Below, piece after piece: positions 1-49,641 of a DNA stretch of 49,641 nt. Numbering within the stretch: position 1 is the stretch's first letter; every line of letters begins with the position of its first letter. Under the pieces are notes generated by a model. The model saw nothing but the letters and a program-made list of their open reading frames with translations, was not told the origin of the DNA and ran no database searches. The position numbers and the translations under genes were made by a program. The stretch is from Lachnospiraceae bacterium (GTDB lineage Bacteria; Bacillota; Clostridia; Oscillospirales; Oscillospiraceae), in the NCBI GenBank assembly GCA_963654505.1, contig CAVKBJ010000001.1, positions 1 to 49,641 of the forward strand, read 5' to 3'.

Positions 1-288
1 ATAGCCGGCCGTCGTCGCCGCGCTCACCTTCACCGCCTTGACAACCGCCGCGCCGTTGCGATAGAGCGCCGCGAGCAGCGCCGCCATGCCGGCCACACCC
101 TCCGCGTCCTCGCCGAAGGCGCTCACGCCCTCGGCGTAGGAGGTCAGCGTCACCACCTCGTTCGCCGTGCCCGTCGTACTCACCGCCGCCGCGCCGATGA
201 TCTTCGCGGTCTTTTTCCCGCTGATCACGCTCGAGGCGTCGTAGGACGAATACACGCCCGGATGCTCATGTACCACCGTATTGCCCAT
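1..288 (-). CDS. Phage tail sheath protein, N-terminal part (runs off window)
   Basis: Not in the ORF track. ATG at 288 directly follows the upstream TAA and reads MGNTVVHEHPGVYSSYDASS...; the PGVY N-terminal motif is typical of contractile-tail sheaths; frame open to base 1. Confidence 0.75.
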   Translation of the reverse strand, partial: MGNTVVHEHPGVYSSYDASSVISGKKTAKIIGAAAVSTTGTANEVVTLTSYAEGVSAFGEDAEGVAGMAALLAALYRNGAAVVKAVKVSAATTAGY

Positions 289-789
289 TTACTGCATCAC
301 ACCTTTCAAAATAAAATCCGTCAGCACCGCGCTCTCCTCTTCCGCCGTCGCCACGAAGTAGGCCGTGCAGCGCGCGGTGCCCCGCCGCACGAACATTCCG
401 TATTTCTCGTCCCACTCCGTATTTTCCCAGCTCAGTTCGTCGAGCGTCAGCCCGTCGGCAAGTCTGCCCAGCAGCGCCTCGCTCACGGCCTCTGCCGTCT
501 GCTCGCAGCCGCGCGCTCCCTTGCGCCGCGGCGTGTAAACGTCCAGCGACGCCGCCATTTTGAGCCGCCTGCCATATACCTCGACCGTGCGCCCGCTCTC
601 CTCGTCGTACTGCTCGCCGAGATAGTCCAGCAGTCCCGTGTGCGTCAGCCCCGCCTGCTTCGCGCCGACGGCGACCACGCTCCCGCTCCTCTCGCGGAAG
701 CGCTCGTCCTCGTAGGCCTCCGCCGCGTCAAGACCCGCCGCCTTCAGCCGGCTCACGATCTCCGCTCTCACCTGTCCCGCCGCCGTCAT
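289..789 (-). CDS. Phage neck / tail-completion (tail terminator-like) protein
   Basis: 166 aa between the head-closure and sheath genes; ATGA overlap with the upstream gene; function inferred from position. Confidence 0.5.
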   Translation of the reverse strand: MTAAGQVRAEIVSRLKAAGLDAAEAYEDERFRERSGSVVAVGAKQAGLTHTGLLDYLGEQYDEESGRTVEVYGRRLKMAASLDVYTPRRKGARGCEQTAEAVSEALLGRLADGLTLDELSWENTEWDEKYGMFVRRGTARCTAYFVATAEEESAVLTDFILKGVMQ

Positions 790-1109
790 GCCGTTTCCTC
801 CTCACGGTCGAGCACCGCCCAGTAGTGCGTCACCAGCTCCCCGAGCCTTACGCCCTCCGCGCGGCGGACGCGATAGCGCTTTCCCCCGCAGAGGATGCGA
901 TCCCCCTGCGCCACGCTCGTCTCCGCGCTGCCGAGATAGCGCCAGCAGCGCTTGTCGCTCGCGCCCAGCGGCCCGACGGAGAACGGCTCGCCGCCGCTCA
1001 CCGCCGTAACGGGCTGCACAAAGCCGCAGGCCTCGGCCGTTTCCCCGTCATGCTCCACCGTCACGGTCATGCCGTAGCGGCGGAACGCCTGATCGATCAT
1101 GCTTTTCAT
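786..1109 (-). CDS. Putative head-closure / head-tail adaptor protein
   Basis: Start re-set to MKSMIDQAF (1109), overlapping the upstream stop (ATGA); 107 aa with a GDRI..GG.RY.V pattern like head-closure proteins. Confidence 0.5.
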   Translation of the reverse strand: MKSMIDQAFRRYGMTVTVEHDGETAEACGFVQPVTAVSGGEPFSVGPLGASDKRCWRYLGSAETSVAQGDRILCGGKRYRVRRAEGVRLGELVTHYWAVLDREEETA

Positions 1110-1474
1110 CCCTTCACCGCGCAAAAGAAGAAGCCGCCTCCCTCCGTATACGGCGCCATCAGCTGCCGTGCGCTGCGGCGCAGCGCCGCGGCGCGTTCGC
1201 TGTGCGCGCCGCCCTTGACGTCGATCGTCACGTCGCCCGCGCGGAGGGAGGAAAGCTCCTCCGTCCCGCCGAGCCTTGCCTCCGTCAGCGCCGCGGCCGC
1301 CAGCCACGCGCTCGCGCAGACGAACGCTCCCTCACAGTCCTCCGGCGTCACGCCTGTGCGCAGCTCTCGTTCGAGCGCCTGCGCGCTTGCCGCGCAGAGC
1401 CTTTTGAGCAGCGCCTCGTCCTCCGTGCCGCAGGCGCAGATGCTCTTCGCCGTTTCAAGGATCTCCTCGTCCAT
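1106..1474 (-). CDS. Putative head-tail connector (gp6/gp15-like)
   Basis: 122 aa directly after the capsid gene; helical N-terminus then SSLRAGDVTI; GGGAGG/GGAG RBS. Confidence 0.55.
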   Translation of the reverse strand: MDEEILETAKSICACGTEDEALLKRLCAASAQALERELRTGVTPEDCEGAFVCASAWLAAAALTEARLGGTEELSSLRAGDVTIDVKGGAHSERAAALRRSARQLMAPYTEGGGFFFCAVKG

Positions 1475-1505
1475 CGCTCTCCCTCCCTTCGCTCACGCGC
1501 CGCCG

Positions 1506-2540
1506 TTAAACGGTCAGCACTTTGGATGCCTCCTGATAGGGCTTGGCGAAGCCGGAAATGCTCGTGATCGCCGCGCGCTCGATCTGGCGGTCGATGAGCT
1601 TGTCGTACTCCACCATCACCTCGCTGCCGCAGATGTGCTCGAGGGCATAGTTCTTGTCCAAACCGATCAGCTTGCCCGCGGGAACGGCGGCGGTCCTCAG
1701 CAGCTTCGCGCCCAGCGGCGTCGAGAGCGTACCGGTGCCCTGAAAATTCAGCCCCGTCAGCGGGTTCTGGAACTCGCTGAGCTTGAGCATCTTGAGCATC
1801 ACGTCGTTGGAAACCAGCAGCGTGTTCATGCTGTAGGGGTCGAACTTGGACCAGAAGTCCAGCAGCGCGTTGTAGGTCAGCGTGCCCGCCGTACCGCTGA
1901 TCTTGTCGCTTCCGCTGCCGATCTCGTAGGCGTCGGCGGCGTTGTCGTTGCCGTCGCCGTTGATGAGCACCTGCACCGCGTCGTCAAGATGCATACGCGC
2001 GATGTACGAGCCGATCTGCCGCAGCGTCACGGAAAAGAGGTCCAGTCTCTGGAAGCGGATGGCCTCGTAGCTCGCCACGAGCATACGCCCGCGCTTGTGG
2101 AGCTTCACCAGATTTTCCTGCGTGCGGATGGTCGTTGTGGGGATGATCGCACCCTCCTCCACGCGCCTGAGCGCCTTGTCGTCGTCCGTCGGCACGGACG
2201 CGATGGTGCGGTAATCCAGACCGTCAAAATTGGTCGTGGTCGCGGTGATCTCGGGCAGGATATCGCTCTCCATGCCCTGACGCACCACGCGCGAAACGAA
2301 CTCTGGGAACAGCACCGCGCTGTCGCTCGTGTGGAAGAACTTCTCCACCATATCGCTGCCCGCGCCCTTGACGTGGATGTCGAAGCGCTTGAGCTGACGC
2401 TGGAAGGCGTCCATGCCCTCCAGTGCCGTGCCGCGGTAATTTTCGCTCGGGTCAAGGCTCTCCAGCACGCGGGAAAAGCTCTTGCCGCTTTGGGCGTACA
2501 TACCCTTTTCGAGCCTCAGATTTTCATAGCCGTAAGTCAT
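1506..2540 (-). CDS. Phage major capsid protein (HK97-like fold inferred)
   Basis: 344 aa; LFPEFV, VEEGAIIP, LHKRGRMLVASYEAI motifs; strong AGGAGG RBS; position in head operon. Confidence 0.85.
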   Translation of the reverse strand: MTYGYENLRLEKGMYAQSGKSFSRVLESLDPSENYRGTALEGMDAFQRQLKRFDIHVKGAGSDMVEKFFHTSDSAVLFPEFVSRVVRQGMESDILPEITATTTNFDGLDYRTIASVPTDDDKALRRVEEGAIIPTTTIRTQENLVKLHKRGRMLVASYEAIRFQRLDLFSVTLRQIGSYIARMHLDDAVQVLINGDGNDNAADAYEIGSGSDKISGTAGTLTYNALLDFWSKFDPYSMNTLLVSNDVMLKMLKLSEFQNPLTGLNFQGTGTLSTPLGAKLLRTAAVPAGKLIGLDKNYALEHICGSEVMVEYDKLIDRQIERAAITSISGFAKPYQEASKVLTV

Positions 2541-2553
2541 TTTTCTCCTCCTC

Positions 2554-2907
2554 TTAAAGCATGATGGTCACGGTCTTGCCGACCGCGTCGGCCTCGACCG
2601 CCAGATAGCTGCGCCCGCCGCTCGTCACGACGCTCACGCCGCCGTTTCCGTCCGCCGCCAGCGTGTTCCAGCCGACCGCCGGCGCGTTATCGCCGCTGTA
2701 CGTCACGGTCACAAGACCGCCGAGCTGCACGCTGCACGCCTTGCCGTCGCGGCCCATCGCGGCGACCACGCCGCAAAAGCCGTCGTTCGCGGCGCACTTG
2801 CTCACCGTGCCGTTGGCAGAGACCTTGACGACCTTGCCCTCCTCGGCCCCCGCGCCCGCCTCGAAGGTCGCGTGCCACGCGCCGATGCCCTCATAAGAAA
2901 CGCTCAT
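2554..2907 (-). CDS. Putative capsid decoration/cement protein
   Basis: Start re-set to MSVSYEGIG (2907) behind GGAGG; 117 aa Gly/Ala/Val-rich protein directly upstream of the capsid gene. Confidence 0.5.
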   Translation of the reverse strand: MSVSYEGIGAWHATFEAGAGAEEGKVVKVSANGTVSKCAANDGFCGVVAAMGRDGKACSVQLGGLVTVTYSGDNAPAVGWNTLAADGNGGVSVVTSGGRSYLAVEADAVGKTVTIML

Positions 2908-2971
2908 CTCATTTCCTCCTTTTCCTTTGTCCTGTATTCCAAAAAGCGTCCCGCTTTTTTGGTCACTTTGC

Positions 2972-3889
2972 TCATACGCAGAAGTCGCGCTCGTTCTCCT
3001 CGCGCTTTTCGCGCGGCTCCACGACCTGCACGCTCGTGCCGAGCTTCTTCGCCGCCCGCGCACCGAACGTCTTCTTCAGCTCCAGCAGCTCATGCTCGCC
3101 GAGCTTTTCCGTCACGCTTTCGGCCACCGCGCCGTCAAGCTCCTCGTCGGCCACCAGCATCAGCCTTCTCACCTCGCGACGCAGCGCGCCGAGATAGTTT
3201 TTCCCAAGCGCGGAGAGCTTTTCCAGCTCCTCCAGCTCGCGGGCCTGCGCGCGGCTGCCGCACGCGCGCACCATCGCCTTGAGCGAGCTCTCGCCCTGTC
3301 CGAAGCGCTTGACGACGCCCGCCTCCTTCTGCGCCGGCACCGCCACGAAGCTCCACTCGTAGGCGTCCGTGATGTCGCCCAGCGTCGCGTAGCACAGCCT
3401 TCCGCCGTAGTACCTCCCGCGCTCGTGCTCGCACACTCCCGCGTCCTTCCCGCAGATTGAGCAGGTGCGCTTCGCCGCGCTGCACCCGACGCTCACTTCC
3501 TTTTTGATGCCGCCCTCGATCTCCGCGATCAGCTCCGCGTTCTTCTCCGTGCGCAGCATATAGGCCCAGCCCTTGCACCAGCAGTACCGCTCGCCCGCCT
3601 GCGTGAGCGTCTCGCCCTCGACCACCTCAGTCCGATAGATGCGCGCCGTCTGCCCTCCCGCCGACCACGTGTGGTCGAAGATGCCCGTCCTCCCGACGAA
3701 CAGCTCCGCGAGCCTTTCCAGCGCCGTGCGGTCGAAGCGCTCGAAATCGCGGTCCACCTCGTTGTCGCACAGCTTCACCGCAAAGGTGTAGACCTCCTCC
3801 GCGCTCAGCTCCTTTTTCGCAAAGCGGTTGATCTGCGCCAGCTCCTCCGCCGTCACGGCGGCGCTCTGCTCCTTCCTTTCCTCGCTCAC
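2972..3889 (-). CDS. Prohead protease with C-terminal scaffold-like region
   Basis: IFDH, EVSVG and YEWSFVAVPA motifs of caudoviral prohead proteases; helical charged C-terminus; GTG overlaps the portal stop. Confidence 0.7.
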   Translation of the reverse strand: MSEERKEQSAAVTAEELAQINRFAKKELSAEEVYTFAVKLCDNEVDRDFERFDRTALERLAELFVGRTGIFDHTWSAGGQTARIYRTEVVEGETLTQAGERYCWCKGWAYMLRTEKNAELIAEIEGGIKKEVSVGCSAAKRTCSICGKDAGVCEHERGRYYGGRLCYATLGDITDAYEWSFVAVPAQKEAGVVKRFGQGESSLKAMVRACGSRAQARELEELEKLSALGKNYLGALRREVRRLMLVADEELDGAVAESVTEKLGEHELLELKKTFGARAAKKLGTSVQVVEPREKREENERDFCV

Positions 3890-5052
3890 TTCCGTTCCTC
3901 CATTTTGTCATTTTCCAGCCGCAGCTTCCGCGCCTGCTCGCGGTACAGCTCCGCCTTGTTTTCCTCCACAAGATCCTGCAAATTGATGTCGTCCCACTCC
4001 ACGTGGAAGCGGCAGCCATAGCCGTGCATCCGCAACCACAGCCGGCACACGCGGTCCATCATCGGCGTGAGCGAGCGCCGCAGCGCCGTGATCTCGCTCG
4101 TGAGCATATCCGCCTGCTGACTGCTCATGCGCTCGGTGGACGACCAGCTCAGCCCCAGCAGGAACGGCGGCAGGCCGGTCTTGGCCACCAGCTGCTCAAG
4201 CAGCTGGCGCATCGGCACCTCGGTATCGGGCATCACGTTGTCCGCCCCGATGGCACGGATGCTCACGTCGCCCACGCTCACAAAATCCCGCACGTCCCCG
4301 CCGCGCGCGTCCTGCATCGCGCCGGACCACTCCTGCGCCAGCAGCTCGGCCCGCTCGCGGGCCAGCGTGCTGTCCGGTTCCTCGCCCTGCGGCTTATAGA
4401 CCACCGCGAAGCGCACGTTGCCGCAGCGCTCCCAGTTCTGCCCCATAGCGTAGTGGATGCGCAGCAGCAGATCCACCATAAAGGGCATCGAGCGCAGCAG
4501 CGACACGCCGTAGGGCGCGTCCGGCTCCGGCAGCAGCGGCGTAAAGAGCATCAGCTCCTGCCTCGGCAGCTCGCGCAGCTTTCCCGCGCTGTCATAGCCG
4601 CAGAACCTCACGTCCAGCGGCGTCTCGCCCTCACGCAGCGCCACAGCCTCCACGCGGTGGCACATCACCGCCGCGATCTCGCGCCCCTCCGGGTCGGGCA
4701 CGATCTCCCCCACCGCGCGCCCGTAGGTCAGCATCGAATCCACGTACTTGTCCAAAAAGGCATCGAAGCCCACCTGCGCGTGCCCCACGTCCACCGTGCG
4801 CAGGAACTCGCCCAGCTCGTCCTGCGCGCGCTCGTCCTCACACAGCACGCGGAAGCCTCCGCTCAGCCGCACCAGCTTGTCGATCGCCGCGTCTATGATC
4901 GGCACCGCCTCGCGGACACTCTGATACAGCGCCGTGTCCGCCCCGCTCAGCGGCGTATAGCTGCGCAGCGCCGTAAAGGGATGCCCTCCCCTCTCGCGCA
5001 CCTGCACCGCCGCGGACGCGCCTCCCGTCTGCTGCTTTTTCCTTCGTATCAC
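3886..5052 (-). CDS. Phage portal protein
   Basis: Start re-set to GTG 5052 (AGGAG RBS); 388 aa with PYGVSLL and GLPPFLLG portal motifs; lies between TerL and the protease. Confidence 0.8.
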   Translation of the reverse strand: MIRRKKQQTGGASAAVQVRERGGHPFTALRSYTPLSGADTALYQSVREAVPIIDAAIDKLVRLSGGFRVLCEDERAQDELGEFLRTVDVGHAQVGFDAFLDKYVDSMLTYGRAVGEIVPDPEGREIAAVMCHRVEAVALREGETPLDVRFCGYDSAGKLRELPRQELMLFTPLLPEPDAPYGVSLLRSMPFMVDLLLRIHYAMGQNWERCGNVRFAVVYKPQGEEPDSTLARERAELLAQEWSGAMQDARGGDVRDFVSVGDVSIRAIGADNVMPDTEVPMRQLLEQLVAKTGLPPFLLGLSWSSTERMSSQQADMLTSEITALRRSLTPMMDRVCRLWLRMHGYGCRFHVEWDDINLQDLVEENKAELYREQARKLRLENDKMEERK

Positions 5053-5069
5053 CGTTTCGCCGCTCCTCT

Positions 5070-6326
5070 CTAATTCGTCATTCTTGTCACCGCGCGGATG
5101 GCCGGCGCCGCGCTCCGTCCCGCCGTCACGGACATCGCGAAGTACCGCATCTCGTCCATCGCGTGATCGTTCTCCTTGCGCGGCACGTCGTGCCCGCTCC
5201 CGTCGCTCGCCCAGCCGTAGGACTCCATCTCGCGCAGGCAGTCCGCGCAGCTCCCGCAAATCACGAGTCTTCGCTTCTTGAGCAGATCCGCCGTCACCCG
5301 CAGTCCGTCCGCCACGGCGTTGTTCGCCCGCGTCACGCGAAAGCCCCTGCGCCGCAGCGTCTCGATGAAGCTCGCCGCCGACGGGTCCACGATCACGCGC
5401 TCGATCCTTCTTCCCCTCGCCAGCTCCTCCAGCGCATCGACGTATTCCTCGTCCGTTTTCTGCCGTCCTGCCTTGCGGGAATCGTAATAATATTCGTCCA
5501 CACGGTACCACACGCCCTCCTTGAGCGCCCACAGCCCCATGCTCGTCGGGTTCACCGTCCCGTAGTCCACGGAGACGCGCAGGCGCTCCCACGGCTCCGG
5601 CGGCGCCTCCCCCACGTACTCCCCGTTGAAAAAGTCGTAGATGCGTCCCTCCGCCGCCGTCCACTCGCCCAGCACGAAGCGCCGGTAAAAGAGCCCGTCG
5701 TAGTTGTTCTCATACCGTGCGCGCACCCTCGCGCTCAACGACGGATTGTCCTCCATCCTGAAGTGGAGATAGAGCGCCCTTTTCTCCTCCGCCCCGCATA
5801 TCCACTCCCGGTAGAACCAGTGCCCCGGCCCCTCGGGATTGCAGCTGAACCACAGCCGGCTCCCCTCGACCGAGCAGCGCGCGGCCGCCTGCTCGATGAA
5901 AGAGCGCGGCATCAGCGCCGCCTCGTCGAACAGCGCCCCCGAGAGCGTCATGCCCTGAATGAGCGCGGCGCTCGACTCGTTTGCCCCGCCGAACAGATAA
6001 AACCGGTTCTCTCTTCCGCGCCGGCGCACGGTCAGCAGTCTCTCGCTCCGCTTTTCCTCGCAGACGAAGCCCAGCGCCCGCAGCCGCGGCAGCACGGTGT
6101 TCAAAAGATTGCGCCGCAGCGCGCCCACGCTCCGTCCGCACAGCGCGAACTGCTGACCGGAAAAGCAGACCGTCGCCCAGTAGAAGAACCCCAGCCCCAT
6201 CGCCAGCGTCTTGCCCGACCGGACGGCCCCGTCGCAGATGACCGCCTCGCGGTCCGCGTATTCTCTCCTCGCCCACCACAAAAAGGCTTTCCTCTGCATG
6301 AGCGAGAATGGCATCATCTCCCTCAC
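5070..6326 (-). CDS. Terminase large subunit (PBSX-family-like)
   Basis: Walker A DGAVRSGKT, Walker B LFDEAA, SCNP coupling motif, nuclease motifs VDYG and DHAMDEMRY. Confidence 0.92.
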   Translation of the reverse strand: MREMMPFSLMQRKAFLWWARREYADREAVICDGAVRSGKTLAMGLGFFYWATVCFSGQQFALCGRSVGALRRNLLNTVLPRLRALGFVCEEKRSERLLTVRRRGRENRFYLFGGANESSAALIQGMTLSGALFDEAALMPRSFIEQAAARCSVEGSRLWFSCNPEGPGHWFYREWICGAEEKRALYLHFRMEDNPSLSARVRARYENNYDGLFYRRFVLGEWTAAEGRIYDFFNGEYVGEAPPEPWERLRVSVDYGTVNPTSMGLWALKEGVWYRVDEYYYDSRKAGRQKTDEEYVDALEELARGRRIERVIVDPSAASFIETLRRRGFRVTRANNAVADGLRVTADLLKKRRLVICGSCADCLREMESYGWASDGSGHDVPRKENDHAMDEMRYFAMSVTAGRSAAPAIRAVTRMTN

Positions 6327-6616
6327 GTTTCCTCCTCCGCCTGCACCATCGCGCGGAAGAACTCCTCGGCCTCGCCGTCCTCTCCGCTGAGCATCTCCGC
6401 CAGCGCCTGCAATGCCTTCACGCGGTCGATGAACCGCACCTCCACGCTCCCGAGGTTGCTGCGCCGAAACTCCGACACCGCGCCGAGATCGAGCCGCCGG
6501 ATCTCCTCCATCGTCGGCTCCTGACAGTACGCCAGCTTTATCGCGTCGTTTGCGCGCCCCATCGCCATTTTGTACAGCCTCTGAATGACCCGCTCGCGGG
6601 TAGCCCTTGCCTGCAT
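6323..6616 (-). CDS. Short terminase small subunit-like protein
   Basis: 97 aa from ATG 6616 (start uncertain); ERVIQRLYKMAM...VEVRFIDRVKALQAL resembles the C-terminal half of TerS; GTGA overlap with TerL. Confidence 0.6.
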   Translation of the reverse strand: MQARATRERVIQRLYKMAMGRANDAIKLAYCQEPTMEEIRRLDLGAVSEFRRSNLGSVEVRFIDRVKALQALAEMLSGEDGEAEEFFRAMVQAEEET

Positions 6617-6898
6617 TCCTTCAATCGCACCCCTTCCCGCGTCCGTCCCCGTCCCTCCCGCATTTCCTTCTCCTCTGCGCGGGCTGCGCGTTTCCGGCCG
6701 CCGTTCGTTTTCACCCGTAGCCGCCCGCCCCCGTTTTGTTGCACGCCCCCGTGCGTTCCCCGCCCGATTTTTTTGAGATTTTTCCATTTTCCTTTCGTTT
6801 AACAAAATCTTTACAGTCAAAATACCCAGCATTTCCCGCCGCATTTTGTCACATTCGCAAAAATTTTTCCGTTTTATCATTCTAAAGCGTCAAAACGA

Positions 6899-6927
6899 TT
6901 GCTTTTTCCCCGCCCCTCCTGTATAAT
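6899..6927 (+). promoter_or_regulatory. SigA-type promoter of APC permease
   Basis: TTGCTT-17 bp-TATAAT. Confidence 0.7.
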
Positions 6928-7052
6928 TTTGGCTAACGTCCTGCCGTTCCCCGAATGTGCAGGGCGGTCGTTTATACGGCAGGGCCGATCCGCCCCGCCC
7001 ATTTTTATACGGAGGAGCGCCCGTGCTCCCCGCCGGTTAAGGAGTGACAGCA

Positions 7053-8474
7053 ATGGAAAACAAGCTCGAAAAGAAATACGGCCTTTTCACCGCGATCTGC
7101 ATGGTGGTCGGCATCGTCGTCGGCTCGGGCGTATTTTTTAAGGCGCAGGTCATCCTGCAAAAGACCGGCGGCGATATGCCGCTGGGCATTCTCGCGTGGC
7201 TCATCGGCGGTGCCATCATGATCGTCTGCATCCTCGCCTTCTCCGCTATGGCGCAGAAATACGAAAAGGTCAACGGCATCGTCGATTACGCTGAGGCCAT
7301 CGTCGGCAAAAAATACGGCTACTACATCGGCTGGTTCCTTTCCACCACCTACTACCCCACCCTCACCTCGGCCCTCGCGTGGCTCAGCGCCCGCTATACG
7401 CTGGTGTTCATCACCTCCGTCGATCCCGACTTCCCGCTCATCGTCCCCGCCGCCGAGGGTGGCTGTGTCATCGGACCGGAGTGCCTCGCGCTCATGCTCT
7501 TTTACATGGTCTGCGCCTACGCCGTCAACGCCCTCTCTCCCCGTCTCGCTGGCAAGCTCCAGGTCGCTACCACCGTCGTCAAGTTCGTTCCCCTCACCCT
7601 CATGGCGGTCGTCGGCATCATCTACGGCCTGATGAACGGGATGCTGACCAACAACTTCTCCAATCCCGCCGTCGGCTACGAGGTCGCGGGCAGCCCGCTC
7701 TTCGCCGCCGTCTGCGCCACCTCCTTCGCCTATGAGGGCTGGATCATCGCCACCTCCATCAACGCCGAGCTCAAGGACTCCAAGCGCAACCTCCCCCGCG
7801 CCCTGCTCATCGGCGGCCTCATCATCGTCGCCACCTACATCCTCTACTACGTCGGCGTCGCCGGCGGCGCCACCAATCAGGAGCTTTGCGATTCCGGCGC
7901 GACCGCCGCGTTCATCAACGTGTTCGGCAACGTCCTCGGCAATATTCTCAACCTCTTCATCGCCATCTCCTGCATGGGCACGATGAACGGCCTGATGCTC
8001 GGCTGCTGCCGCGGCCCCTACTCTCTCGCCGCCCGCGGCGAGGGTCCCCATCCCGAGCTGTTCGGTCAGGTGGACAAGGTCTCCAACCTCCCCAACAACT
8101 CCGCCATTCTCGGCCTGTTCTACTGCGCCGCGTGGGGGCTCTACTTCTACCTCTCCAACCTCGCCGGCACCTGGAGCCATGCCGTCGCCTTCGCCGGCAC
8201 CCCGTTCGAGAGCGTCATTTTCTTCTTCGACCCCACCGAGCTGCCCATCATCACCATCTACGCGCTCTACCTGCCCATCTTCATCAACTGGATGAAAAAG
8301 GCGACCGACGAGTCCATGCTGCGCCGCTACGTCATTCCCGCGCTCGCCATCTGCGGCTCGCTCTTCATGGTCGCCGCCTGCCTCATCGGCCACAGGATGG
8401 GCAACTTCTGGTATCTCCTCACCTTCGCGGTCATCATGCTCATCGGCAGGCACTTCGCCAAACACGACGCCTGA
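7053..8474 (+). CDS. APC family amino acid permease
   Basis: VGIVVGSGVF and FAYEGW motifs, many hydrophobic segments; AAGGAG RBS before ATG 7053. Confidence 0.88.
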   Translation: MENKLEKKYGLFTAICMVVGIVVGSGVFFKAQVILQKTGGDMPLGILAWLIGGAIMIVCILAFSAMAQKYEKVNGIVDYAEAIVGKKYGYYIGWFLSTTYYPTLTSALAWLSARYTLVFITSVDPDFPLIVPAAEGGCVIGPECLALMLFYMVCAYAVNALSPRLAGKLQVATTVVKFVPLTLMAVVGIIYGLMNGMLTNNFSNPAVGYEVAGSPLFAAVCATSFAYEGWIIATSINAELKDSKRNLPRALLIGGLIIVATYILYYVGVAGGATNQELCDSGATAAFINVFGNVLGNILNLFIAISCMGTMNGLMLGCCRGPYSLAARGEGPHPELFGQVDKVSNLPNNSAILGLFYCAAWGLYFYLSNLAGTWSHAVAFAGTPFESVIFFFDPTELPIITIYALYLPIFINWMKKATDESMLRRYVIPALAICGSLFMVAACLIGHRMGNFWYLLTFAVIMLIGRHFAKHDA

Positions 8475-8492
8475 CCGCCGCCCGGCACAGAC

Positions 8493-8534
8493 AAAAAGGA
8501 ACGGAAAAGCCGCCCGGCTTTTCCGTTCCTTTTT
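8493..8534. terminator. Bidirectional intrinsic terminator
   Basis: AAAAAGGAACGGAAAAGCC/GGCTTTTCCGTTCCTTTTT hairpin between convergent genes. Confidence 0.85.
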
Positions 8535-8546
8535 CGTTCTCCGTAT

Positions 8547-10592
8547 TCAGTTCAGCGCCTCGGCGTTCAGATCGAACAGCTCCCGCACCCGCGCGTGCAG
8601 CGCCGGATGCTCCGCGAGCGCCGGGTCGAGGGCCAGCAGCTCCTCCGCCGCGCCCTGTGCCTCGTACAGAAGCTCCATATCGCAGGTGAAGTCCGCCACG
8701 CGCAGCGTCGGCAGGCCGTGCTGCCGCGCGCCGAAAAAATCACCCGGACCGCGCAGCTTCAGATCCTCCTCCGCCAGCTCGAAGCCGCTCTGCGTGCGGC
8801 GCATCGCGTCGAGCCGCGCGCGGTTGTCCTCGCCGCGGTTGTCGGACACAAGGATGCAGTACGACTGCCACGGCCCACGGCCCACGCGCCCGCGCAGCTG
8901 ATGAAGCTGGGAAAGCCCGAAGCACTCCGCGTTCTCGATGAGCATGACCGCCGCGTTCGGCACGTCCACGCCGACCTCCACCACCGTGGTGGAGACCAGC
9001 ACGTCGATCTCACCCGCGGCAAACGCGCGCATCACCGACTCCTTCTCCTTCGGCTTCATCCTCCCGTGCAGGAACCGCACCGTCCTGCTCGGAAAAACAT
9101 CTTTTTGCAATTTTTCCGCATAGGCTGTCACGGCCTTGCGCTCGTCGGGCAGCTCGCCGTTCTCCTCCACCATCGGGCAGACGATGTACGCCTGCCGCCC
9201 CTCTGCAAGCTGCTTTTCGATGAAGGCGTAGATGCGCCCGTGGTAGCTCGACGGCACGGCGAAGGTCTCGATGCTCCGCCGTCCCGGCGGCAGCTCGTCG
9301 ATCACCGACACGTCGAGGTCGCCGTAGATCATCAGCGCCAGTGTGCGCGGGATCGGCGTCGCGGACATGACCAGCAGATGCGGATTTTCTCCCTTGGCCC
9401 CCAGCGCCGCGCGCTGGTTCACGCCGAAGCGGTGCTGCTCGTCGGTCACGACCAGTCCCAAATTCCTGTAGGAAATGTCCGGCGAGAGCAGCGCGTGCGT
9501 GCCGATGGCAAGGTCGAGCTCCCCCGCCGCCAGCCGCTCTGCGACCGACCGGCGCGCCGCCGCCTTTGTCGAGGCCGTCAGCAGCGCGCAGCGCACGCCG
9601 AGTCCCTCCAGCAGCGGCGCGAGCGTGTGGTAATGCTGCTCGGCGAGAATTTCCGTCGGCGCCATCAGCGCCGACTGCAAGCCGTTTTTCGCCGCGAAAT
9701 AAACCGCCGCCGCCGCGACCATCGTCTTGCCGCTGCCGACGTCGCCCTGCACCAGCCGGTTCATCGGCCGCGCGTCCGCCATGTCGCGCAGCAGCTCGTC
9801 CGCCGCGCGCCGCTGGGCGCCCGTGAGCGTAAAGGGCAGCGCCTTGTAAAACGGCGTCATATCGACCGCCGCGCAGGTCTTGCCCCTTACCTCCGTCCGC
9901 CGCGCGCGCAGCAGCCGCAGTCCGAGCGTCAGCAGATACAGCTCCTCGAACGCGAGCCGCCGCCGCGCCGCGGCCAGCGCCGCGTCGTCCGACGGGAAGT
10001 GGATATTTTCGTAGGCGTACCGCACCCCGCACAGCCCGTGCCGACGCAGCAGCTCCTCGGAAAGCAGTTCGGGCAGCTCCGCCGCCTCGTCCAGGCCCTG
10101 CCGGATCGCGCGGTGGAGCAGGCTCTGCCCCACGCCCGCGGTCAGCGGATAGACCGGCACGATGCGGCCCGTGACCTCGCGCTTCCCCTCCCGCTCAAAG
10201 ACTGGATTGATCATCGACCGCCGCAGCGGCGTTCCCTCGACCGTGCCGTAGAACGTGTAGCTCTCGCCCGTGCGGAAGCTGTTCCTCAGATATGACTGGT
10301 TGAAATACGTCAACTCCAGCGCGGCGCTCTCGTCCACCACGCGCAGCTTGACAAGCTCCAGCCCCTTCCGGATGCGTGAGAGCTTCGGCTCTCCCGCCAC
10401 CATCGCCGTCACGCAGGCGCGCTCGCCGATCCGCGTCTCCGCGATGCGGCGGCTCCCCCGCCGGTCCTCGTAGGCCCGCGGGAAGTAGGCGAGCAGGCTC
10501 CCGAGGTCGGTGATGCCGAGCTTCGCAAGGCTCTTCGCCCGCGCCTCGCCCACGCCTTTGATAAAGCGCACGTCCGTATTCAGCTCCGCCAC
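8547..10592 (-). CDS. recG: ATP-dependent DNA helicase RecG
   Basis: QGDVGSGKT, DEQHRFG, SATPIPR and QLRGRVGRG motifs; start re-set to GTG 10592. Confidence 0.95.
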   Translation of the reverse strand: MAELNTDVRFIKGVGEARAKSLAKLGITDLGSLLAYFPRAYEDRRGSRRIAETRIGERACVTAMVAGEPKLSRIRKGLELVKLRVVDESAALELTYFNQSYLRNSFRTGESYTFYGTVEGTPLRRSMINPVFEREGKREVTGRIVPVYPLTAGVGQSLLHRAIRQGLDEAAELPELLSEELLRRHGLCGVRYAYENIHFPSDDAALAAARRRLAFEELYLLTLGLRLLRARRTEVRGKTCAAVDMTPFYKALPFTLTGAQRRAADELLRDMADARPMNRLVQGDVGSGKTMVAAAAVYFAAKNGLQSALMAPTEILAEQHYHTLAPLLEGLGVRCALLTASTKAAARRSVAERLAAGELDLAIGTHALLSPDISYRNLGLVVTDEQHRFGVNQRAALGAKGENPHLLVMSATPIPRTLALMIYGDLDVSVIDELPPGRRSIETFAVPSSYHGRIYAFIEKQLAEGRQAYIVCPMVEENGELPDERKAVTAYAEKLQKDVFPSRTVRFLHGRMKPKEKESVMRAFAAGEIDVLVSTTVVEVGVDVPNAAVMLIENAECFGLSQLHQLRGRVGRGPWQSYCILVSDNRGEDNRARLDAMRRTQSGFELAEEDLKLRGPGDFFGARQHGLPTLRVADFTCDMELLYEAQGAAEELLALDPALAEHPALHARVRELFDLNAEALN

Positions 10593-10684
10593 AGCCCTCG
10601 CCTCCCCTCGCGGTTTTTCTTTATTATACTCATTTCCTCCGCATTTGAAAAGGACTTTCCGCAAGAGCGGAAAGTCCTTTTGCC

Positions 10685-11161
10685 TTATCTTCTCACATAG
10701 TCCACATAGCGGAAGCGCAGGCCGTTCTCCTCCTGCCATTCCCCCGCCGTCTCGGCCGCCCAGTCCGGCGCGGCGTCAAGGTTCGGGAAGAAAGCGTCGG
10801 CCCCCTCCGCCGCGGCGTCCACCTGCGTTACCCGTACACACTCACAGCGCGGCAGCAGCGCGCGGTAGAGCTGCGCCCCGCCGATGAGCACCGCGTCCTC
10901 ACCGGCAAGCCGCGCCGCTTCCCCGGCGCTCCGTGCGACCTCCACGCCCTCGCGCGGGGCCATCGTCGTGCTCACGACGATATTGCGCCGGTTCGGCAGC
11001 GGTCTTGCCCCCGGCAGCGAGAGGAGCGTGTTCCTCCCCATCACGACGGTCCTTCCCGTCGTGAGCCGCTTGAAGCGCCGCAGGTCGGCGGAGATATGAA
11101 AGAGCAGCCGGTTCTCCTTCCCGATGGCCCAGTTTTTGTCCACGCAAACGATGGCGGTCAT
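10685..11161 (-). CDS. folA: Dihydrofolate reductase
   Basis: AIGKEN, VMGRNT, PLPNRRNIV and IGGAQLY motifs; follows thyA. Confidence 0.93.
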   Translation of the reverse strand: MTAIVCVDKNWAIGKENRLLFHISADLRRFKRLTTGRTVVMGRNTLLSLPGARPLPNRRNIVVSTTMAPREGVEVARSAGEAARLAGEDAVLIGGAQLYRALLPRCECVRVTQVDAAAEGADAFFPNLDAAPDWAAETAGEWQEENGLRFRYVDYVRR

Positions 11162-11172
11162 GGCGTTCTCCT

Positions 11173-12003
11173 TTATACCGCGATGGGAATTTTTGCCTCA
11201 AACGGGCTCGGCTCGTAGCCCTCGAGCCGGAAGCTGTCGCGCGTGAAGGCGTAAAAATCCGTCACGCTTTGGTCAATGAAAAACCGCGGCGCCTCCCGCT
11301 CCGGCTCCGTGAGCATCCGCTCGATGATCGGCACGTGGCGGTCATAGATGTGCGCGTCCGCGATGACGTGCACCAGCTCGCCCGCCTTCAGTCCGCTGAC
11401 CTGCGCCATCATGTAGACCAGCACCGCGTACTGCACCACGTTCCAGTTGTTCGCCGCCAGCATATCCTGACTGCGCTGGTTCAGAATGGCGTTGAGCGTA
11501 TCGCCCGACACGTTGAAGGTCATTGAGTACGCGCAGGGGTAAAGCCCCATCTCGTGCAGGTCGGCGAAGTTATAGAGGTTCGTCAGAATGCGCCGCGAAG
11601 CGGGGTTGTGCTTGAGGTCGTAGAGCACGCGGTCTACCTGATCGAACAGCCCCTCCTTGTATTGATGCTTCACGCCGAGCTGATAGCCGTAGGCTTTCCC
11701 GATGCTGCCGCTCTCGTCCGCCCATGCGTCCCAAATGTGGGTGGAAAGGTCATGGACATTGTTCGACTTCTTCTGCCAGATCCACAAAAGCTCGTCCACC
11801 GCGCTCCTCCAGTAGGTGCGGCGCAGCGTGAGAATGGGAAACTCCCCTGCAAGATCGTAGCGGTTGACAAGACCAAATTTCTTGACCGTGTGGGCGGGCG
11901 TCCCGTCCTCCCAATGCGGGCGGACGGCAAGCTCCGTGTCCCACACGCCGTTTTTCAAAATGTCCTCGCAGTTCTGGCGAAAGACGCGGTCGGCATAGCT
12001 CAT
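11173..12003 (-). CDS. thyA: Thymidylate synthase
   Basis: LYPC active-site Cys, QRSQD, HIYDRH motifs. Confidence 0.95.
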   Translation of the reverse strand: MSYADRVFRQNCEDILKNGVWDTELAVRPHWEDGTPAHTVKKFGLVNRYDLAGEFPILTLRRTYWRSAVDELLWIWQKKSNNVHDLSTHIWDAWADESGSIGKAYGYQLGVKHQYKEGLFDQVDRVLYDLKHNPASRRILTNLYNFADLHEMGLYPCAYSMTFNVSGDTLNAILNQRSQDMLAANNWNVVQYAVLVYMMAQVSGLKAGELVHVIADAHIYDRHVPIIERMLTEPEREAPRFFIDQSVTDFYAFTRDSFRLEGYEPSPFEAKIPIAV

Positions 12004-12133
12004 ATCTGACCTCCCCGGAATTTTGTCTTTTTATCTTATCACAGCGTCCGGAGCGTATCCAGTCCTTTTTTTGCTTTCCGGGAATTTTTTCCGTTTTTTA
12101 CATTTCGCGCCGCCTGCCCGGGCTTTTCCCCGG

Positions 12134-12889
12134 TCAGGCGGTCTTTGCCCTGTTTTGCAGGCGGATGCGGTCGGCGATCATGGCGATGAACTCGCTGTTC
12201 GTCGGCTTGCCCTTCGTCGAATTGACCGTGTAGCCGAAGTAGCGCTGGAGCGTTTCGAGGTCGCCGCGGTCCCACGCCGTCTCGATGGCGTGGCGCACGG
12301 CGCGCTCCACGCGCGAGGGTGTGGTGTTATAGCGGCGCGCGACCTCGGGATAGAGCACCTTCGTCACCGCGTTGATGACCTCCATGTCCTGCACGGCGAG
12401 GATGATCGCCTCGCGGACGTACTGATAGCCCTTGATGTGCGCCGGCACGCCGACCTCGTGGATGATGGAGGTCACAAGGCGTTCCAGCGCGACGGGGCTT
12501 TCCTCCTCCGTTTCCTCCGTCTGCACGGCCTGCCGCATCCGTTCGAGCAGCGCGTCCGTCTCGCAGGGCTTCGCCATGAAGTACGCCGCGCCCTGCTCCA
12601 TCGCCCGGACCACCAGCCGCTCGCGGTAAAAGGCGGATACCAGAATCGTTTTCGGTCTTGCCGGCAGCTTCGCCATCCGCCCGAGCAGGCCCAGACCGTC
12701 AAGCTCCGGCAGGATCACGTCGGAAATGACAAGCTGTGGACGCTCCTTCTCGATCAGTCTCCAAGCCTCCGCGCCGTCACCGGCGCTCCCCACCACGTCA
12801 AATTCCCCCGTGTTTTCTATCGTCTGTTGCAGCATCGTGCGAAATTCCTCATTGGCATCCGCCAGAACGACCTTGATCCTGTTCTCCAT
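12134..12889 (-). CDS. spo0A: Sporulation master regulator Spo0A
   Basis: Receiver domain plus [26 protein letters not shown] and KPTNSEFIA motifs. Confidence 0.97.
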
Positions 12890-12972
12890 CCTTAAATATT
12901 TTCCTCCTAAATTACTCAGGCGCGACAGCGCATTCCGACGCTAAATCGGACGTTTCGTTTTGCCTTGCCTAT

Positions 12973-13048
12973 AAACTATCATATTCGGACAGTATTTTCA
13001 AGCAGATTTCTGTCGTTTAGCACAAATTTAATACGACACAATTCGATA
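12973..13048 (-). promoter_or_regulatory. spo0A promoter with degenerate 0A boxes
   Basis: TTGAAA-17-TAGTTT with TG extension (13001-12973); 0A-like heptamers at 13011-17, 13032-38 and 13042-48. Confidence 0.45.
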
Positions 13049-13107
13049 TTTTTAGCGTTTTCAGCTATGTATGGCGGCAAGGCGCTTTCCTTGCCGCCAT
13101 GCCCGCT

Positions 13108-14178
13108 TCAGGCCGACGCCGCGTCCCGCGCGGCCGGCTCCGAGGCCGAGAGCATATTTTCGATCAAAATGCCATAACCTCTCTGCGGATCGTCCACAAG
13201 GACGTGCGTCACCGCGCCGACCAGCTTTCCGTCCTGCACGATAGGGCTGCCGCTCATGCCCTGCACGATGCCGCCCGTGAGCGCAATGAGCCGCGAATCG
13301 GTCACGCGCAGCAGCAGATTGCGCGTGGGCGCGGAGCCGCCGTAGAGCTTTTCGATCTCGATCTCATACGCGCGCACGTCGTCGCCCTCGCAGTTTGCCA
13401 GAATGACCGCCCTGCCGGTGTGGACCTCCTCGCGCTCCGCGACGGGGATCGCCTCTCCGATATTCTCCGGCCGGTTCTCCTCCGGCAAAACGCCGAAAAT
13501 GCCGCACTCCGTATTCGCGTAAAGGGAGCCGAGGTCGCGCGTCAGGTCGAAGTCGCCGCGCAGCTCGCCGGGCGAGCCGCTCTCGCCGCGCTTGACCGCC
13601 TTGACGCTCGCCGCCATCACGCTGCCGCGCGAGAGCGGCATGAGCGCGCCGGTGTCCATGTCCGTGATGCCGTGGCCGAGCGCCGCGAACACGCCCGTGG
13701 CCGGATCGTAGAAGGTCACCGTGCCGATGCCCGCCATGCTGTCGCGGATCCACGCGCCGAGGCGGCACACGCCGTCCTGTCCCTTTTGCGGGCAGACGGC
13801 GAGCTTTACGAGCCTGCCGTTGCGGCGCACGCCGAAGGCCGCCTCCTTCTCTCCGTTTTCCGCGAGGAGCGATTGCAGATGCTCCGTCGATTCGATGGCG
13901 GCGCCGTTCATCGTCAGGAGCAGATCGCCGGCCTTCATGCCGCCTTTTTTCGCGGGCGACGCCGTATCGCCCTCCGAAAGTCCCACGACCAGCACGCCCT
14001 CGGCAAAGAGCTTCACGCCGATCGCCTTGCCGACCGGCACGAGCGTGCGCACCTCGCTCCCGTCCGCCGCCGCGCTCACCGCGCCCGCCGGCACGAGCAG
14101 GGCGGAGAGCGCAAAGACCAGTGCCGCGCAGACGGCCGCGCCATGCCGTCCGCCCGGCTTCCGCCGCTTTTCATCCAT
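13108..14178 (-). CDS. spoIVB: SpoIVB peptidase (S55)
   Basis: PDZ region, GIGTVTF, ALGHG, GIVQGMSGSPI, GAVTHV; start re-set to ATG 14178 (GAGGTG RBS). Confidence 0.93.
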   Translation of the reverse strand: MDEKRRKPGGRHGAAVCAALVFALSALLVPAGAVSAAADGSEVRTLVPVGKAIGVKLFAEGVLVVGLSEGDTASPAKKGGMKAGDLLLTMNGAAIESTEHLQSLLAENGEKEAAFGVRRNGRLVKLAVCPQKGQDGVCRLGAWIRDSMAGIGTVTFYDPATGVFAALGHGITDMDTGALMPLSRGSVMAASVKAVKRGESGSPGELRGDFDLTRDLGSLYANTECGIFGVLPEENRPENIGEAIPVAEREEVHTGRAVILANCEGDDVRAYEIEIEKLYGGSAPTRNLLLRVTDSRLIALTGGIVQGMSGSPIVQDGKLVGAVTHVLVDDPQRGYGILIENMLSASEPAARDAASA

Positions 14179-14334
14179 CCCATCACCTCTCCTGTTCAAA
14201 AAGAAAGCGTTCTTTTTGAAATTTTTTCTGCCGCGTTTTGCGGCTTCGTTACTTTTTGCGGAACCGCGAAATTTAGCCCGCACAAAATCTGTCGGCGCTG
14301 GCATGGAAATTCCTGCTTTCGCGCCGCGGCCGGG

Positions 14335-14365
14335 AAAAAAGAAAACCGCAGGTAAAAACCTGCGG
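14335..14365 (-). terminator. Intrinsic terminator after ftsZ
   Basis: CCGCAGGT/ACCTGCGG stem followed by a T tract on the minus strand. Confidence 0.7.
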
Positions 14366-14387
14366 CTTTCGGCAAAATTTGGAAAAA

Positions 14388-15509
14388 TCAGCGCTCACGA
14401 TTGAAAATTTTGAAAATGTCGGCAAAGGGATCGTCTTCCTCCTCGGCCTTCTTCTCCGCCTCGGCGGCGGCCTTGTCGGCCTCGAAGTTGATCGGCTCGA
14501 TGGAGGGCTTCGCCGCCTCGGCCTTCTTCTCCTCGGCGGGCGCGGTGTTCTTGCCGTCGGCAAAGCCTGTGGCGATGACCGTGACGCGGATCTCGTCGTC
14601 CATCGACTCGTCGAAGGTCGCGCCAAAGATGGTCAGCGCGTCGGGATGCACCGCGTCCTGCACCAGCGAGGCGGCCTGCTCGACCTCCTCAAGGCCGATA
14701 TCCATAGAGCCGGTGACGTTGATGAGCACGCCGCGCGCCCCGTGGATCGAGGTCTCAAGCAGCGGGCTGGAGATGGCCATGCGCGCGGCCTCCTCGGCCT
14801 TGCCCTTGCCCGCCGCGCGGCCGACGCCCATGTGCGCCATGCCCGCGTTCTTCATGATGGCGGTCACGTCCGCGAAGTCGAGGTTGATGAAGCCCGTGTC
14901 GCGAATGAGGTCGGAGATGGACTGCACCGCCTGACGCAGCACGTCGTCCGCGATCTCAAAGGCGTTGGCGAAGGTGATCTTCTGATCGGTCGCGTGCTTG
15001 AGGCGCTCGTTGGGGATAATAACGAGAGAGTCAACTCTGCCTTGCAGCTCCTCGATGCCCTTTTCGGCCTGCTGCATCCTGCGGCGGCCCTCAAAGCCAA
15101 AGGGCTTGGTGACGACGCCGACGGTTAAAATTCCCATTTCGCGGGCGATCTCGGCCACGATGGGCGCGCCGCCCGTGCCGGTGCCGCCGCCCATGCCGGC
15201 GGTGATGAACACCATGTCGGTGTCCTCCAGCGCCTTGGAGATCTGGGCGCGGCTCTCCTCCGCGCTCTTGCGGCCCACCTCGGGGTCGCTGCCCGCGCCC
15301 TGGCCGTGCGTCAGCTTCTCGCCGATCTGGATCTTGTAGGTGGCGCTGGAAACGTTGAGCGCCTGCTTATCGGTGTTGACCGCGACGAAGTCCACGCCGC
15401 GGGTCCCGGAGCGCACCATGCGGTTGACCACGTTGTTGCCGCCGCCGCCGACGCCGATGACCTTGATCCTTACGACGTTTTCAACGCCGGTATCCAATCC
15501 GAATGCCAT
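14388..15509 (-). CDS. ftsZ: Cell division protein FtsZ
   Basis: [17 protein letters not shown] and INLDFAD motifs; start re-set to ATG 15509 (AGGAGG RBS). Confidence 0.97.
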
Positions 15510-15594
15510 ATCGGTTCCTCCTGCTATCTCTTGTAGAATGCGGGCGGACCGTGTCAACGCCGCCACAACATCAAGTGTATTGGAAAGCAAGCCT

Positions 15595-15623
15595 ATTGTA
15601 TAACGCTTTTTTCCCGCGGTCAA
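15595..15623 (-). promoter_or_regulatory. SigA-type promoter of ftsZ
   Basis: TTGACC-17-TACAAT. Confidence 0.7.
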
Positions 15624-15652
15624 TAGCCGCGCGCGATTTCCCGAAAACTTTT

Positions 15653-16426
15653 TTACGCGCCCGCGGACGGGATGAAGTGCATCTCGCCCTTGGACTTGAG
15701 CAGCATATAGTTCAGCTCGCCCGTCTCGTTCGACTCCAGAGCGTTCACCGTGCCCTGCACGCTGCGGAAAATATAGTCCATGTCCGAATCCCACGGGAGG
15801 CGCACGGTGAAGCGCCCCAGATAGGTAAACGTGATCGACTCCGCGTCGGAAAGGTCGATGCTCCCGATGTCCGGAAGCATCCCGCAGCCGTCCGCCGTTT
15901 TCACCAGCGTGAGCAGCGTTTCCGTCGTCAGCGTTTTCTCCGTGCCGAGGGAGAGCTGCGCGCTCGGCGCGGGCGCGTCCGGCTCCACGCCGACGATGCC
16001 TGGGCAACCGTCCGGCAGCGCGCCGGTCTGCTCAAGGAGCTTGCCGTTCGCGCTGATGAGCCACACGCCCTCCCGCGTGACGACGCCCGCCGCCGCCGTA
16101 CACTCCCGCACCGTGATGACAATGGTGTCCGGCAGAGCGCGGTTGATCGCCGCCTCCTCCACATAGGGCAGCGTTTCAAAGATCGCCTGCGCGGCGCTGT
16201 ACTTGTTGAGCAGGAACAGGTTATCCTCCAGCTTGATACCCGAGGCCGCGACGATCTCCTCCTCGCTGTAGCGCGCGTTGCCGCTCACGCGGATGCTCTG
16301 CACCTTGAAGAAGACCGTCAGCGCCGCAACGGCCGCGCCGGTGATGAGCAGAACGCACAGGAGCTTGAGCAGGAAGGAAAATCTTCCCCGCCGGCGTCTG
16401 CGGTTCACGCTGTGATTTCGTGCCAT
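15653..16426 (-). CDS. ftsQ: Cell division protein FtsQ/DivIB
   Basis: Basic N-terminus, one TM segment, POTRA pattern (VSGNARYS...LPYVE...LPDTIVI); start re-set to 16426. Confidence 0.82.
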
Positions 16427-16448
16427 AGCTTTTGTATCCTCTGCTTTT

Positions 16449-17705
16449 CTATGTAGTCTCCCGGCGTATCCGCGCGCCGAGCGCGGCAAGGTCGCGCTCG
16501 ATGCCGTCGTAGCCGCGGTCGATATGCGCAAGCTCCGTCACGCGCGTCGTGCCCTCGGCGGCAAGGCCCGCGATCACAAGCGCCGCGCCGCCGCGCAGGT
16601 CTGTGCATTTGACCGCCGCGCCGTGCAGCGCCCGCACGCCGTTCACCACCGCCACGCGCCCCGCGACGCGGACCTCCGCGCCCATGCGGGAGAGCTCGTC
16701 GACCTGACGGTAGCGGTTTTCAAAAATATTTTCGACAAAGACCGTGCTGCCCTCGCTTCTGAGGAGCGCCGCCATCAGCACCGGCTGCGCGTCGGTCGGA
16801 AAGCCCGGATAGGGCGCGGTCCGCACGGGGCGCACGGAGCGCAGCCGCCCGTCCGACCGCAGGGAGATGCCGTCCGCGCCGCTTTTCACCTCGCAGCCGC
16901 TCTCGGCGAGCGCGAGCGTCACCGTGGATACCGCGCGGTGATCCGCGCCCGTCAAGCGCACCTCGCCGCCGACCGCGGCCGCGGCGCACAGGTAGGTCGC
17001 GCAGACGATGCGATCGCCGATCACGCGGTGCGTGCAGCCGTGCAGCGCCGCGCCGCCCTCGATCGTGATGACGGAGCCGCCCGCGCCGCTCACCCGTGCG
17101 CCCATGCTGCGCAGGAGCATCTGGAGATCGACGATCTCCGGCTCGCGGGCCGCGTTGCAGATGACGGTCGTGCCCTCCGCGCCGCAGGCGGCGAGGATGG
17201 CGTTCTCCGTCGCGCCGACGCTTGGAATGGCGAGCGTGACGTCTGCGCCGCGCAGCTTCTTCGCCCGGCAGTAAAGCTCTCCGCCGCGCTCGACGATCTC
17301 CGCGCCCAGCGCGCGCAGGGCCGAAAGATGCAGGTCGATGGGCCGCGGCCCAAGCTCGCAGCCGCCGGGGTAGGAGAGCACCGCTTCACCCTGCCGCGCG
17401 AGGATCGCGCCCAGAAAAATGACGGACGAGCGCATCTCGCGCATCAGCTCGTCGGGAACGTCGCAGCGCGCCATCGGCGCGGTGTCCACCTCCAGCGCCG
17501 CGCCGTCGCGCCGCACATGGCAGCCGAGGTGTCGCAGAATGGCGGCGGAAGCGTCCACGTCGCGCAGGCGTGGACAGTTTTCGATGCGGCAGACGTCCCG
17601 CGCGAGGATCGTCGCCGCCAGCACCGGCAGGACACTGTTCTTGCTGCCCTGTATCGTCAGTTCTCCGTAAAGCGGCGCGCCGCCCTCGATGCTCAGATAG
17701 CTCAT
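16449..17705 (-). CDS. murA: UDP-N-acetylglucosamine 1-carboxyvinyltransferase
   Basis: [26 protein letters not shown] and DLRGGA motifs; start re-set to 17705. Confidence 0.95.
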
Positions 17706-17848
17706 GTGCCGTTCCTCCCTTTCCCGATGGGTAAGCAAACTAAGCCATAGTATGCGCCCACGGTGCGCCGGGGTTCCGATGCGGGAGGAAAACAGCCTGT
17801 CCTTTTGCGGATGGACACAGAGCCTGCGGCGGACGCCGCAGGCTTTTT

Positions 17849-18970
17849 TTATTTCACAAGCGCCATGACCGTTTCATAAATGCGCCCGGTCGCGTCGCGC
17901 ACGCCGAGCTTGAGCGACGCTTCGTGCATCGCCGCAAGGCGGTCCTTGTCGCGCAGCAGCGCGGCGGTCTCCATGAACAGGCGCTTGCCGTCCAGCCCCG
18001 CCTCGGGAAGGACGAGCGCCGCGCCGTGCTCGCCGAGCACGGCGGCGTTCTTCTCCTGATGATGGTTCGTCACGTTCGGCGACGGTACGAGGATCGCCGG
18101 CACGCCGAGCGCGGTCAGCTCGCTGAGCGTGGACGCGCCCGCGCGGCAGATCACAAGGTCTGCGGCGCGCATGACGTCCGCCATATCGTAGATATACTCC
18201 CGCACGTCGAGCGAGGGGTGCTCGCGCAGATCCACGCCGTATTCGCTCACCCAGCCGTGCATCCTCTGCCAGCCGAGCGAGCCGACGGAGTGAATATGGT
18301 GGAACGGCTCCTTCGCCGCCTCAAGATAGAGAAACTCCGCCGTGAGGCGGTTCATGCTCCCCGCGCCGAGACTGCCCCAAAAGGACACGACAAGCGGCCG
18401 GTCGTCGTTGACGCCGAGCTTTTCCTTTGCCTGCTCCCTGGTGAGCATGAAGAAATCGCCGCGCACCGGTGTGCCGGTGACGACCACGCGGTCCTTGTGC
18501 CGGTAATGCCGCCGGCAGTCCTCAAAGCCGACCATGATGCGGTCGCAGTGCTCCTCCAGCAGCCGCGTGGTAAGACCCGGCACGGCGTTCGACTCATGCA
18601 CCGCCGTCGGGATGCCGCGCGCGTGGCCGTAGCGCACGACGGGATAGCTTGCGTAGCCGCCCGTGCCGACGATGAGGTCGGGTCGAAATTCGTCCAGAAT
18701 GGCGTCGGCCTCGCGCTTCGCGCACGCGAGATTGCGCACGGAAACAAGGTTGTGGCGCAGCTCCTTCGGTCGGAGGGAGCGGTGGAAGGACGAGATGTTG
18801 ACGGTTTTGAAGGGATAGTCCGTGTGCGCGATCAGGTCGCGCTCCAGCCCGCGCTCCGCGCCGACAAAGAGAATTTTGACGTCCGGCTGTCGCTCCCGCA
18901 GATAGCCCGCGAGCGCCAGCGCGGGATTGACGTGTCCCGCCGTTCCTCCGCAGGTGAAAATGACGTTCAT
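17849..18970 (-). CDS. murG: Lipid II GlcNAc transferase MurG
   Basis: GGTAGHVNP, GTGGY, GSLGA, RAGAST and HQEKNA motifs. Confidence 0.95.
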   Translation of the reverse strand: MNVIFTCGGTAGHVNPALALAGYLRERQPDVKILFVGAERGLERDLIAHTDYPFKTVNISSFHRSLRPKELRHNLVSVRNLACAKREADAILDEFRPDLIVGTGGYASYPVVRYGHARGIPTAVHESNAVPGLTTRLLEEHCDRIMVGFEDCRRHYRHKDRVVVTGTPVRGDFFMLTREQAKEKLGVNDDRPLVVSFWGSLGAGSMNRLTAEFLYLEAAKEPFHHIHSVGSLGWQRMHGWVSEYGVDLREHPSLDVREYIYDMADVMRAADLVICRAGASTLSELTALGVPAILVPSPNVTNHHQEKNAAVLGEHGAALVLPEAGLDGKRLFMETAALLRDKDRLAAMHEASLKLGVRDATGRIYETVMALVK

Positions 18971-18983
18971 GCGCGCTCCCTCC

Positions 18984-20171
18984 TCATGTCGGCGGCATCT
19001 GCCGCGAAACGCTCAGCACAACGCCCATCTCCGCGAGCTGAATGGCGAGCGCCGTGCCGCCGTAGCTGAAAAACGGCAGCGAAATGCCGGTATTCGGCAC
19101 AAGATTTGTCACGACCGCGATGTTCAGGAACACCTGTAAGGCGATCTGCGTGGTGACGCCCACGACGAGCAGGCTGCCGAAGCGGTCGCGCGCGTGGAGC
19201 GCGATCCAGTAGCCGCGGATGATGAGCAGCGCGAAGATCGCCATGATGAGCGTTGCGCCGATGAGGCCCAGCTCCTCGCAGACGATGGAGAAAATGCAGT
19301 CGTTGTGCTCCTCGGGCAGAAAGAGGAATTTCTGCCGGCTCTTGCCGAGGCCGAGGCCGAGCAGTCCCCCCGAGCCGATGGCGATCAGGCTCTGGCGCGT
19401 CTGATAGCCCACGCCGGTCTTGAATGCATCGTTGAGCGGGTCCAGCCAGATGGCGATGCGCGAGGAGTTGTAGGTGATCAGTCCGGAGAGAAAGGCGTAT
19501 GCCACCGCCGCGATACCGCCGATGCCAAGGCCCACCCAGTATGCCTGAATGCCGCCGACGAACATCATCGCCGCGCCGATGCCGACGATGAGCACGGTGC
19601 CGGAAAAGTGCGGCTCCTTCATCATCAGTCCCGCGATGAGCACAAGGATGAAACCGTAAGGCAGAATGCCGTAACGGATGGTTTTCATCTTATCCTTCTT
19701 TTTGGAAATGCTGTCGGCAAAATAGAGAATGACGCCGAGCTTGGCGATCTCCGAGGGCTGAAACTGGTAATCCGTGCCGGGAATGCCGAGCCAGCGCGTC
19801 GCGCCGTGGCTGGTAATGCCAAGTCCCGGAACGAGGACTGCAGCGAGCAGAACGAGGGAAACTATCATTGCAATATTTGCCGCACCGCGGAATCTCGCGT
19901 AGTTGAGTCGTCCGATGACGGCCATCGCGCCAAGGCCGAGCGCCGCAAAGATCGCCTGCCGCTTGAAGTAGTAGAGCGGGTTGCCCGTTTCATAGTAGGC
20001 GGAGGGAAAGCTCGCCGAGAGGAGCATGATGAGCCCCATGCCGACGAGCAGCAGCACCAGCAGGAGGAACGGCACGTCGATTGGGCCGCGGCCCGCCTCT
20101 TTCGCGGCGGCCTCCATGCGCCTCATGTGCTCGCGCTGTTCGCGCCGCAGCTCGCGTTCTTCCTTTGTCAT
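18984..20171 (-). CDS. ftsW: SEDS protein FtsW/SpoVE
   Basis: FQPSEIAK, LPEEHND and LPFFSYGG motifs. Confidence 0.9.
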   Translation of the reverse strand: MTKEERELRREQREHMRRMEAAAKEAGRGPIDVPFLLLVLLLVGMGLIMLLSASFPSAYYETGNPLYYFKRQAIFAALGLGAMAVIGRLNYARFRGAANIAMIVSLVLLAAVLVPGLGITSHGATRWLGIPGTDYQFQPSEIAKLGVILYFADSISKKKDKMKTIRYGILPYGFILVLIAGLMMKEPHFSGTVLIVGIGAAMMFVGGIQAYWVGLGIGGIAAVAYAFLSGLITYNSSRIAIWLDPLNDAFKTGVGYQTRQSLIAIGSGGLLGLGLGKSRQKFLFLPEEHNDCIFSIVCEELGLIGATLIMAIFALLIIRGYWIALHARDRFGSLLVVGVTTQIALQVFLNIAVVTNLVPNTGISLPFFSYGGTALAIQLAEMGVVLSVSRQMPPT

Positions 20172-20204
20172 GCCCTCACCTCCTCCGACCGGTCTTGATG
20201 CGTT

Positions 20205-21191
20205 TTAGAAATGATAGCGCCCCATCACACCCCAGAGCGCAAGCATACAGAACAGAGCGGAGACGAGCGTGAAGATGGTCACGAGCTTGACCTCGCTCCA
20301 GCCGCAGAGCTCAAAGTGATGGTGCAGCGGCGCCATCCTGAAGATTCGCTTGCCGTGCGTGGCCTTGAAGTAGCATACCTGAATGATGTCCGAGAGCGTT
20401 TCGCAGATGTAGACGATGCCGACGAGCAGCAGAATGAGCGGCATATCGTAGGCGAACGCCAGTCCCGCCACCGCGCCGCCGAGAAAGAGCGAGCCGGTGT
20501 CGCCCATAAAGACTTTGGCGGGGTGGAAATTGTAGACGAGGAAGCCGAGCAGTCCCCCGACCATCGCCGCCGAGAAAATGCCGAGCTGCTCATAGCCCCA
20601 CCAGACCGCGGCGACGGCGAAGAAAAGCGCCACCGGCACGGTCACACTGCCGGCCAGTCCGTCGATACCGTCGGTGATGTTGACGGCGTTGACCGTGCCG
20701 ACGATGACGAAGGCGGCAAAGATCATGTAGACGACCCAGTTGAGGACGATACAGGTGTTGAAAAAGGGAATATAAAGGTTTGGCGTCAGCATCCCCTCAT
20801 AGCGCATCAGGCAGAGGAACGCCACCGCCGCGCCGAGCTGAAGGGCGAACTTCTGAAGCGCCGTCAGGCCGAGGTTGCGGTGCTTTTTCACCTTTTCATA
20901 ATCGTCGAAAAAGCCGATGGCGCCGAAGATGGCGGCGAAAAGAAACACGTACAGGTGCGTAAAGCCGCCCGCGAGCATACTCCTCCAGCCGAGGACAAGG
21001 ATGGCCGCGAGGATGCCGAAAATGAACATCAGTCCGCCCATCGTCGGCGTTCCCGCCTTCGCGGAGTGCCAGGTCGGTCCGTCCTCGCGGATGCTCTGCC
21101 CCGCCTTCATACGGCACAGAACGGGAATGAGAAAATGCCCCGTCACAACGGTCACGGCAAAACTCAGAATACAGGCTGCGATCAGTTCCAT
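20205..21191 (-). CDS. mraY: Phospho-MurNAc-pentapeptide transferase
   Basis: KAGTPTMGG, NITDGIDGL, FMGDTGS and APLHHHFE motifs. Confidence 0.96.
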   Translation of the reverse strand: MELIAACILSFAVTVVTGHFLIPVLCRMKAGQSIREDGPTWHSAKAGTPTMGGLMFIFGILAAILVLGWRSMLAGGFTHLYVFLFAAIFGAIGFFDDYEKVKKHRNLGLTALQKFALQLGAAVAFLCLMRYEGMLTPNLYIPFFNTCIVLNWVVYMIFAAFVIVGTVNAVNITDGIDGLAGSVTVPVALFFAVAAVWWGYEQLGIFSAAMVGGLLGFLVYNFHPAKVFMGDTGSLFLGGAVAGLAFAYDMPLILLLVGIVYICETLSDIIQVCYFKATHGKRIFRMAPLHHHFELCGWSEVKLVTIFTLVSALFCMLALWGVMGRYHF

Positions 21192-21230
21192 AACGTGTCC
21201 TTCCGCCGCGTGGCGCGGCTCTTTTGTTTT

Positions 21231-22670
21231 TTATTGGCGCAGGTGCTCGCGCACGATCTGCCGCTCGTCGAGCGGCAGCCGTTCCGTGCCGAGCTCCTGA
21301 TACATTTCGTGTCCCTTGCCCGCGAGCACCACCACGTCGCCCGTGCGGGCGTGGTCGAGCGCGCAGGCGATGGCCTCGCGGCGGTTTTCGATCACGGTGA
21401 ACGGCGTCACGCTGTCCGCCATGCCGGAGAGGATCTCGTGCAGTATCGCGTAGGGGTCCTCCGTGCGGGGATTATCCGAGGTGACGATCACCTCGTCCGC
21501 GAAACGCGCGGCGATGCGCCCCATCTCGGCGCGCTTGGTCCTGTCGCGGTCGCCGCCGCAGCCGAACACCACGAGCACGCGCGCGTCGGCATAGCCGCAG
21601 ACGGTCGAGAGGATATTTTTCAGCCCGTCGGGCGTGTGCGCGTAGTCGATAAGCACGGTGTAGTCCGTGTCGGTCGGCACGATTTCCGCCCGCCCGCGCA
21701 CGCCCCGGCAAAGGGCGAGCGAGCGCGCCGCGCTGTCCAGTGGGATGCCCAGCGAGCGCGCCGCGCAGAGGGCGGCGAGCGCGTTGTAAAGGGAAAACGA
21801 CCCCGGGATATGCAGCGTCGCAGGGATATGCTCGCTGTCGCTGCACGCGGTAAAGCTCACGCGGTCGGCGCAGTAGTGCGCGTCCCAGCCGACAAGGTCG
21901 TTCGCAAACCCCTGCCCGAAACGCACGGCCGGACAGGTCACGCCCTCGAGCAGCCGCGGCGTCCACGGGTCGTCGCCGTTGACCGCGGCGGCGCGGCACT
22001 GGCGGAAAAGCATCGCCTTGGCGTCGCAGTAGGCTTCCATTGTACCATGATAGTCAAGATGGTCCTGCGTGAGGTTGGTGAACACGCCGAGCGCGAAGCC
22101 GATCGCGCCGACGCGCCGCTGCACGAGCGCGTGGGAGGATACCTCCATCACTGCGTGGGTGCAGCCCGCGTCCGCCATCTCGCGCAGCAAGCGCTGGAGC
22201 GTCAGCGCGTCGGGCGTGGTGCGTCCGGCGGGCAGAACGGTTTGGCCGATCATGTTCTGGTTCGTGCCGATCAGCCCGACCTTCGCGCCGAGGCAGCGCT
22301 CCAAAAGCTGCTTGATGAGATAAGTCGTGGTCGTCTTGCCGTTCGTGCCGGTCACGCCGATCACGGCCATGCGTTTGGACGGTTCGCCGTACCATTTCGC
22401 GGCGAGCCCTGCCGCCGCCTCGTGCGCGTCGGGAACGAGCACACAGGGTGCGTTTTCGATCTCCCGCTCGCACACGACGCCCGCCGCGCCGCGCGCGAGG
22501 GCCTCCCTTGCATAGTCCGCGCCGTCCTCCTTCGCCCCATGCAGGGCGAGGAAAAGGCTCCCCTCTCCCGCCGCGCGGGAGTCGAGGGTGAGGTCATGTA
22601 TCTCCGTCTCCGCCGAAAGGCGGAGCGGTTCACAGGTATCGAGAGCGCTCAAAAGCTCGCCGAGCTTCGT
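21231..22670 (-). CDS. murE: UDP-MurNAc-tripeptide synthetase (mDAP-type)
   Basis: GTNGKTT, DYAHTPD, DNPR and GKGHE motifs; start uncertain (ACG 22670 with RBS versus TTG 22652). Confidence 0.92.
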   Translation of the reverse strand, partial: TKLGELLSALDTCEPLRLSAETEIHDLTLDSRAAGEGSLFLALHGAKEDGADYAREALARGAAGVVCEREIENAPCVLVPDAHEAAAGLAAKWYGEPSKRMAVIGVTGTNGKTTTTYLIKQLLERCLGAKVGLIGTNQNMIGQTVLPAGRTTPDALTLQRLLREMADAGCTHAVMEVSSHALVQRRVGAIGFALGVFTNLTQDHLDYHGTMEAYCDAKAMLFRQCRAAAVNGDDPWTPRLLEGVTCPAVRFGQGFANDLVGWDAHYCADRVSFTACSDSEHIPATLHIPGSFSLYNALAALCAARSLGIPLDSAARSLALCRGVRGRAEIVPTDTDYTVLIDYAHTPDGLKNILSTVCGYADARVLVVFGCGGDRDRTKRAEMGRIAARFADEVIVTSDNPRTEDPYAILHEILSGMADSVTPFTVIENRREAIACALDHARTGDVVVLAGKGHEMYQELGTERLPLDERQIVREHLRQ

Positions 22671-22715
22671 AGGCGCGTCGTCCTTTCTTCGTTGGATCTT
22701 GCTCTCTTTTGCACG

Positions 22716-24947
22716 CTAATCGGTCACCGAGCTGTCGCTGAACTGGACGCGCACCACCGTTCCCGCCGCGACCTCCGCGCCCGGCGTCTCCGACTGCGAG
22801 ATGGCGCGCACGCTCGCGGAGCTGCCGCCGGTCGCGCCGGAGACGGACATGATAAGCCCCGCGTCGGTGAGCTTGCGGTTGGCTGACGCGGCGCTGTCGC
22901 CCACGACGTTCGGCACGATGCACAGCTCCGTGGATTTCTCCGCGCCGAGGTAGAGAATGATCTCCGCGTTGTTCGGCACGATCGCGCCGCCGAGCGGCGT
23001 CTGATCGGTGACGGTCGTGCCGTCGCCGATGGTGCGGCAGGAGAATCCTTCCTCTTTGAGCTTTGCCGTCGCCTCGTCGAGCGTCAGGCCGACGACGTTC
23101 GGCACGGTGTGATCCGCGCCGACGAGCTCATCGGCACTGTAGGTCGGCTCGATGCCGAGGTAGGGCAGGATCTCCGCCATAACGCTCGACGCCACGGGCG
23201 CGACCATGTTGCCGCCGGAGCGGTAGGTGCCGGTGTCGTTGCTGGCGCTGCTGAGGGTGAGGAGCATGATGATCTGCGGATCGTCCGCCGGCGCGCAGCA
23301 GGTGAACGAAACGGTCACGCTGCCGTCGATCTGGTCGGCGGTGCCGGTCTTGCCGCCGATGCGATAGCCGGCGACCTTGCCGTTTTTGCCCGTGCCGTAC
23401 TCGACCTCGTACTCCATGATCTCGCGCACGGCCGCAGAGGTATCCTCGGAGATGACCTGCCGCAGCGGCGTGGCGTCGTGGCGGTACTTGACGTTGCCGT
23501 TTTCGTCGAGCACCTCGGAGACGATGTAGGGCGTGCGGAGGTAGCCGCCGTTGACACAGGCCGCCTGCGCGTTGAGGAGCGAGAGGGGCGTGACGTTGAA
23601 GTTCTGCCCGAAGGCGTAGCACGCCAGCGCCAGCGTGGAGTATTCGATCTCCTTGTTGACAAAGCCGCTTGCCTCGCCTGTGGTGTCCACGCCGGTCTTT
23701 CCGGTGAGGCCGAAGGCCTTCATGTAGTTATAAAAGGTCGTGTTGCCCAGCCGCAGGCCGATGTTGATGAACGCGGGGTTGCAGGAGTTGGCGAAGGCCG
23801 TGATGAGGTCCTGACTGCCGTGCCCGGTGCGCTTGGAGCAGTTGATCCTCGCCCCCTCGACGACGACGTAGCCGGGGCAGGAGAAGGTGTCGGACATTTG
23901 GACCTTGTTCTCCTCCAGCGCCATAGCGAGGGTGAGGATCTTGAAGGTCGAGCCGGGCTGGAATGTGTCGTTGATGGCCTTGTTGCGCCACTGCACGTTT
24001 TGCAGGCCGGCGGACGCTGCTTCAAATTCCTCCTCGCTCATATCTCCTGCGAGCATTTCCTTATTGTAGATGCTCGCGGGAGCGTTGAGATCGTAGGTCG
24101 GCAGCGACGCCATCGCGAGAATGCCGCCGGTGTTGACGTCCATGACGATGCCGGTCGCGCCCACGCCCGTGCCATAGCGGCTCTCCAGCTCCTCAAGAGC
24201 CTTTTCAAGGTAATACTGCACGGTCTTGTCGAGGGTGGTCACCAGACTGTCGCCGTTCTCGGCGTCGAAATACTGCTCATACTGATAGAGCAGGGCGTTG
24301 CCGTTGGCGTCGCGCGCGGAGACGACCATGCCCTTCTCGCCCGTCAGCTCCTCGTCGTACACAGCCTCGAGACCGTAGGCGCCGCCATTGGCGTTGACGA
24401 AGCCAATGACGTGCGCGGCGAGCGTGGAATAGGGGTAGTAGCGCTTGGAGGTCGGCTCAAGGAAAACGCCCTTGATCCCGTTTTCGCTGATGAACGCGCG
24501 GACCTTATCCGCCGTTTCCTGCTCGACCTTCTTCTTGATGACCTCGTACTGTGAGGCCGTGTTCTTCATTCTCTCAAGAACGTCGTCCGCGTCCACGCCG
24601 AGAAGCTCGCTCAGGCCGTTCGCGATCAGGCTCTGATCCTGCTCGTTTCTGGCGACGTCGAGGGGCGAGACGCAGACGTTCTCCGCCGTGGAGGACAGGG
24701 CGAGAATGTCGCCGTTTTTATCGTAGATGGTGCCGCGGCTCGCCTCCACGGTCGTGCGCAGCGTCTGCTGGCGCACGGCGAGCGTTTTCAGCTCGTCGTG
24801 CTGCTTGATCTGCAGCTTGTAGAGCTGTATAAAGAGCAGCACGAACGCGCCGATTCCCAGCAGAAGGAGCAGTAGAATCGTTCGCTGCTGAATGATGCGG
24901 TTGGCGCGGCGCGCGCTGTCCGATTTTCTTTTCGGGGGTGTCGGCAC
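22716..24947 (-). CDS. Class B penicillin-binding protein (FtsI/SpoVD-like) with two PASTA domains
   Basis: STFK, SCN and KTG motifs; two VPNVVG PASTA starts. Confidence 0.9.
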   Translation of the reverse strand: MPTPPKRKSDSARRANRIIQQRTILLLLLLGIGAFVLLFIQLYKLQIKQHDELKTLAVRQQTLRTTVEASRGTIYDKNGDILALSSTAENVCVSPLDVARNEQDQSLIANGLSELLGVDADDVLERMKNTASQYEVIKKKVEQETADKVRAFISENGIKGVFLEPTSKRYYPYSTLAAHVIGFVNANGGAYGLEAVYDEELTGEKGMVVSARDANGNALLYQYEQYFDAENGDSLVTTLDKTVQYYLEKALEELESRYGTGVGATGIVMDVNTGGILAMASLPTYDLNAPASIYNKEMLAGDMSEEEFEAASAGLQNVQWRNKAINDTFQPGSTFKILTLAMALEENKVQMSDTFSCPGYVVVEGARINCSKRTGHGSQDLITAFANSCNPAFINIGLRLGNTTFYNYMKAFGLTGKTGVDTTGEASGFVNKEIEYSTLALACYAFGQNFNVTPLSLLNAQAACVNGGYLRTPYIVSEVLDENGNVKYRHDATPLRQVISEDTSAAVREIMEYEVEYGTGKNGKVAGYRIGGKTGTADQIDGSVTVSFTCCAPADDPQIIMLLTLSSASNDTGTYRSGGNMVAPVASSVMAEILPYLGIEPTYSADELVGADHTVPNVVGLTLDEATAKLKEEGFSCRTIGDGTTVTDQTPLGGAIVPNNAEIILYLGAEKSTELCIVPNVVGDSAASANRKLTDAGLIMSVSGATGGSSASVRAISQSETPGAEVAAGTVVRVQFSDSSVTD

Positions 24948-24988
24948 GGCTTTTCCTCCTCATACGGCAAGGGGCATAATGGCAAAAC

Positions 24989-25015
24989 AAGGAGTAAGGA
25001 AGCTCCTTACTCCTT
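24989..25015 (-). terminator. Hairpin between the ftsL-like gene and the PBP gene
   Basis: Perfect 12-bp stem AAGGAGTAAGGA/TCCTTACTCCTT, then GTTTT on the minus strand. Confidence 0.45.
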
Positions 25016-25030
25016 ATGTATAGGCTTCGC

Positions 25031-25591
25031 TCAACTGAAATATTCCACCACTCTGAAAACGCCCTGCCCCAGCGAGGTGAACACCCGGCTGAGCACGCTG
25101 ACGCTCTGCGTCTGGCAAAGCTCCACGCTGTCCGGCGCGGAAAGGTCGATGTAATTGATCTGCGACGAGCTGGGCTTGCTCATGCCCGCGGCGGCCGCAG
25201 CCGCCTTGACCGTTTCGAGATCGAAGGTGCGCTCATACTGTGTGAGCAGCACGACGTGCTCGGCGTCGAGCGTCTTGAGCTCCTTCTGCATCGTCACCAC
25301 GTCGGCGGAAATGCTCGTGAGCTGCGCGTAGCTCATCAGCACGACCACGACCATCGCGGCCAGCGCGGTAAAGCCGAGCGCCAGAACGCCCGAGACCCTC
25401 TGCCGTTCGCGCACGCGCGGACGGACGCGCTTTTTTTCCTTCCGGCGCGGCGGGCGGATGAACTCCTCGCGCCGTTCCTCACGGCGCTCGCTCCCGCGCC
25501 GCTCAGCGTAGCCCGGATCGTAAGCGAGATTGCCGACAACACGCCCGGCGCCGTATCTGTAATTCTGTTTGCTCCGGCTCGTGCGCGTCAT
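25031..25591 (-). CDS. ftsL: FtsL-like cell division protein
   Basis: Basic N-terminus, TM segment, coiled coil ending AGMSKP; between rsmH and the PBP gene. Confidence 0.7.
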   Translation of the reverse strand: MTRTSRSKQNYRYGAGRVVGNLAYDPGYAERRGSERREERREEFIRPPRRKEKKRVRPRVRERQRVSGVLALGFTALAAMVVVVLMSYAQLTSISADVVTMQKELKTLDAEHVVLLTQYERTFDLETVKAAAAAAGMSKPSSSQINYIDLSAPDSVELCQTQSVSVLSRVFTSLGQGVFRVVEYFS

Positions 25592-25629
25592 GGCGATCTC
25601 CTTTCCCTTTGTTTTTTATCGTGCCGCGT

Positions 25630-26574
25630 TCAGCACTTTTCCGCCACGCGCAGCTTGGCGCTGCGGGCGCGGGGATTTTCGTTCAACTCCGCTTCGCCCG
25701 AAACGATGGGCTTGCGGGTGACGAGCTTCATTCTCGGCTTTTTCCCGCACACGCACACCGGAAACTCCGGCGGGCAGGTGCAGCCTGTGGCAAGCGTTTG
25801 CAGCTCGCGCTTGACGATGCGGTCCTCAAGCGAGTGGAACGTGATGACCGCGAGCCGCCCTCCGCTTTTGAGATTTCTCTCCGCGGCGGCGAGCATCGGC
25901 GGAAGCTCGCCCAGCTCGTCGTTGACCGCGATGCGGATGGCCTGAAAGCTCCGCTTGGCGGGATGCTGCTTTTCACGCAGCGCCGCGGCGGGCATCGCTG
26001 AGCGGATGATGTCGGCAAGCTCCAGCGTCGTTTCGACGGGCTTGTGCTCGCGGTACGCGCAGATCTTCTTCGCGATGGCGGGGGCGTAGCGCTCCTCGCC
26101 GTATTCATAGAGGATGCGTTTGAGTTCCTCAAAGCTGACGGTATTGACCAGCTCGCGCGCGGTGTAGGCCGCGCTCTCGTCCATGCGCATATCGAGCGGC
26201 GCGTCCTGCTTGTAGGAAAAGCCGCGGCTCGCGTCGTCCAGCTGCGGCGAGGATACGCCGAGGTCAAAGAGCATCCCGTCCACGCCCTGTACGCCCAGCT
26301 CGCGCAGCACGCCGTCGAGCGCGCTGAAATTGGAATGCACGAGCGTCACACGCTCCATGTAACCGGCAAGGCGTTCCCGCGCGGCAGCAAGCGCCGTTTC
26401 GTCGCGGTCGAGGGCGATCAGCCGCCCTCCCGCCGTCAAGCGGCGGACGATCTCAAGCGAATGGCCCGCGCGGCCCAGCGTCCCGTCGAGGTAAACGCCG
26501 TCCGGTCGGATATTGAGCGCGTCGAGGCACTCATGCAGCAGCACGGGCTTGTGCCCGTAGTCGATCCTGTCCAT
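25630..26574 (-). CDS. rsmH: 16S rRNA m4C1402 methyltransferase
   Basis: HKPVLL, DLGVSSPQLD, FHSLEDR and NPRARSAKLR motifs. Confidence 0.96.
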   Translation of the reverse strand: MDRIDYGHKPVLLHECLDALNIRPDGVYLDGTLGRAGHSLEIVRRLTAGGRLIALDRDETALAAARERLAGYMERVTLVHSNFSALDGVLRELGVQGVDGMLFDLGVSSPQLDDASRGFSYKQDAPLDMRMDESAAYTARELVNTVSFEELKRILYEYGEERYAPAIAKKICAYREHKPVETTLELADIIRSAMPAAALREKQHPAKRSFQAIRIAVNDELGELPPMLAAAERNLKSGGRLAVITFHSLEDRIVKRELQTLATGCTCPPEFPVCVCGKKPRMKLVTRKPIVSGEAELNENPRARSAKLRVAEKC

Positions 26575-26575
26575 C

Positions 26576-26992
26576 TCAGAAGCCCAGCTCCTCCATCACG
26601 GCGGCAAGGTTCTCGGGATTGAGTTCCTCGGCCTCCAGCGCGGCCCAGCGCTCCGCGTTCCAGATCTCGGCGCGGTTGGATACGCCGATGATGACCACAT
26701 CCTTGTCCAGCCCCGCGTAGGCGCGGAGCTTCTGCGGCAGCAGAATGCGTCCCTGGCTGTCCGGCTCGCACTTGGCGGCGTTGGCGAACAGCGGGCGCAT
26801 GGCCTTGGTCCTGGTATAGGGCAGGCTCTCGAACTTTTCGGTAAACTTTGCCCAGCTCGCGTCGGAATAGACGCTCAGGCAGGAGTCCATGCCCATAGTG
26901 ACGTAAAAGGTCTCGCCCAGCTCCTCGCGGAGCTTCGCGGGGATAAACACTCTGCCCTTGGCGTCGATCGAGTGCTGATACTGGCCGGTCAA
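26576..26992 (-). CDS. mraZ: Transcriptional regulator MraZ
   Basis: HSIDAKGR and DSQGRI repeats; start re-set to TTG 26992. Confidence 0.93.
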   Translation of the reverse strand: MTGQYQHSIDAKGRVFIPAKLREELGETFYVTMGMDSCLSVYSDASWAKFTEKFESLPYTRTKAMRPLFANAAKCEPDSQGRILLPQKLRAYAGLDKDVVIIGVSNRAEIWNAERWAALEAEELNPENLAAVMEELGF

Positions 26993-27076
26993 AGCGCTCC
27001 CCCCCTTGGCGATCTCGAATGTGCGGCGAAAGAGGGCAAAGCAGCGGCTCCCTCTTTTTTCGGGGAAGTCGCTCCG

Positions 27077-27182
27077 CTCCACTCTCCTGCACTTTCGGGT
27101 CCGCAGCGCCACTTTTGAACACTCAGCGCCACTTTCCCCCACTTCGTACTTTGAGTATACATAAAATGCTTTTGAAATGCAA
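27077..27182 (-). promoter_or_regulatory. dcw promoter with MraZ-binding repeat array
   Basis: TTGCAT-17-TATACT (27182-27154) followed by six AGTG cores at exact 10-bp phase (27080-27143). Confidence 0.8.
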
Positions 27183-27286
27183 GCAGAAATTTTCTTTATT
27201 TTCAAAGCTTTCCCGCGCTTTTTCGACATATTCTCCCCGCGTTTTCCGCAGAAACTAAAATATCTGTTTCATTGTCGAACGGGCAG

Positions 27287-27318
27287 AAAAAAGTGCGCCA
27301 CAACATCTTGTGGCGCAC
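27287..27318 (-). terminator. Terminator of the rsmD-coaD operon
   Basis: GTGCGCCACAA/TTGTGGCGCAC stem plus T6 on the minus strand. Confidence 0.7.
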
Positions 27319-27386
27319 CCTGTCCTCAACGCAAAATATGTTCGAGCCGCAAAACCGGCAAAACAATTCGTAAGATCTAACGAAAT

Positions 27387-27914
27387 TTACTTCTCTTCCT
27401 TGTCGTTTTTCTCCAGGGATCTGTTCAGCTCCTCGCGGCGGCGCTGCATCTGCTCGTTGGACGCCGCGCGGAAACGCACGCGGGTCTGCTTCACCTCGTC
27501 GAGCGCCATCTGCACGGCCTCCTCCGTGCGGCGCAGCACGTCCTCGGAATAGTCGTTCGCCACGCGGTACATCTCGCGTGAGCGCTCCTCCGCGCGGGTG
27601 ACGATGTCATGTCCCTTCGCGCGCGCGGCGGTGAGCACCTCGCTCTCGGAAACCTTGCTCTTGGCCTCGAACTCCGCCTTCTGCATCATGCGCTCCACGT
27701 CGCGCTTGGCGGCCTCCACATACTCGTCGCGGGCGCGGACCAGCTCCTGCGCGCGCTTGAGCTCCGTCGGCATCTGCGCGCGGATCTCGTCGAGCAGGTC
27801 GAGCGCCTCGTCGCGGTTGAGCACGCATTTGTCGCTCGACAGCGGCGCGTTCTTCGCCCCGTCGATCATCTCATAGAGCATATCGAGCAGCTTCTGCACA
27901 TTTTCTTCAGCCAT
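27387..27914 (-). CDS. Conserved coiled-coil protein downstream of coaD
   Basis: Charged helical 175 aa protein; AKNAPLS..C start; operonic with coaD. Confidence 0.65.
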   Translation of the reverse strand: MAEENVQKLLDMLYEMIDGAKNAPLSSDKCVLNRDEALDLLDEIRAQMPTELKRAQELVRARDEYVEAAKRDVERMMQKAEFEAKSKVSESEVLTAARAKGHDIVTRAEERSREMYRVANDYSEDVLRRTEEAVQMALDEVKQTRVRFRAASNEQMQRRREELNRSLEKNDKEEK

Positions 27915-27923
27915 TGTTATCCC

Positions 27924-28412
27924 CTATCCTTTCCTTTTTATCCATTCCGCGGCCGCGGCCGGCAAATACCTGTCGAGCGGTCGGTGATACCTTATCATTT
28001 CCCTCGCCATTGTGGACGAGATGTGCTGGTGCTCCGGCTCGGCGCACAGCAGCACCGTGTCGAGCGTCCCGCCGGATACGTCCTTATAAATGAGCGAGAG
28101 CTGATACTCCGCGTCGAAATCCGTACTGTTCCGCGCGCCGCGCACGAGGAAGCGCGCGCCCTTCTGCGCGGCAAAATCGGTCAGCAGACCGTTCCACAGC
28201 GCCGCCTCGACGCTGCCGAGCGGCGCGACGCTCACGCGCATCAGCTCCAGCTTTTCCTCATCGGTGAACATCGGGTGCGCCTTTTCACCGTTTGGCACAA
28301 TGGCGACGTACACTCGGTCGAAGATTTTCGCCGCGCGCTCGATCACGTCCATGTGGCCGAGCGTCACCGGGTCGAAGCTGCCGGGGAACACGGCGATGCG
28401 TTCCTCTCTCAT
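27924..28412 (-). CDS. coaD: Phosphopantetheine adenylyltransferase
   Basis: PGSFDPVTLGH, RGAR and ISS motifs. Confidence 0.95.
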   Translation of the reverse strand: MREERIAVFPGSFDPVTLGHMDVIERAAKIFDRVYVAIVPNGEKAHPMFTDEEKLELMRVSVAPLGSVEAALWNGLLTDFAAQKGARFLVRGARNSTDFDAEYQLSLIYKDVSGGTLDTVLLCAEPEHQHISSTMAREMIRYHRPLDRYLPAAAAEWIKRKG

Positions 28413-28969
28413 GCGCTCTCCCCCTCTCCGTCGCGGCGGTAGAGCGTGACCTTGATCCTGCCGTAGCGGTACTCGCGCGCGACGCGGTAGGGCGCGCTGA
28501 GCGCGGGCAGCTCCTTTTCCGCGGGGCTTTCCGCGAGCATGACGCCGTTCGGCGCGAGCAGGTCGAAGCGCGCGATGTGCGCGATGGCGCGTTCGAGCAG
28601 ATCGCCGGCGTAGGGCGGGTCGAGGAAAATGATGTCGAACCTCTGCCGCAGGGCGTTGAGATAGGCCATCGACTCACCGCAGACGACCTGTGCGCCGTCC
28701 GTCAGCTTCGTGAGCGCCAGATTTTCGCGGATGAGCTTCACCGCGTCGCTGCGCTGATCGACGAACACCGCGCTCTCCGCGCCGCGGGAGAGCGCCTCGA
28801 TGCCGAGCTGCCCCGTGCCCGCGAACAGATCGAGCACCCGCGCGCCCTCCACCTCGAACTGAATGGCGGAGAAGATGCCCTCCTTGACCTTGTCCGTGGT
28901 CGGGCGGGTGTCGTATCCCTTTAATTCGTTCAGCCGGCGCCCGCGCGCCGAGCCGGTGATGACTCTCAT
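28409..28969 (-). CDS. rsmD: 16S rRNA m2G966 methyltransferase
   Basis: MRVITG, RPTTDKVKE, LDLFAGTG and DPPY motifs. Confidence 0.95.
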   Translation of the reverse strand: MRVITGSARGRRLNELKGYDTRPTTDKVKEGIFSAIQFEVEGARVLDLFAGTGQLGIEALSRGAESAVFVDQRSDAVKLIRENLALTKLTDGAQVVCGESMAYLNALRQRFDIIFLDPPYAGDLLERAIAHIARFDLLAPNGVMLAESPAEKELPALSAPYRVAREYRYGRIKVTLYRRDGEGESA

Positions 28970-29123
28970 AGAGCTTCCTTTCCGCCGCCGCGCGGCGTCC
29001 GTTTCTTCCTCCCTATCGTACCGAAAAGTGCGCCATATTGCAAGTAGTCGCGCAAAATTTTTTCTTATGCAGGATAACCATCTCTTTTTTCTTTCTCCTG
29101 CATGATTTCCTGCAAATTGGCAC

Positions 29124-29184
29124 TTGCAAAATCCAAAGGGGCGTTGTATAATGTCTTCGCAATTTATAGATTTTGTCTATAAAT
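29124..29184 (+). promoter_or_regulatory. SigA promoter plus palindromic operator candidate
   Basis: TTGCAA-17-TATAAT (29124-29152); ATTTATAGA-N5-TCTATAAAT (29162-29184). Confidence 0.7.
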
Positions 29185-29211
29185 CAGTTTTTATAAAAGA
29201 GAGTGTGTATT

Positions 29212-30444
29212 ATGGAAAAGAAAAAGCTCAGCCTGCCGGTACAGATCTTCATTGCTCTAGTACTCGGCGTCGTGGTCGGTCTGATCTTCTACTTCGCCGG
29301 TATGCCCGAATTCACGGCCAACTACCTCAAGCCCTTCGGCACCATCTTCGTCAACCTCCTCAAGTTCATCGTCGTTCCCGTCGTGCTGCTGTCGATGATC
29401 GACGGCATCATCTCCATGGGCGATATGAAGAAGGTCGGCTCCGTCGGCTGGAAAACGGTCGCCTACTTCCTCGCCACCACCGCCATCGCCTGCGTGATCG
29501 GTCTGCTGTTCGCGAATATCTTCAACAACGCCGGCTGGTTCCCGACACTCTCCCTCGAAGAGGGCGCGACTTGGGATAAGGCCACCAGCGCCAACTTCAT
29601 GGATACCCTCGTCGCCATTTTCCCAAGCAATATGTGGGAGGCGTTCCGCAACGCCGATATGCTTCAGGTCATCGTCATCGCCATCTTCTTCGGCGGCGGC
29701 ATCCTCGCGGCCGGTGAAAAGGGCGCGCTGGCCAAAGACCTCGTTTCCTCGCTCTACGCGGTCATCGACCGCGTGATGGCCTTCATCATCGCGCTCAGCC
29801 CCATCGGCGTTTTCACCATGATGGCGTGGGTCGTCGCCACGCAGGGTCCCGAGATCCTCGGCTCGCTCGCGCTGGTCATCGGCTGCGCCTACATCGGCTA
29901 CGTCGTCCACGCGGTCTTGTGCTACTCCCTCTCGGTCAGGGTCTTTGCCGGTCTCAGCCCTGTCACCTTCTTCAGGAAAGCCGCGCCCGCGATGATCTTC
30001 GCCTTCACCTCCACTTCCTCCGCCGCGACCATTCCTCTGAGCAAGGAGTGCGCGGATGAGCTGGGCGCGGAGAACGATGTGTCCTCCTTCGTCATCCCCC
30101 TCGGCGCGACGATCAATATGGACGGCACCGCCATCTATCAGTGCGTCGCCACCATCTTCCTCGCCACCTGCTGCGGCATGACGCTCACGCTCGGCCAGAT
30201 GGTCACCATCGTCGTCACCGCGACGCTGGCCTCCATCGGCACCGCCGGTACGCCTGGCGCGGGCATGATCATGCTGGCAATGGTGCTTCAGGCCATGAAC
30301 ATCCCCGTCGATATGATCATGATCATCTACGGCGTGGACCGCCTGTTCGACATGGGCCGCACCTGCATCAACATCACCGGCGACATCTCCTGCGCGGTGT
30401 GCGTCACCAAATGGGAAAGCAAAAAGCAATCTGCCGCTAAGTAA
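29212..30444 (+). CDS. Dicarboxylate/amino acid:cation symporter (DAACS)
   Basis: STSSAAT, GATINMDG and DRLFDMGRT motifs. Confidence 0.92.
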   Translation: MEKKKLSLPVQIFIALVLGVVVGLIFYFAGMPEFTANYLKPFGTIFVNLLKFIVVPVVLLSMIDGIISMGDMKKVGSVGWKTVAYFLATTAIACVIGLLFANIFNNAGWFPTLSLEEGATWDKATSANFMDTLVAIFPSNMWEAFRNADMLQVIVIAIFFGGGILAAGEKGALAKDLVSSLYAVIDRVMAFIIALSPIGVFTMMAWVVATQGPEILGSLALVIGCAYIGYVVHAVLCYSLSVRVFAGLSPVTFFRKAAPAMIFAFTSTSSAATIPLSKECADELGAENDVSSFVIPLGATINMDGTAIYQCVATIFLATCCGMTLTLGQMVTIVVTATLASIGTAGTPGAGMIMLAMVLQAMNIPVDMIMIIYGVDRLFDMGRTCINITGDISCAVCVTKWESKKQSAAK

Positions 30445-30459
30445 GCGCCGTCAGCAGCG

Positions 30460-30487
30460 AAAGCCGCCCCGCGCGGGGCGGCTTTTT
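30460..30487 (+). terminator. Intrinsic terminator
   Basis: AAAGCCGCCCC/GGGGCGGCTTT stem plus T tract. Confidence 0.8.
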
Positions 30488-30563
30488 CCTGTTGCAATCC
30501 GTCCGCCGGCGGCGTACAATGAGTGTGCTTTGCCGCGTCAAGCGGCACAGGGAGGAACGAATC

Positions 30564-31529
30564 ATGACAAATCGAAAGCGCGGGTATCTGCTCATTCTGC
30601 TGGCGGCGATGATCTTTTCTACCACCGAGGTAGCGCTCAAGGCGCTCGGCGGCGCGTTCGCGCCCATGCAGCTCACCGTCGAGCGCGTGCTCGTCGGCGG
30701 GCTTGCCCTGCTGCCCTTCGCGCTGCGCGAGCTGCGCCGACGCGGGCTTCACTTCAGCAGAGACGACTGGCGGTACTTCCTCCTGCTCGGCTTTCTGACG
30801 GTCATGGTCCATATGTCTCTGCTGCAAATGGCGGTGCTGCACGCGGACGCCTCGGCGGTCGCCATCATCTATTCCGGCAATCCGATCTTCGCCGTCTTTT
30901 TTTCGCGGCTCATTCTGCACGACCGCATCCGCCGCAATCATCTCGTCGCGGTCGCATTCGAGGTCGTCGGCATTCTCTTCATTCTCAATCCCGCGCACCT
31001 TGAAATGAGCCTGCGCGGCTTTGTCGAGATCCTGTTCGCGACGGTCTGCTTCGCCTGCTACGGTGTGCTCTGCAAGCTGCGCGTCGATCGTCTGGGCAGC
31101 ACGATCATCGCCGCGATGAATATGCTCCTCGGCGGTGCGGAGCTGCTCGCGCTGCTGCTGCTCGGCAGGATCGAGCCGGTCGCGCGGCTTTTGGAGCGTA
31201 TTGGGCTTTCCCTGTTCGCCCGCGTTCCGCTGACCACCGGCTTCACCCCGCTCACCGCCGCCGCGCTGCTCTACGTAGGCGTCGTGGTCGCGGGCGGCGG
31301 ATTTCTCCTCACCGGTCAGATCGCCAAGGACACCTCTGCCACAGAAGCCTCGTTCATGTACCTGCTCAAGCCGATCTTCGCGACGGTCATCGCCGCTGTC
31401 GCGCTGCACGAGACGATCAGCGTCAACCGCATGGTCGGCATTGCGTTTTTCATCGCCGCCTCGCTGTGCGTCAGCGTTCCCGTGCTGCGCGAGCTGCGGC
31501 ACGAGGCCGCGGCGCAGCCGCCGCAGTAG
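30564..31529 (+). CDS. DMT/EamA family transporter
   Basis: About ten hydrophobic segments in two repeats; GGAGG RBS; TTGCAA-17-TACAAT promoter at 30492-30520. Confidence 0.85.
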   Translation: MTNRKRGYLLILLAAMIFSTTEVALKALGGAFAPMQLTVERVLVGGLALLPFALRELRRRGLHFSRDDWRYFLLLGFLTVMVHMSLLQMAVLHADASAVAIIYSGNPIFAVFFSRLILHDRIRRNHLVAVAFEVVGILFILNPAHLEMSLRGFVEILFATVCFACYGVLCKLRVDRLGSTIIAAMNMLLGGAELLALLLLGRIEPVARLLERIGLSLFARVPLTTGFTPLTAAALLYVGVVVAGGGFLLTGQIAKDTSATEASFMYLLKPIFATVIAAVALHETISVNRMVGIAFFIAASLCVSVPVLRELRHEAAAQPPQ

Positions 31530-31546
31530 CCCCCTTTCCATACAGA

Positions 31547-31579
31547 AAAGCTCCGGACGCTTTTGCATTCGGAGCTTTT
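31547..31579. terminator. Bidirectional terminator
   Basis: AAAGCTCCG/CGGAGCTTT stem between convergent genes. Confidence 0.65.
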
Positions 31580-31582
31580 ATT

Positions 31583-32470
31583 TCAGAAATCGACCGTGCC
31601 GTCGAGCACCCGGAGGTCATACGGCTCAAAGACGACCTCGCGGTACCTCTCCACGTCCAGCGGCACACCCGTCCAGTCGGAGTGGAGGTCGCCGTTCTGC
31701 TTGATGAGAATGTCGTAGAGAATATCATAGGTCACACCGTCCCCGTCCCGCTCCACGATGGTGGAATAGGGCAGCGTCTTGTGATAGGTCATGTGCAGGC
31801 CCTTGTGGGCGAAGTGGAAGCCGTTGCGCATCCGACAGCCGTCCAGCCCCATGTAGGTGAACTGCTTTTTGAGATCCTGCAAAATTTTGTCGTTTTCCTC
31901 CTCGTAGAGGTTCTCGGGCGTAGTCTCGGTATAGTCATAGCGGAACTGGATGGGAATGTCATACTTCCCCCAGCGCTCGACGTACCCGGTGAGCTTGTCC
32001 GCGGGATAATTTTTGTAGAGCACGCAGTTGATGCGCTTGGGCGTGGCGATAGCGGCCACGACCTCGTCGGGCGACTCCTCAACGTAGCGCTGGAGATGGC
32101 GGGAAACGTTGATGCAGGTGATCTTGTCCGCGTTGCGGCGTGTAAAGGCAATCATCTCCTCCGCGCTGCACCCCGGCTGGACGGGGAAGGTGGTGTTGAT
32201 ATACACCTTATGCGTGCCCGGGATCGCGTCGAGCATCCGCTGTAAGTCGTCAAGCTGGGCGAACGGCTCGCCGCCGGTGAAAACGAAGTCGCATTCCGGT
32301 GTGATCCCGTCCACCACGGCGATGGACTTCAAAATGGCCTCGACGCTGAAGCCCACACAGTCGGCATATTCCTTTTTATTGATACAGAAGGGGCAGTGGT
32401 TGCGGCAGTCGTAGGGAACAAAGATAGTGACCGTCGCCCCGCCCGCCCTCGTTTTGTAGGGGTGGCTCAT
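31583..32470 (-). CDS. Radical SAM protein of unknown function
   Basis: CRNHCPFC (CxxxCxxC) and FTGGEP motifs. Confidence 0.85.
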   Translation of the reverse strand: MSHPYKTRAGGATVTIFVPYDCRNHCPFCINKKEYADCVGFSVEAILKSIAVVDGITPECDFVFTGGEPFAQLDDLQRMLDAIPGTHKVYINTTFPVQPGCSAEEMIAFTRRNADKITCINVSRHLQRYVEESPDEVVAAIATPKRINCVLYKNYPADKLTGYVERWGKYDIPIQFRYDYTETTPENLYEEENDKILQDLKKQFTYMGLDGCRMRNGFHFAHKGLHMTYHKTLPYSTIVERDGDGVTYDILYDILIKQNGDLHSDWTGVPLDVERYREVVFEPYDLRVLDGTVDF

Positions 32471-32568
32471 AGCAGTTGTGTCCGTCCTATTGCAAAATTC
32501 AATAGATAGTTTACTCCCTTAACGGAAAAATTGCAAGGAGAAAAAACGCAAAAAGAGCGCCTATCTCC

Positions 32569-33117
32569 TCATTTTTTCTCCTTTTCCTGCCGCAGCAGAC
32601 CGCGGACATAGGCAAAGGCGGCGTCCTCGCCCTCGTCGCGGAGCACGCGCAGCATCTCCTCGATCGTGTCGCTCGTCTCGGGATGGATGATAATATGGCT
32701 CTTCGAGCGCAAATAGTAGTCATACGGCGCGGCGTCGGTGTACTTGTCCTTGAGATAGATCCTGCAGGCGGCGATGCGGTCACAGAACATCTCTGCGACA
32801 TAGCGCAGCGGCATTCTGCACCCACCCATGTACACGCTCCCGTCGGGCGCGATGCAGTAGTCGATCCAGTATTCAAAGTGATGGCGGTTGCGCCCCTTGT
32901 GGTGCAGCCATGCAAGGCTCACGCCGTTGCGCTTGCGCTCGGCGTCGTTTGGGCTGCGGTAGCCCTGATAGTATTTCGCGCCGCGCCAGAACTCGCAGGG
33001 CTCATACTTGCTCAGGTCGTGCAGAAGTCCCTGCCGGTAAAGGCCGAGACGAAAGCAGTAGCTGCACACCAGATGCCGGTGGTGCGTGATAGTCTTAAAA
33101 TGTGCCAAAGGCTGCAT
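32569..33117 (-). CDS. DUF5662-like HD-type protein
   Basis: HDLSKY, HHKGRNRHH and EMFCDR motifs; start re-set to ATG 33117 (GGAGG RBS). Confidence 0.7.
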   Translation of the reverse strand: MQPLAHFKTITHHRHLVCSYCFRLGLYRQGLLHDLSKYEPCEFWRGAKYYQGYRSPNDAERKRNGVSLAWLHHKGRNRHHFEYWIDYCIAPDGSVYMGGCRMPLRYVAEMFCDRIAACRIYLKDKYTDAAPYDYYLRSKSHIIIHPETSDTIEEMLRVLRDEGEDAAFAYVRGLLRQEKEKK

Positions 33118-33416
33118 GGCGGCTCCTCCCGCGCTCAAAGGATCGTGATTGAGCCTATTGTAGCATACCCGTCAAGGATTATCCACCGTCTTTTTTCGCG
33201 CGGACGCGAAATACAGTGAGGGCGCAAGCCATGTCGCGCTATCGCCTAATCGACATTACGGAAACGCGCTTGGCATCAGTGAAGACGTTCGTACCGGCGG
33301 CGTTCCGCGCGAGAAGCAGTCCCCGCCGGACCGGACATTTCGGCAATCGCCGCATAAGAAAAGCCCGGATGGATTTTCTCTGATAACTCGGCATAGCCTT
33401 CCGGCATTGCTTTCGG

Positions 33417-33944
33417 AATAATTCCTTTTTCTCTTTGCTACACGAAAATGATCAGGGCTTACACTATATGCCGCCTGAGACCATCTCGAAAATTTCTTCT
33501 CCAACTGGGGCGATGATGGCAATTGCGCTAATGCACCATTCCCACCAATGGCTTTATGATGGATGCAAACGAGAGGCTGAAAAGGCGCTCCTTGAAAAGA
33601 ACACGATGATTTTTTGCGGACATGAGCATTACTCTGCAACACAGGAAATTGCATATAATGGGGGTGCACCAGCCCGTGTTTTCTGTGGAGGAAGCCTTTG
33701 TAATATGGGGGACTGGTCAGATAGTGAGTTTTTTGCTTGCGTATATGACACAGATCAGGAGAGATTTACGCAGTACCAATTTAGATGGGAGAAAAACAGC
33801 GAAATATACTGTCGCAACCAAGTCGAAGAGGGATATCTGGCATATAAACACTCTACAGATTGCCCTAAAAGACAGAACAGGAAGCACATTGATGCTTTGA
33901 TAGAAGATAGAAGTATCCATATTTCGGAAAAATTATCGGACTAG
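33417..33944 (+). pseudogene. Internal fragment of a calcineurin-like metallophosphoesterase gene
   Basis: LMHH and FCGHEH (late motifs) present, early DxH/GD/GNHD motifs absent; no RBS; AT-rich. Confidence 0.6.
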
Positions 33945-34347
33945 GGGAGACTACTTCTGTACAGAGCTTAGAGAGAACAATAGCAGAGAATATGTATATA
34001 GGAAACTATTATTTGGCTATGTATAGAAAAGACAATCGGGTAGAAGTGTGCATTAAAAAGATGCGCTAAATGTGAGTGACGAAAAAGGTATACCAGCTGT
34101 ACTATATTTTCAAGGAAGATGCGTTTGGCGCTTGTGAGCTTGTGCGTGTATTTTCCCTTCAAAGTCCCCTGAAAAGGACCTTGAAAGTCCCTGCCGGATA
34201 GTGCTATGATTATCCTGTAAATAAAGGATGTTCTCTGATGCTATGGCATTGGGGAGCATCCTTTTTTGCGGCAAAAACGCGAAAGCCGAAGAGAGAATGA
34301 CTTTTTTCGGTATTATGCGATCAATTGTGCAGTAAGGAAGGGTAGAC

Positions 34348-34545
34348 ATGAGAGAAAAACCGTTTGCGGATTATCCGGATATTGTAAATATTGATCAGCT
34401 CAGAGAGATGCTGGGGGGCGTTGGTTACAAAGCAGCTTACCGCTTGCTGCATGATGGGAGCATACGCTGTTTCAAGATAGGAAAAGCCTTCCGTATCCCA
34501 AAGGCCAGCGTTATTGAGTATTTACATGAGAAGCCGAAAATTTAA
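34348..34545 (+). CDS. xis: Excisionase-like HTH protein
   Basis: 65 aa, YPDIVNIDQL..LG...AY.L...G.I...KIG..FRIPK pattern; upstream of the integrase. Confidence 0.8.
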   Translation: MREKPFADYPDIVNIDQLREMLGGVGYKAAYRLLHDGSIRCFKIGKAFRIPKASVIEYLHEKPKI

Positions 34546-34661
34546 ATGCTTACGGCGCCCAAAATAAAGTCTTGCGCGTCATTGTTCCTGCGGGTTCGAT
34601 ATGCTAAAATGACATTGTCATTGGCAGAAATTCCGCTGCTACGAAAAGGGAGGTAAACAAA

Positions 34662-35885
34662 ATGGTAGCAGGTCATCTGCAAGAGAAAAAAGGATTGTTT
34701 TATGTGGTGCTTAACTTCATTGATGCAGAGGGAAAAAGAAAATCGAAGTGGATCTCAACGGGACTTCCGGTAAAGGGGAATAAGCGCAAAGCGGAGGCGG
34801 TGCTGCTCGCAGAACGGCAGAAATATCAGTCTGGTGATTATTGCCTCGCAGCAGATGCGAATATGCTTTTTGCGGACTACATGCTCTATTGGCTCAGACA
34901 GGTAAAGGCTTCTGTAGACGTGACGACCTATGCTGGCTACAAGACGAATGTGGAAAAACGCATAGTGCCTTTTTTCCGCAGGCGAAAGGTCACGCTGGGT
35001 GGGCTGCGAGCCGGAGACATCCAAGACTTCTACACCTATTGCTCGGTTGAATTGGGGAGCAGCAACAATACGATCATCAAGTATCATGCCAATATTAGCA
35101 AGGCTTTGAATGATGCCGTCCGGATAGACAAGATCCTGATGACTCCTGTGAAACGCGGTATGCGTCCCAAAATGACGGAGCATATCGGAAAATTTTATAC
35201 GCTGGCAGAGGTTGAGAAACTGCTTGCGTGTATAAAGGGTGATGGCGCAGAGTTCCCGGTTCTGATGGCGGCGTTCTACGGCCTTCGGCGCGAAGAGATC
35301 ATGGGGCTCCGCTGGCAGTCGATTGATTTTGACGGGAATACGATCACAATCAGCCATACGGTCGTGCAGGTCAATATTGACGGCAAGAGCACCGCCATTG
35401 CAAAGGACCGTGCAAAGAGCAAAAAGAGTTACCGCACGCTGCCGTTAGTTCCGCAGTATCGCGAGCTGCTGCTGCGGATGAGGGAACATCAGGATGCCTG
35501 CCGGGAGCTTTGCGGTAATTGCTATTTTGAGAGCGAATATATTTACGTGAATGATCTTGGACAACCGTTCAAACCCAACTATGTGACGCAGCATTTCAAG
35601 CTGTTTCTGAGGAATAACGGCCTGCGGGAGATCACCTTTCACGAACTGAGGCATACCTGTGCAAGCCTTCTGCTCAAGAGTGGAGTTTCGATGAAGGACA
35701 TTCAGGAATGGCTGGGCCACAGCAGCTACAGCACGACCGCAAATATCTATGCGCATCTGGACTCAACCGCAAAGAAAATTACGGGCGATGCGATGCAGGG
35801 GAATGTGGATATCAGCGCAAATGTTGCAGCGAAAAGCCGAGCAAGAACGCAAAAAAGGGAAGAATTTAGGAGAGAACTGGGGTAA
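34662..35885 (+). CDS. int: Tyrosine integrase
   Basis: N-terminal arm-binding-like region; catalytic GLRREE, HELRH, LGHS and IYAH all present; GGAGG RBS. Confidence 0.95.
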   Translation: MVAGHLQEKKGLFYVVLNFIDAEGKRKSKWISTGLPVKGNKRKAEAVLLAERQKYQSGDYCLAADANMLFADYMLYWLRQVKASVDVTTYAGYKTNVEKRIVPFFRRRKVTLGGLRAGDIQDFYTYCSVELGSSNNTIIKYHANISKALNDAVRIDKILMTPVKRGMRPKMTEHIGKFYTLAEVEKLLACIKGDGAEFPVLMAAFYGLRREEIMGLRWQSIDFDGNTITISHTVVQVNIDGKSTAIAKDRAKSKKSYRTLPLVPQYRELLLRMREHQDACRELCGNCYFESEYIYVNDLGQPFKPNYVTQHFKLFLRNNGLREITFHELRHTCASLLLKSGVSMKDIQEWLGHSSYSTTANIYAHLDSTAKKITGDAMQGNVDISANVAAKSRARTQKREEFRRELG

Positions 35886-35891
35886 AAATGA

Positions 35892-35934
35892 GAAATGACT
35901 GGGTTTCTCCAAAACGGAAAAACCCAGTCATTTC
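35892..35934. terminator. Hairpin between convergent int and tRNA
   Basis: GAAATGACTGGGTTT/AAACCCAGTCATTTC 15-bp stem. Confidence 0.7.
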
Positions 35935-35937
35935 AGG

Positions 35938-36023
35938 TGGTGCCGGTGGTGGGACTCGAACCCACACGGAGTCGCCCCCGGCGGATTTTGAATCCGCTAC
36001 GTCTACCATTCCATCACACCGGC
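35938..36023 (-). tRNA. tRNA-Leu (CAA)
   Basis: Acceptor GCCGGTG/CACCGGC, anticodon arm GCGGA-TTCAAAA-TCCGC, long variable arm, GGTTCGAGTCC, encoded CCA. Confidence 0.96.
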
Positions 36024-36055
36024 ACATTTTATCGAGAAGCTCCCTAAAATCCTCA

Positions 36056-36077
36056 TAGGAGAGAACAAGGAGAGAAC
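36056..36077 (+). repeat. Tandem AGGAGAGAAC repeats (putative integrase arm sites)
   Basis: TAGGAGAGAAC-AAGGAGAGAAC; identical copy at 35867-35877. Confidence 0.6.
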
Positions 36078-36098
36078 TCACTATAAAAGCTATATTTT

Positions 36099-36127
36099 AT
36101 TGTATCTGGGAAGCCTTGAAAAATCAA
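36099..36127 (-). promoter_or_regulatory. Promoter of the intact tRNA-Leu
   Basis: TTGATT-17-TACAAT. Confidence 0.6.
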
Positions 36128-36164
36128 GGTTTTTATCAGATTTCATACTGCCAGACTTACTGGC

Positions 36165-36202
36165 TTTTGAGTCCGTCGCGTCTACCATTCCATCACACCG
36201 AC
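36165..36202 (-). pseudogene. 5' half of a second tRNA-Leu(CAA), ending in the anticodon loop (att junction)
   Basis: GTCGGTGTGATGGAATGGTAGACGCGACGGACTCAAAA, 33/38 identical to the intact tRNA 5' half. Confidence 0.88.
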
Positions 36203-36215
36203 AGGAACAAAAGTT

Positions 36216-36244
36216 ATTATAGTAGATACAGTGCCGATTTGCAA
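36216..36244 (-). promoter_or_regulatory. Host tRNA promoter
   Basis: TTGCAA-17-TATAAT, 13 nt upstream of the tRNA 5' fragment. Confidence 0.8.
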
Positions 36245-36360
36245 GATAAATTTTCACAGTGAAAAGTGAAAAAGAGGACTACCCTTTTTATAGGGCTTGT
36301 GCTATACTGTTTTCTGTATTAGTAGGATTATGCCCAAAGCAGGGCGAAGGAGGGGAATGC

Positions 36361-37692
36361 ATGGCGAAATACGGCGAAAGGCTTTTCCGCGCGCTGGTGC
36401 TCGCGGCGCTCTGCCTGCTGCTCGGCGGCTGCACAGCGAACGTGTCCACCGACAAGCTCTACGCCCTGCCGCGCCTTCCCGCGGAATACGCTTCGCTTGA
36501 GACGGAGATCAACGCGCTGCTCTCCGACGGCGCGGAGCACGCCGCGCCCACCTCGGGCAGCAATCTTCAAAGCGTGCAGATGGTCGATCTTGACGGCGAC
36601 GGCGTGGAGGAGGCGGTGGCCTTCTTCCGCAAGGCGACGGACGAGCGGCCCATGAAGATCTACTTCTTCAAGTCCGACGGCGACCGCTACGAGCAGATGG
36701 CTCTCATTGAGGGGACGGCCAGCTCGATCTACTCCATCGCCTATTACGATTTAGACGGCGACGGCCGGCGCGAAATTCTGGTCGGCTTCAAGAGCGGCAC
36801 GGAGGTACAGGTGCTCGCCGTTTACACCCTGCGCGGCAGCGAGCCGCTCAATCTGCTGACCACCGCGTACCTCCGCTACGCCGTGAGCGACCTCGACGGC
36901 GACGGCGGGCAGGAGCTGACCGTGTTTTACAGCGGCGAGGAGAACCGCTGCATGGCGGACTGCTACACCTGGGACGACCGCGAGCTGAGCTGCATTTCGA
37001 CGCTTGAGCTGTCCTTTTCCGCGCCGGAGCTTTCGCGCGTGACGGCGGGGACGCTCTCCGACGGGCAGAGCGCGCTCTACGTCACCGGCGTGGCGGACAA
37101 CAGCGTGGCGGCCTACGATATTCTGACGGTGAAAAACGGCGTTCTGCGCAGCATCACGCAGAATACAGCCGCCGCGGACGGAGGGTTCCTTTTCCTCTCG
37201 CTCTATCCGACCGATATTGACGGAAGCGGCGTGATCGAGGTTCCCGAGCCGGTCCCGTTCCCGCAGCTTGACGACGAAGGAAAGACCTATTACCGCATTC
37301 TCTGGCGCGATTACGACAGCACAGGAAAGAGCGAGGTCGTGTGCCGCACCTTCCACAACTCCGCCGACGGCTGGAGCCTGTTGCTGCCGGAAACGTGGGA
37401 CGAGAAGGTGTCGCTCCTGCGCAGCGGCATACCGGAGGAAAGCTCGGTCATTTTCTTCTACCGCGACGACGATGGACAGGCGCAGCCGTTTTTGGAGATC
37501 TGCGCCCTTACGGGCGCCGCCCGCGAGGAGCACGCCCAGCGCGGCGACCGCTTCGTGCTCGCCCGTCAGGTCGAGACCGTTTACACCGCCGAGCTGCTGC
37601 CCTGCGGCGACTGGGACGTCGCGGTCGATGATGAGACCGTGAAGGCAGGCTTCAGCCTGATCGTCGCCGAGTGGACGACGGGCGAAAACTGA
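36361..37692 (+). CDS. Lipoprotein with FG-GAP/VCBS-like repeats
   Basis: Start re-set to ATG 36361; lipobox LLGGC; three DLDGDG and one DIDGSG motifs. Confidence 0.72.
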   Translation: MAKYGERLFRALVLAALCLLLGGCTANVSTDKLYALPRLPAEYASLETEINALLSDGAEHAAPTSGSNLQSVQMVDLDGDGVEEAVAFFRKATDERPMKIYFFKSDGDRYEQMALIEGTASSIYSIAYYDLDGDGRREILVGFKSGTEVQVLAVYTLRGSEPLNLLTTAYLRYAVSDLDGDGGQELTVFYSGEENRCMADCYTWDDRELSCISTLELSFSAPELSRVTAGTLSDGQSALYVTGVADNSVAAYDILTVKNGVLRSITQNTAAADGGFLFLSLYPTDIDGSGVIEVPEPVPFPQLDDEGKTYYRILWRDYDSTGKSEVVCRTFHNSADGWSLLLPETWDEKVSLLRSGIPEESSVIFFYRDDDGQAQPFLEICALTGAAREEHAQRGDRFVLARQVETVYTAELLPCGDWDVAVDDETVKAGFSLIVAEWTTGEN

Positions 37693-37710
37693 GAAAGGAA
37701 TCGGAACGCG

Positions 37711-38406
37711 ATGAAAAAAGTGTTGGTCCTGGAGGACGAGTCCAGCATCCGCAGCTTTATCGTCATCAATCTGGTCCGCGCTGGCTACGAGGTCGTGGAG
37801 GCCGAGACCGGCGAGGAGGCGCTGGAAAAGCTCAGCGAAAATCCCGACGTGCGCGTCACGCTGCTCGACATCATGCTGCCGGGCATCGACGGTTTCGAGG
37901 TCTGCCGCCGCGTGCGCGCGGCCTATCCGCACATCGGCATCATCATGCTCACCGCCCGCTCGCAGGAGATGGACAAGGTCACCGGCCTGATGACCGGCGC
38001 GGACGACTATGTGACCAAGCCATTTTCTCCCGCCGAGCTGACCGCGCGCGTGGACGCGCTGCTGCGCCGCGCGGGCGAAGCGCCGGCGACCGGCGCTTCC
38101 GCCGGGGAGATCTCTCAGCCGCCGTTCCTGCTGAACCTGACCGACCGCACGGTGGCGAAGAACGGCAAGCGTCTCAAGCTCACACAGCTTGAGTATCAGA
38201 TCATGAAGCTCTTTATGGAAAATCCCGACAAGGCCCTCACGCGCGAGGAGATCCTCGACGCGGTGTGGGGGCGCGGCTACTTCGGCGAGGTGAAGATCGT
38301 GGACGTGAACATCCGCCGCCTGCGGCTGAAGATTGAGGACGACGCGCAGGAGCCGCGCTACATCGCCACCGTTTGGGGCACGGGCTACAAGTGGAGCACG
38401 GACTGA
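37711..38406 (+). CDS. OmpR-family response regulator
   Basis: LLDIMLP, GADDYVTKPF and TVWGTGY motifs. Confidence 0.93.
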   Translation: MKKVLVLEDESSIRSFIVINLVRAGYEVVEAETGEEALEKLSENPDVRVTLLDIMLPGIDGFEVCRRVRAAYPHIGIIMLTARSQEMDKVTGLMTGADDYVTKPFSPAELTARVDALLRRAGEAPATGASAGEISQPPFLLNLTDRTVAKNGKRLKLTQLEYQIMKLFMENPDKALTREEILDAVWGRGYFGEVKIVDVNIRRLRLKIEDDAQEPRYIATVWGTGYKWSTD

Positions 38407-38442
38407 GCGCGGAAGGATCGAAACGGAAAGGAGGCGACCGCC

Positions 38443-39864
38443 ATGCCCGCAAAGCGCGGATTGCGTATCCGCGGCCTGCGTCAGCGCTGGCTCGTGAACG
38501 CCGTGCTGCCGATCGTGCTGGTGGTCATCGCCATCGTCACGGTCTACACCCTCGGCGTAAGGCAGATATACTACAGCTCCATGCGTTCGGGCCTTGAGAC
38601 CCGCGCCCGCATTGCCGCCGACAATTTTTCGAGCTACGGCCTCAAGAGCTACAGCGAGTATTTTCGCTATGCCTCCATCACGACGGAGACCTTTGAGGAG
38701 AAGGATCGGCTCGAGCTTCAGTTCATCAACGTCAACGGTCGCGTACAGGTGTCGAGCTACGGTCTGACCGCCGGCACCTCGCCCGGCACGAGCGATGTGA
38801 CCGAGGCCGTCGCCACCGGAAAGCCGGCGGATTTCGAGGGTCTCGACCCGCAGACGGGGGAAAAGATCCTCTCCGTTTCCGCGCCGATCCACTTCAACGG
38901 CCGCGTGATCGGCGTGCTGCGCTACGTCACCTCGCTGCGCGAGGCGGACCGCAGCATACTCGTCAGCATGGCCGTCGCCATCGGCGTCGCGCTGCTGTGC
39001 GTGGGGCTTACCATCATCTCCAACGCTATCTTCATCAACAACGTCGTGCAGCCGGTCGCCGTCGTGAGCGACGCGGCGCGGCGCATTTCGGCGGGCAGCT
39101 ACGGCATCATGATCGACAACCATTACCGCGACGAGCTGGGCGAGCTGGTGGACAACATCAACGATATGTCGCTGAAAATATCGCAGTCCGAGAAGATACA
39201 GCAGGAGTTCATCTCCTCCGTTTCGCATGAGCTGCGAACGCCGCTCACCGCCATCAACGGCTGGGCGGAGACGCTCGCCGCCGATCCCTGCGCGGATCCG
39301 GAGCAGACGCGGCGGGGACTCAACATCATTGTCAAGGAGTCCCGCCGTCTGACCTCGATGGTCGAGGAGCTGCTGGAGTTCACCAAGATGCAGGACGGGC
39401 GCTTTACCCTGCGTGTGGAGGAGACCGATCTGCTCGCCGAGCTGGAGGACGCCATCTTCACCTACCGCGAGCTGTTCAGGCAGGAGGGCATCGAGCTGCG
39501 CTATGAGTGCGCGGACGAGCTGCCGCCCATCGTTGCCGACGGCGAGCGCATGAAGCAGGTGTTCTGCAACGTGCTCGACAACGCCGCCAAGCACGGCGGC
39601 AGCGGCAAGCGCATCGACGTGTCCGTGGCCGCCGAGAACGGCAGCATGGTCATCCGCGTGCGCGACTTCGGCCCCGGTATCCCGGTCGAGGAGCTGCCCT
39701 ACGTCAAGCAGAAATTCTACAAGGGCTCGTCCAAGGCGCGCGGAAGCGGCATCGGCCTTGCCGTGTGCGACGAGATCATGCGCCTGCACAACGGCACCTT
39801 TGATATCGCCAATGCGGAGGGCGGCGGCGCGGTCGTGACCATGACGCTCCCAATGGGGAAATAA
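38443..39864 (+). CDS. HAMP-containing sensor histidine kinase
   Basis: Two TM segments, SHELRTPLT, NVLDNAAKH, DFGPGI and GSGIGL motifs. Confidence 0.93.
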   Translation: MPAKRGLRIRGLRQRWLVNAVLPIVLVVIAIVTVYTLGVRQIYYSSMRSGLETRARIAADNFSSYGLKSYSEYFRYASITTETFEEKDRLELQFINVNGRVQVSSYGLTAGTSPGTSDVTEAVATGKPADFEGLDPQTGEKILSVSAPIHFNGRVIGVLRYVTSLREADRSILVSMAVAIGVALLCVGLTIISNAIFINNVVQPVAVVSDAARRISAGSYGIMIDNHYRDELGELVDNINDMSLKISQSEKIQQEFISSVSHELRTPLTAINGWAETLAADPCADPEQTRRGLNIIVKESRRLTSMVEELLEFTKMQDGRFTLRVEETDLLAELEDAIFTYRELFRQEGIELRYECADELPPIVADGERMKQVFCNVLDNAAKHGGSGKRIDVSVAAENGSMVIRVRDFGPGIPVEELPYVKQKFYKGSSKARGSGIGLAVCDEIMRLHNGTFDIANAEGGGAVVTMTLPMGK

Positions 39865-39868
39865 TTTT

Positions 39869-39907
39869 AGAACAACTGTTGCAATTTTGTAAAAGATATG
39901 ATACCAT
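39869..39907 (+). promoter_or_regulatory. Promoter with overlapping LexA-like box
   Basis: TTGCAA-17-TACCAT (39879-39907); AGAAC-AACT-GTTG overlapping the -35. Confidence 0.45.
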
Positions 39908-39927
39908 CATCGCAAGGAGAAACCCAC

Positions 39928-40887
39928 ATGGCAGAACAAAACCAAAGCAAACCGAAATTCCGGACCTCCATCGGCGGTCAGGCGCTTATCGAGGGCATCC
40001 TCATGCGCGGGCCGCAGAAGCAGGCCATCGTCGTCAGATCGAAGGAGGGGTTGGTCGAAAAGGTCGAGGAATTAAAGCTCGTCCGCGACCGCTATCCCGT
40101 TCTTGGGCTGCCGGTCATCCGCGGCTCCGTGACCTTTCTGGACTCCATGATCCGCGGGGTGAAGGCGCTGATGTACTCGGCGGACTTTTTCCCCGCGGAA
40201 GAGAGCGAGCCGTCGAAGTTAGACCAATGGCTCGAACGCAGGCTCGGCAGCGAGAAGCTGCAAAAGCTCGTCGTGGCCTTCGCGGTCGTGCTGTCGCTGG
40301 GGCTGACGATCGGCCTTTTCATGATCCTGCCGACCTTCCTCGCGGGCCTGCTCGGGAAATTTATCCCGAACGTGGTTGTGCATAACCTCGTCGAGTCCGT
40401 CATCAAACTGACGATCTTCTTCGGCTATCTGCTTTTGTGCTCGAAGCAGAAGGACATTCAGCGCGTGTTCCAGTATCACGGCGCGGAGCATAAGACCATT
40501 TTCTGCTACGAGGCGGGGCTGCCGCTGACGGTAGAAAACTGCCGGGTCCAGCCGCGCCACCATCCGCGCTGCGGCACGAGCTTTCTGTTCGTGGTGGTCG
40601 TGGTGTCGATCCTCGTTTCAAGCGTGGTGTTCAGCTTCGTTGACTGGCGCAACGTCTGGGTGCGCATCGGGCTGCACCTGCTGCTGCTCATTCCGGTCGT
40701 GGGCGTGACCTATGAGTTCAACCGCTACGTCGGCGGGCACGACAATCCCGTGACGAACGCGCTGGCGAAGCCGGGACTGTGGCTCCAGAACTTCACCACC
40801 AACGAGCCGGACGGCAGTATGCTTGAGGTCGCCATCCGCGCGATGGAGCTGGTCATTCCCGAGCAGAAGGGCAAGGACGAGTGGTAA
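39928..40887 (+). CDS. DUF1385 (YqhQ-like) membrane protein
   Basis: IGGQALIEG, YHGAEHK and HPRCGTSF motifs; AAGGAG RBS. Confidence 0.88.
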   Translation: MAEQNQSKPKFRTSIGGQALIEGILMRGPQKQAIVVRSKEGLVEKVEELKLVRDRYPVLGLPVIRGSVTFLDSMIRGVKALMYSADFFPAEESEPSKLDQWLERRLGSEKLQKLVVAFAVVLSLGLTIGLFMILPTFLAGLLGKFIPNVVVHNLVESVIKLTIFFGYLLLCSKQKDIQRVFQYHGAEHKTIFCYEAGLPLTVENCRVQPRHHPRCGTSFLFVVVVVSILVSSVVFSFVDWRNVWVRIGLHLLLLIPVVGVTYEFNRYVGGHDNPVTNALAKPGLWLQNFTTNEPDGSMLEVAIRAMELVIPEQKGKDEW

Positions 40888-41754
40888 ATGGCGATCAGGT
40901 ATAACGACCTCTATATGGATCTCCGCAAGCGGCTGCGCGCGGCGGGGGCAGAGGACGCGACGCAGGCGGCGCGCGAGCTGGTCTGCACCGCGTCGGGGAA
41001 AACGAAGAACGAGCTTCTGCGCGATAGGCTGCTCTACGCCTCGCCCGAGGTCGAGCAGGCGGCGTACTCCCTCTGCGCGCGGCATCTGGCGGGCGAGCCG
41101 GTGGCCTACCTCATCGGCGAGTGGGAGTTTTACGGGCTGGGGCTGGATATTTCGCCCGCCGTGCTCATTCCACGCCCCGACACAGAGGTGCTGGTGCAGA
41201 CGGTCGTTCACGAGCTGGACTCCGGCGCGGACTGCCGCGTGCTCGACCTGTGCGCCGGAAGTGGCTGCATCGGCCTTGCAGTGGCAAGTCAGGTGCTCCG
41301 CGCCCGCGTGCTGCTCGGTGAGCTGGACGACGAGGCGCTCAAGGTCTGCCGGCAGAACATCCGCCGCAATCAGCTTACCGCGCGGGTGACGAGCCTGCGC
41401 ATCGACGCGCGCGAGAAGCCCTCGCGTCAGCTCGGGGAGTTCGACTGCATCGTGTCCAACCCGCCGTATATTCCCACGGCGGACATCGAAACGCTCGATG
41501 CTTCCGTGCGCGACCACGAGCCGCACCTGGCACTCGACGGCGGCGCGGACGGGCTGGATTTCTACCGCGTCATCTCCGACAGGTGGCGCGACGCGCTCAC
41601 GCCAAACGGCCTTTTGGCTTTCGAGGTCGGCATCGGTCAGGCGGACGAGGTGCTGCGCATCATGCGCGCGAACGGCTTCGGCGATATCCAGATCGTGCGC
41701 GACCTGCACGATATCCCGCGCGTGGTCTACGGGCGGCTTTGCAAAGAGATTTGA
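40888..41754 (+). CDS. prmC: Release factor glutamine methyltransferase
   Basis: [20 protein letters not shown] and ALDGGADGL motifs. Confidence 0.94.
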
Positions 41755-41794
41755 GACATTCAGAGAAAGAACGAAAACGGGAGGACAGAATATT

Positions 41795-42904
41795 ATGGCA
41801 GCAGAGAAAGTGACGAAACCGGCGGCGGCTACGCCCGCGCCCAACGCGGAGAAAAAGCGCGCCATCGAGACTGCGATGGCGCAGATCGAAAAGCTCTACG
41901 GCAAGGGCTCCATCATGCGCTGCGGCGACGAACGGGCCGCGAACGTGGAGGCGATCTCCACCGGTTCGCTGGCGCTCGACCTCGCGCTCGGCATCGGCGG
42001 ACTGCCCAAGGGCCGCATCGTGGAGATCTACGGCCCCGAGTCCTCCGGTAAGACGACGCTTGCCCTGCACGTCCTCGCGCAGGCGCAGAAGGCCGGCGGC
42101 GAGGTTGCGTTTATCGACGCCGAGCACGCGCTCGACATCGGCTACGCCCACGCCCTCGGCGTGAACGTGGAGGAGATGCTCGTCTCCCAGCCGGACACCG
42201 GCGAGCAGGCACTTGAAATTACCGAGGCGCTCGTGCGCTCCGGCGCGATCGACGTGATCGTGGTGGACTCCGTCGCCGCGCTTGTGCCGCGCGCGGAGAT
42301 CGAGGGCGAGATGGGCGACAGCTTCGTGGGCCTGCACGCCCGCCTCATGTCGCAGGCGCTGCGCAAGCTCGCCGGCGCGATCAACAAAACGAACTGCATT
42401 GTCGTTTTCATCAACCAGCTGCGCGAAAAGGTCGGCGTGATGTACGGCAACCCCGAGGTCACCACCGGCGGCCGCGCGCTGAAATTCTACGCGAGCGTGC
42501 GCATCGATGTGCGCCGCATCGAAACGCTCAAAAACGGCAGCGAGATGATCGGCAACCGCACCCGCGCCAAGGTCGTGAAAAATAAGATGGCGCCCCCGTT
42601 CCGCGAGGCGGAGTTCGACATCATGTACGGCGAGGGCATTTCCATGCTCGGCGAGCTGATCGACCTCGGCGTGAAGCTAGACCTCGTGCAGAAGAGCGGC
42701 TCGTGGTACTCGATGGGCGAAACGCGCATCGGTCAGGGCCGCGACGCGGCCAAGCAGTTTCTGCGCGACAATCCCGAGGTCGCGGAAAAGCTCGAGGCCG
42801 ACATCCGCCGCGACTTCCACAAGCTCATGAGCAACCAGTCCAAGATCGCCGCCAAGGCGGCGGGGCGCGCCGTGGACGTCAGCGCCGACGATTTCGAGGG
42901 CTGA
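41795..42904 (+). CDS. recA: Recombinase A
   Basis: [16 protein letters not shown] and ALKFYAS motifs; start re-set to ATG 41795. Confidence 0.98.
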
Positions 42905-43536
42905 TGAAGATCGAGCGCATCGAACGGTCGAAGCATAAAAAAGAGCGCGTTCTCGTGTATCTGGAGGGGGGAGACCTCCTCCGGATCACCGAGGGCGAGC
43001 TTTTGCATTTCGGTTTGTATGTGGGGCTGGACATTTCCCCCGAGACTGTGGTACAATTACATAAATGCGGCGCGCGCAGCGAGACACGCGTGCGCGCGGC
43101 GAACATGATCTCCGCCCGCTCGCTCTCCAAAAAGGAGCTGACGCGACGTCTCGTGCAGAAGGGCGCGGAAACGGACGACGCCGATGCGGCGGCGGAGTAT
43201 CTGGAGGGGCTTGGCGCATTGGATGATGCGGCGTATGCCGCCATGCTCGTGCAGCATTACAGCGCACAGGGCTATGGGAAGGCCCGACTGCGTGACGAGC
43301 TGTACCGCCGCGGCGTTCCCCGCGAGCTGTGGGAGGCGGCGCTGGAGAACGCTCCCGACGCACAGGAGACGCTCGCGCGTGTCATCGCGTCGAAAACGAA
43401 GGGAAAGCCCCTCGATGAAAAGGACTATAAACGCTTGTCGGACGCACTGCTGCGCCGCGGCTTTTCGTGGGGTGAGGTCAAGGCCGCCCTGCGGACGGCG
43501 GGCGCGGCACTGACGGACGCGGACGGAGAAGCGTAA
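42904..43536 (+). CDS. recX: Regulatory protein RecX
   Basis: TGATG coupling to recA; three-helix repeats ending LLRRGF. Confidence 0.88.
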   Translation: MKIERIERSKHKKERVLVYLEGGDLLRITEGELLHFGLYVGLDISPETVVQLHKCGARSETRVRAANMISARSLSKKELTRRLVQKGAETDDADAAAEYLEGLGALDDAAYAAMLVQHYSAQGYGKARLRDELYRRGVPRELWEAALENAPDAQETLARVIASKTKGKPLDEKDYKRLSDALLRRGFSWGEVKAALRTAGAALTDADGEA

Positions 43537-43582
43537 TTTACAAGAATCGTGCCGCCGGTGCGCGGCGGACGGGAAGAATACT

Positions 43583-44908
43583 ATGGCTTATAAACTCTAC
43601 TTTATTTCGCTCGGCTGCGCGAAAAATATGGTCAACTGCGAGCAGATGATGGCCCTGTGCCGCGACGCCGGCATGGAGCTGCGCGATGCGCCGGAGGGCT
43701 GCGACGCCGCGGTGGTCAACACTTGCGGCTTCCTTTCGAGCGCGAACGAGGAGGCCATCGAGAACATCCTCGCGATGGCGGAGCTGAAAAAGGCCGGCAA
43801 GCTCAAAAAGATCCTTGTCACCGGCTGCATGACGCAGCGCTATCAGGGCGAGGTGGCAAAGGAACTGCCCGAGGTGGACGGAATCCTCGGCACCGGCAGC
43901 TATAAGGACATTGTGGACGCGGTCGAGACCGTCATGGCCGGCGGCAGCGTCAGCCGCTTCGACGACATCAACGCGCCGGTCGATGAATTCGGCCGCGTGC
44001 TCACCACGCCTGGCCACTACGCCTTCCTGCGCATCGCGGAGGGCTGCGACAACTGGTGCGCGTTCTGCATCATTCCCAAGCTGCGCGGCAAATACCGCTC
44101 CCGCACGATGGAAAACGTGCTCGCTGAGGCGAAAACGCTTGCCGGTGCCGGCGTGAAGGAATTGATCGTCATCGCGCAGGACATCACGCGCTACGGCGTG
44201 GACTGGGACGGCAAGCCACACCTTGCCGACCTGCTGGAGGAGCTGTGCAGGCTTGATTTTCACTGGATCCGGCTCCACTACCTCTACCCCGAGTGGATCG
44301 ACGACCGGCTGATCGACGTTATCGCCCGCGAGGACAGGATATTGAAGTACCTTGACATTCCGCTCCAGCACTGCAACGACAAAATCCTCAGGAAAATGAA
44401 CCGCCGCGGCGACAAGAAGTACCTCTGCACCCTGCTCGACAAGCTGCGCGAACGCATCCCCGGCCTTGTGCTGCGCACGTCGATCATCGCGGGACTGCCC
44501 AGCGAGGGAGAGGCGGAATTCGACGAGCTGTGCGATTTCCTGCGCGAACAGAAGCTGCTGCGCGCGGGCGTGTTCCCCTACTCCCCCGAAGAGGGGACAA
44601 GGGCCGCGAAGATGGAGCGCGTCGATACCGACGAGGCCGTGCGCCGCGCCGAGCGGATCGTGGATATTCAAAGCGGGATCATCGATGAGTGGAACGAGGA
44701 GCATCAGGGCGACGTGATGGAGGTCCTCTGCGAGGGCTTCGACGGGCAGTCCATGCTCTTTACCGGCCGAAGCTACGCCGAGTCGCCGGATATCGACGGA
44801 CTGATCTACTTCTCCGCGCCCCGCGAGGTCGCGGCGGGCGAATTTGTGCCCGTGCGCATCACCGGCACGATGGACGGCGAGCTGACCGGCGAGCTGGTCG
44901 GGGAATAA
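43583..44908 (+). CDS. rimO: Ribosomal protein S12 methylthiotransferase
   Basis: SLGCAKN, NTCGF, EGCDNWCAFCIIP, TRAM-like C-terminus with PDIDG. Confidence 0.92.
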   Translation: MAYKLYFISLGCAKNMVNCEQMMALCRDAGMELRDAPEGCDAAVVNTCGFLSSANEEAIENILAMAELKKAGKLKKILVTGCMTQRYQGEVAKELPEVDGILGTGSYKDIVDAVETVMAGGSVSRFDDINAPVDEFGRVLTTPGHYAFLRIAEGCDNWCAFCIIPKLRGKYRSRTMENVLAEAKTLAGAGVKELIVIAQDITRYGVDWDGKPHLADLLEELCRLDFHWIRLHYLYPEWIDDRLIDVIAREDRILKYLDIPLQHCNDKILRKMNRRGDKKYLCTLLDKLRERIPGLVLRTSIIAGLPSEGEAEFDELCDFLREQKLLRAGVFPYSPEEGTRAAKMERVDTDEAVRRAERIVDIQSGIIDEWNEEHQGDVMEVLCEGFDGQSMLFTGRSYAESPDIDGLIYFSAPREVAAGEFVPVRITGTMDGELTGELVGE

Positions 44909-44973
44909 CGCGCCGCGCGAGCGCGGCAACAGCAAACACCGGCGCACCGGTGCCTTGAAAGGACTGTTCACAG

Positions 44974-45516
44974 ATGACGACTGCCAATAAGCTCACCCTT
45001 GTGCGGGTGGCGCTGATCCCTGTGTTTCTGGTGATCCTGTATCTCGACTTTCCCTACGCGCGCTACGCCGCCTTCGGCGTGTTCGTGGCTGCGTGCCTGA
45101 CCGACTTTGTGGACGGCTACATCGCCCGCCACTACGATCAGGTCACCAACTTCGGAAAGTTCATGGACCCGCTGGCGGACAAGGTGCTCGTCATGGCGGC
45201 GATGTGCTACCTCGTCGAGATCGGACAGATGCCCGGCTGGTGCCTTGCCGTTGTGCTGCTGCGGGAGTTCGCCGTGTCCGGTATGCGCCTTGTCGCGGTC
45301 GAACAGGGGCGCGTGATCGCCGCGGCGTGGTCGGGCAAGGTCAAGACCGCCTCGACTATGGTGTGCCTGTGCGCGATGCTGCTCAACGTGTTCGGCGGCT
45401 ATGCGTGGTTCGACCCGCTGTGCAGCGCCGTCATTGTGCTGACCACCGCCTACTCCGGTATCGAATACTTCATCAAGAACATTGACGTGTTCCGCGAGGC
45501 GGACCGTAAAGAGTAA
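44974..45516 (+). CDS. pgsA: Phosphatidylglycerophosphate synthase
   Basis: TDFVDGYIAR...GKFMDPLADK motif. Confidence 0.94.
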   Translation: MTTANKLTLVRVALIPVFLVILYLDFPYARYAAFGVFVAACLTDFVDGYIARHYDQVTNFGKFMDPLADKVLVMAAMCYLVEIGQMPGWCLAVVLLREFAVSGMRLVAVEQGRVIAAAWSGKVKTASTMVCLCAMLLNVFGGYAWFDPLCSAVIVLTTAYSGIEYFIKNIDVFREADRKE

Positions 45517-45541
45517 ATTTTTCCTGTAAAGGAGTTTTTCT

Positions 45542-46993
45542 ATGTACCTGTATAATTCCGCTACCCACAAAAAGGAAGAGCTGAAAACGCATACCCCAAA
45601 CCACGTCGAGATGTATACCTGCGGCCCGACTGTCTATCACTTCGCACACATCGGCAACCTGCGCAGCTATATTATGGAGGACGTGCTGGAAAAGTATCTC
45701 CGCTTCGCGGGCTATGACGTGAACCGCGTCATGAACATCACCGACGTCGGCCACCTCACGAGCGACGCCGACGAGGGTGAGGACAAGATGCTCAAGGGCG
45801 CAAAACGCGAGCATAAGACCGTCATGGAGATCGCGCAGTATTATACCGACGCGTTCTTTGCCGACTGCCGCAAGCTCAACATCAAGCGTCCGGACGTCGT
45901 GCAGCCCGCGACGGGCCTCATCGACGACTATATCAAGATCATTACGAAGCTCCTCGACACCGGCTATGCCTACCTCGCCGGCGGCAACGTGTATTTCGAC
46001 ACCTCCAAGCTGAACCGCTACTATATCTTCAACGACCACAACGAGGAGGATCTTGCCGTCGGCGTGCGCGAGGGCGTGGAGGAGGATACGAACAAGAAGA
46101 ACAAGAATGACTTCGTCCTTTGGTTCACCAAGTCGAAGTTTGAGGATCAGGCGCTCAAATGGGATTCCCCGTGGGGCGTGGGCTATCCCGGCTGGCACAT
46201 CGAGTGCTCCGGCATTTCGATGAAGTATAACGGCGAATACCTCGACCTGCACTGCGGCGGCGTGGACAACGCCTTCCCGCATCACACCAACGAGATCGCG
46301 CAGTCGGAGAGCTACCTCGGCCATGCGTGGTGCCCGCACTGGTGTCACGTCGCCCACCTCAACACGACGGACGGCAAGATGTCGAAGTCCAAGGGCGAGT
46401 TTTTGACGGTCTCGCTGCTTGAGGAGAAGGGCTATGACCCGCTCGCTTACCGCTTTTTCTGCCTGCAAAGCCACTATCGCAAGAGTCTGGTGTTCACTTG
46501 GGAAAATCTTGACAACGCCGCGCTTGCCTATAATAAGCTCATCGCCAAGATCGCGGCCATCAAGGGCGAGGGCGGTGTGGACGAGGCCGTGCGGAGCGAG
46601 TACCGCGCGAAGTTCGCCAAGGAGATGGACAATGACCTCAACACCGCTATGGGCGTGACCGTGCTTTACGATGTACTCAAGGATAGGACCACGGGCGCGA
46701 CCAAGCTCGCGGTCATCGCGGACATTGACACGGTGCTCAGCCTTGACCTTGTCGTCAAGGCCGCCGCGCTGCGCGAGAAGAACGCTGCGGCCGCGGCGCA
46801 GGGCGTGGGCGAGTTCGCCGTCGTGGCTGAGGACGGCGCGCCGGACGAGGGCGTCGAGACGCTGATCCGTCAGCGTGCGGAGGCAAAGAAGGCGAAGAAC
46901 TTCGCCGAGGCCGACCGCATCCGCGACGAGCTGAAGGCGCGGGGCGTCGAGGTGACCGATATGCCCAACGGCGCGAAGTGGAGGAGAGTGTGA
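45542..46993 (+). CDS. cysS: Cysteine-tRNA ligase
   Basis: CGPTVY, HIGN, PGWHIEC and KMSKS motifs. Confidence 0.96.
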   Translation: MYLYNSATHKKEELKTHTPNHVEMYTCGPTVYHFAHIGNLRSYIMEDVLEKYLRFAGYDVNRVMNITDVGHLTSDADEGEDKMLKGAKREHKTVMEIAQYYTDAFFADCRKLNIKRPDVVQPATGLIDDYIKIITKLLDTGYAYLAGGNVYFDTSKLNRYYIFNDHNEEDLAVGVREGVEEDTNKKNKNDFVLWFTKSKFEDQALKWDSPWGVGYPGWHIECSGISMKYNGEYLDLHCGGVDNAFPHHTNEIAQSESYLGHAWCPHWCHVAHLNTTDGKMSKSKGEFLTVSLLEEKGYDPLAYRFFCLQSHYRKSLVFTWENLDNAALAYNKLIAKIAAIKGEGGVDEAVRSEYRAKFAKEMDNDLNTAMGVTVLYDVLKDRTTGATKLAVIADIDTVLSLDLVVKAAALREKNAAAAAQGVGEFAVVAEDGAPDEGVETLIRQRAEAKKAKNFAEADRIRDELKARGVEVTDMPNGAKWRRV

Positions 46994-47039
46994 CGCGGAA
47001 CCGGAGAGACCGGGGCTGACGCCGCAAAATTAAGACGAC

Positions 47040-47082
47040 GATACCGGCGCATTGAAGAGATTTCAGTGTGCCGGTATCTTTT
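47040..47082 (+). terminator. Intrinsic terminator after cysS
   Basis: GATACCGGC/GCCGGTATC long stem plus TTTT. Confidence 0.7.
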
Positions 47083-47186
47083 GGGAAACGCCGGGCCTAC
47101 CGGAGAAGCTGTCCGCTCTTGACATTTTATCCGACAATCGGTATGCTCTGATCGTATGATTTTATGGGAGGAAAGGAGCGAGGACC

Positions 47187-47657
47187 ATGCAGGGGGATTT
47201 TGAGGCGTTCTATCTACGGCACTTCAAAGACGTCTACCGCGTCTGCTATGCCTTTATGAAAAACGCGCAGGACGCCGAGGACTGCACGGAGGATGCCTTT
47301 GTGCGGGCGATGACCTGTGGCGTCGCCTTTGAAAATGAGCGCCACGAGCGTTCGTGGCTGACGACCACGGCGATGAACGTCTGCAAGGATAAGCTCAAGC
47401 ACTGGTGGCGGCGGAAGGTGACGCCCATCGACGAGGAGACCAATCTGGCCGCAGAGACGGACGAGAAAAGCGAGGTCGCGGACGCGGTCATGGCTCTGCC
47501 CATGAAGTACAAGGAGGTCGTCTGGCTGTATTACTACGAGGGCTATCAGACAGACGAGATCGCGGCGATGCTTGGCCGCGCGCCGTCTACGGTGCGCAAT
47601 CAGCTGCGCGACGCCCGCGCGAAATTGAAGCTGACCCTGGGAGGTGAGGGCGCATGA
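47187..47657 (+). CDS. ECF sigma factor
   Basis: DAEDCTEDAF (region 2) and EIAAMLG..STV (region 4); TTGACA-17-TATGCT promoter at 47119-47147. Confidence 0.9.
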   Translation: MQGDFEAFYLRHFKDVYRVCYAFMKNAQDAEDCTEDAFVRAMTCGVAFENERHERSWLTTTAMNVCKDKLKHWWRRKVTPIDEETNLAAETDEKSEVADAVMALPMKYKEVVWLYYYEGYQTDEIAAMLGRAPSTVRNQLRDARAKLKLTLGGEGA

Positions 47658-48304
47658 ACGAAAACGAAGTGAAAAAAGCGTTCGATACGATTGAGCCGGA
47701 GCGCGGCGCACAGGAGCGGATGTACGCCAACATTCTGAAAAAGGCCGCGGCGCAGGGCGGAGAAAAGCGCGCCGAGAGCGCGCAGGCCGCCCGCAGGCCG
47801 ATCCCGATGTGGAAACGTGTGAGCGCGATGACTGCGTGTCTTGTGATCGCCGCGACCGTCACGCTTGGCTTCCTGCATCCGTTCCTCGTTGATGGCGGCG
47901 AGGGAGACGAGCCGCCCGTGCTGGCGGTATCGCCCTTTGAGGACGTGCAGAGTGCGGCGGATTTTGAAAAGCTCGGCTTCACCATCGACGCGCCGGCGGG
48001 CGCGGAGAGCGTGACCTACTGCATCTGCGATGGCGAGATCGCCCGTGTGGACTTTACGCTCGGCGGCCATGAGTACACCTATGAGGCCGCGAAGCTGGAG
48101 GGCAACTTCTCCCGCGCGAATGGCGATGCCGTCGGCAGCACCTCGCTCAACGCGGAGTACGGCGCGACGCTCGACCGCCTTTCGCCCGACAGCTGGCGGG
48201 CGCACTGGAGCCGCGGCGATGTCAGCTGTTATCTGACGAACCTCGACGGTGCGGAGGAGGCGGACGTTACCGCCGTCGCGCAGACGCTGATGGAAAGCAA
48301 GTGA
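47654..48304 (+). CDS. Putative membrane anti-sigma factor
   Basis: ATGA overlap with the ECF gene; cytoplasmic N-terminus, single TM segment, acidic extracellular domain. Confidence 0.65.
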   Translation: MNENEVKKAFDTIEPERGAQERMYANILKKAAAQGGEKRAESAQAARRPIPMWKRVSAMTACLVIAATVTLGFLHPFLVDGGEGDEPPVLAVSPFEDVQSAADFEKLGFTIDAPAGAESVTYCICDGEIARVDFTLGGHEYTYEAAKLEGNFSRANGDAVGSTSLNAEYGATLDRLSPDSWRAHWSRGDVSCYLTNLDGAEEADVTAVAQTLMESK

Positions 48305-48311
48305 ATACGGC

Positions 48312-48347
48312 AAAAAATCGGAGAGTGAAAAACTCTCCGATTTTTTT
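48312..48347 (+). terminator. Intrinsic terminator
   Basis: ATCGGAGAGT/ACTCTCCGAT stem plus T tract. Confidence 0.8.
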
Positions 48348-48473
48348 GTGTTTCTCCCGACATTTTGCCGCGGCCGTTCGTATGGATAGACGGACGGGCG
48401 GGAGAGCGGCGTTTCCGGAGACGCCGCCCCGACACCCGCGTGACAACATCATGAATGGTAAGGAGAATTTACG

Positions 48474-49124
48474 ATGAAACGAATTTTGATTTTTGTGCTG
48501 ACTGCGGCAATGCTTCTTTCCCTCGCCGCCTGCGGCGGTAAGTCCAGCGACAGCGGGAAAACCGACGCGGAGGTGATCATGACCGCGCAGGAGGTCATGG
48601 ATGCCCTGAAAGAGAAGCTGGGCGACAGCTTCAACTGCGACACCGCCGAGAGTGAGGACCGCATGAGCGGCTATTGGGGCCTTGACATGGAGCAGGTCGA
48701 GAGCTGGGCGGCGATGAGCAGCTCCAACTCGGCCATCGACCCCAGCTCCGCCGTGGTGCTCAAGGTGAAGGACGGCTATGCGCAGGACGCGGCCGCGCTG
48801 CTCCAGACCGGCTATGAGCAGGTGCTCAGCTATTCGCGTATGTACAACATGGATCTGCAAAAGGTCTTGCAGGCGCGGCTGTTCGTGAACGGTGACTATG
48901 TGGCGCTGCTGATCCTCGGCGCAACGGGCGACTGGGAGGACAGTGACGAGGAGCAGGCGAAGTTCGCCGCCGACGAGGCCGCGAAGGTGGACGCAGCATG
49001 GAGCGATATTTTCGGCTCGGCGGAAAACGTCATCACGATTCCCGAGGACGACGGGAACAGCGGCGGCTTTTTCGACATGAGCGAGGATGCGCTGCCCGGT
49101 GACGAGATCATACTCGGCAGCTGA
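48474..49124 (+). CDS. DUF4358-like lipoprotein
   Basis: Lipobox LAAC; acidic body; sits just before an MBOAT gene. Confidence 0.65.
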   Translation: MKRILIFVLTAAMLLSLAACGGKSSDSGKTDAEVIMTAQEVMDALKEKLGDSFNCDTAESEDRMSGYWGLDMEQVESWAAMSSSNSAIDPSSAVVLKVKDGYAQDAAALLQTGYEQVLSYSRMYNMDLQKVLQARLFVNGDYVALLILGATGDWEDSDEEQAKFAADEAAKVDAAWSDIFGSAENVITIPEDDGNSGGFFDMSEDALPGDEIILGS

Positions 49125-49125
49125 T

Positions 49126-49641
49126 ATGGTATTCTCCAGTCTGACCTTTTTGCAGGGCTTCCTGCCGCTGTGCCTGCTGGCGTATTTCCTCGCACCGAAA
49201 GCGTGGCGCAACGGCGTGCTGTTCGCCTTCAGCCTGCTCTTTTACGCATGGGGCGAACCGGTCTACGTAGCGCTGATGCTCTTTTCCACCGCGCTGGACT
49301 ACACCTGCGGCCTTGCGGTGGAGCGGTACCGTGGGCGGCGCGGGGCAAAGCTCGCGCTTCTGACCTCCGTTTGCGTCAATCTCGGACTGCTGGGCGTGTT
49401 CAAATACAGCGACTTCCTCATTGGAACGGTCAACTCCCTGCTTGGCACGGCGCTCCCGCAGCCGAACCTGCCCCTGCCCATCGGCATCAGCTTCTACACC
49501 TTCCAGACCATGAGCTACACCATCGACGTCTACCGCGGGGAAGCGAAGGCGCAGAAAAATATCATCAACTTCGGGGCCTATGTGACCCTGTTCCCCCAGC
49601 TCATCGCGGGGCCCATTGTCCGCTACCAGACAGTGGCGGAG
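49126..49641 (+). CDS. MBOAT O-acyltransferase (AlgI/PatA-like), partial
   Basis: Not in the ORF track; MVFSSLTF..., FYAWGEP, LPIGISFYTFQ, FPQLIAGPIVRY; runs off the window. Confidence 0.9.
   Translation, partial: MVFSSLTFLQGFLPLCLLAYFLAPKAWRNGVLFAFSLLFYAWGEPVYVALMLFSTALDYTCGLAVERYRGRRGAKLALLTSVCVNLGLLGVFKYSDFLIGTVNSLLGTALPQPNLPLPIGISFYTFQTMSYTIDVYRGEAKAQKNIINFGAYVTLFPQLIAGPIVRYQTVAE

Follow-up and report, generated by a model that had tools for sequence, protein, structure and literature searches.

The operon at the left end of the window, the stretch of 49,641 nucleotides analysed here, is nearly certainly a domesticated gene cluster inherited with its host and not an inducible prophage, as the sequence-only reading had proposed: mobility genes are missing, the tree of the cluster is congruent with that of the host, its genes are under purifying selection and it occurs in single copy. 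A gene transfer agent (GTA) is the best reading and, judged by gene content and descent, a probable one. The operon represents one inherited, reduced set of particle genes, present in many common gut bacteria, that co-evolved with its host and would most likely package and pass on host DNA.

Within positions 1 to 6616, the minus strand carries intact terS, terL, portal, protease, decoration and capsid genes and three neck genes, followed by the start of the sheath gene (Table 1). All ten genes are free of internal stops, in agreement with the earlier description of an intact set without frameshifts, and the four predicted 4-bp overlaps are present (GTGA between terS and terL and between portal and protease, ATGA between neck genes 1 and 2 and between neck genes 2 and 3). 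The GC content (0.658, against 0.478 at 33-36 kb) and GC3 (0.84-0.90, compared with 0.82-0.90 in five host genes) confirmed that the operon is GC-rich like the host genes and unlike the island at 33-36 kb, and the back-to-back neighbour of terS is indeed a permease, a divergent amino-acid permease (PF13520) located 436 bp away. The motifs of TerL are intact, with Walker A at residue 33, Walker B at 132 and nuclease motifs at 253 and 386. The protease matched no named family, and its profile had no match among PDB sequences; its structural model aligned with T4 gp21 over 129 residues (VIA-align, Z 8.9, rmsd 3.3, model range 9-184), and Foldseek gave a weak match (prob 0.63). The C-terminal helical domain of this protein probably serves as scaffolding. 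The capsid model (pLDDT 83) had HK97 Head II as its best Foldseek match, and a search of the ESM Atlas returned the capsid family alone. Neck gene 1 is present in 67 of 80 loci, and the sheath orthologue in genome G017 matches PF04984 and PF17482.

Table 1. Genes and upstream elements of the operon (window positions).
Feature	Position	Strand	Assignment
terS, small terminase, 97 aa	6323..6616	-	PF03592, phrog_51
terL, large terminase, PBSX/SPP1 family	5070..6326	-	TIGR01547, 163.8 bits (cut-off 105)
Portal protein	3886..5052	-	phrog_30703, E 1.7e-155; PF04860 weak
Prohead protease	2972..3889	-	T4 gp21 match of model; phrog_16951 (unknown function)
Head decoration-type protein	2554..2907	-	phrog_4588, virion structural protein; "decoration" from size and position
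Major capsid protein, HK97 fold	1506..2540	-	phrog_3922, PF25209
Neck gene 1 (head-tail adaptor)	1106..1474	-	No family match; named by position only
Neck gene 2 (head closure)	786..1109	-	PF05354, E 0.002, under cut-off
Neck gene 3 (tail completion/terminator)	289..789	-	phrog_25177; PF11367, E 0.006, under cut-off
Contractile tail sheath, first 96 codons of 346 aa	1..288	-	phrog_279
Palindromic motif TGCAC-N6-GTGCAAC, upstream of terS	6738..6755	-	Found de novo
Second conserved element GGGTGA	6711..6716	-	21-22 nt downstream of motif

The window, with which contig C1 begins, shares an exact overlap of 55 bp with contig C144, across which the sheath frame of 346 codons runs. From there, the operon continues over C144 and C53 up to the host gene mscS and reaches a total of about 12.7 kb. 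The left end had been placed outside the window; it is indeed absent from it but could be recovered on these two contigs, and the leftward continuation, singled out earlier for annotation, contains tube, tape measure and baseplate genes and no integrase up to mscS. On C144, the sheath is followed by genes for the tube, a mini tape measure, a LysM initiator, the hub, a protein in spike position, a gp25-like protein, baseplate J and YmfQ, and on C53 one holin-like gene follows YmfQ. No fibre gene occurs after the baseplate genes, the tape measure has a median length of 172 aa, and the tail chaperone pair is absent from the genome of the window (G000) as well as from G017 and G022. Among whole loci, all ten core genes are complete in 50 of 51, with a span of 12.1-13.6 kb. 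Other phage pieces in G000 comprise an HK97-type head on C98 and a tail on C121 whose tape measure has 678 aa; they were rejected as parts of the operon and are separate elements.

In G000, XhlA, one holin-like gene and the endolysin have been deleted (C53, 370-630), and no match to an endolysin (PF13539) was found in this genome, which is 94% complete. Together with the lack of the capsid gene in the sister lineage G005/G020, this may indicate that the family as a whole is functional but that the copy in G000 is an early-stage relic no longer releasing particles. We consider this very unlikely, as all structural genes are open, the upstream motif is intact and dN/dS of the G000 pairs resembles that of G017 versus G022. 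In addition, among 54 loci with enough flanking sequence, 40 likewise lack adjacent lysis genes, which were present in only 14.

As had been claimed for the terS end, and likewise at the other end, the operon bears no integrase, att site, repressor or replication gene, the features of an inducible temperate prophage; in G000, G017, G022 and G024 no such gene and no flanking repeat was detected, and the longest word common to both flanks measured 8-11 nt, random pairs having a mean of 10. When the flanks of 80 GTDB loci were searched with 54 phage mobility and replication queries, matches occurred in four, namely one integrase (L129), two SSB genes and one weak HTH. In congeners, the cluster occupies the same chromosomal slot.

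The capsid gene was found in 130 of 300 sampled genomes of the family and never in two copies, while random acquisition would give about 33 genomes with two or more. Overall, the operon occurs in at least 573 GTDB species; within the family of the window, roughly four species in ten carry it, and its nearest named relatives are Oscillospiraceae. Carriers in culture include Oscillibacter valericigenes An907 and An890, Hominicoprocola fusiformis CLA-AA-H188 and Flavonifractor sp. An100. Presence across related genomes, named earlier as a check, gave a mixed picture: distribution is patchy, with the capsid gene in 12 of 24 congeners and absent from more than half of the family, but it reads as the result of losses, because the placed non-carriers fall into three lineages. 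The congruence with the host tree that the sequence-only reading called for was clear. The element and RecA trees have 29 of 47 splits in common (shuffles at most 3), 15 of 16 strong RecA splits were recovered in the element tree, patristic distances correlated with a Spearman coefficient of 0.76, and the element tree matches the RecG tree at genus level; one strongly supported conflict concerned L163. Purifying selection was likewise observed, with dN/dS mostly at 0.1-0.4 and dS equal to that of flanking host genes; values were among the lowest in the operon for the capsid (0.02-0.13), and in Oscillospiraceae the sheath, tube and baseplate genes were also under purifying selection. Such selection on resident phage genes does not tell which function is maintained. 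Close relatives, which would have spoken against domestication, did not appear among isolated phages, none of which carries a capsid of more than 29% identity.

A complete prophage of about 50 kb in G058 (about 454-504 kb on contig C1 of that genome) carries the same module. Its capsid is 47-50% identical to that of the operon; the capsid, decoration, protease, portal, neck, sheath, tube, initiator, hub and baseplate genes are homologous and arranged in the same order, and a similar motif containing RRY is found at the end of its tape measure. However, the prophage possesses an integrase, a repressor, a replication initiator, an SSB and an amidase, whereas the operon is devoid of integrase, repressor and replication genes. 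Its tape measure comprises 822 aa compared with about 170 aa, a 641 aa gene in fibre position has no counterpart left in the operon, TerL and TerS are different, and the upstream motif is missing. This prophage, the integrases adjoining the cluster in L073 and L129, and the flanking genes, which vary between genera, would be in line with a cryptic or helper-dependent mobile element (a defective prophage or a capsid-forming satellite) that has kept the ability to move or to package itself. Tree congruence, single copy number, host-like dS and the lack of att sites leave this highly improbable, and the notion of a self-moving or self-packaging element is largely refuted. The integrase in L073 is probably a separate insertion, as the related L075 has tRNA genes at that spot, and L073 was rejected as an autonomous phage. 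Furthermore, 41 of 46 IMG/VR matches are contigs under 17 kb, and a GenBank 'phage' match of 46.7 kb was rejected as such, since it is part of a chromosome and includes a ribosomal protein operon. In four sequencing runs, contigs of relatives about 90% alike had an operon depth close to that of the flanks, but these data are too weak to be used; a search of sequencing runs for the locus listed no RNA run and six DNA runs, with shares of 0.07-0.08.

TerS of the window lacks the N-terminal segment of helix-turn-helix type and matches PF03592 only at positions 61-129 of 141, whereas longer relatives match from position 1-6. The short form occurs in 40 of 67 loci and the long form is kept in 27, corresponding to about six losses of the N-terminal domain on either tree. 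A short TerS has been proposed as a trait of GTA terminases (PMC6854486). Upstream of terS, a 185 aa in-frame extension starting with an ATG at 6880 was discarded because it overlaps the palindromic motif and orthologues begin at position 6616. The palindrome, a putative operon promoter or regulator site, scored above the 99th percentile of shuffles in 51 of 63 upstream regions; the window copy reached 22.7 bits in leave-one-out scoring and is the top site in the whole genome. GGGTGA lies at offset 21 or 22 in 33 of 58 aligned regions. No convincing second regulon site was found in G000 or, using the exact pattern, in 10 other genomes, and no fibre or lysis locus emerged by way of the motif, since matches lay at terS or beside unrelated genes. 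A sigma-70 promoter scan of 6300-7200 found none, a repeat search returned chance GC-rich matches only, and the motif fits neither sigma-54 spacing nor a LexA box.

Among 25 loci from other families, all had portal, protease and capsid, while terS and terL were present in 23, baseplate J in 14 and the sheath in 5, suggesting by gene content that the predicted packaging head is the conserved part of the cluster. This pattern bears on two further explanations. The first is a PBSX-like killer particle that would package host DNA and kill related strains by its contractile tail, with transfer absent or incidental. The PBSX-family TerL and the selection on sheath, tube and baseplate genes in Oscillospiraceae point in this direction, PBSX has been described as non-injecting and tailocin-like (PMC12946183), and tailocin-producing prophages with head genes have been reported in clostridia (PMC10538166). 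However, a killer should need its tail more than its head, and the sister families show the reverse by dropping the sheath (20 of 25 loci) and keeping the head; as the operon also lacks a fibre gene and has a very short tape measure, we regard this as quite unlikely. A domesticated particle with another role, such as a phage decoy, a form of DNA storage or release or a protein compartment, is unlikely as well. It could account for the persistence of the head where lysis genes, chaperones and sheath are often lost and for the low dN/dS of the capsid, whose fold neighbours include encapsulins, as with any HK97 fold. Terminase and portal, which a DNA-free compartment would not need, are nevertheless kept with intact motifs nearly everywhere, and so is baseplate J in more than half of the loci of other families.

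For the GTA, we envisage a single, early domestication of a temperate myovirus in a lineage ancestral to Oscillospiraceae and two or more sister families, which left one operon of about 12.7 kb for morphogenesis. In some of the cells, the operon may be turned on by a host regulator that acts at the upstream motif. TerS without its DNA-recognition end and the intact headful-type TerL would then load pieces of the host chromosome, mostly at random, into an HK97-fold head that carries the portal. As tail length follows a rule of about 0.15 nm per tape-measure residue, the head would be joined to a miniature contractile tail of about 25-35 nm, set by a tape measure of 170-230 aa, and related cells would receive the DNA. 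For release and for binding to receptors, the particle would rely mostly on genes outside the operon. Points against a GTA are the missing fibre gene, the scarcity of adjacent lysis genes, the lysis-gene deletion in G000, the absent chaperone pair, the long TerS in 27 loci, the lack of the capsid gene in more than half of the family and the L163 conflict. ComEC is present but says little on delivery of DNA to other cells, as it also occurs in 10 of 14 control genomes.

According to two recent studies, DNA of Oscillospiraceae and Ruminococcaceae is over-represented in gut virus-like particles, while Faecalibacterium is the only case in which the responsible gene cluster has been located (PMC12946183; 10.64898/2026.07.08.737213). 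In these families, Onthomonas and Ruminococcus callidus among them, host fragments of 4-9 kb are reportedly packaged in a GTA-like manner, with the cluster unassigned (PMC12946183); genomes with even packaging at 4-7 kb in the data of the two studies are Onthomonas, Ruminococcus callidus, CAG-115 and NSJ-51. A point against the GTA reading is that a preprint search of a transducing Oscillospiraceae MAG revealed no strong GTA cluster (10.64898/2026.07.08.737213). No description of the present cluster was found in the literature, most subscription papers being outside the scope of the search. The operon is a concrete candidate gene cluster for gene exchange among abundant gut commensals. In a broader version, for which the case falls slightly short of balanced, it would be an ancient, order-wide GTA of gut Clostridia, domesticated independently from a myovirus and equipped with a miniature contractile tail, in which TerS specificity was repeatedly lost, the sheath was shed in sister families and the cluster was replaced in one clade, at the same slot, by a newly domesticated podovirus-like cluster. 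If true, this would explain genetically where the short fragments of host DNA seen in gut virus-like particles of Oscillospiraceae and Ruminococcus come from, a source missing so far. A natural series for the study of phage domestication is offered by the complete prophage, the shortened tail, the head without sheath, the repeated truncation of TerS and the replacement at the same slot. In addition, operons of this kind, although chromosomal, are entered as viruses in virus databases, with an effect on gut virome counts.

Among known systems, R-type tailocins keep tail, fibres and lysis genes and have lost the head, whereas here the head is conserved and no fibre is present. Capsid-forming satellites (cf-PICI) reportedly combine an integrase and primase or replication genes with head genes only; the operon has tail genes and neither integrase nor primase at either end. 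PBSX, also resident in a Gram-positive host, resembles the operon in its TerL family and contractile tail module. It spans about 28 kb and has retained a repressor/early region together with fibres, lysis genes and a tape measure of full length. The operon, at 12.7 kb, has no repressor/early region of its own, no full-length tape measure, no fibres and usually no lysis genes. PBSX packages host DNA (PMC12946183). FpGTA of Faecalibacterium, from the same order and habitat, is an integrase-free operon of about 10 kb starting with terS-terL-portal, with a TerS lacking an obvious DNA-binding domain and with fibre and lysis genes at a separate locus (PMC12946183). FpGTA is, however, of podovirus type and has a tail nozzle and a capsid of the N4-gp56 family, whereas the operon encodes a PF25209 capsid, sheath, tube and baseplate; an N4-gp56 capsid match was not obtained in NCBIfam, and an assignment to FpGTA was rejected, the two being set apart by family matches and description rather than direct sequence comparison. 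Candidates from Butyricicoccaceae QXXE01 (12.7 kb) and Anaerotignaceae Coprocola (14 kb) are clostridial, integrase-free and of similar size, and DNA of their hosts is enriched in virus-like particles (10.64898/2026.07.08.737213). For the QXXE01 candidate, compared by description only, the preprint names capsid proteins, a transcriptional activator, a holin and an endolysin and mentions no tail genes. BaGTA and BhGTA are described as having non-contractile tails, in contrast to the contractile tail genes of the operon. RcGTA, whose operon measures 13-15 kb, stems from a different phage ancestor, its capsid being 15% identical to that of the operon in a fold alignment. Its TerS is truncated (PMC6854486), as in the operon, and with the other ICTV GTAs it has in common a single head-tail operon, vertical inheritance and co-diversification with the host (10.1101/2022.06.10.494566). 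Compared with the six features by which that study defines GTAs, the operon presents a predicted tailed-phage-like protein set (family or fold matches for TerL, portal, protease, capsid, sheath and baseplate), the genomic part of full endogenisation and, as indicated by the RecA and RecG trees and patristic distances, vertical inheritance with co-diversification.

All ten genes that the sequence-only reading had assigned to the operon, from terS, terL, portal and protease through decoration, capsid and three neck genes to the sheath, were found as stop-free frames, and the four 4-bp gene overlaps, the divergent permease beside terS and the operon's host-like GC and GC3 were likewise recovered. 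Profile comparison within the window backed TerS, TerL, portal, decoration, capsid and sheath with family matches; necks 2 and 3 gave sub-threshold Pfam matches only, and neck 1 is named by its position. The protease matched no named family, and the best match of its model among 48,161 chains was T4 gp21 (Z 8.9, rmsd 3.3, 129 residues). The capsid model is predicted to have the HK97 fold. The low-GC island noticed at 33-36 kb is present and has no relation to the operon (see table).

The left end, placed outside the window, was located on two further contigs of the same genome. The window opens contig C1. C1 and C144 share an exact 55-bp overlap, through which the sheath frame continues for 346 codons, and the element ends on C53 after a total of about 12.67 kb. 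The C144/C53 join is a 58-bp overlap with 5 mismatches, and these suggest a strain mixture in the assembly. Both ends were without integrase, repressor or replication gene. No flanking att-like repeat was found in four genomes, the longest word common to both flanks being 8-11 nt (random pairs, mean 10).

Coordinates and gene content of the operon, its continuation and other loci
Feature	Location	Coordinates	Remarks
Operon, terS to sheath	Window (C1)	1-6616, minus strand	
Motif copy before terS	Window	6738-6755	Top-scoring site genome-wide
Genes resembling spo0A, spoIVB and ftsZ/mur division cluster	Window, just past thyA	12134-24947	By look of translations
Low-GC island	Window	33000-36000	GC 0.478
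Tyrosine recombinase	Window, in island	34662-35885	
Tail genes	C144 (locus L036)		Tube, 228 aa low-complexity gene, LysM initiator, hub, spike-position gene, gp25-like, baseplate J, YmfQ
Putative miniature tape measure	L036 (C144)	3642-4328	228 aa, internal duplication
Far end	C53 (locus L037)		YmfQ end, one holin-like gene, then host mscS and CoA-transferase operon (gctAB by look)
Eroded lysis cassette	L037 (C53)	336-634	XhlA reduced to 41 bp; a single holin-like gene survives
Tail chaperone pair	Locus L033 (relative G001)	8260-8909	Overlaps at A-run; looks like -1 frameshift site
Podovirus-like clusters	L220, L221, L222, L223, L224, L352		Genomes named: G012, G007, G018

Gene order was constant across 80 loci (best GTDB matches), and in complete copies, which span 12.1-13.6 kb, the ten core genes were all whole in 50 of 51. 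Between tube and initiator lies a gene of median 172 aa (66 loci; a few starts miscalled) with a conserved C-terminal ERDARRYDGGF; since this motif resembles the end of the tape measure in a complete prophage outside the order (G058), the gene is probably a miniature tape measure. No fibre gene was found beyond the baseplate. In 25 loci from other families, at least two of which are cut by contig ends, portal, protease and capsid were present in all, terS and terL were found in 23, and the counts for baseplate J and the sheath were 14 and 5. Relatives of a sheath-less variant bear the name Ruminococcus, and in three loci of family f9 (L340, L341 and L342, from G693, G501 and G715) the order of capsid and protease is swapped.

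The N-terminal segment of TerS is kept in 27 of 67 loci and absent from 40, including the window's; if the long form came first, both trees require six losses. Loss of this domain has been proposed as the cause of random packaging in RcGTA (PMC6854486). Upstream of terS stands TGCAC-N6-GTGCAAC, with GGGTGA 21-22 nt beyond; 51 of 63 regions scored above the 99th percentile of shuffles, and five f9 loci reached 14-25 bits. The motif was absent from the G058 prophage.

Among 54 loci with enough flanking sequence, 14 have lysis genes after the operon. Compared with G017 and G022, the window's genome shows deletion of XhlA, the second holin-like gene and the M15 endolysin. The rest of this genome, which is 94% complete, gave no PF13539 match; the tail chaperone pair is missing from all three genomes. 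That this particular copy is decaying, as the eroded cassette might suggest, is nevertheless improbable, its ten-gene core being stop-free.

The capsid gene was present in 12 of 24 congeners (82-95% identity), in 130 of 300 family genomes at least 90% complete, in six families of an order sample of 400 (18/36, 20/36, 12/36, 2/9, 1/15 and 1/1; not found in the remaining 20), in 7 of 299 genomes of a class sample and in at least 573 GTDB species, samples that may share genomes. Among the best 80 of these at least 573 matches, nearly all with a named family or genus belonged to Oscillospiraceae or its genera, including Oscillibacter, Dysosmobacter, Flavonifractor and Hominicoprocola. Of 80 loci whose flanks were searched with 54 mobility and replication queries, four matched (one integrase at L129, two SSB genes, one weak HTH); in one IMG/VR contig (L073) an integrase and a CI-like gene lie downstream of the operon, at a site taken up by tRNA genes in the related L075. 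All 130 carriers hold a single copy, the sole double match being adjacent halves of one gene, whereas random acquisition at that prevalence should have placed two or more copies in about 33 genomes. A mobile element is very unlikely.

In a set of 50,697 phage records, five unannotated faecal scaffolds were the sole close matches to the capsid. The two examined (L093, MT835508.1; L094, MT835769.1), deposited in GenBank as 'Bacteriophage sp.', are chromosomal fragments in which the operon neighbours either a ribosomal protein operon or the genes thyA-folA-recG. Isolated phages reached at most 29% capsid identity, and 41 of 46 matching IMG/VR contigs were shorter than 17 kb. The G058 prophage (about 50 kb), a genuine temperate relative, has homologous head and tail genes, with 47-50% capsid identity to the operon, and in addition an integrase, repressor, replication initiator, 822 aa tape measure, fibre-position gene and amidase. 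At that identity it illustrates what kind of phage the ancestor was, and its existence is no refutation of domestication. The window's genome also carries other phage fragments: on C98 (L038) an HK97-type head module, whose protease is 47% identical to that in the window, and on C121 (L039) a tail module whose tape measure has 678 aa.

The element tree (TerL, portal and capsid) and the host tree (RecA), built for 50 taxa in which RecA matched in full and at least 60% of each gene was present, had 29 of 47 splits in common, compared to a mean of 0.2 and a maximum of 3 in 1,000 label shuffles. RecA splits with support of at least 0.95 recurred in 15 of 16 cases, L163 being the one strong conflict, and patristic distances correlated (Spearman 0.76); at the genus level, well-supported groups agreed between capsid and RecG trees. 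The patchy presence that had been named as evidence against domestication was indeed observed among congeners and in the family, but as the 11 placed non-carriers fall into three groups (eight genomes in one clade, two that are sister to the window genome's group, and one basal genome), about three losses would account for it within the genus. For head and tail genes, dN/dS in seven genome pairs lay mostly between 0.1 and 0.4, with the capsid at 0.02-0.13. Single values outside this range came from decoration (1.08), XhlA (0.62) and neck 1 (about 0.6); the putative miniature tape measure evolved fastest (0.6-0.8). Operon dS equalled that of flanking host genes. Vertical descent, host-like dS and ends free of mobility genes thus bear out the view of a domesticated cluster rather than a prophage: the operon is a real, ancient, host-maintained phage-particle cluster.

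In the clade of eight congeners, which lack the operon, another cluster fills the same slot between thyA/recG and mscS-gctA. It is podovirus-like, with TerL (phrog_979), portal (phrog_156) and capsid (phrog_371) besides fibre, holins, endolysin and a divergent CI-like gene; no integrase was seen in it. Its capsid occurs in seven of the eight genomes, with a remnant in G018. This looks like one domesticated particle replacing another and, although a single event, the same-slot replacement hints at selection on function rather than on a particular phage.

The conserved core amounts to a complete DNA-packaging machine without means of replication or excision, passed down like a host gene across families. 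A tailocin would be expected to shed the head while retaining tail and fibres; as the packaging head is kept, replication and excision are missing and inheritance is host-like across families, a gene transfer agent (GTA) fits better. Three of the six GTA features named in the available text of 10.1101/2022.06.10.494566 were found on genomic evidence. We infer that the operon probably encodes a GTA; a domesticated particle with another function is unlikely, and a killer particle like PBSX, itself DNA-packaging, slightly more so. Judged from its genes, the operon is a viriform of the GTA or PBSX-like kind whose contractile tail is miniature, and its proposed function is directly testable in cultured gut commensals.

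We found no account of this operon in the literature searched. Integrase-bearing tailocin prophages of 40 kb are described from solventogenic clostridia (PMC10538166). Mouse gut particles were enriched in Oscillospiraceae DNA, and the available text reports a Pelethomonas MAG without a strong cluster and describes 12.7 and 14 kb candidates from two other families, which may bear on novelty (10.64898/2026.07.08.737213). GTA-like packaging has been reported in Oscillospiraceae and Ruminococcaceae, with main peaks of 5.9 kb in Onthomonas, 4.6 kb in Ruminococcus callidus and 4.4 kb in CAG-115 (PMC12946183). According to the available text of that study, an operon was identified in Faecalibacterium only; it is podovirus-like and has a capsid of the N4-gp56 family, and so differs from the operon in the window.
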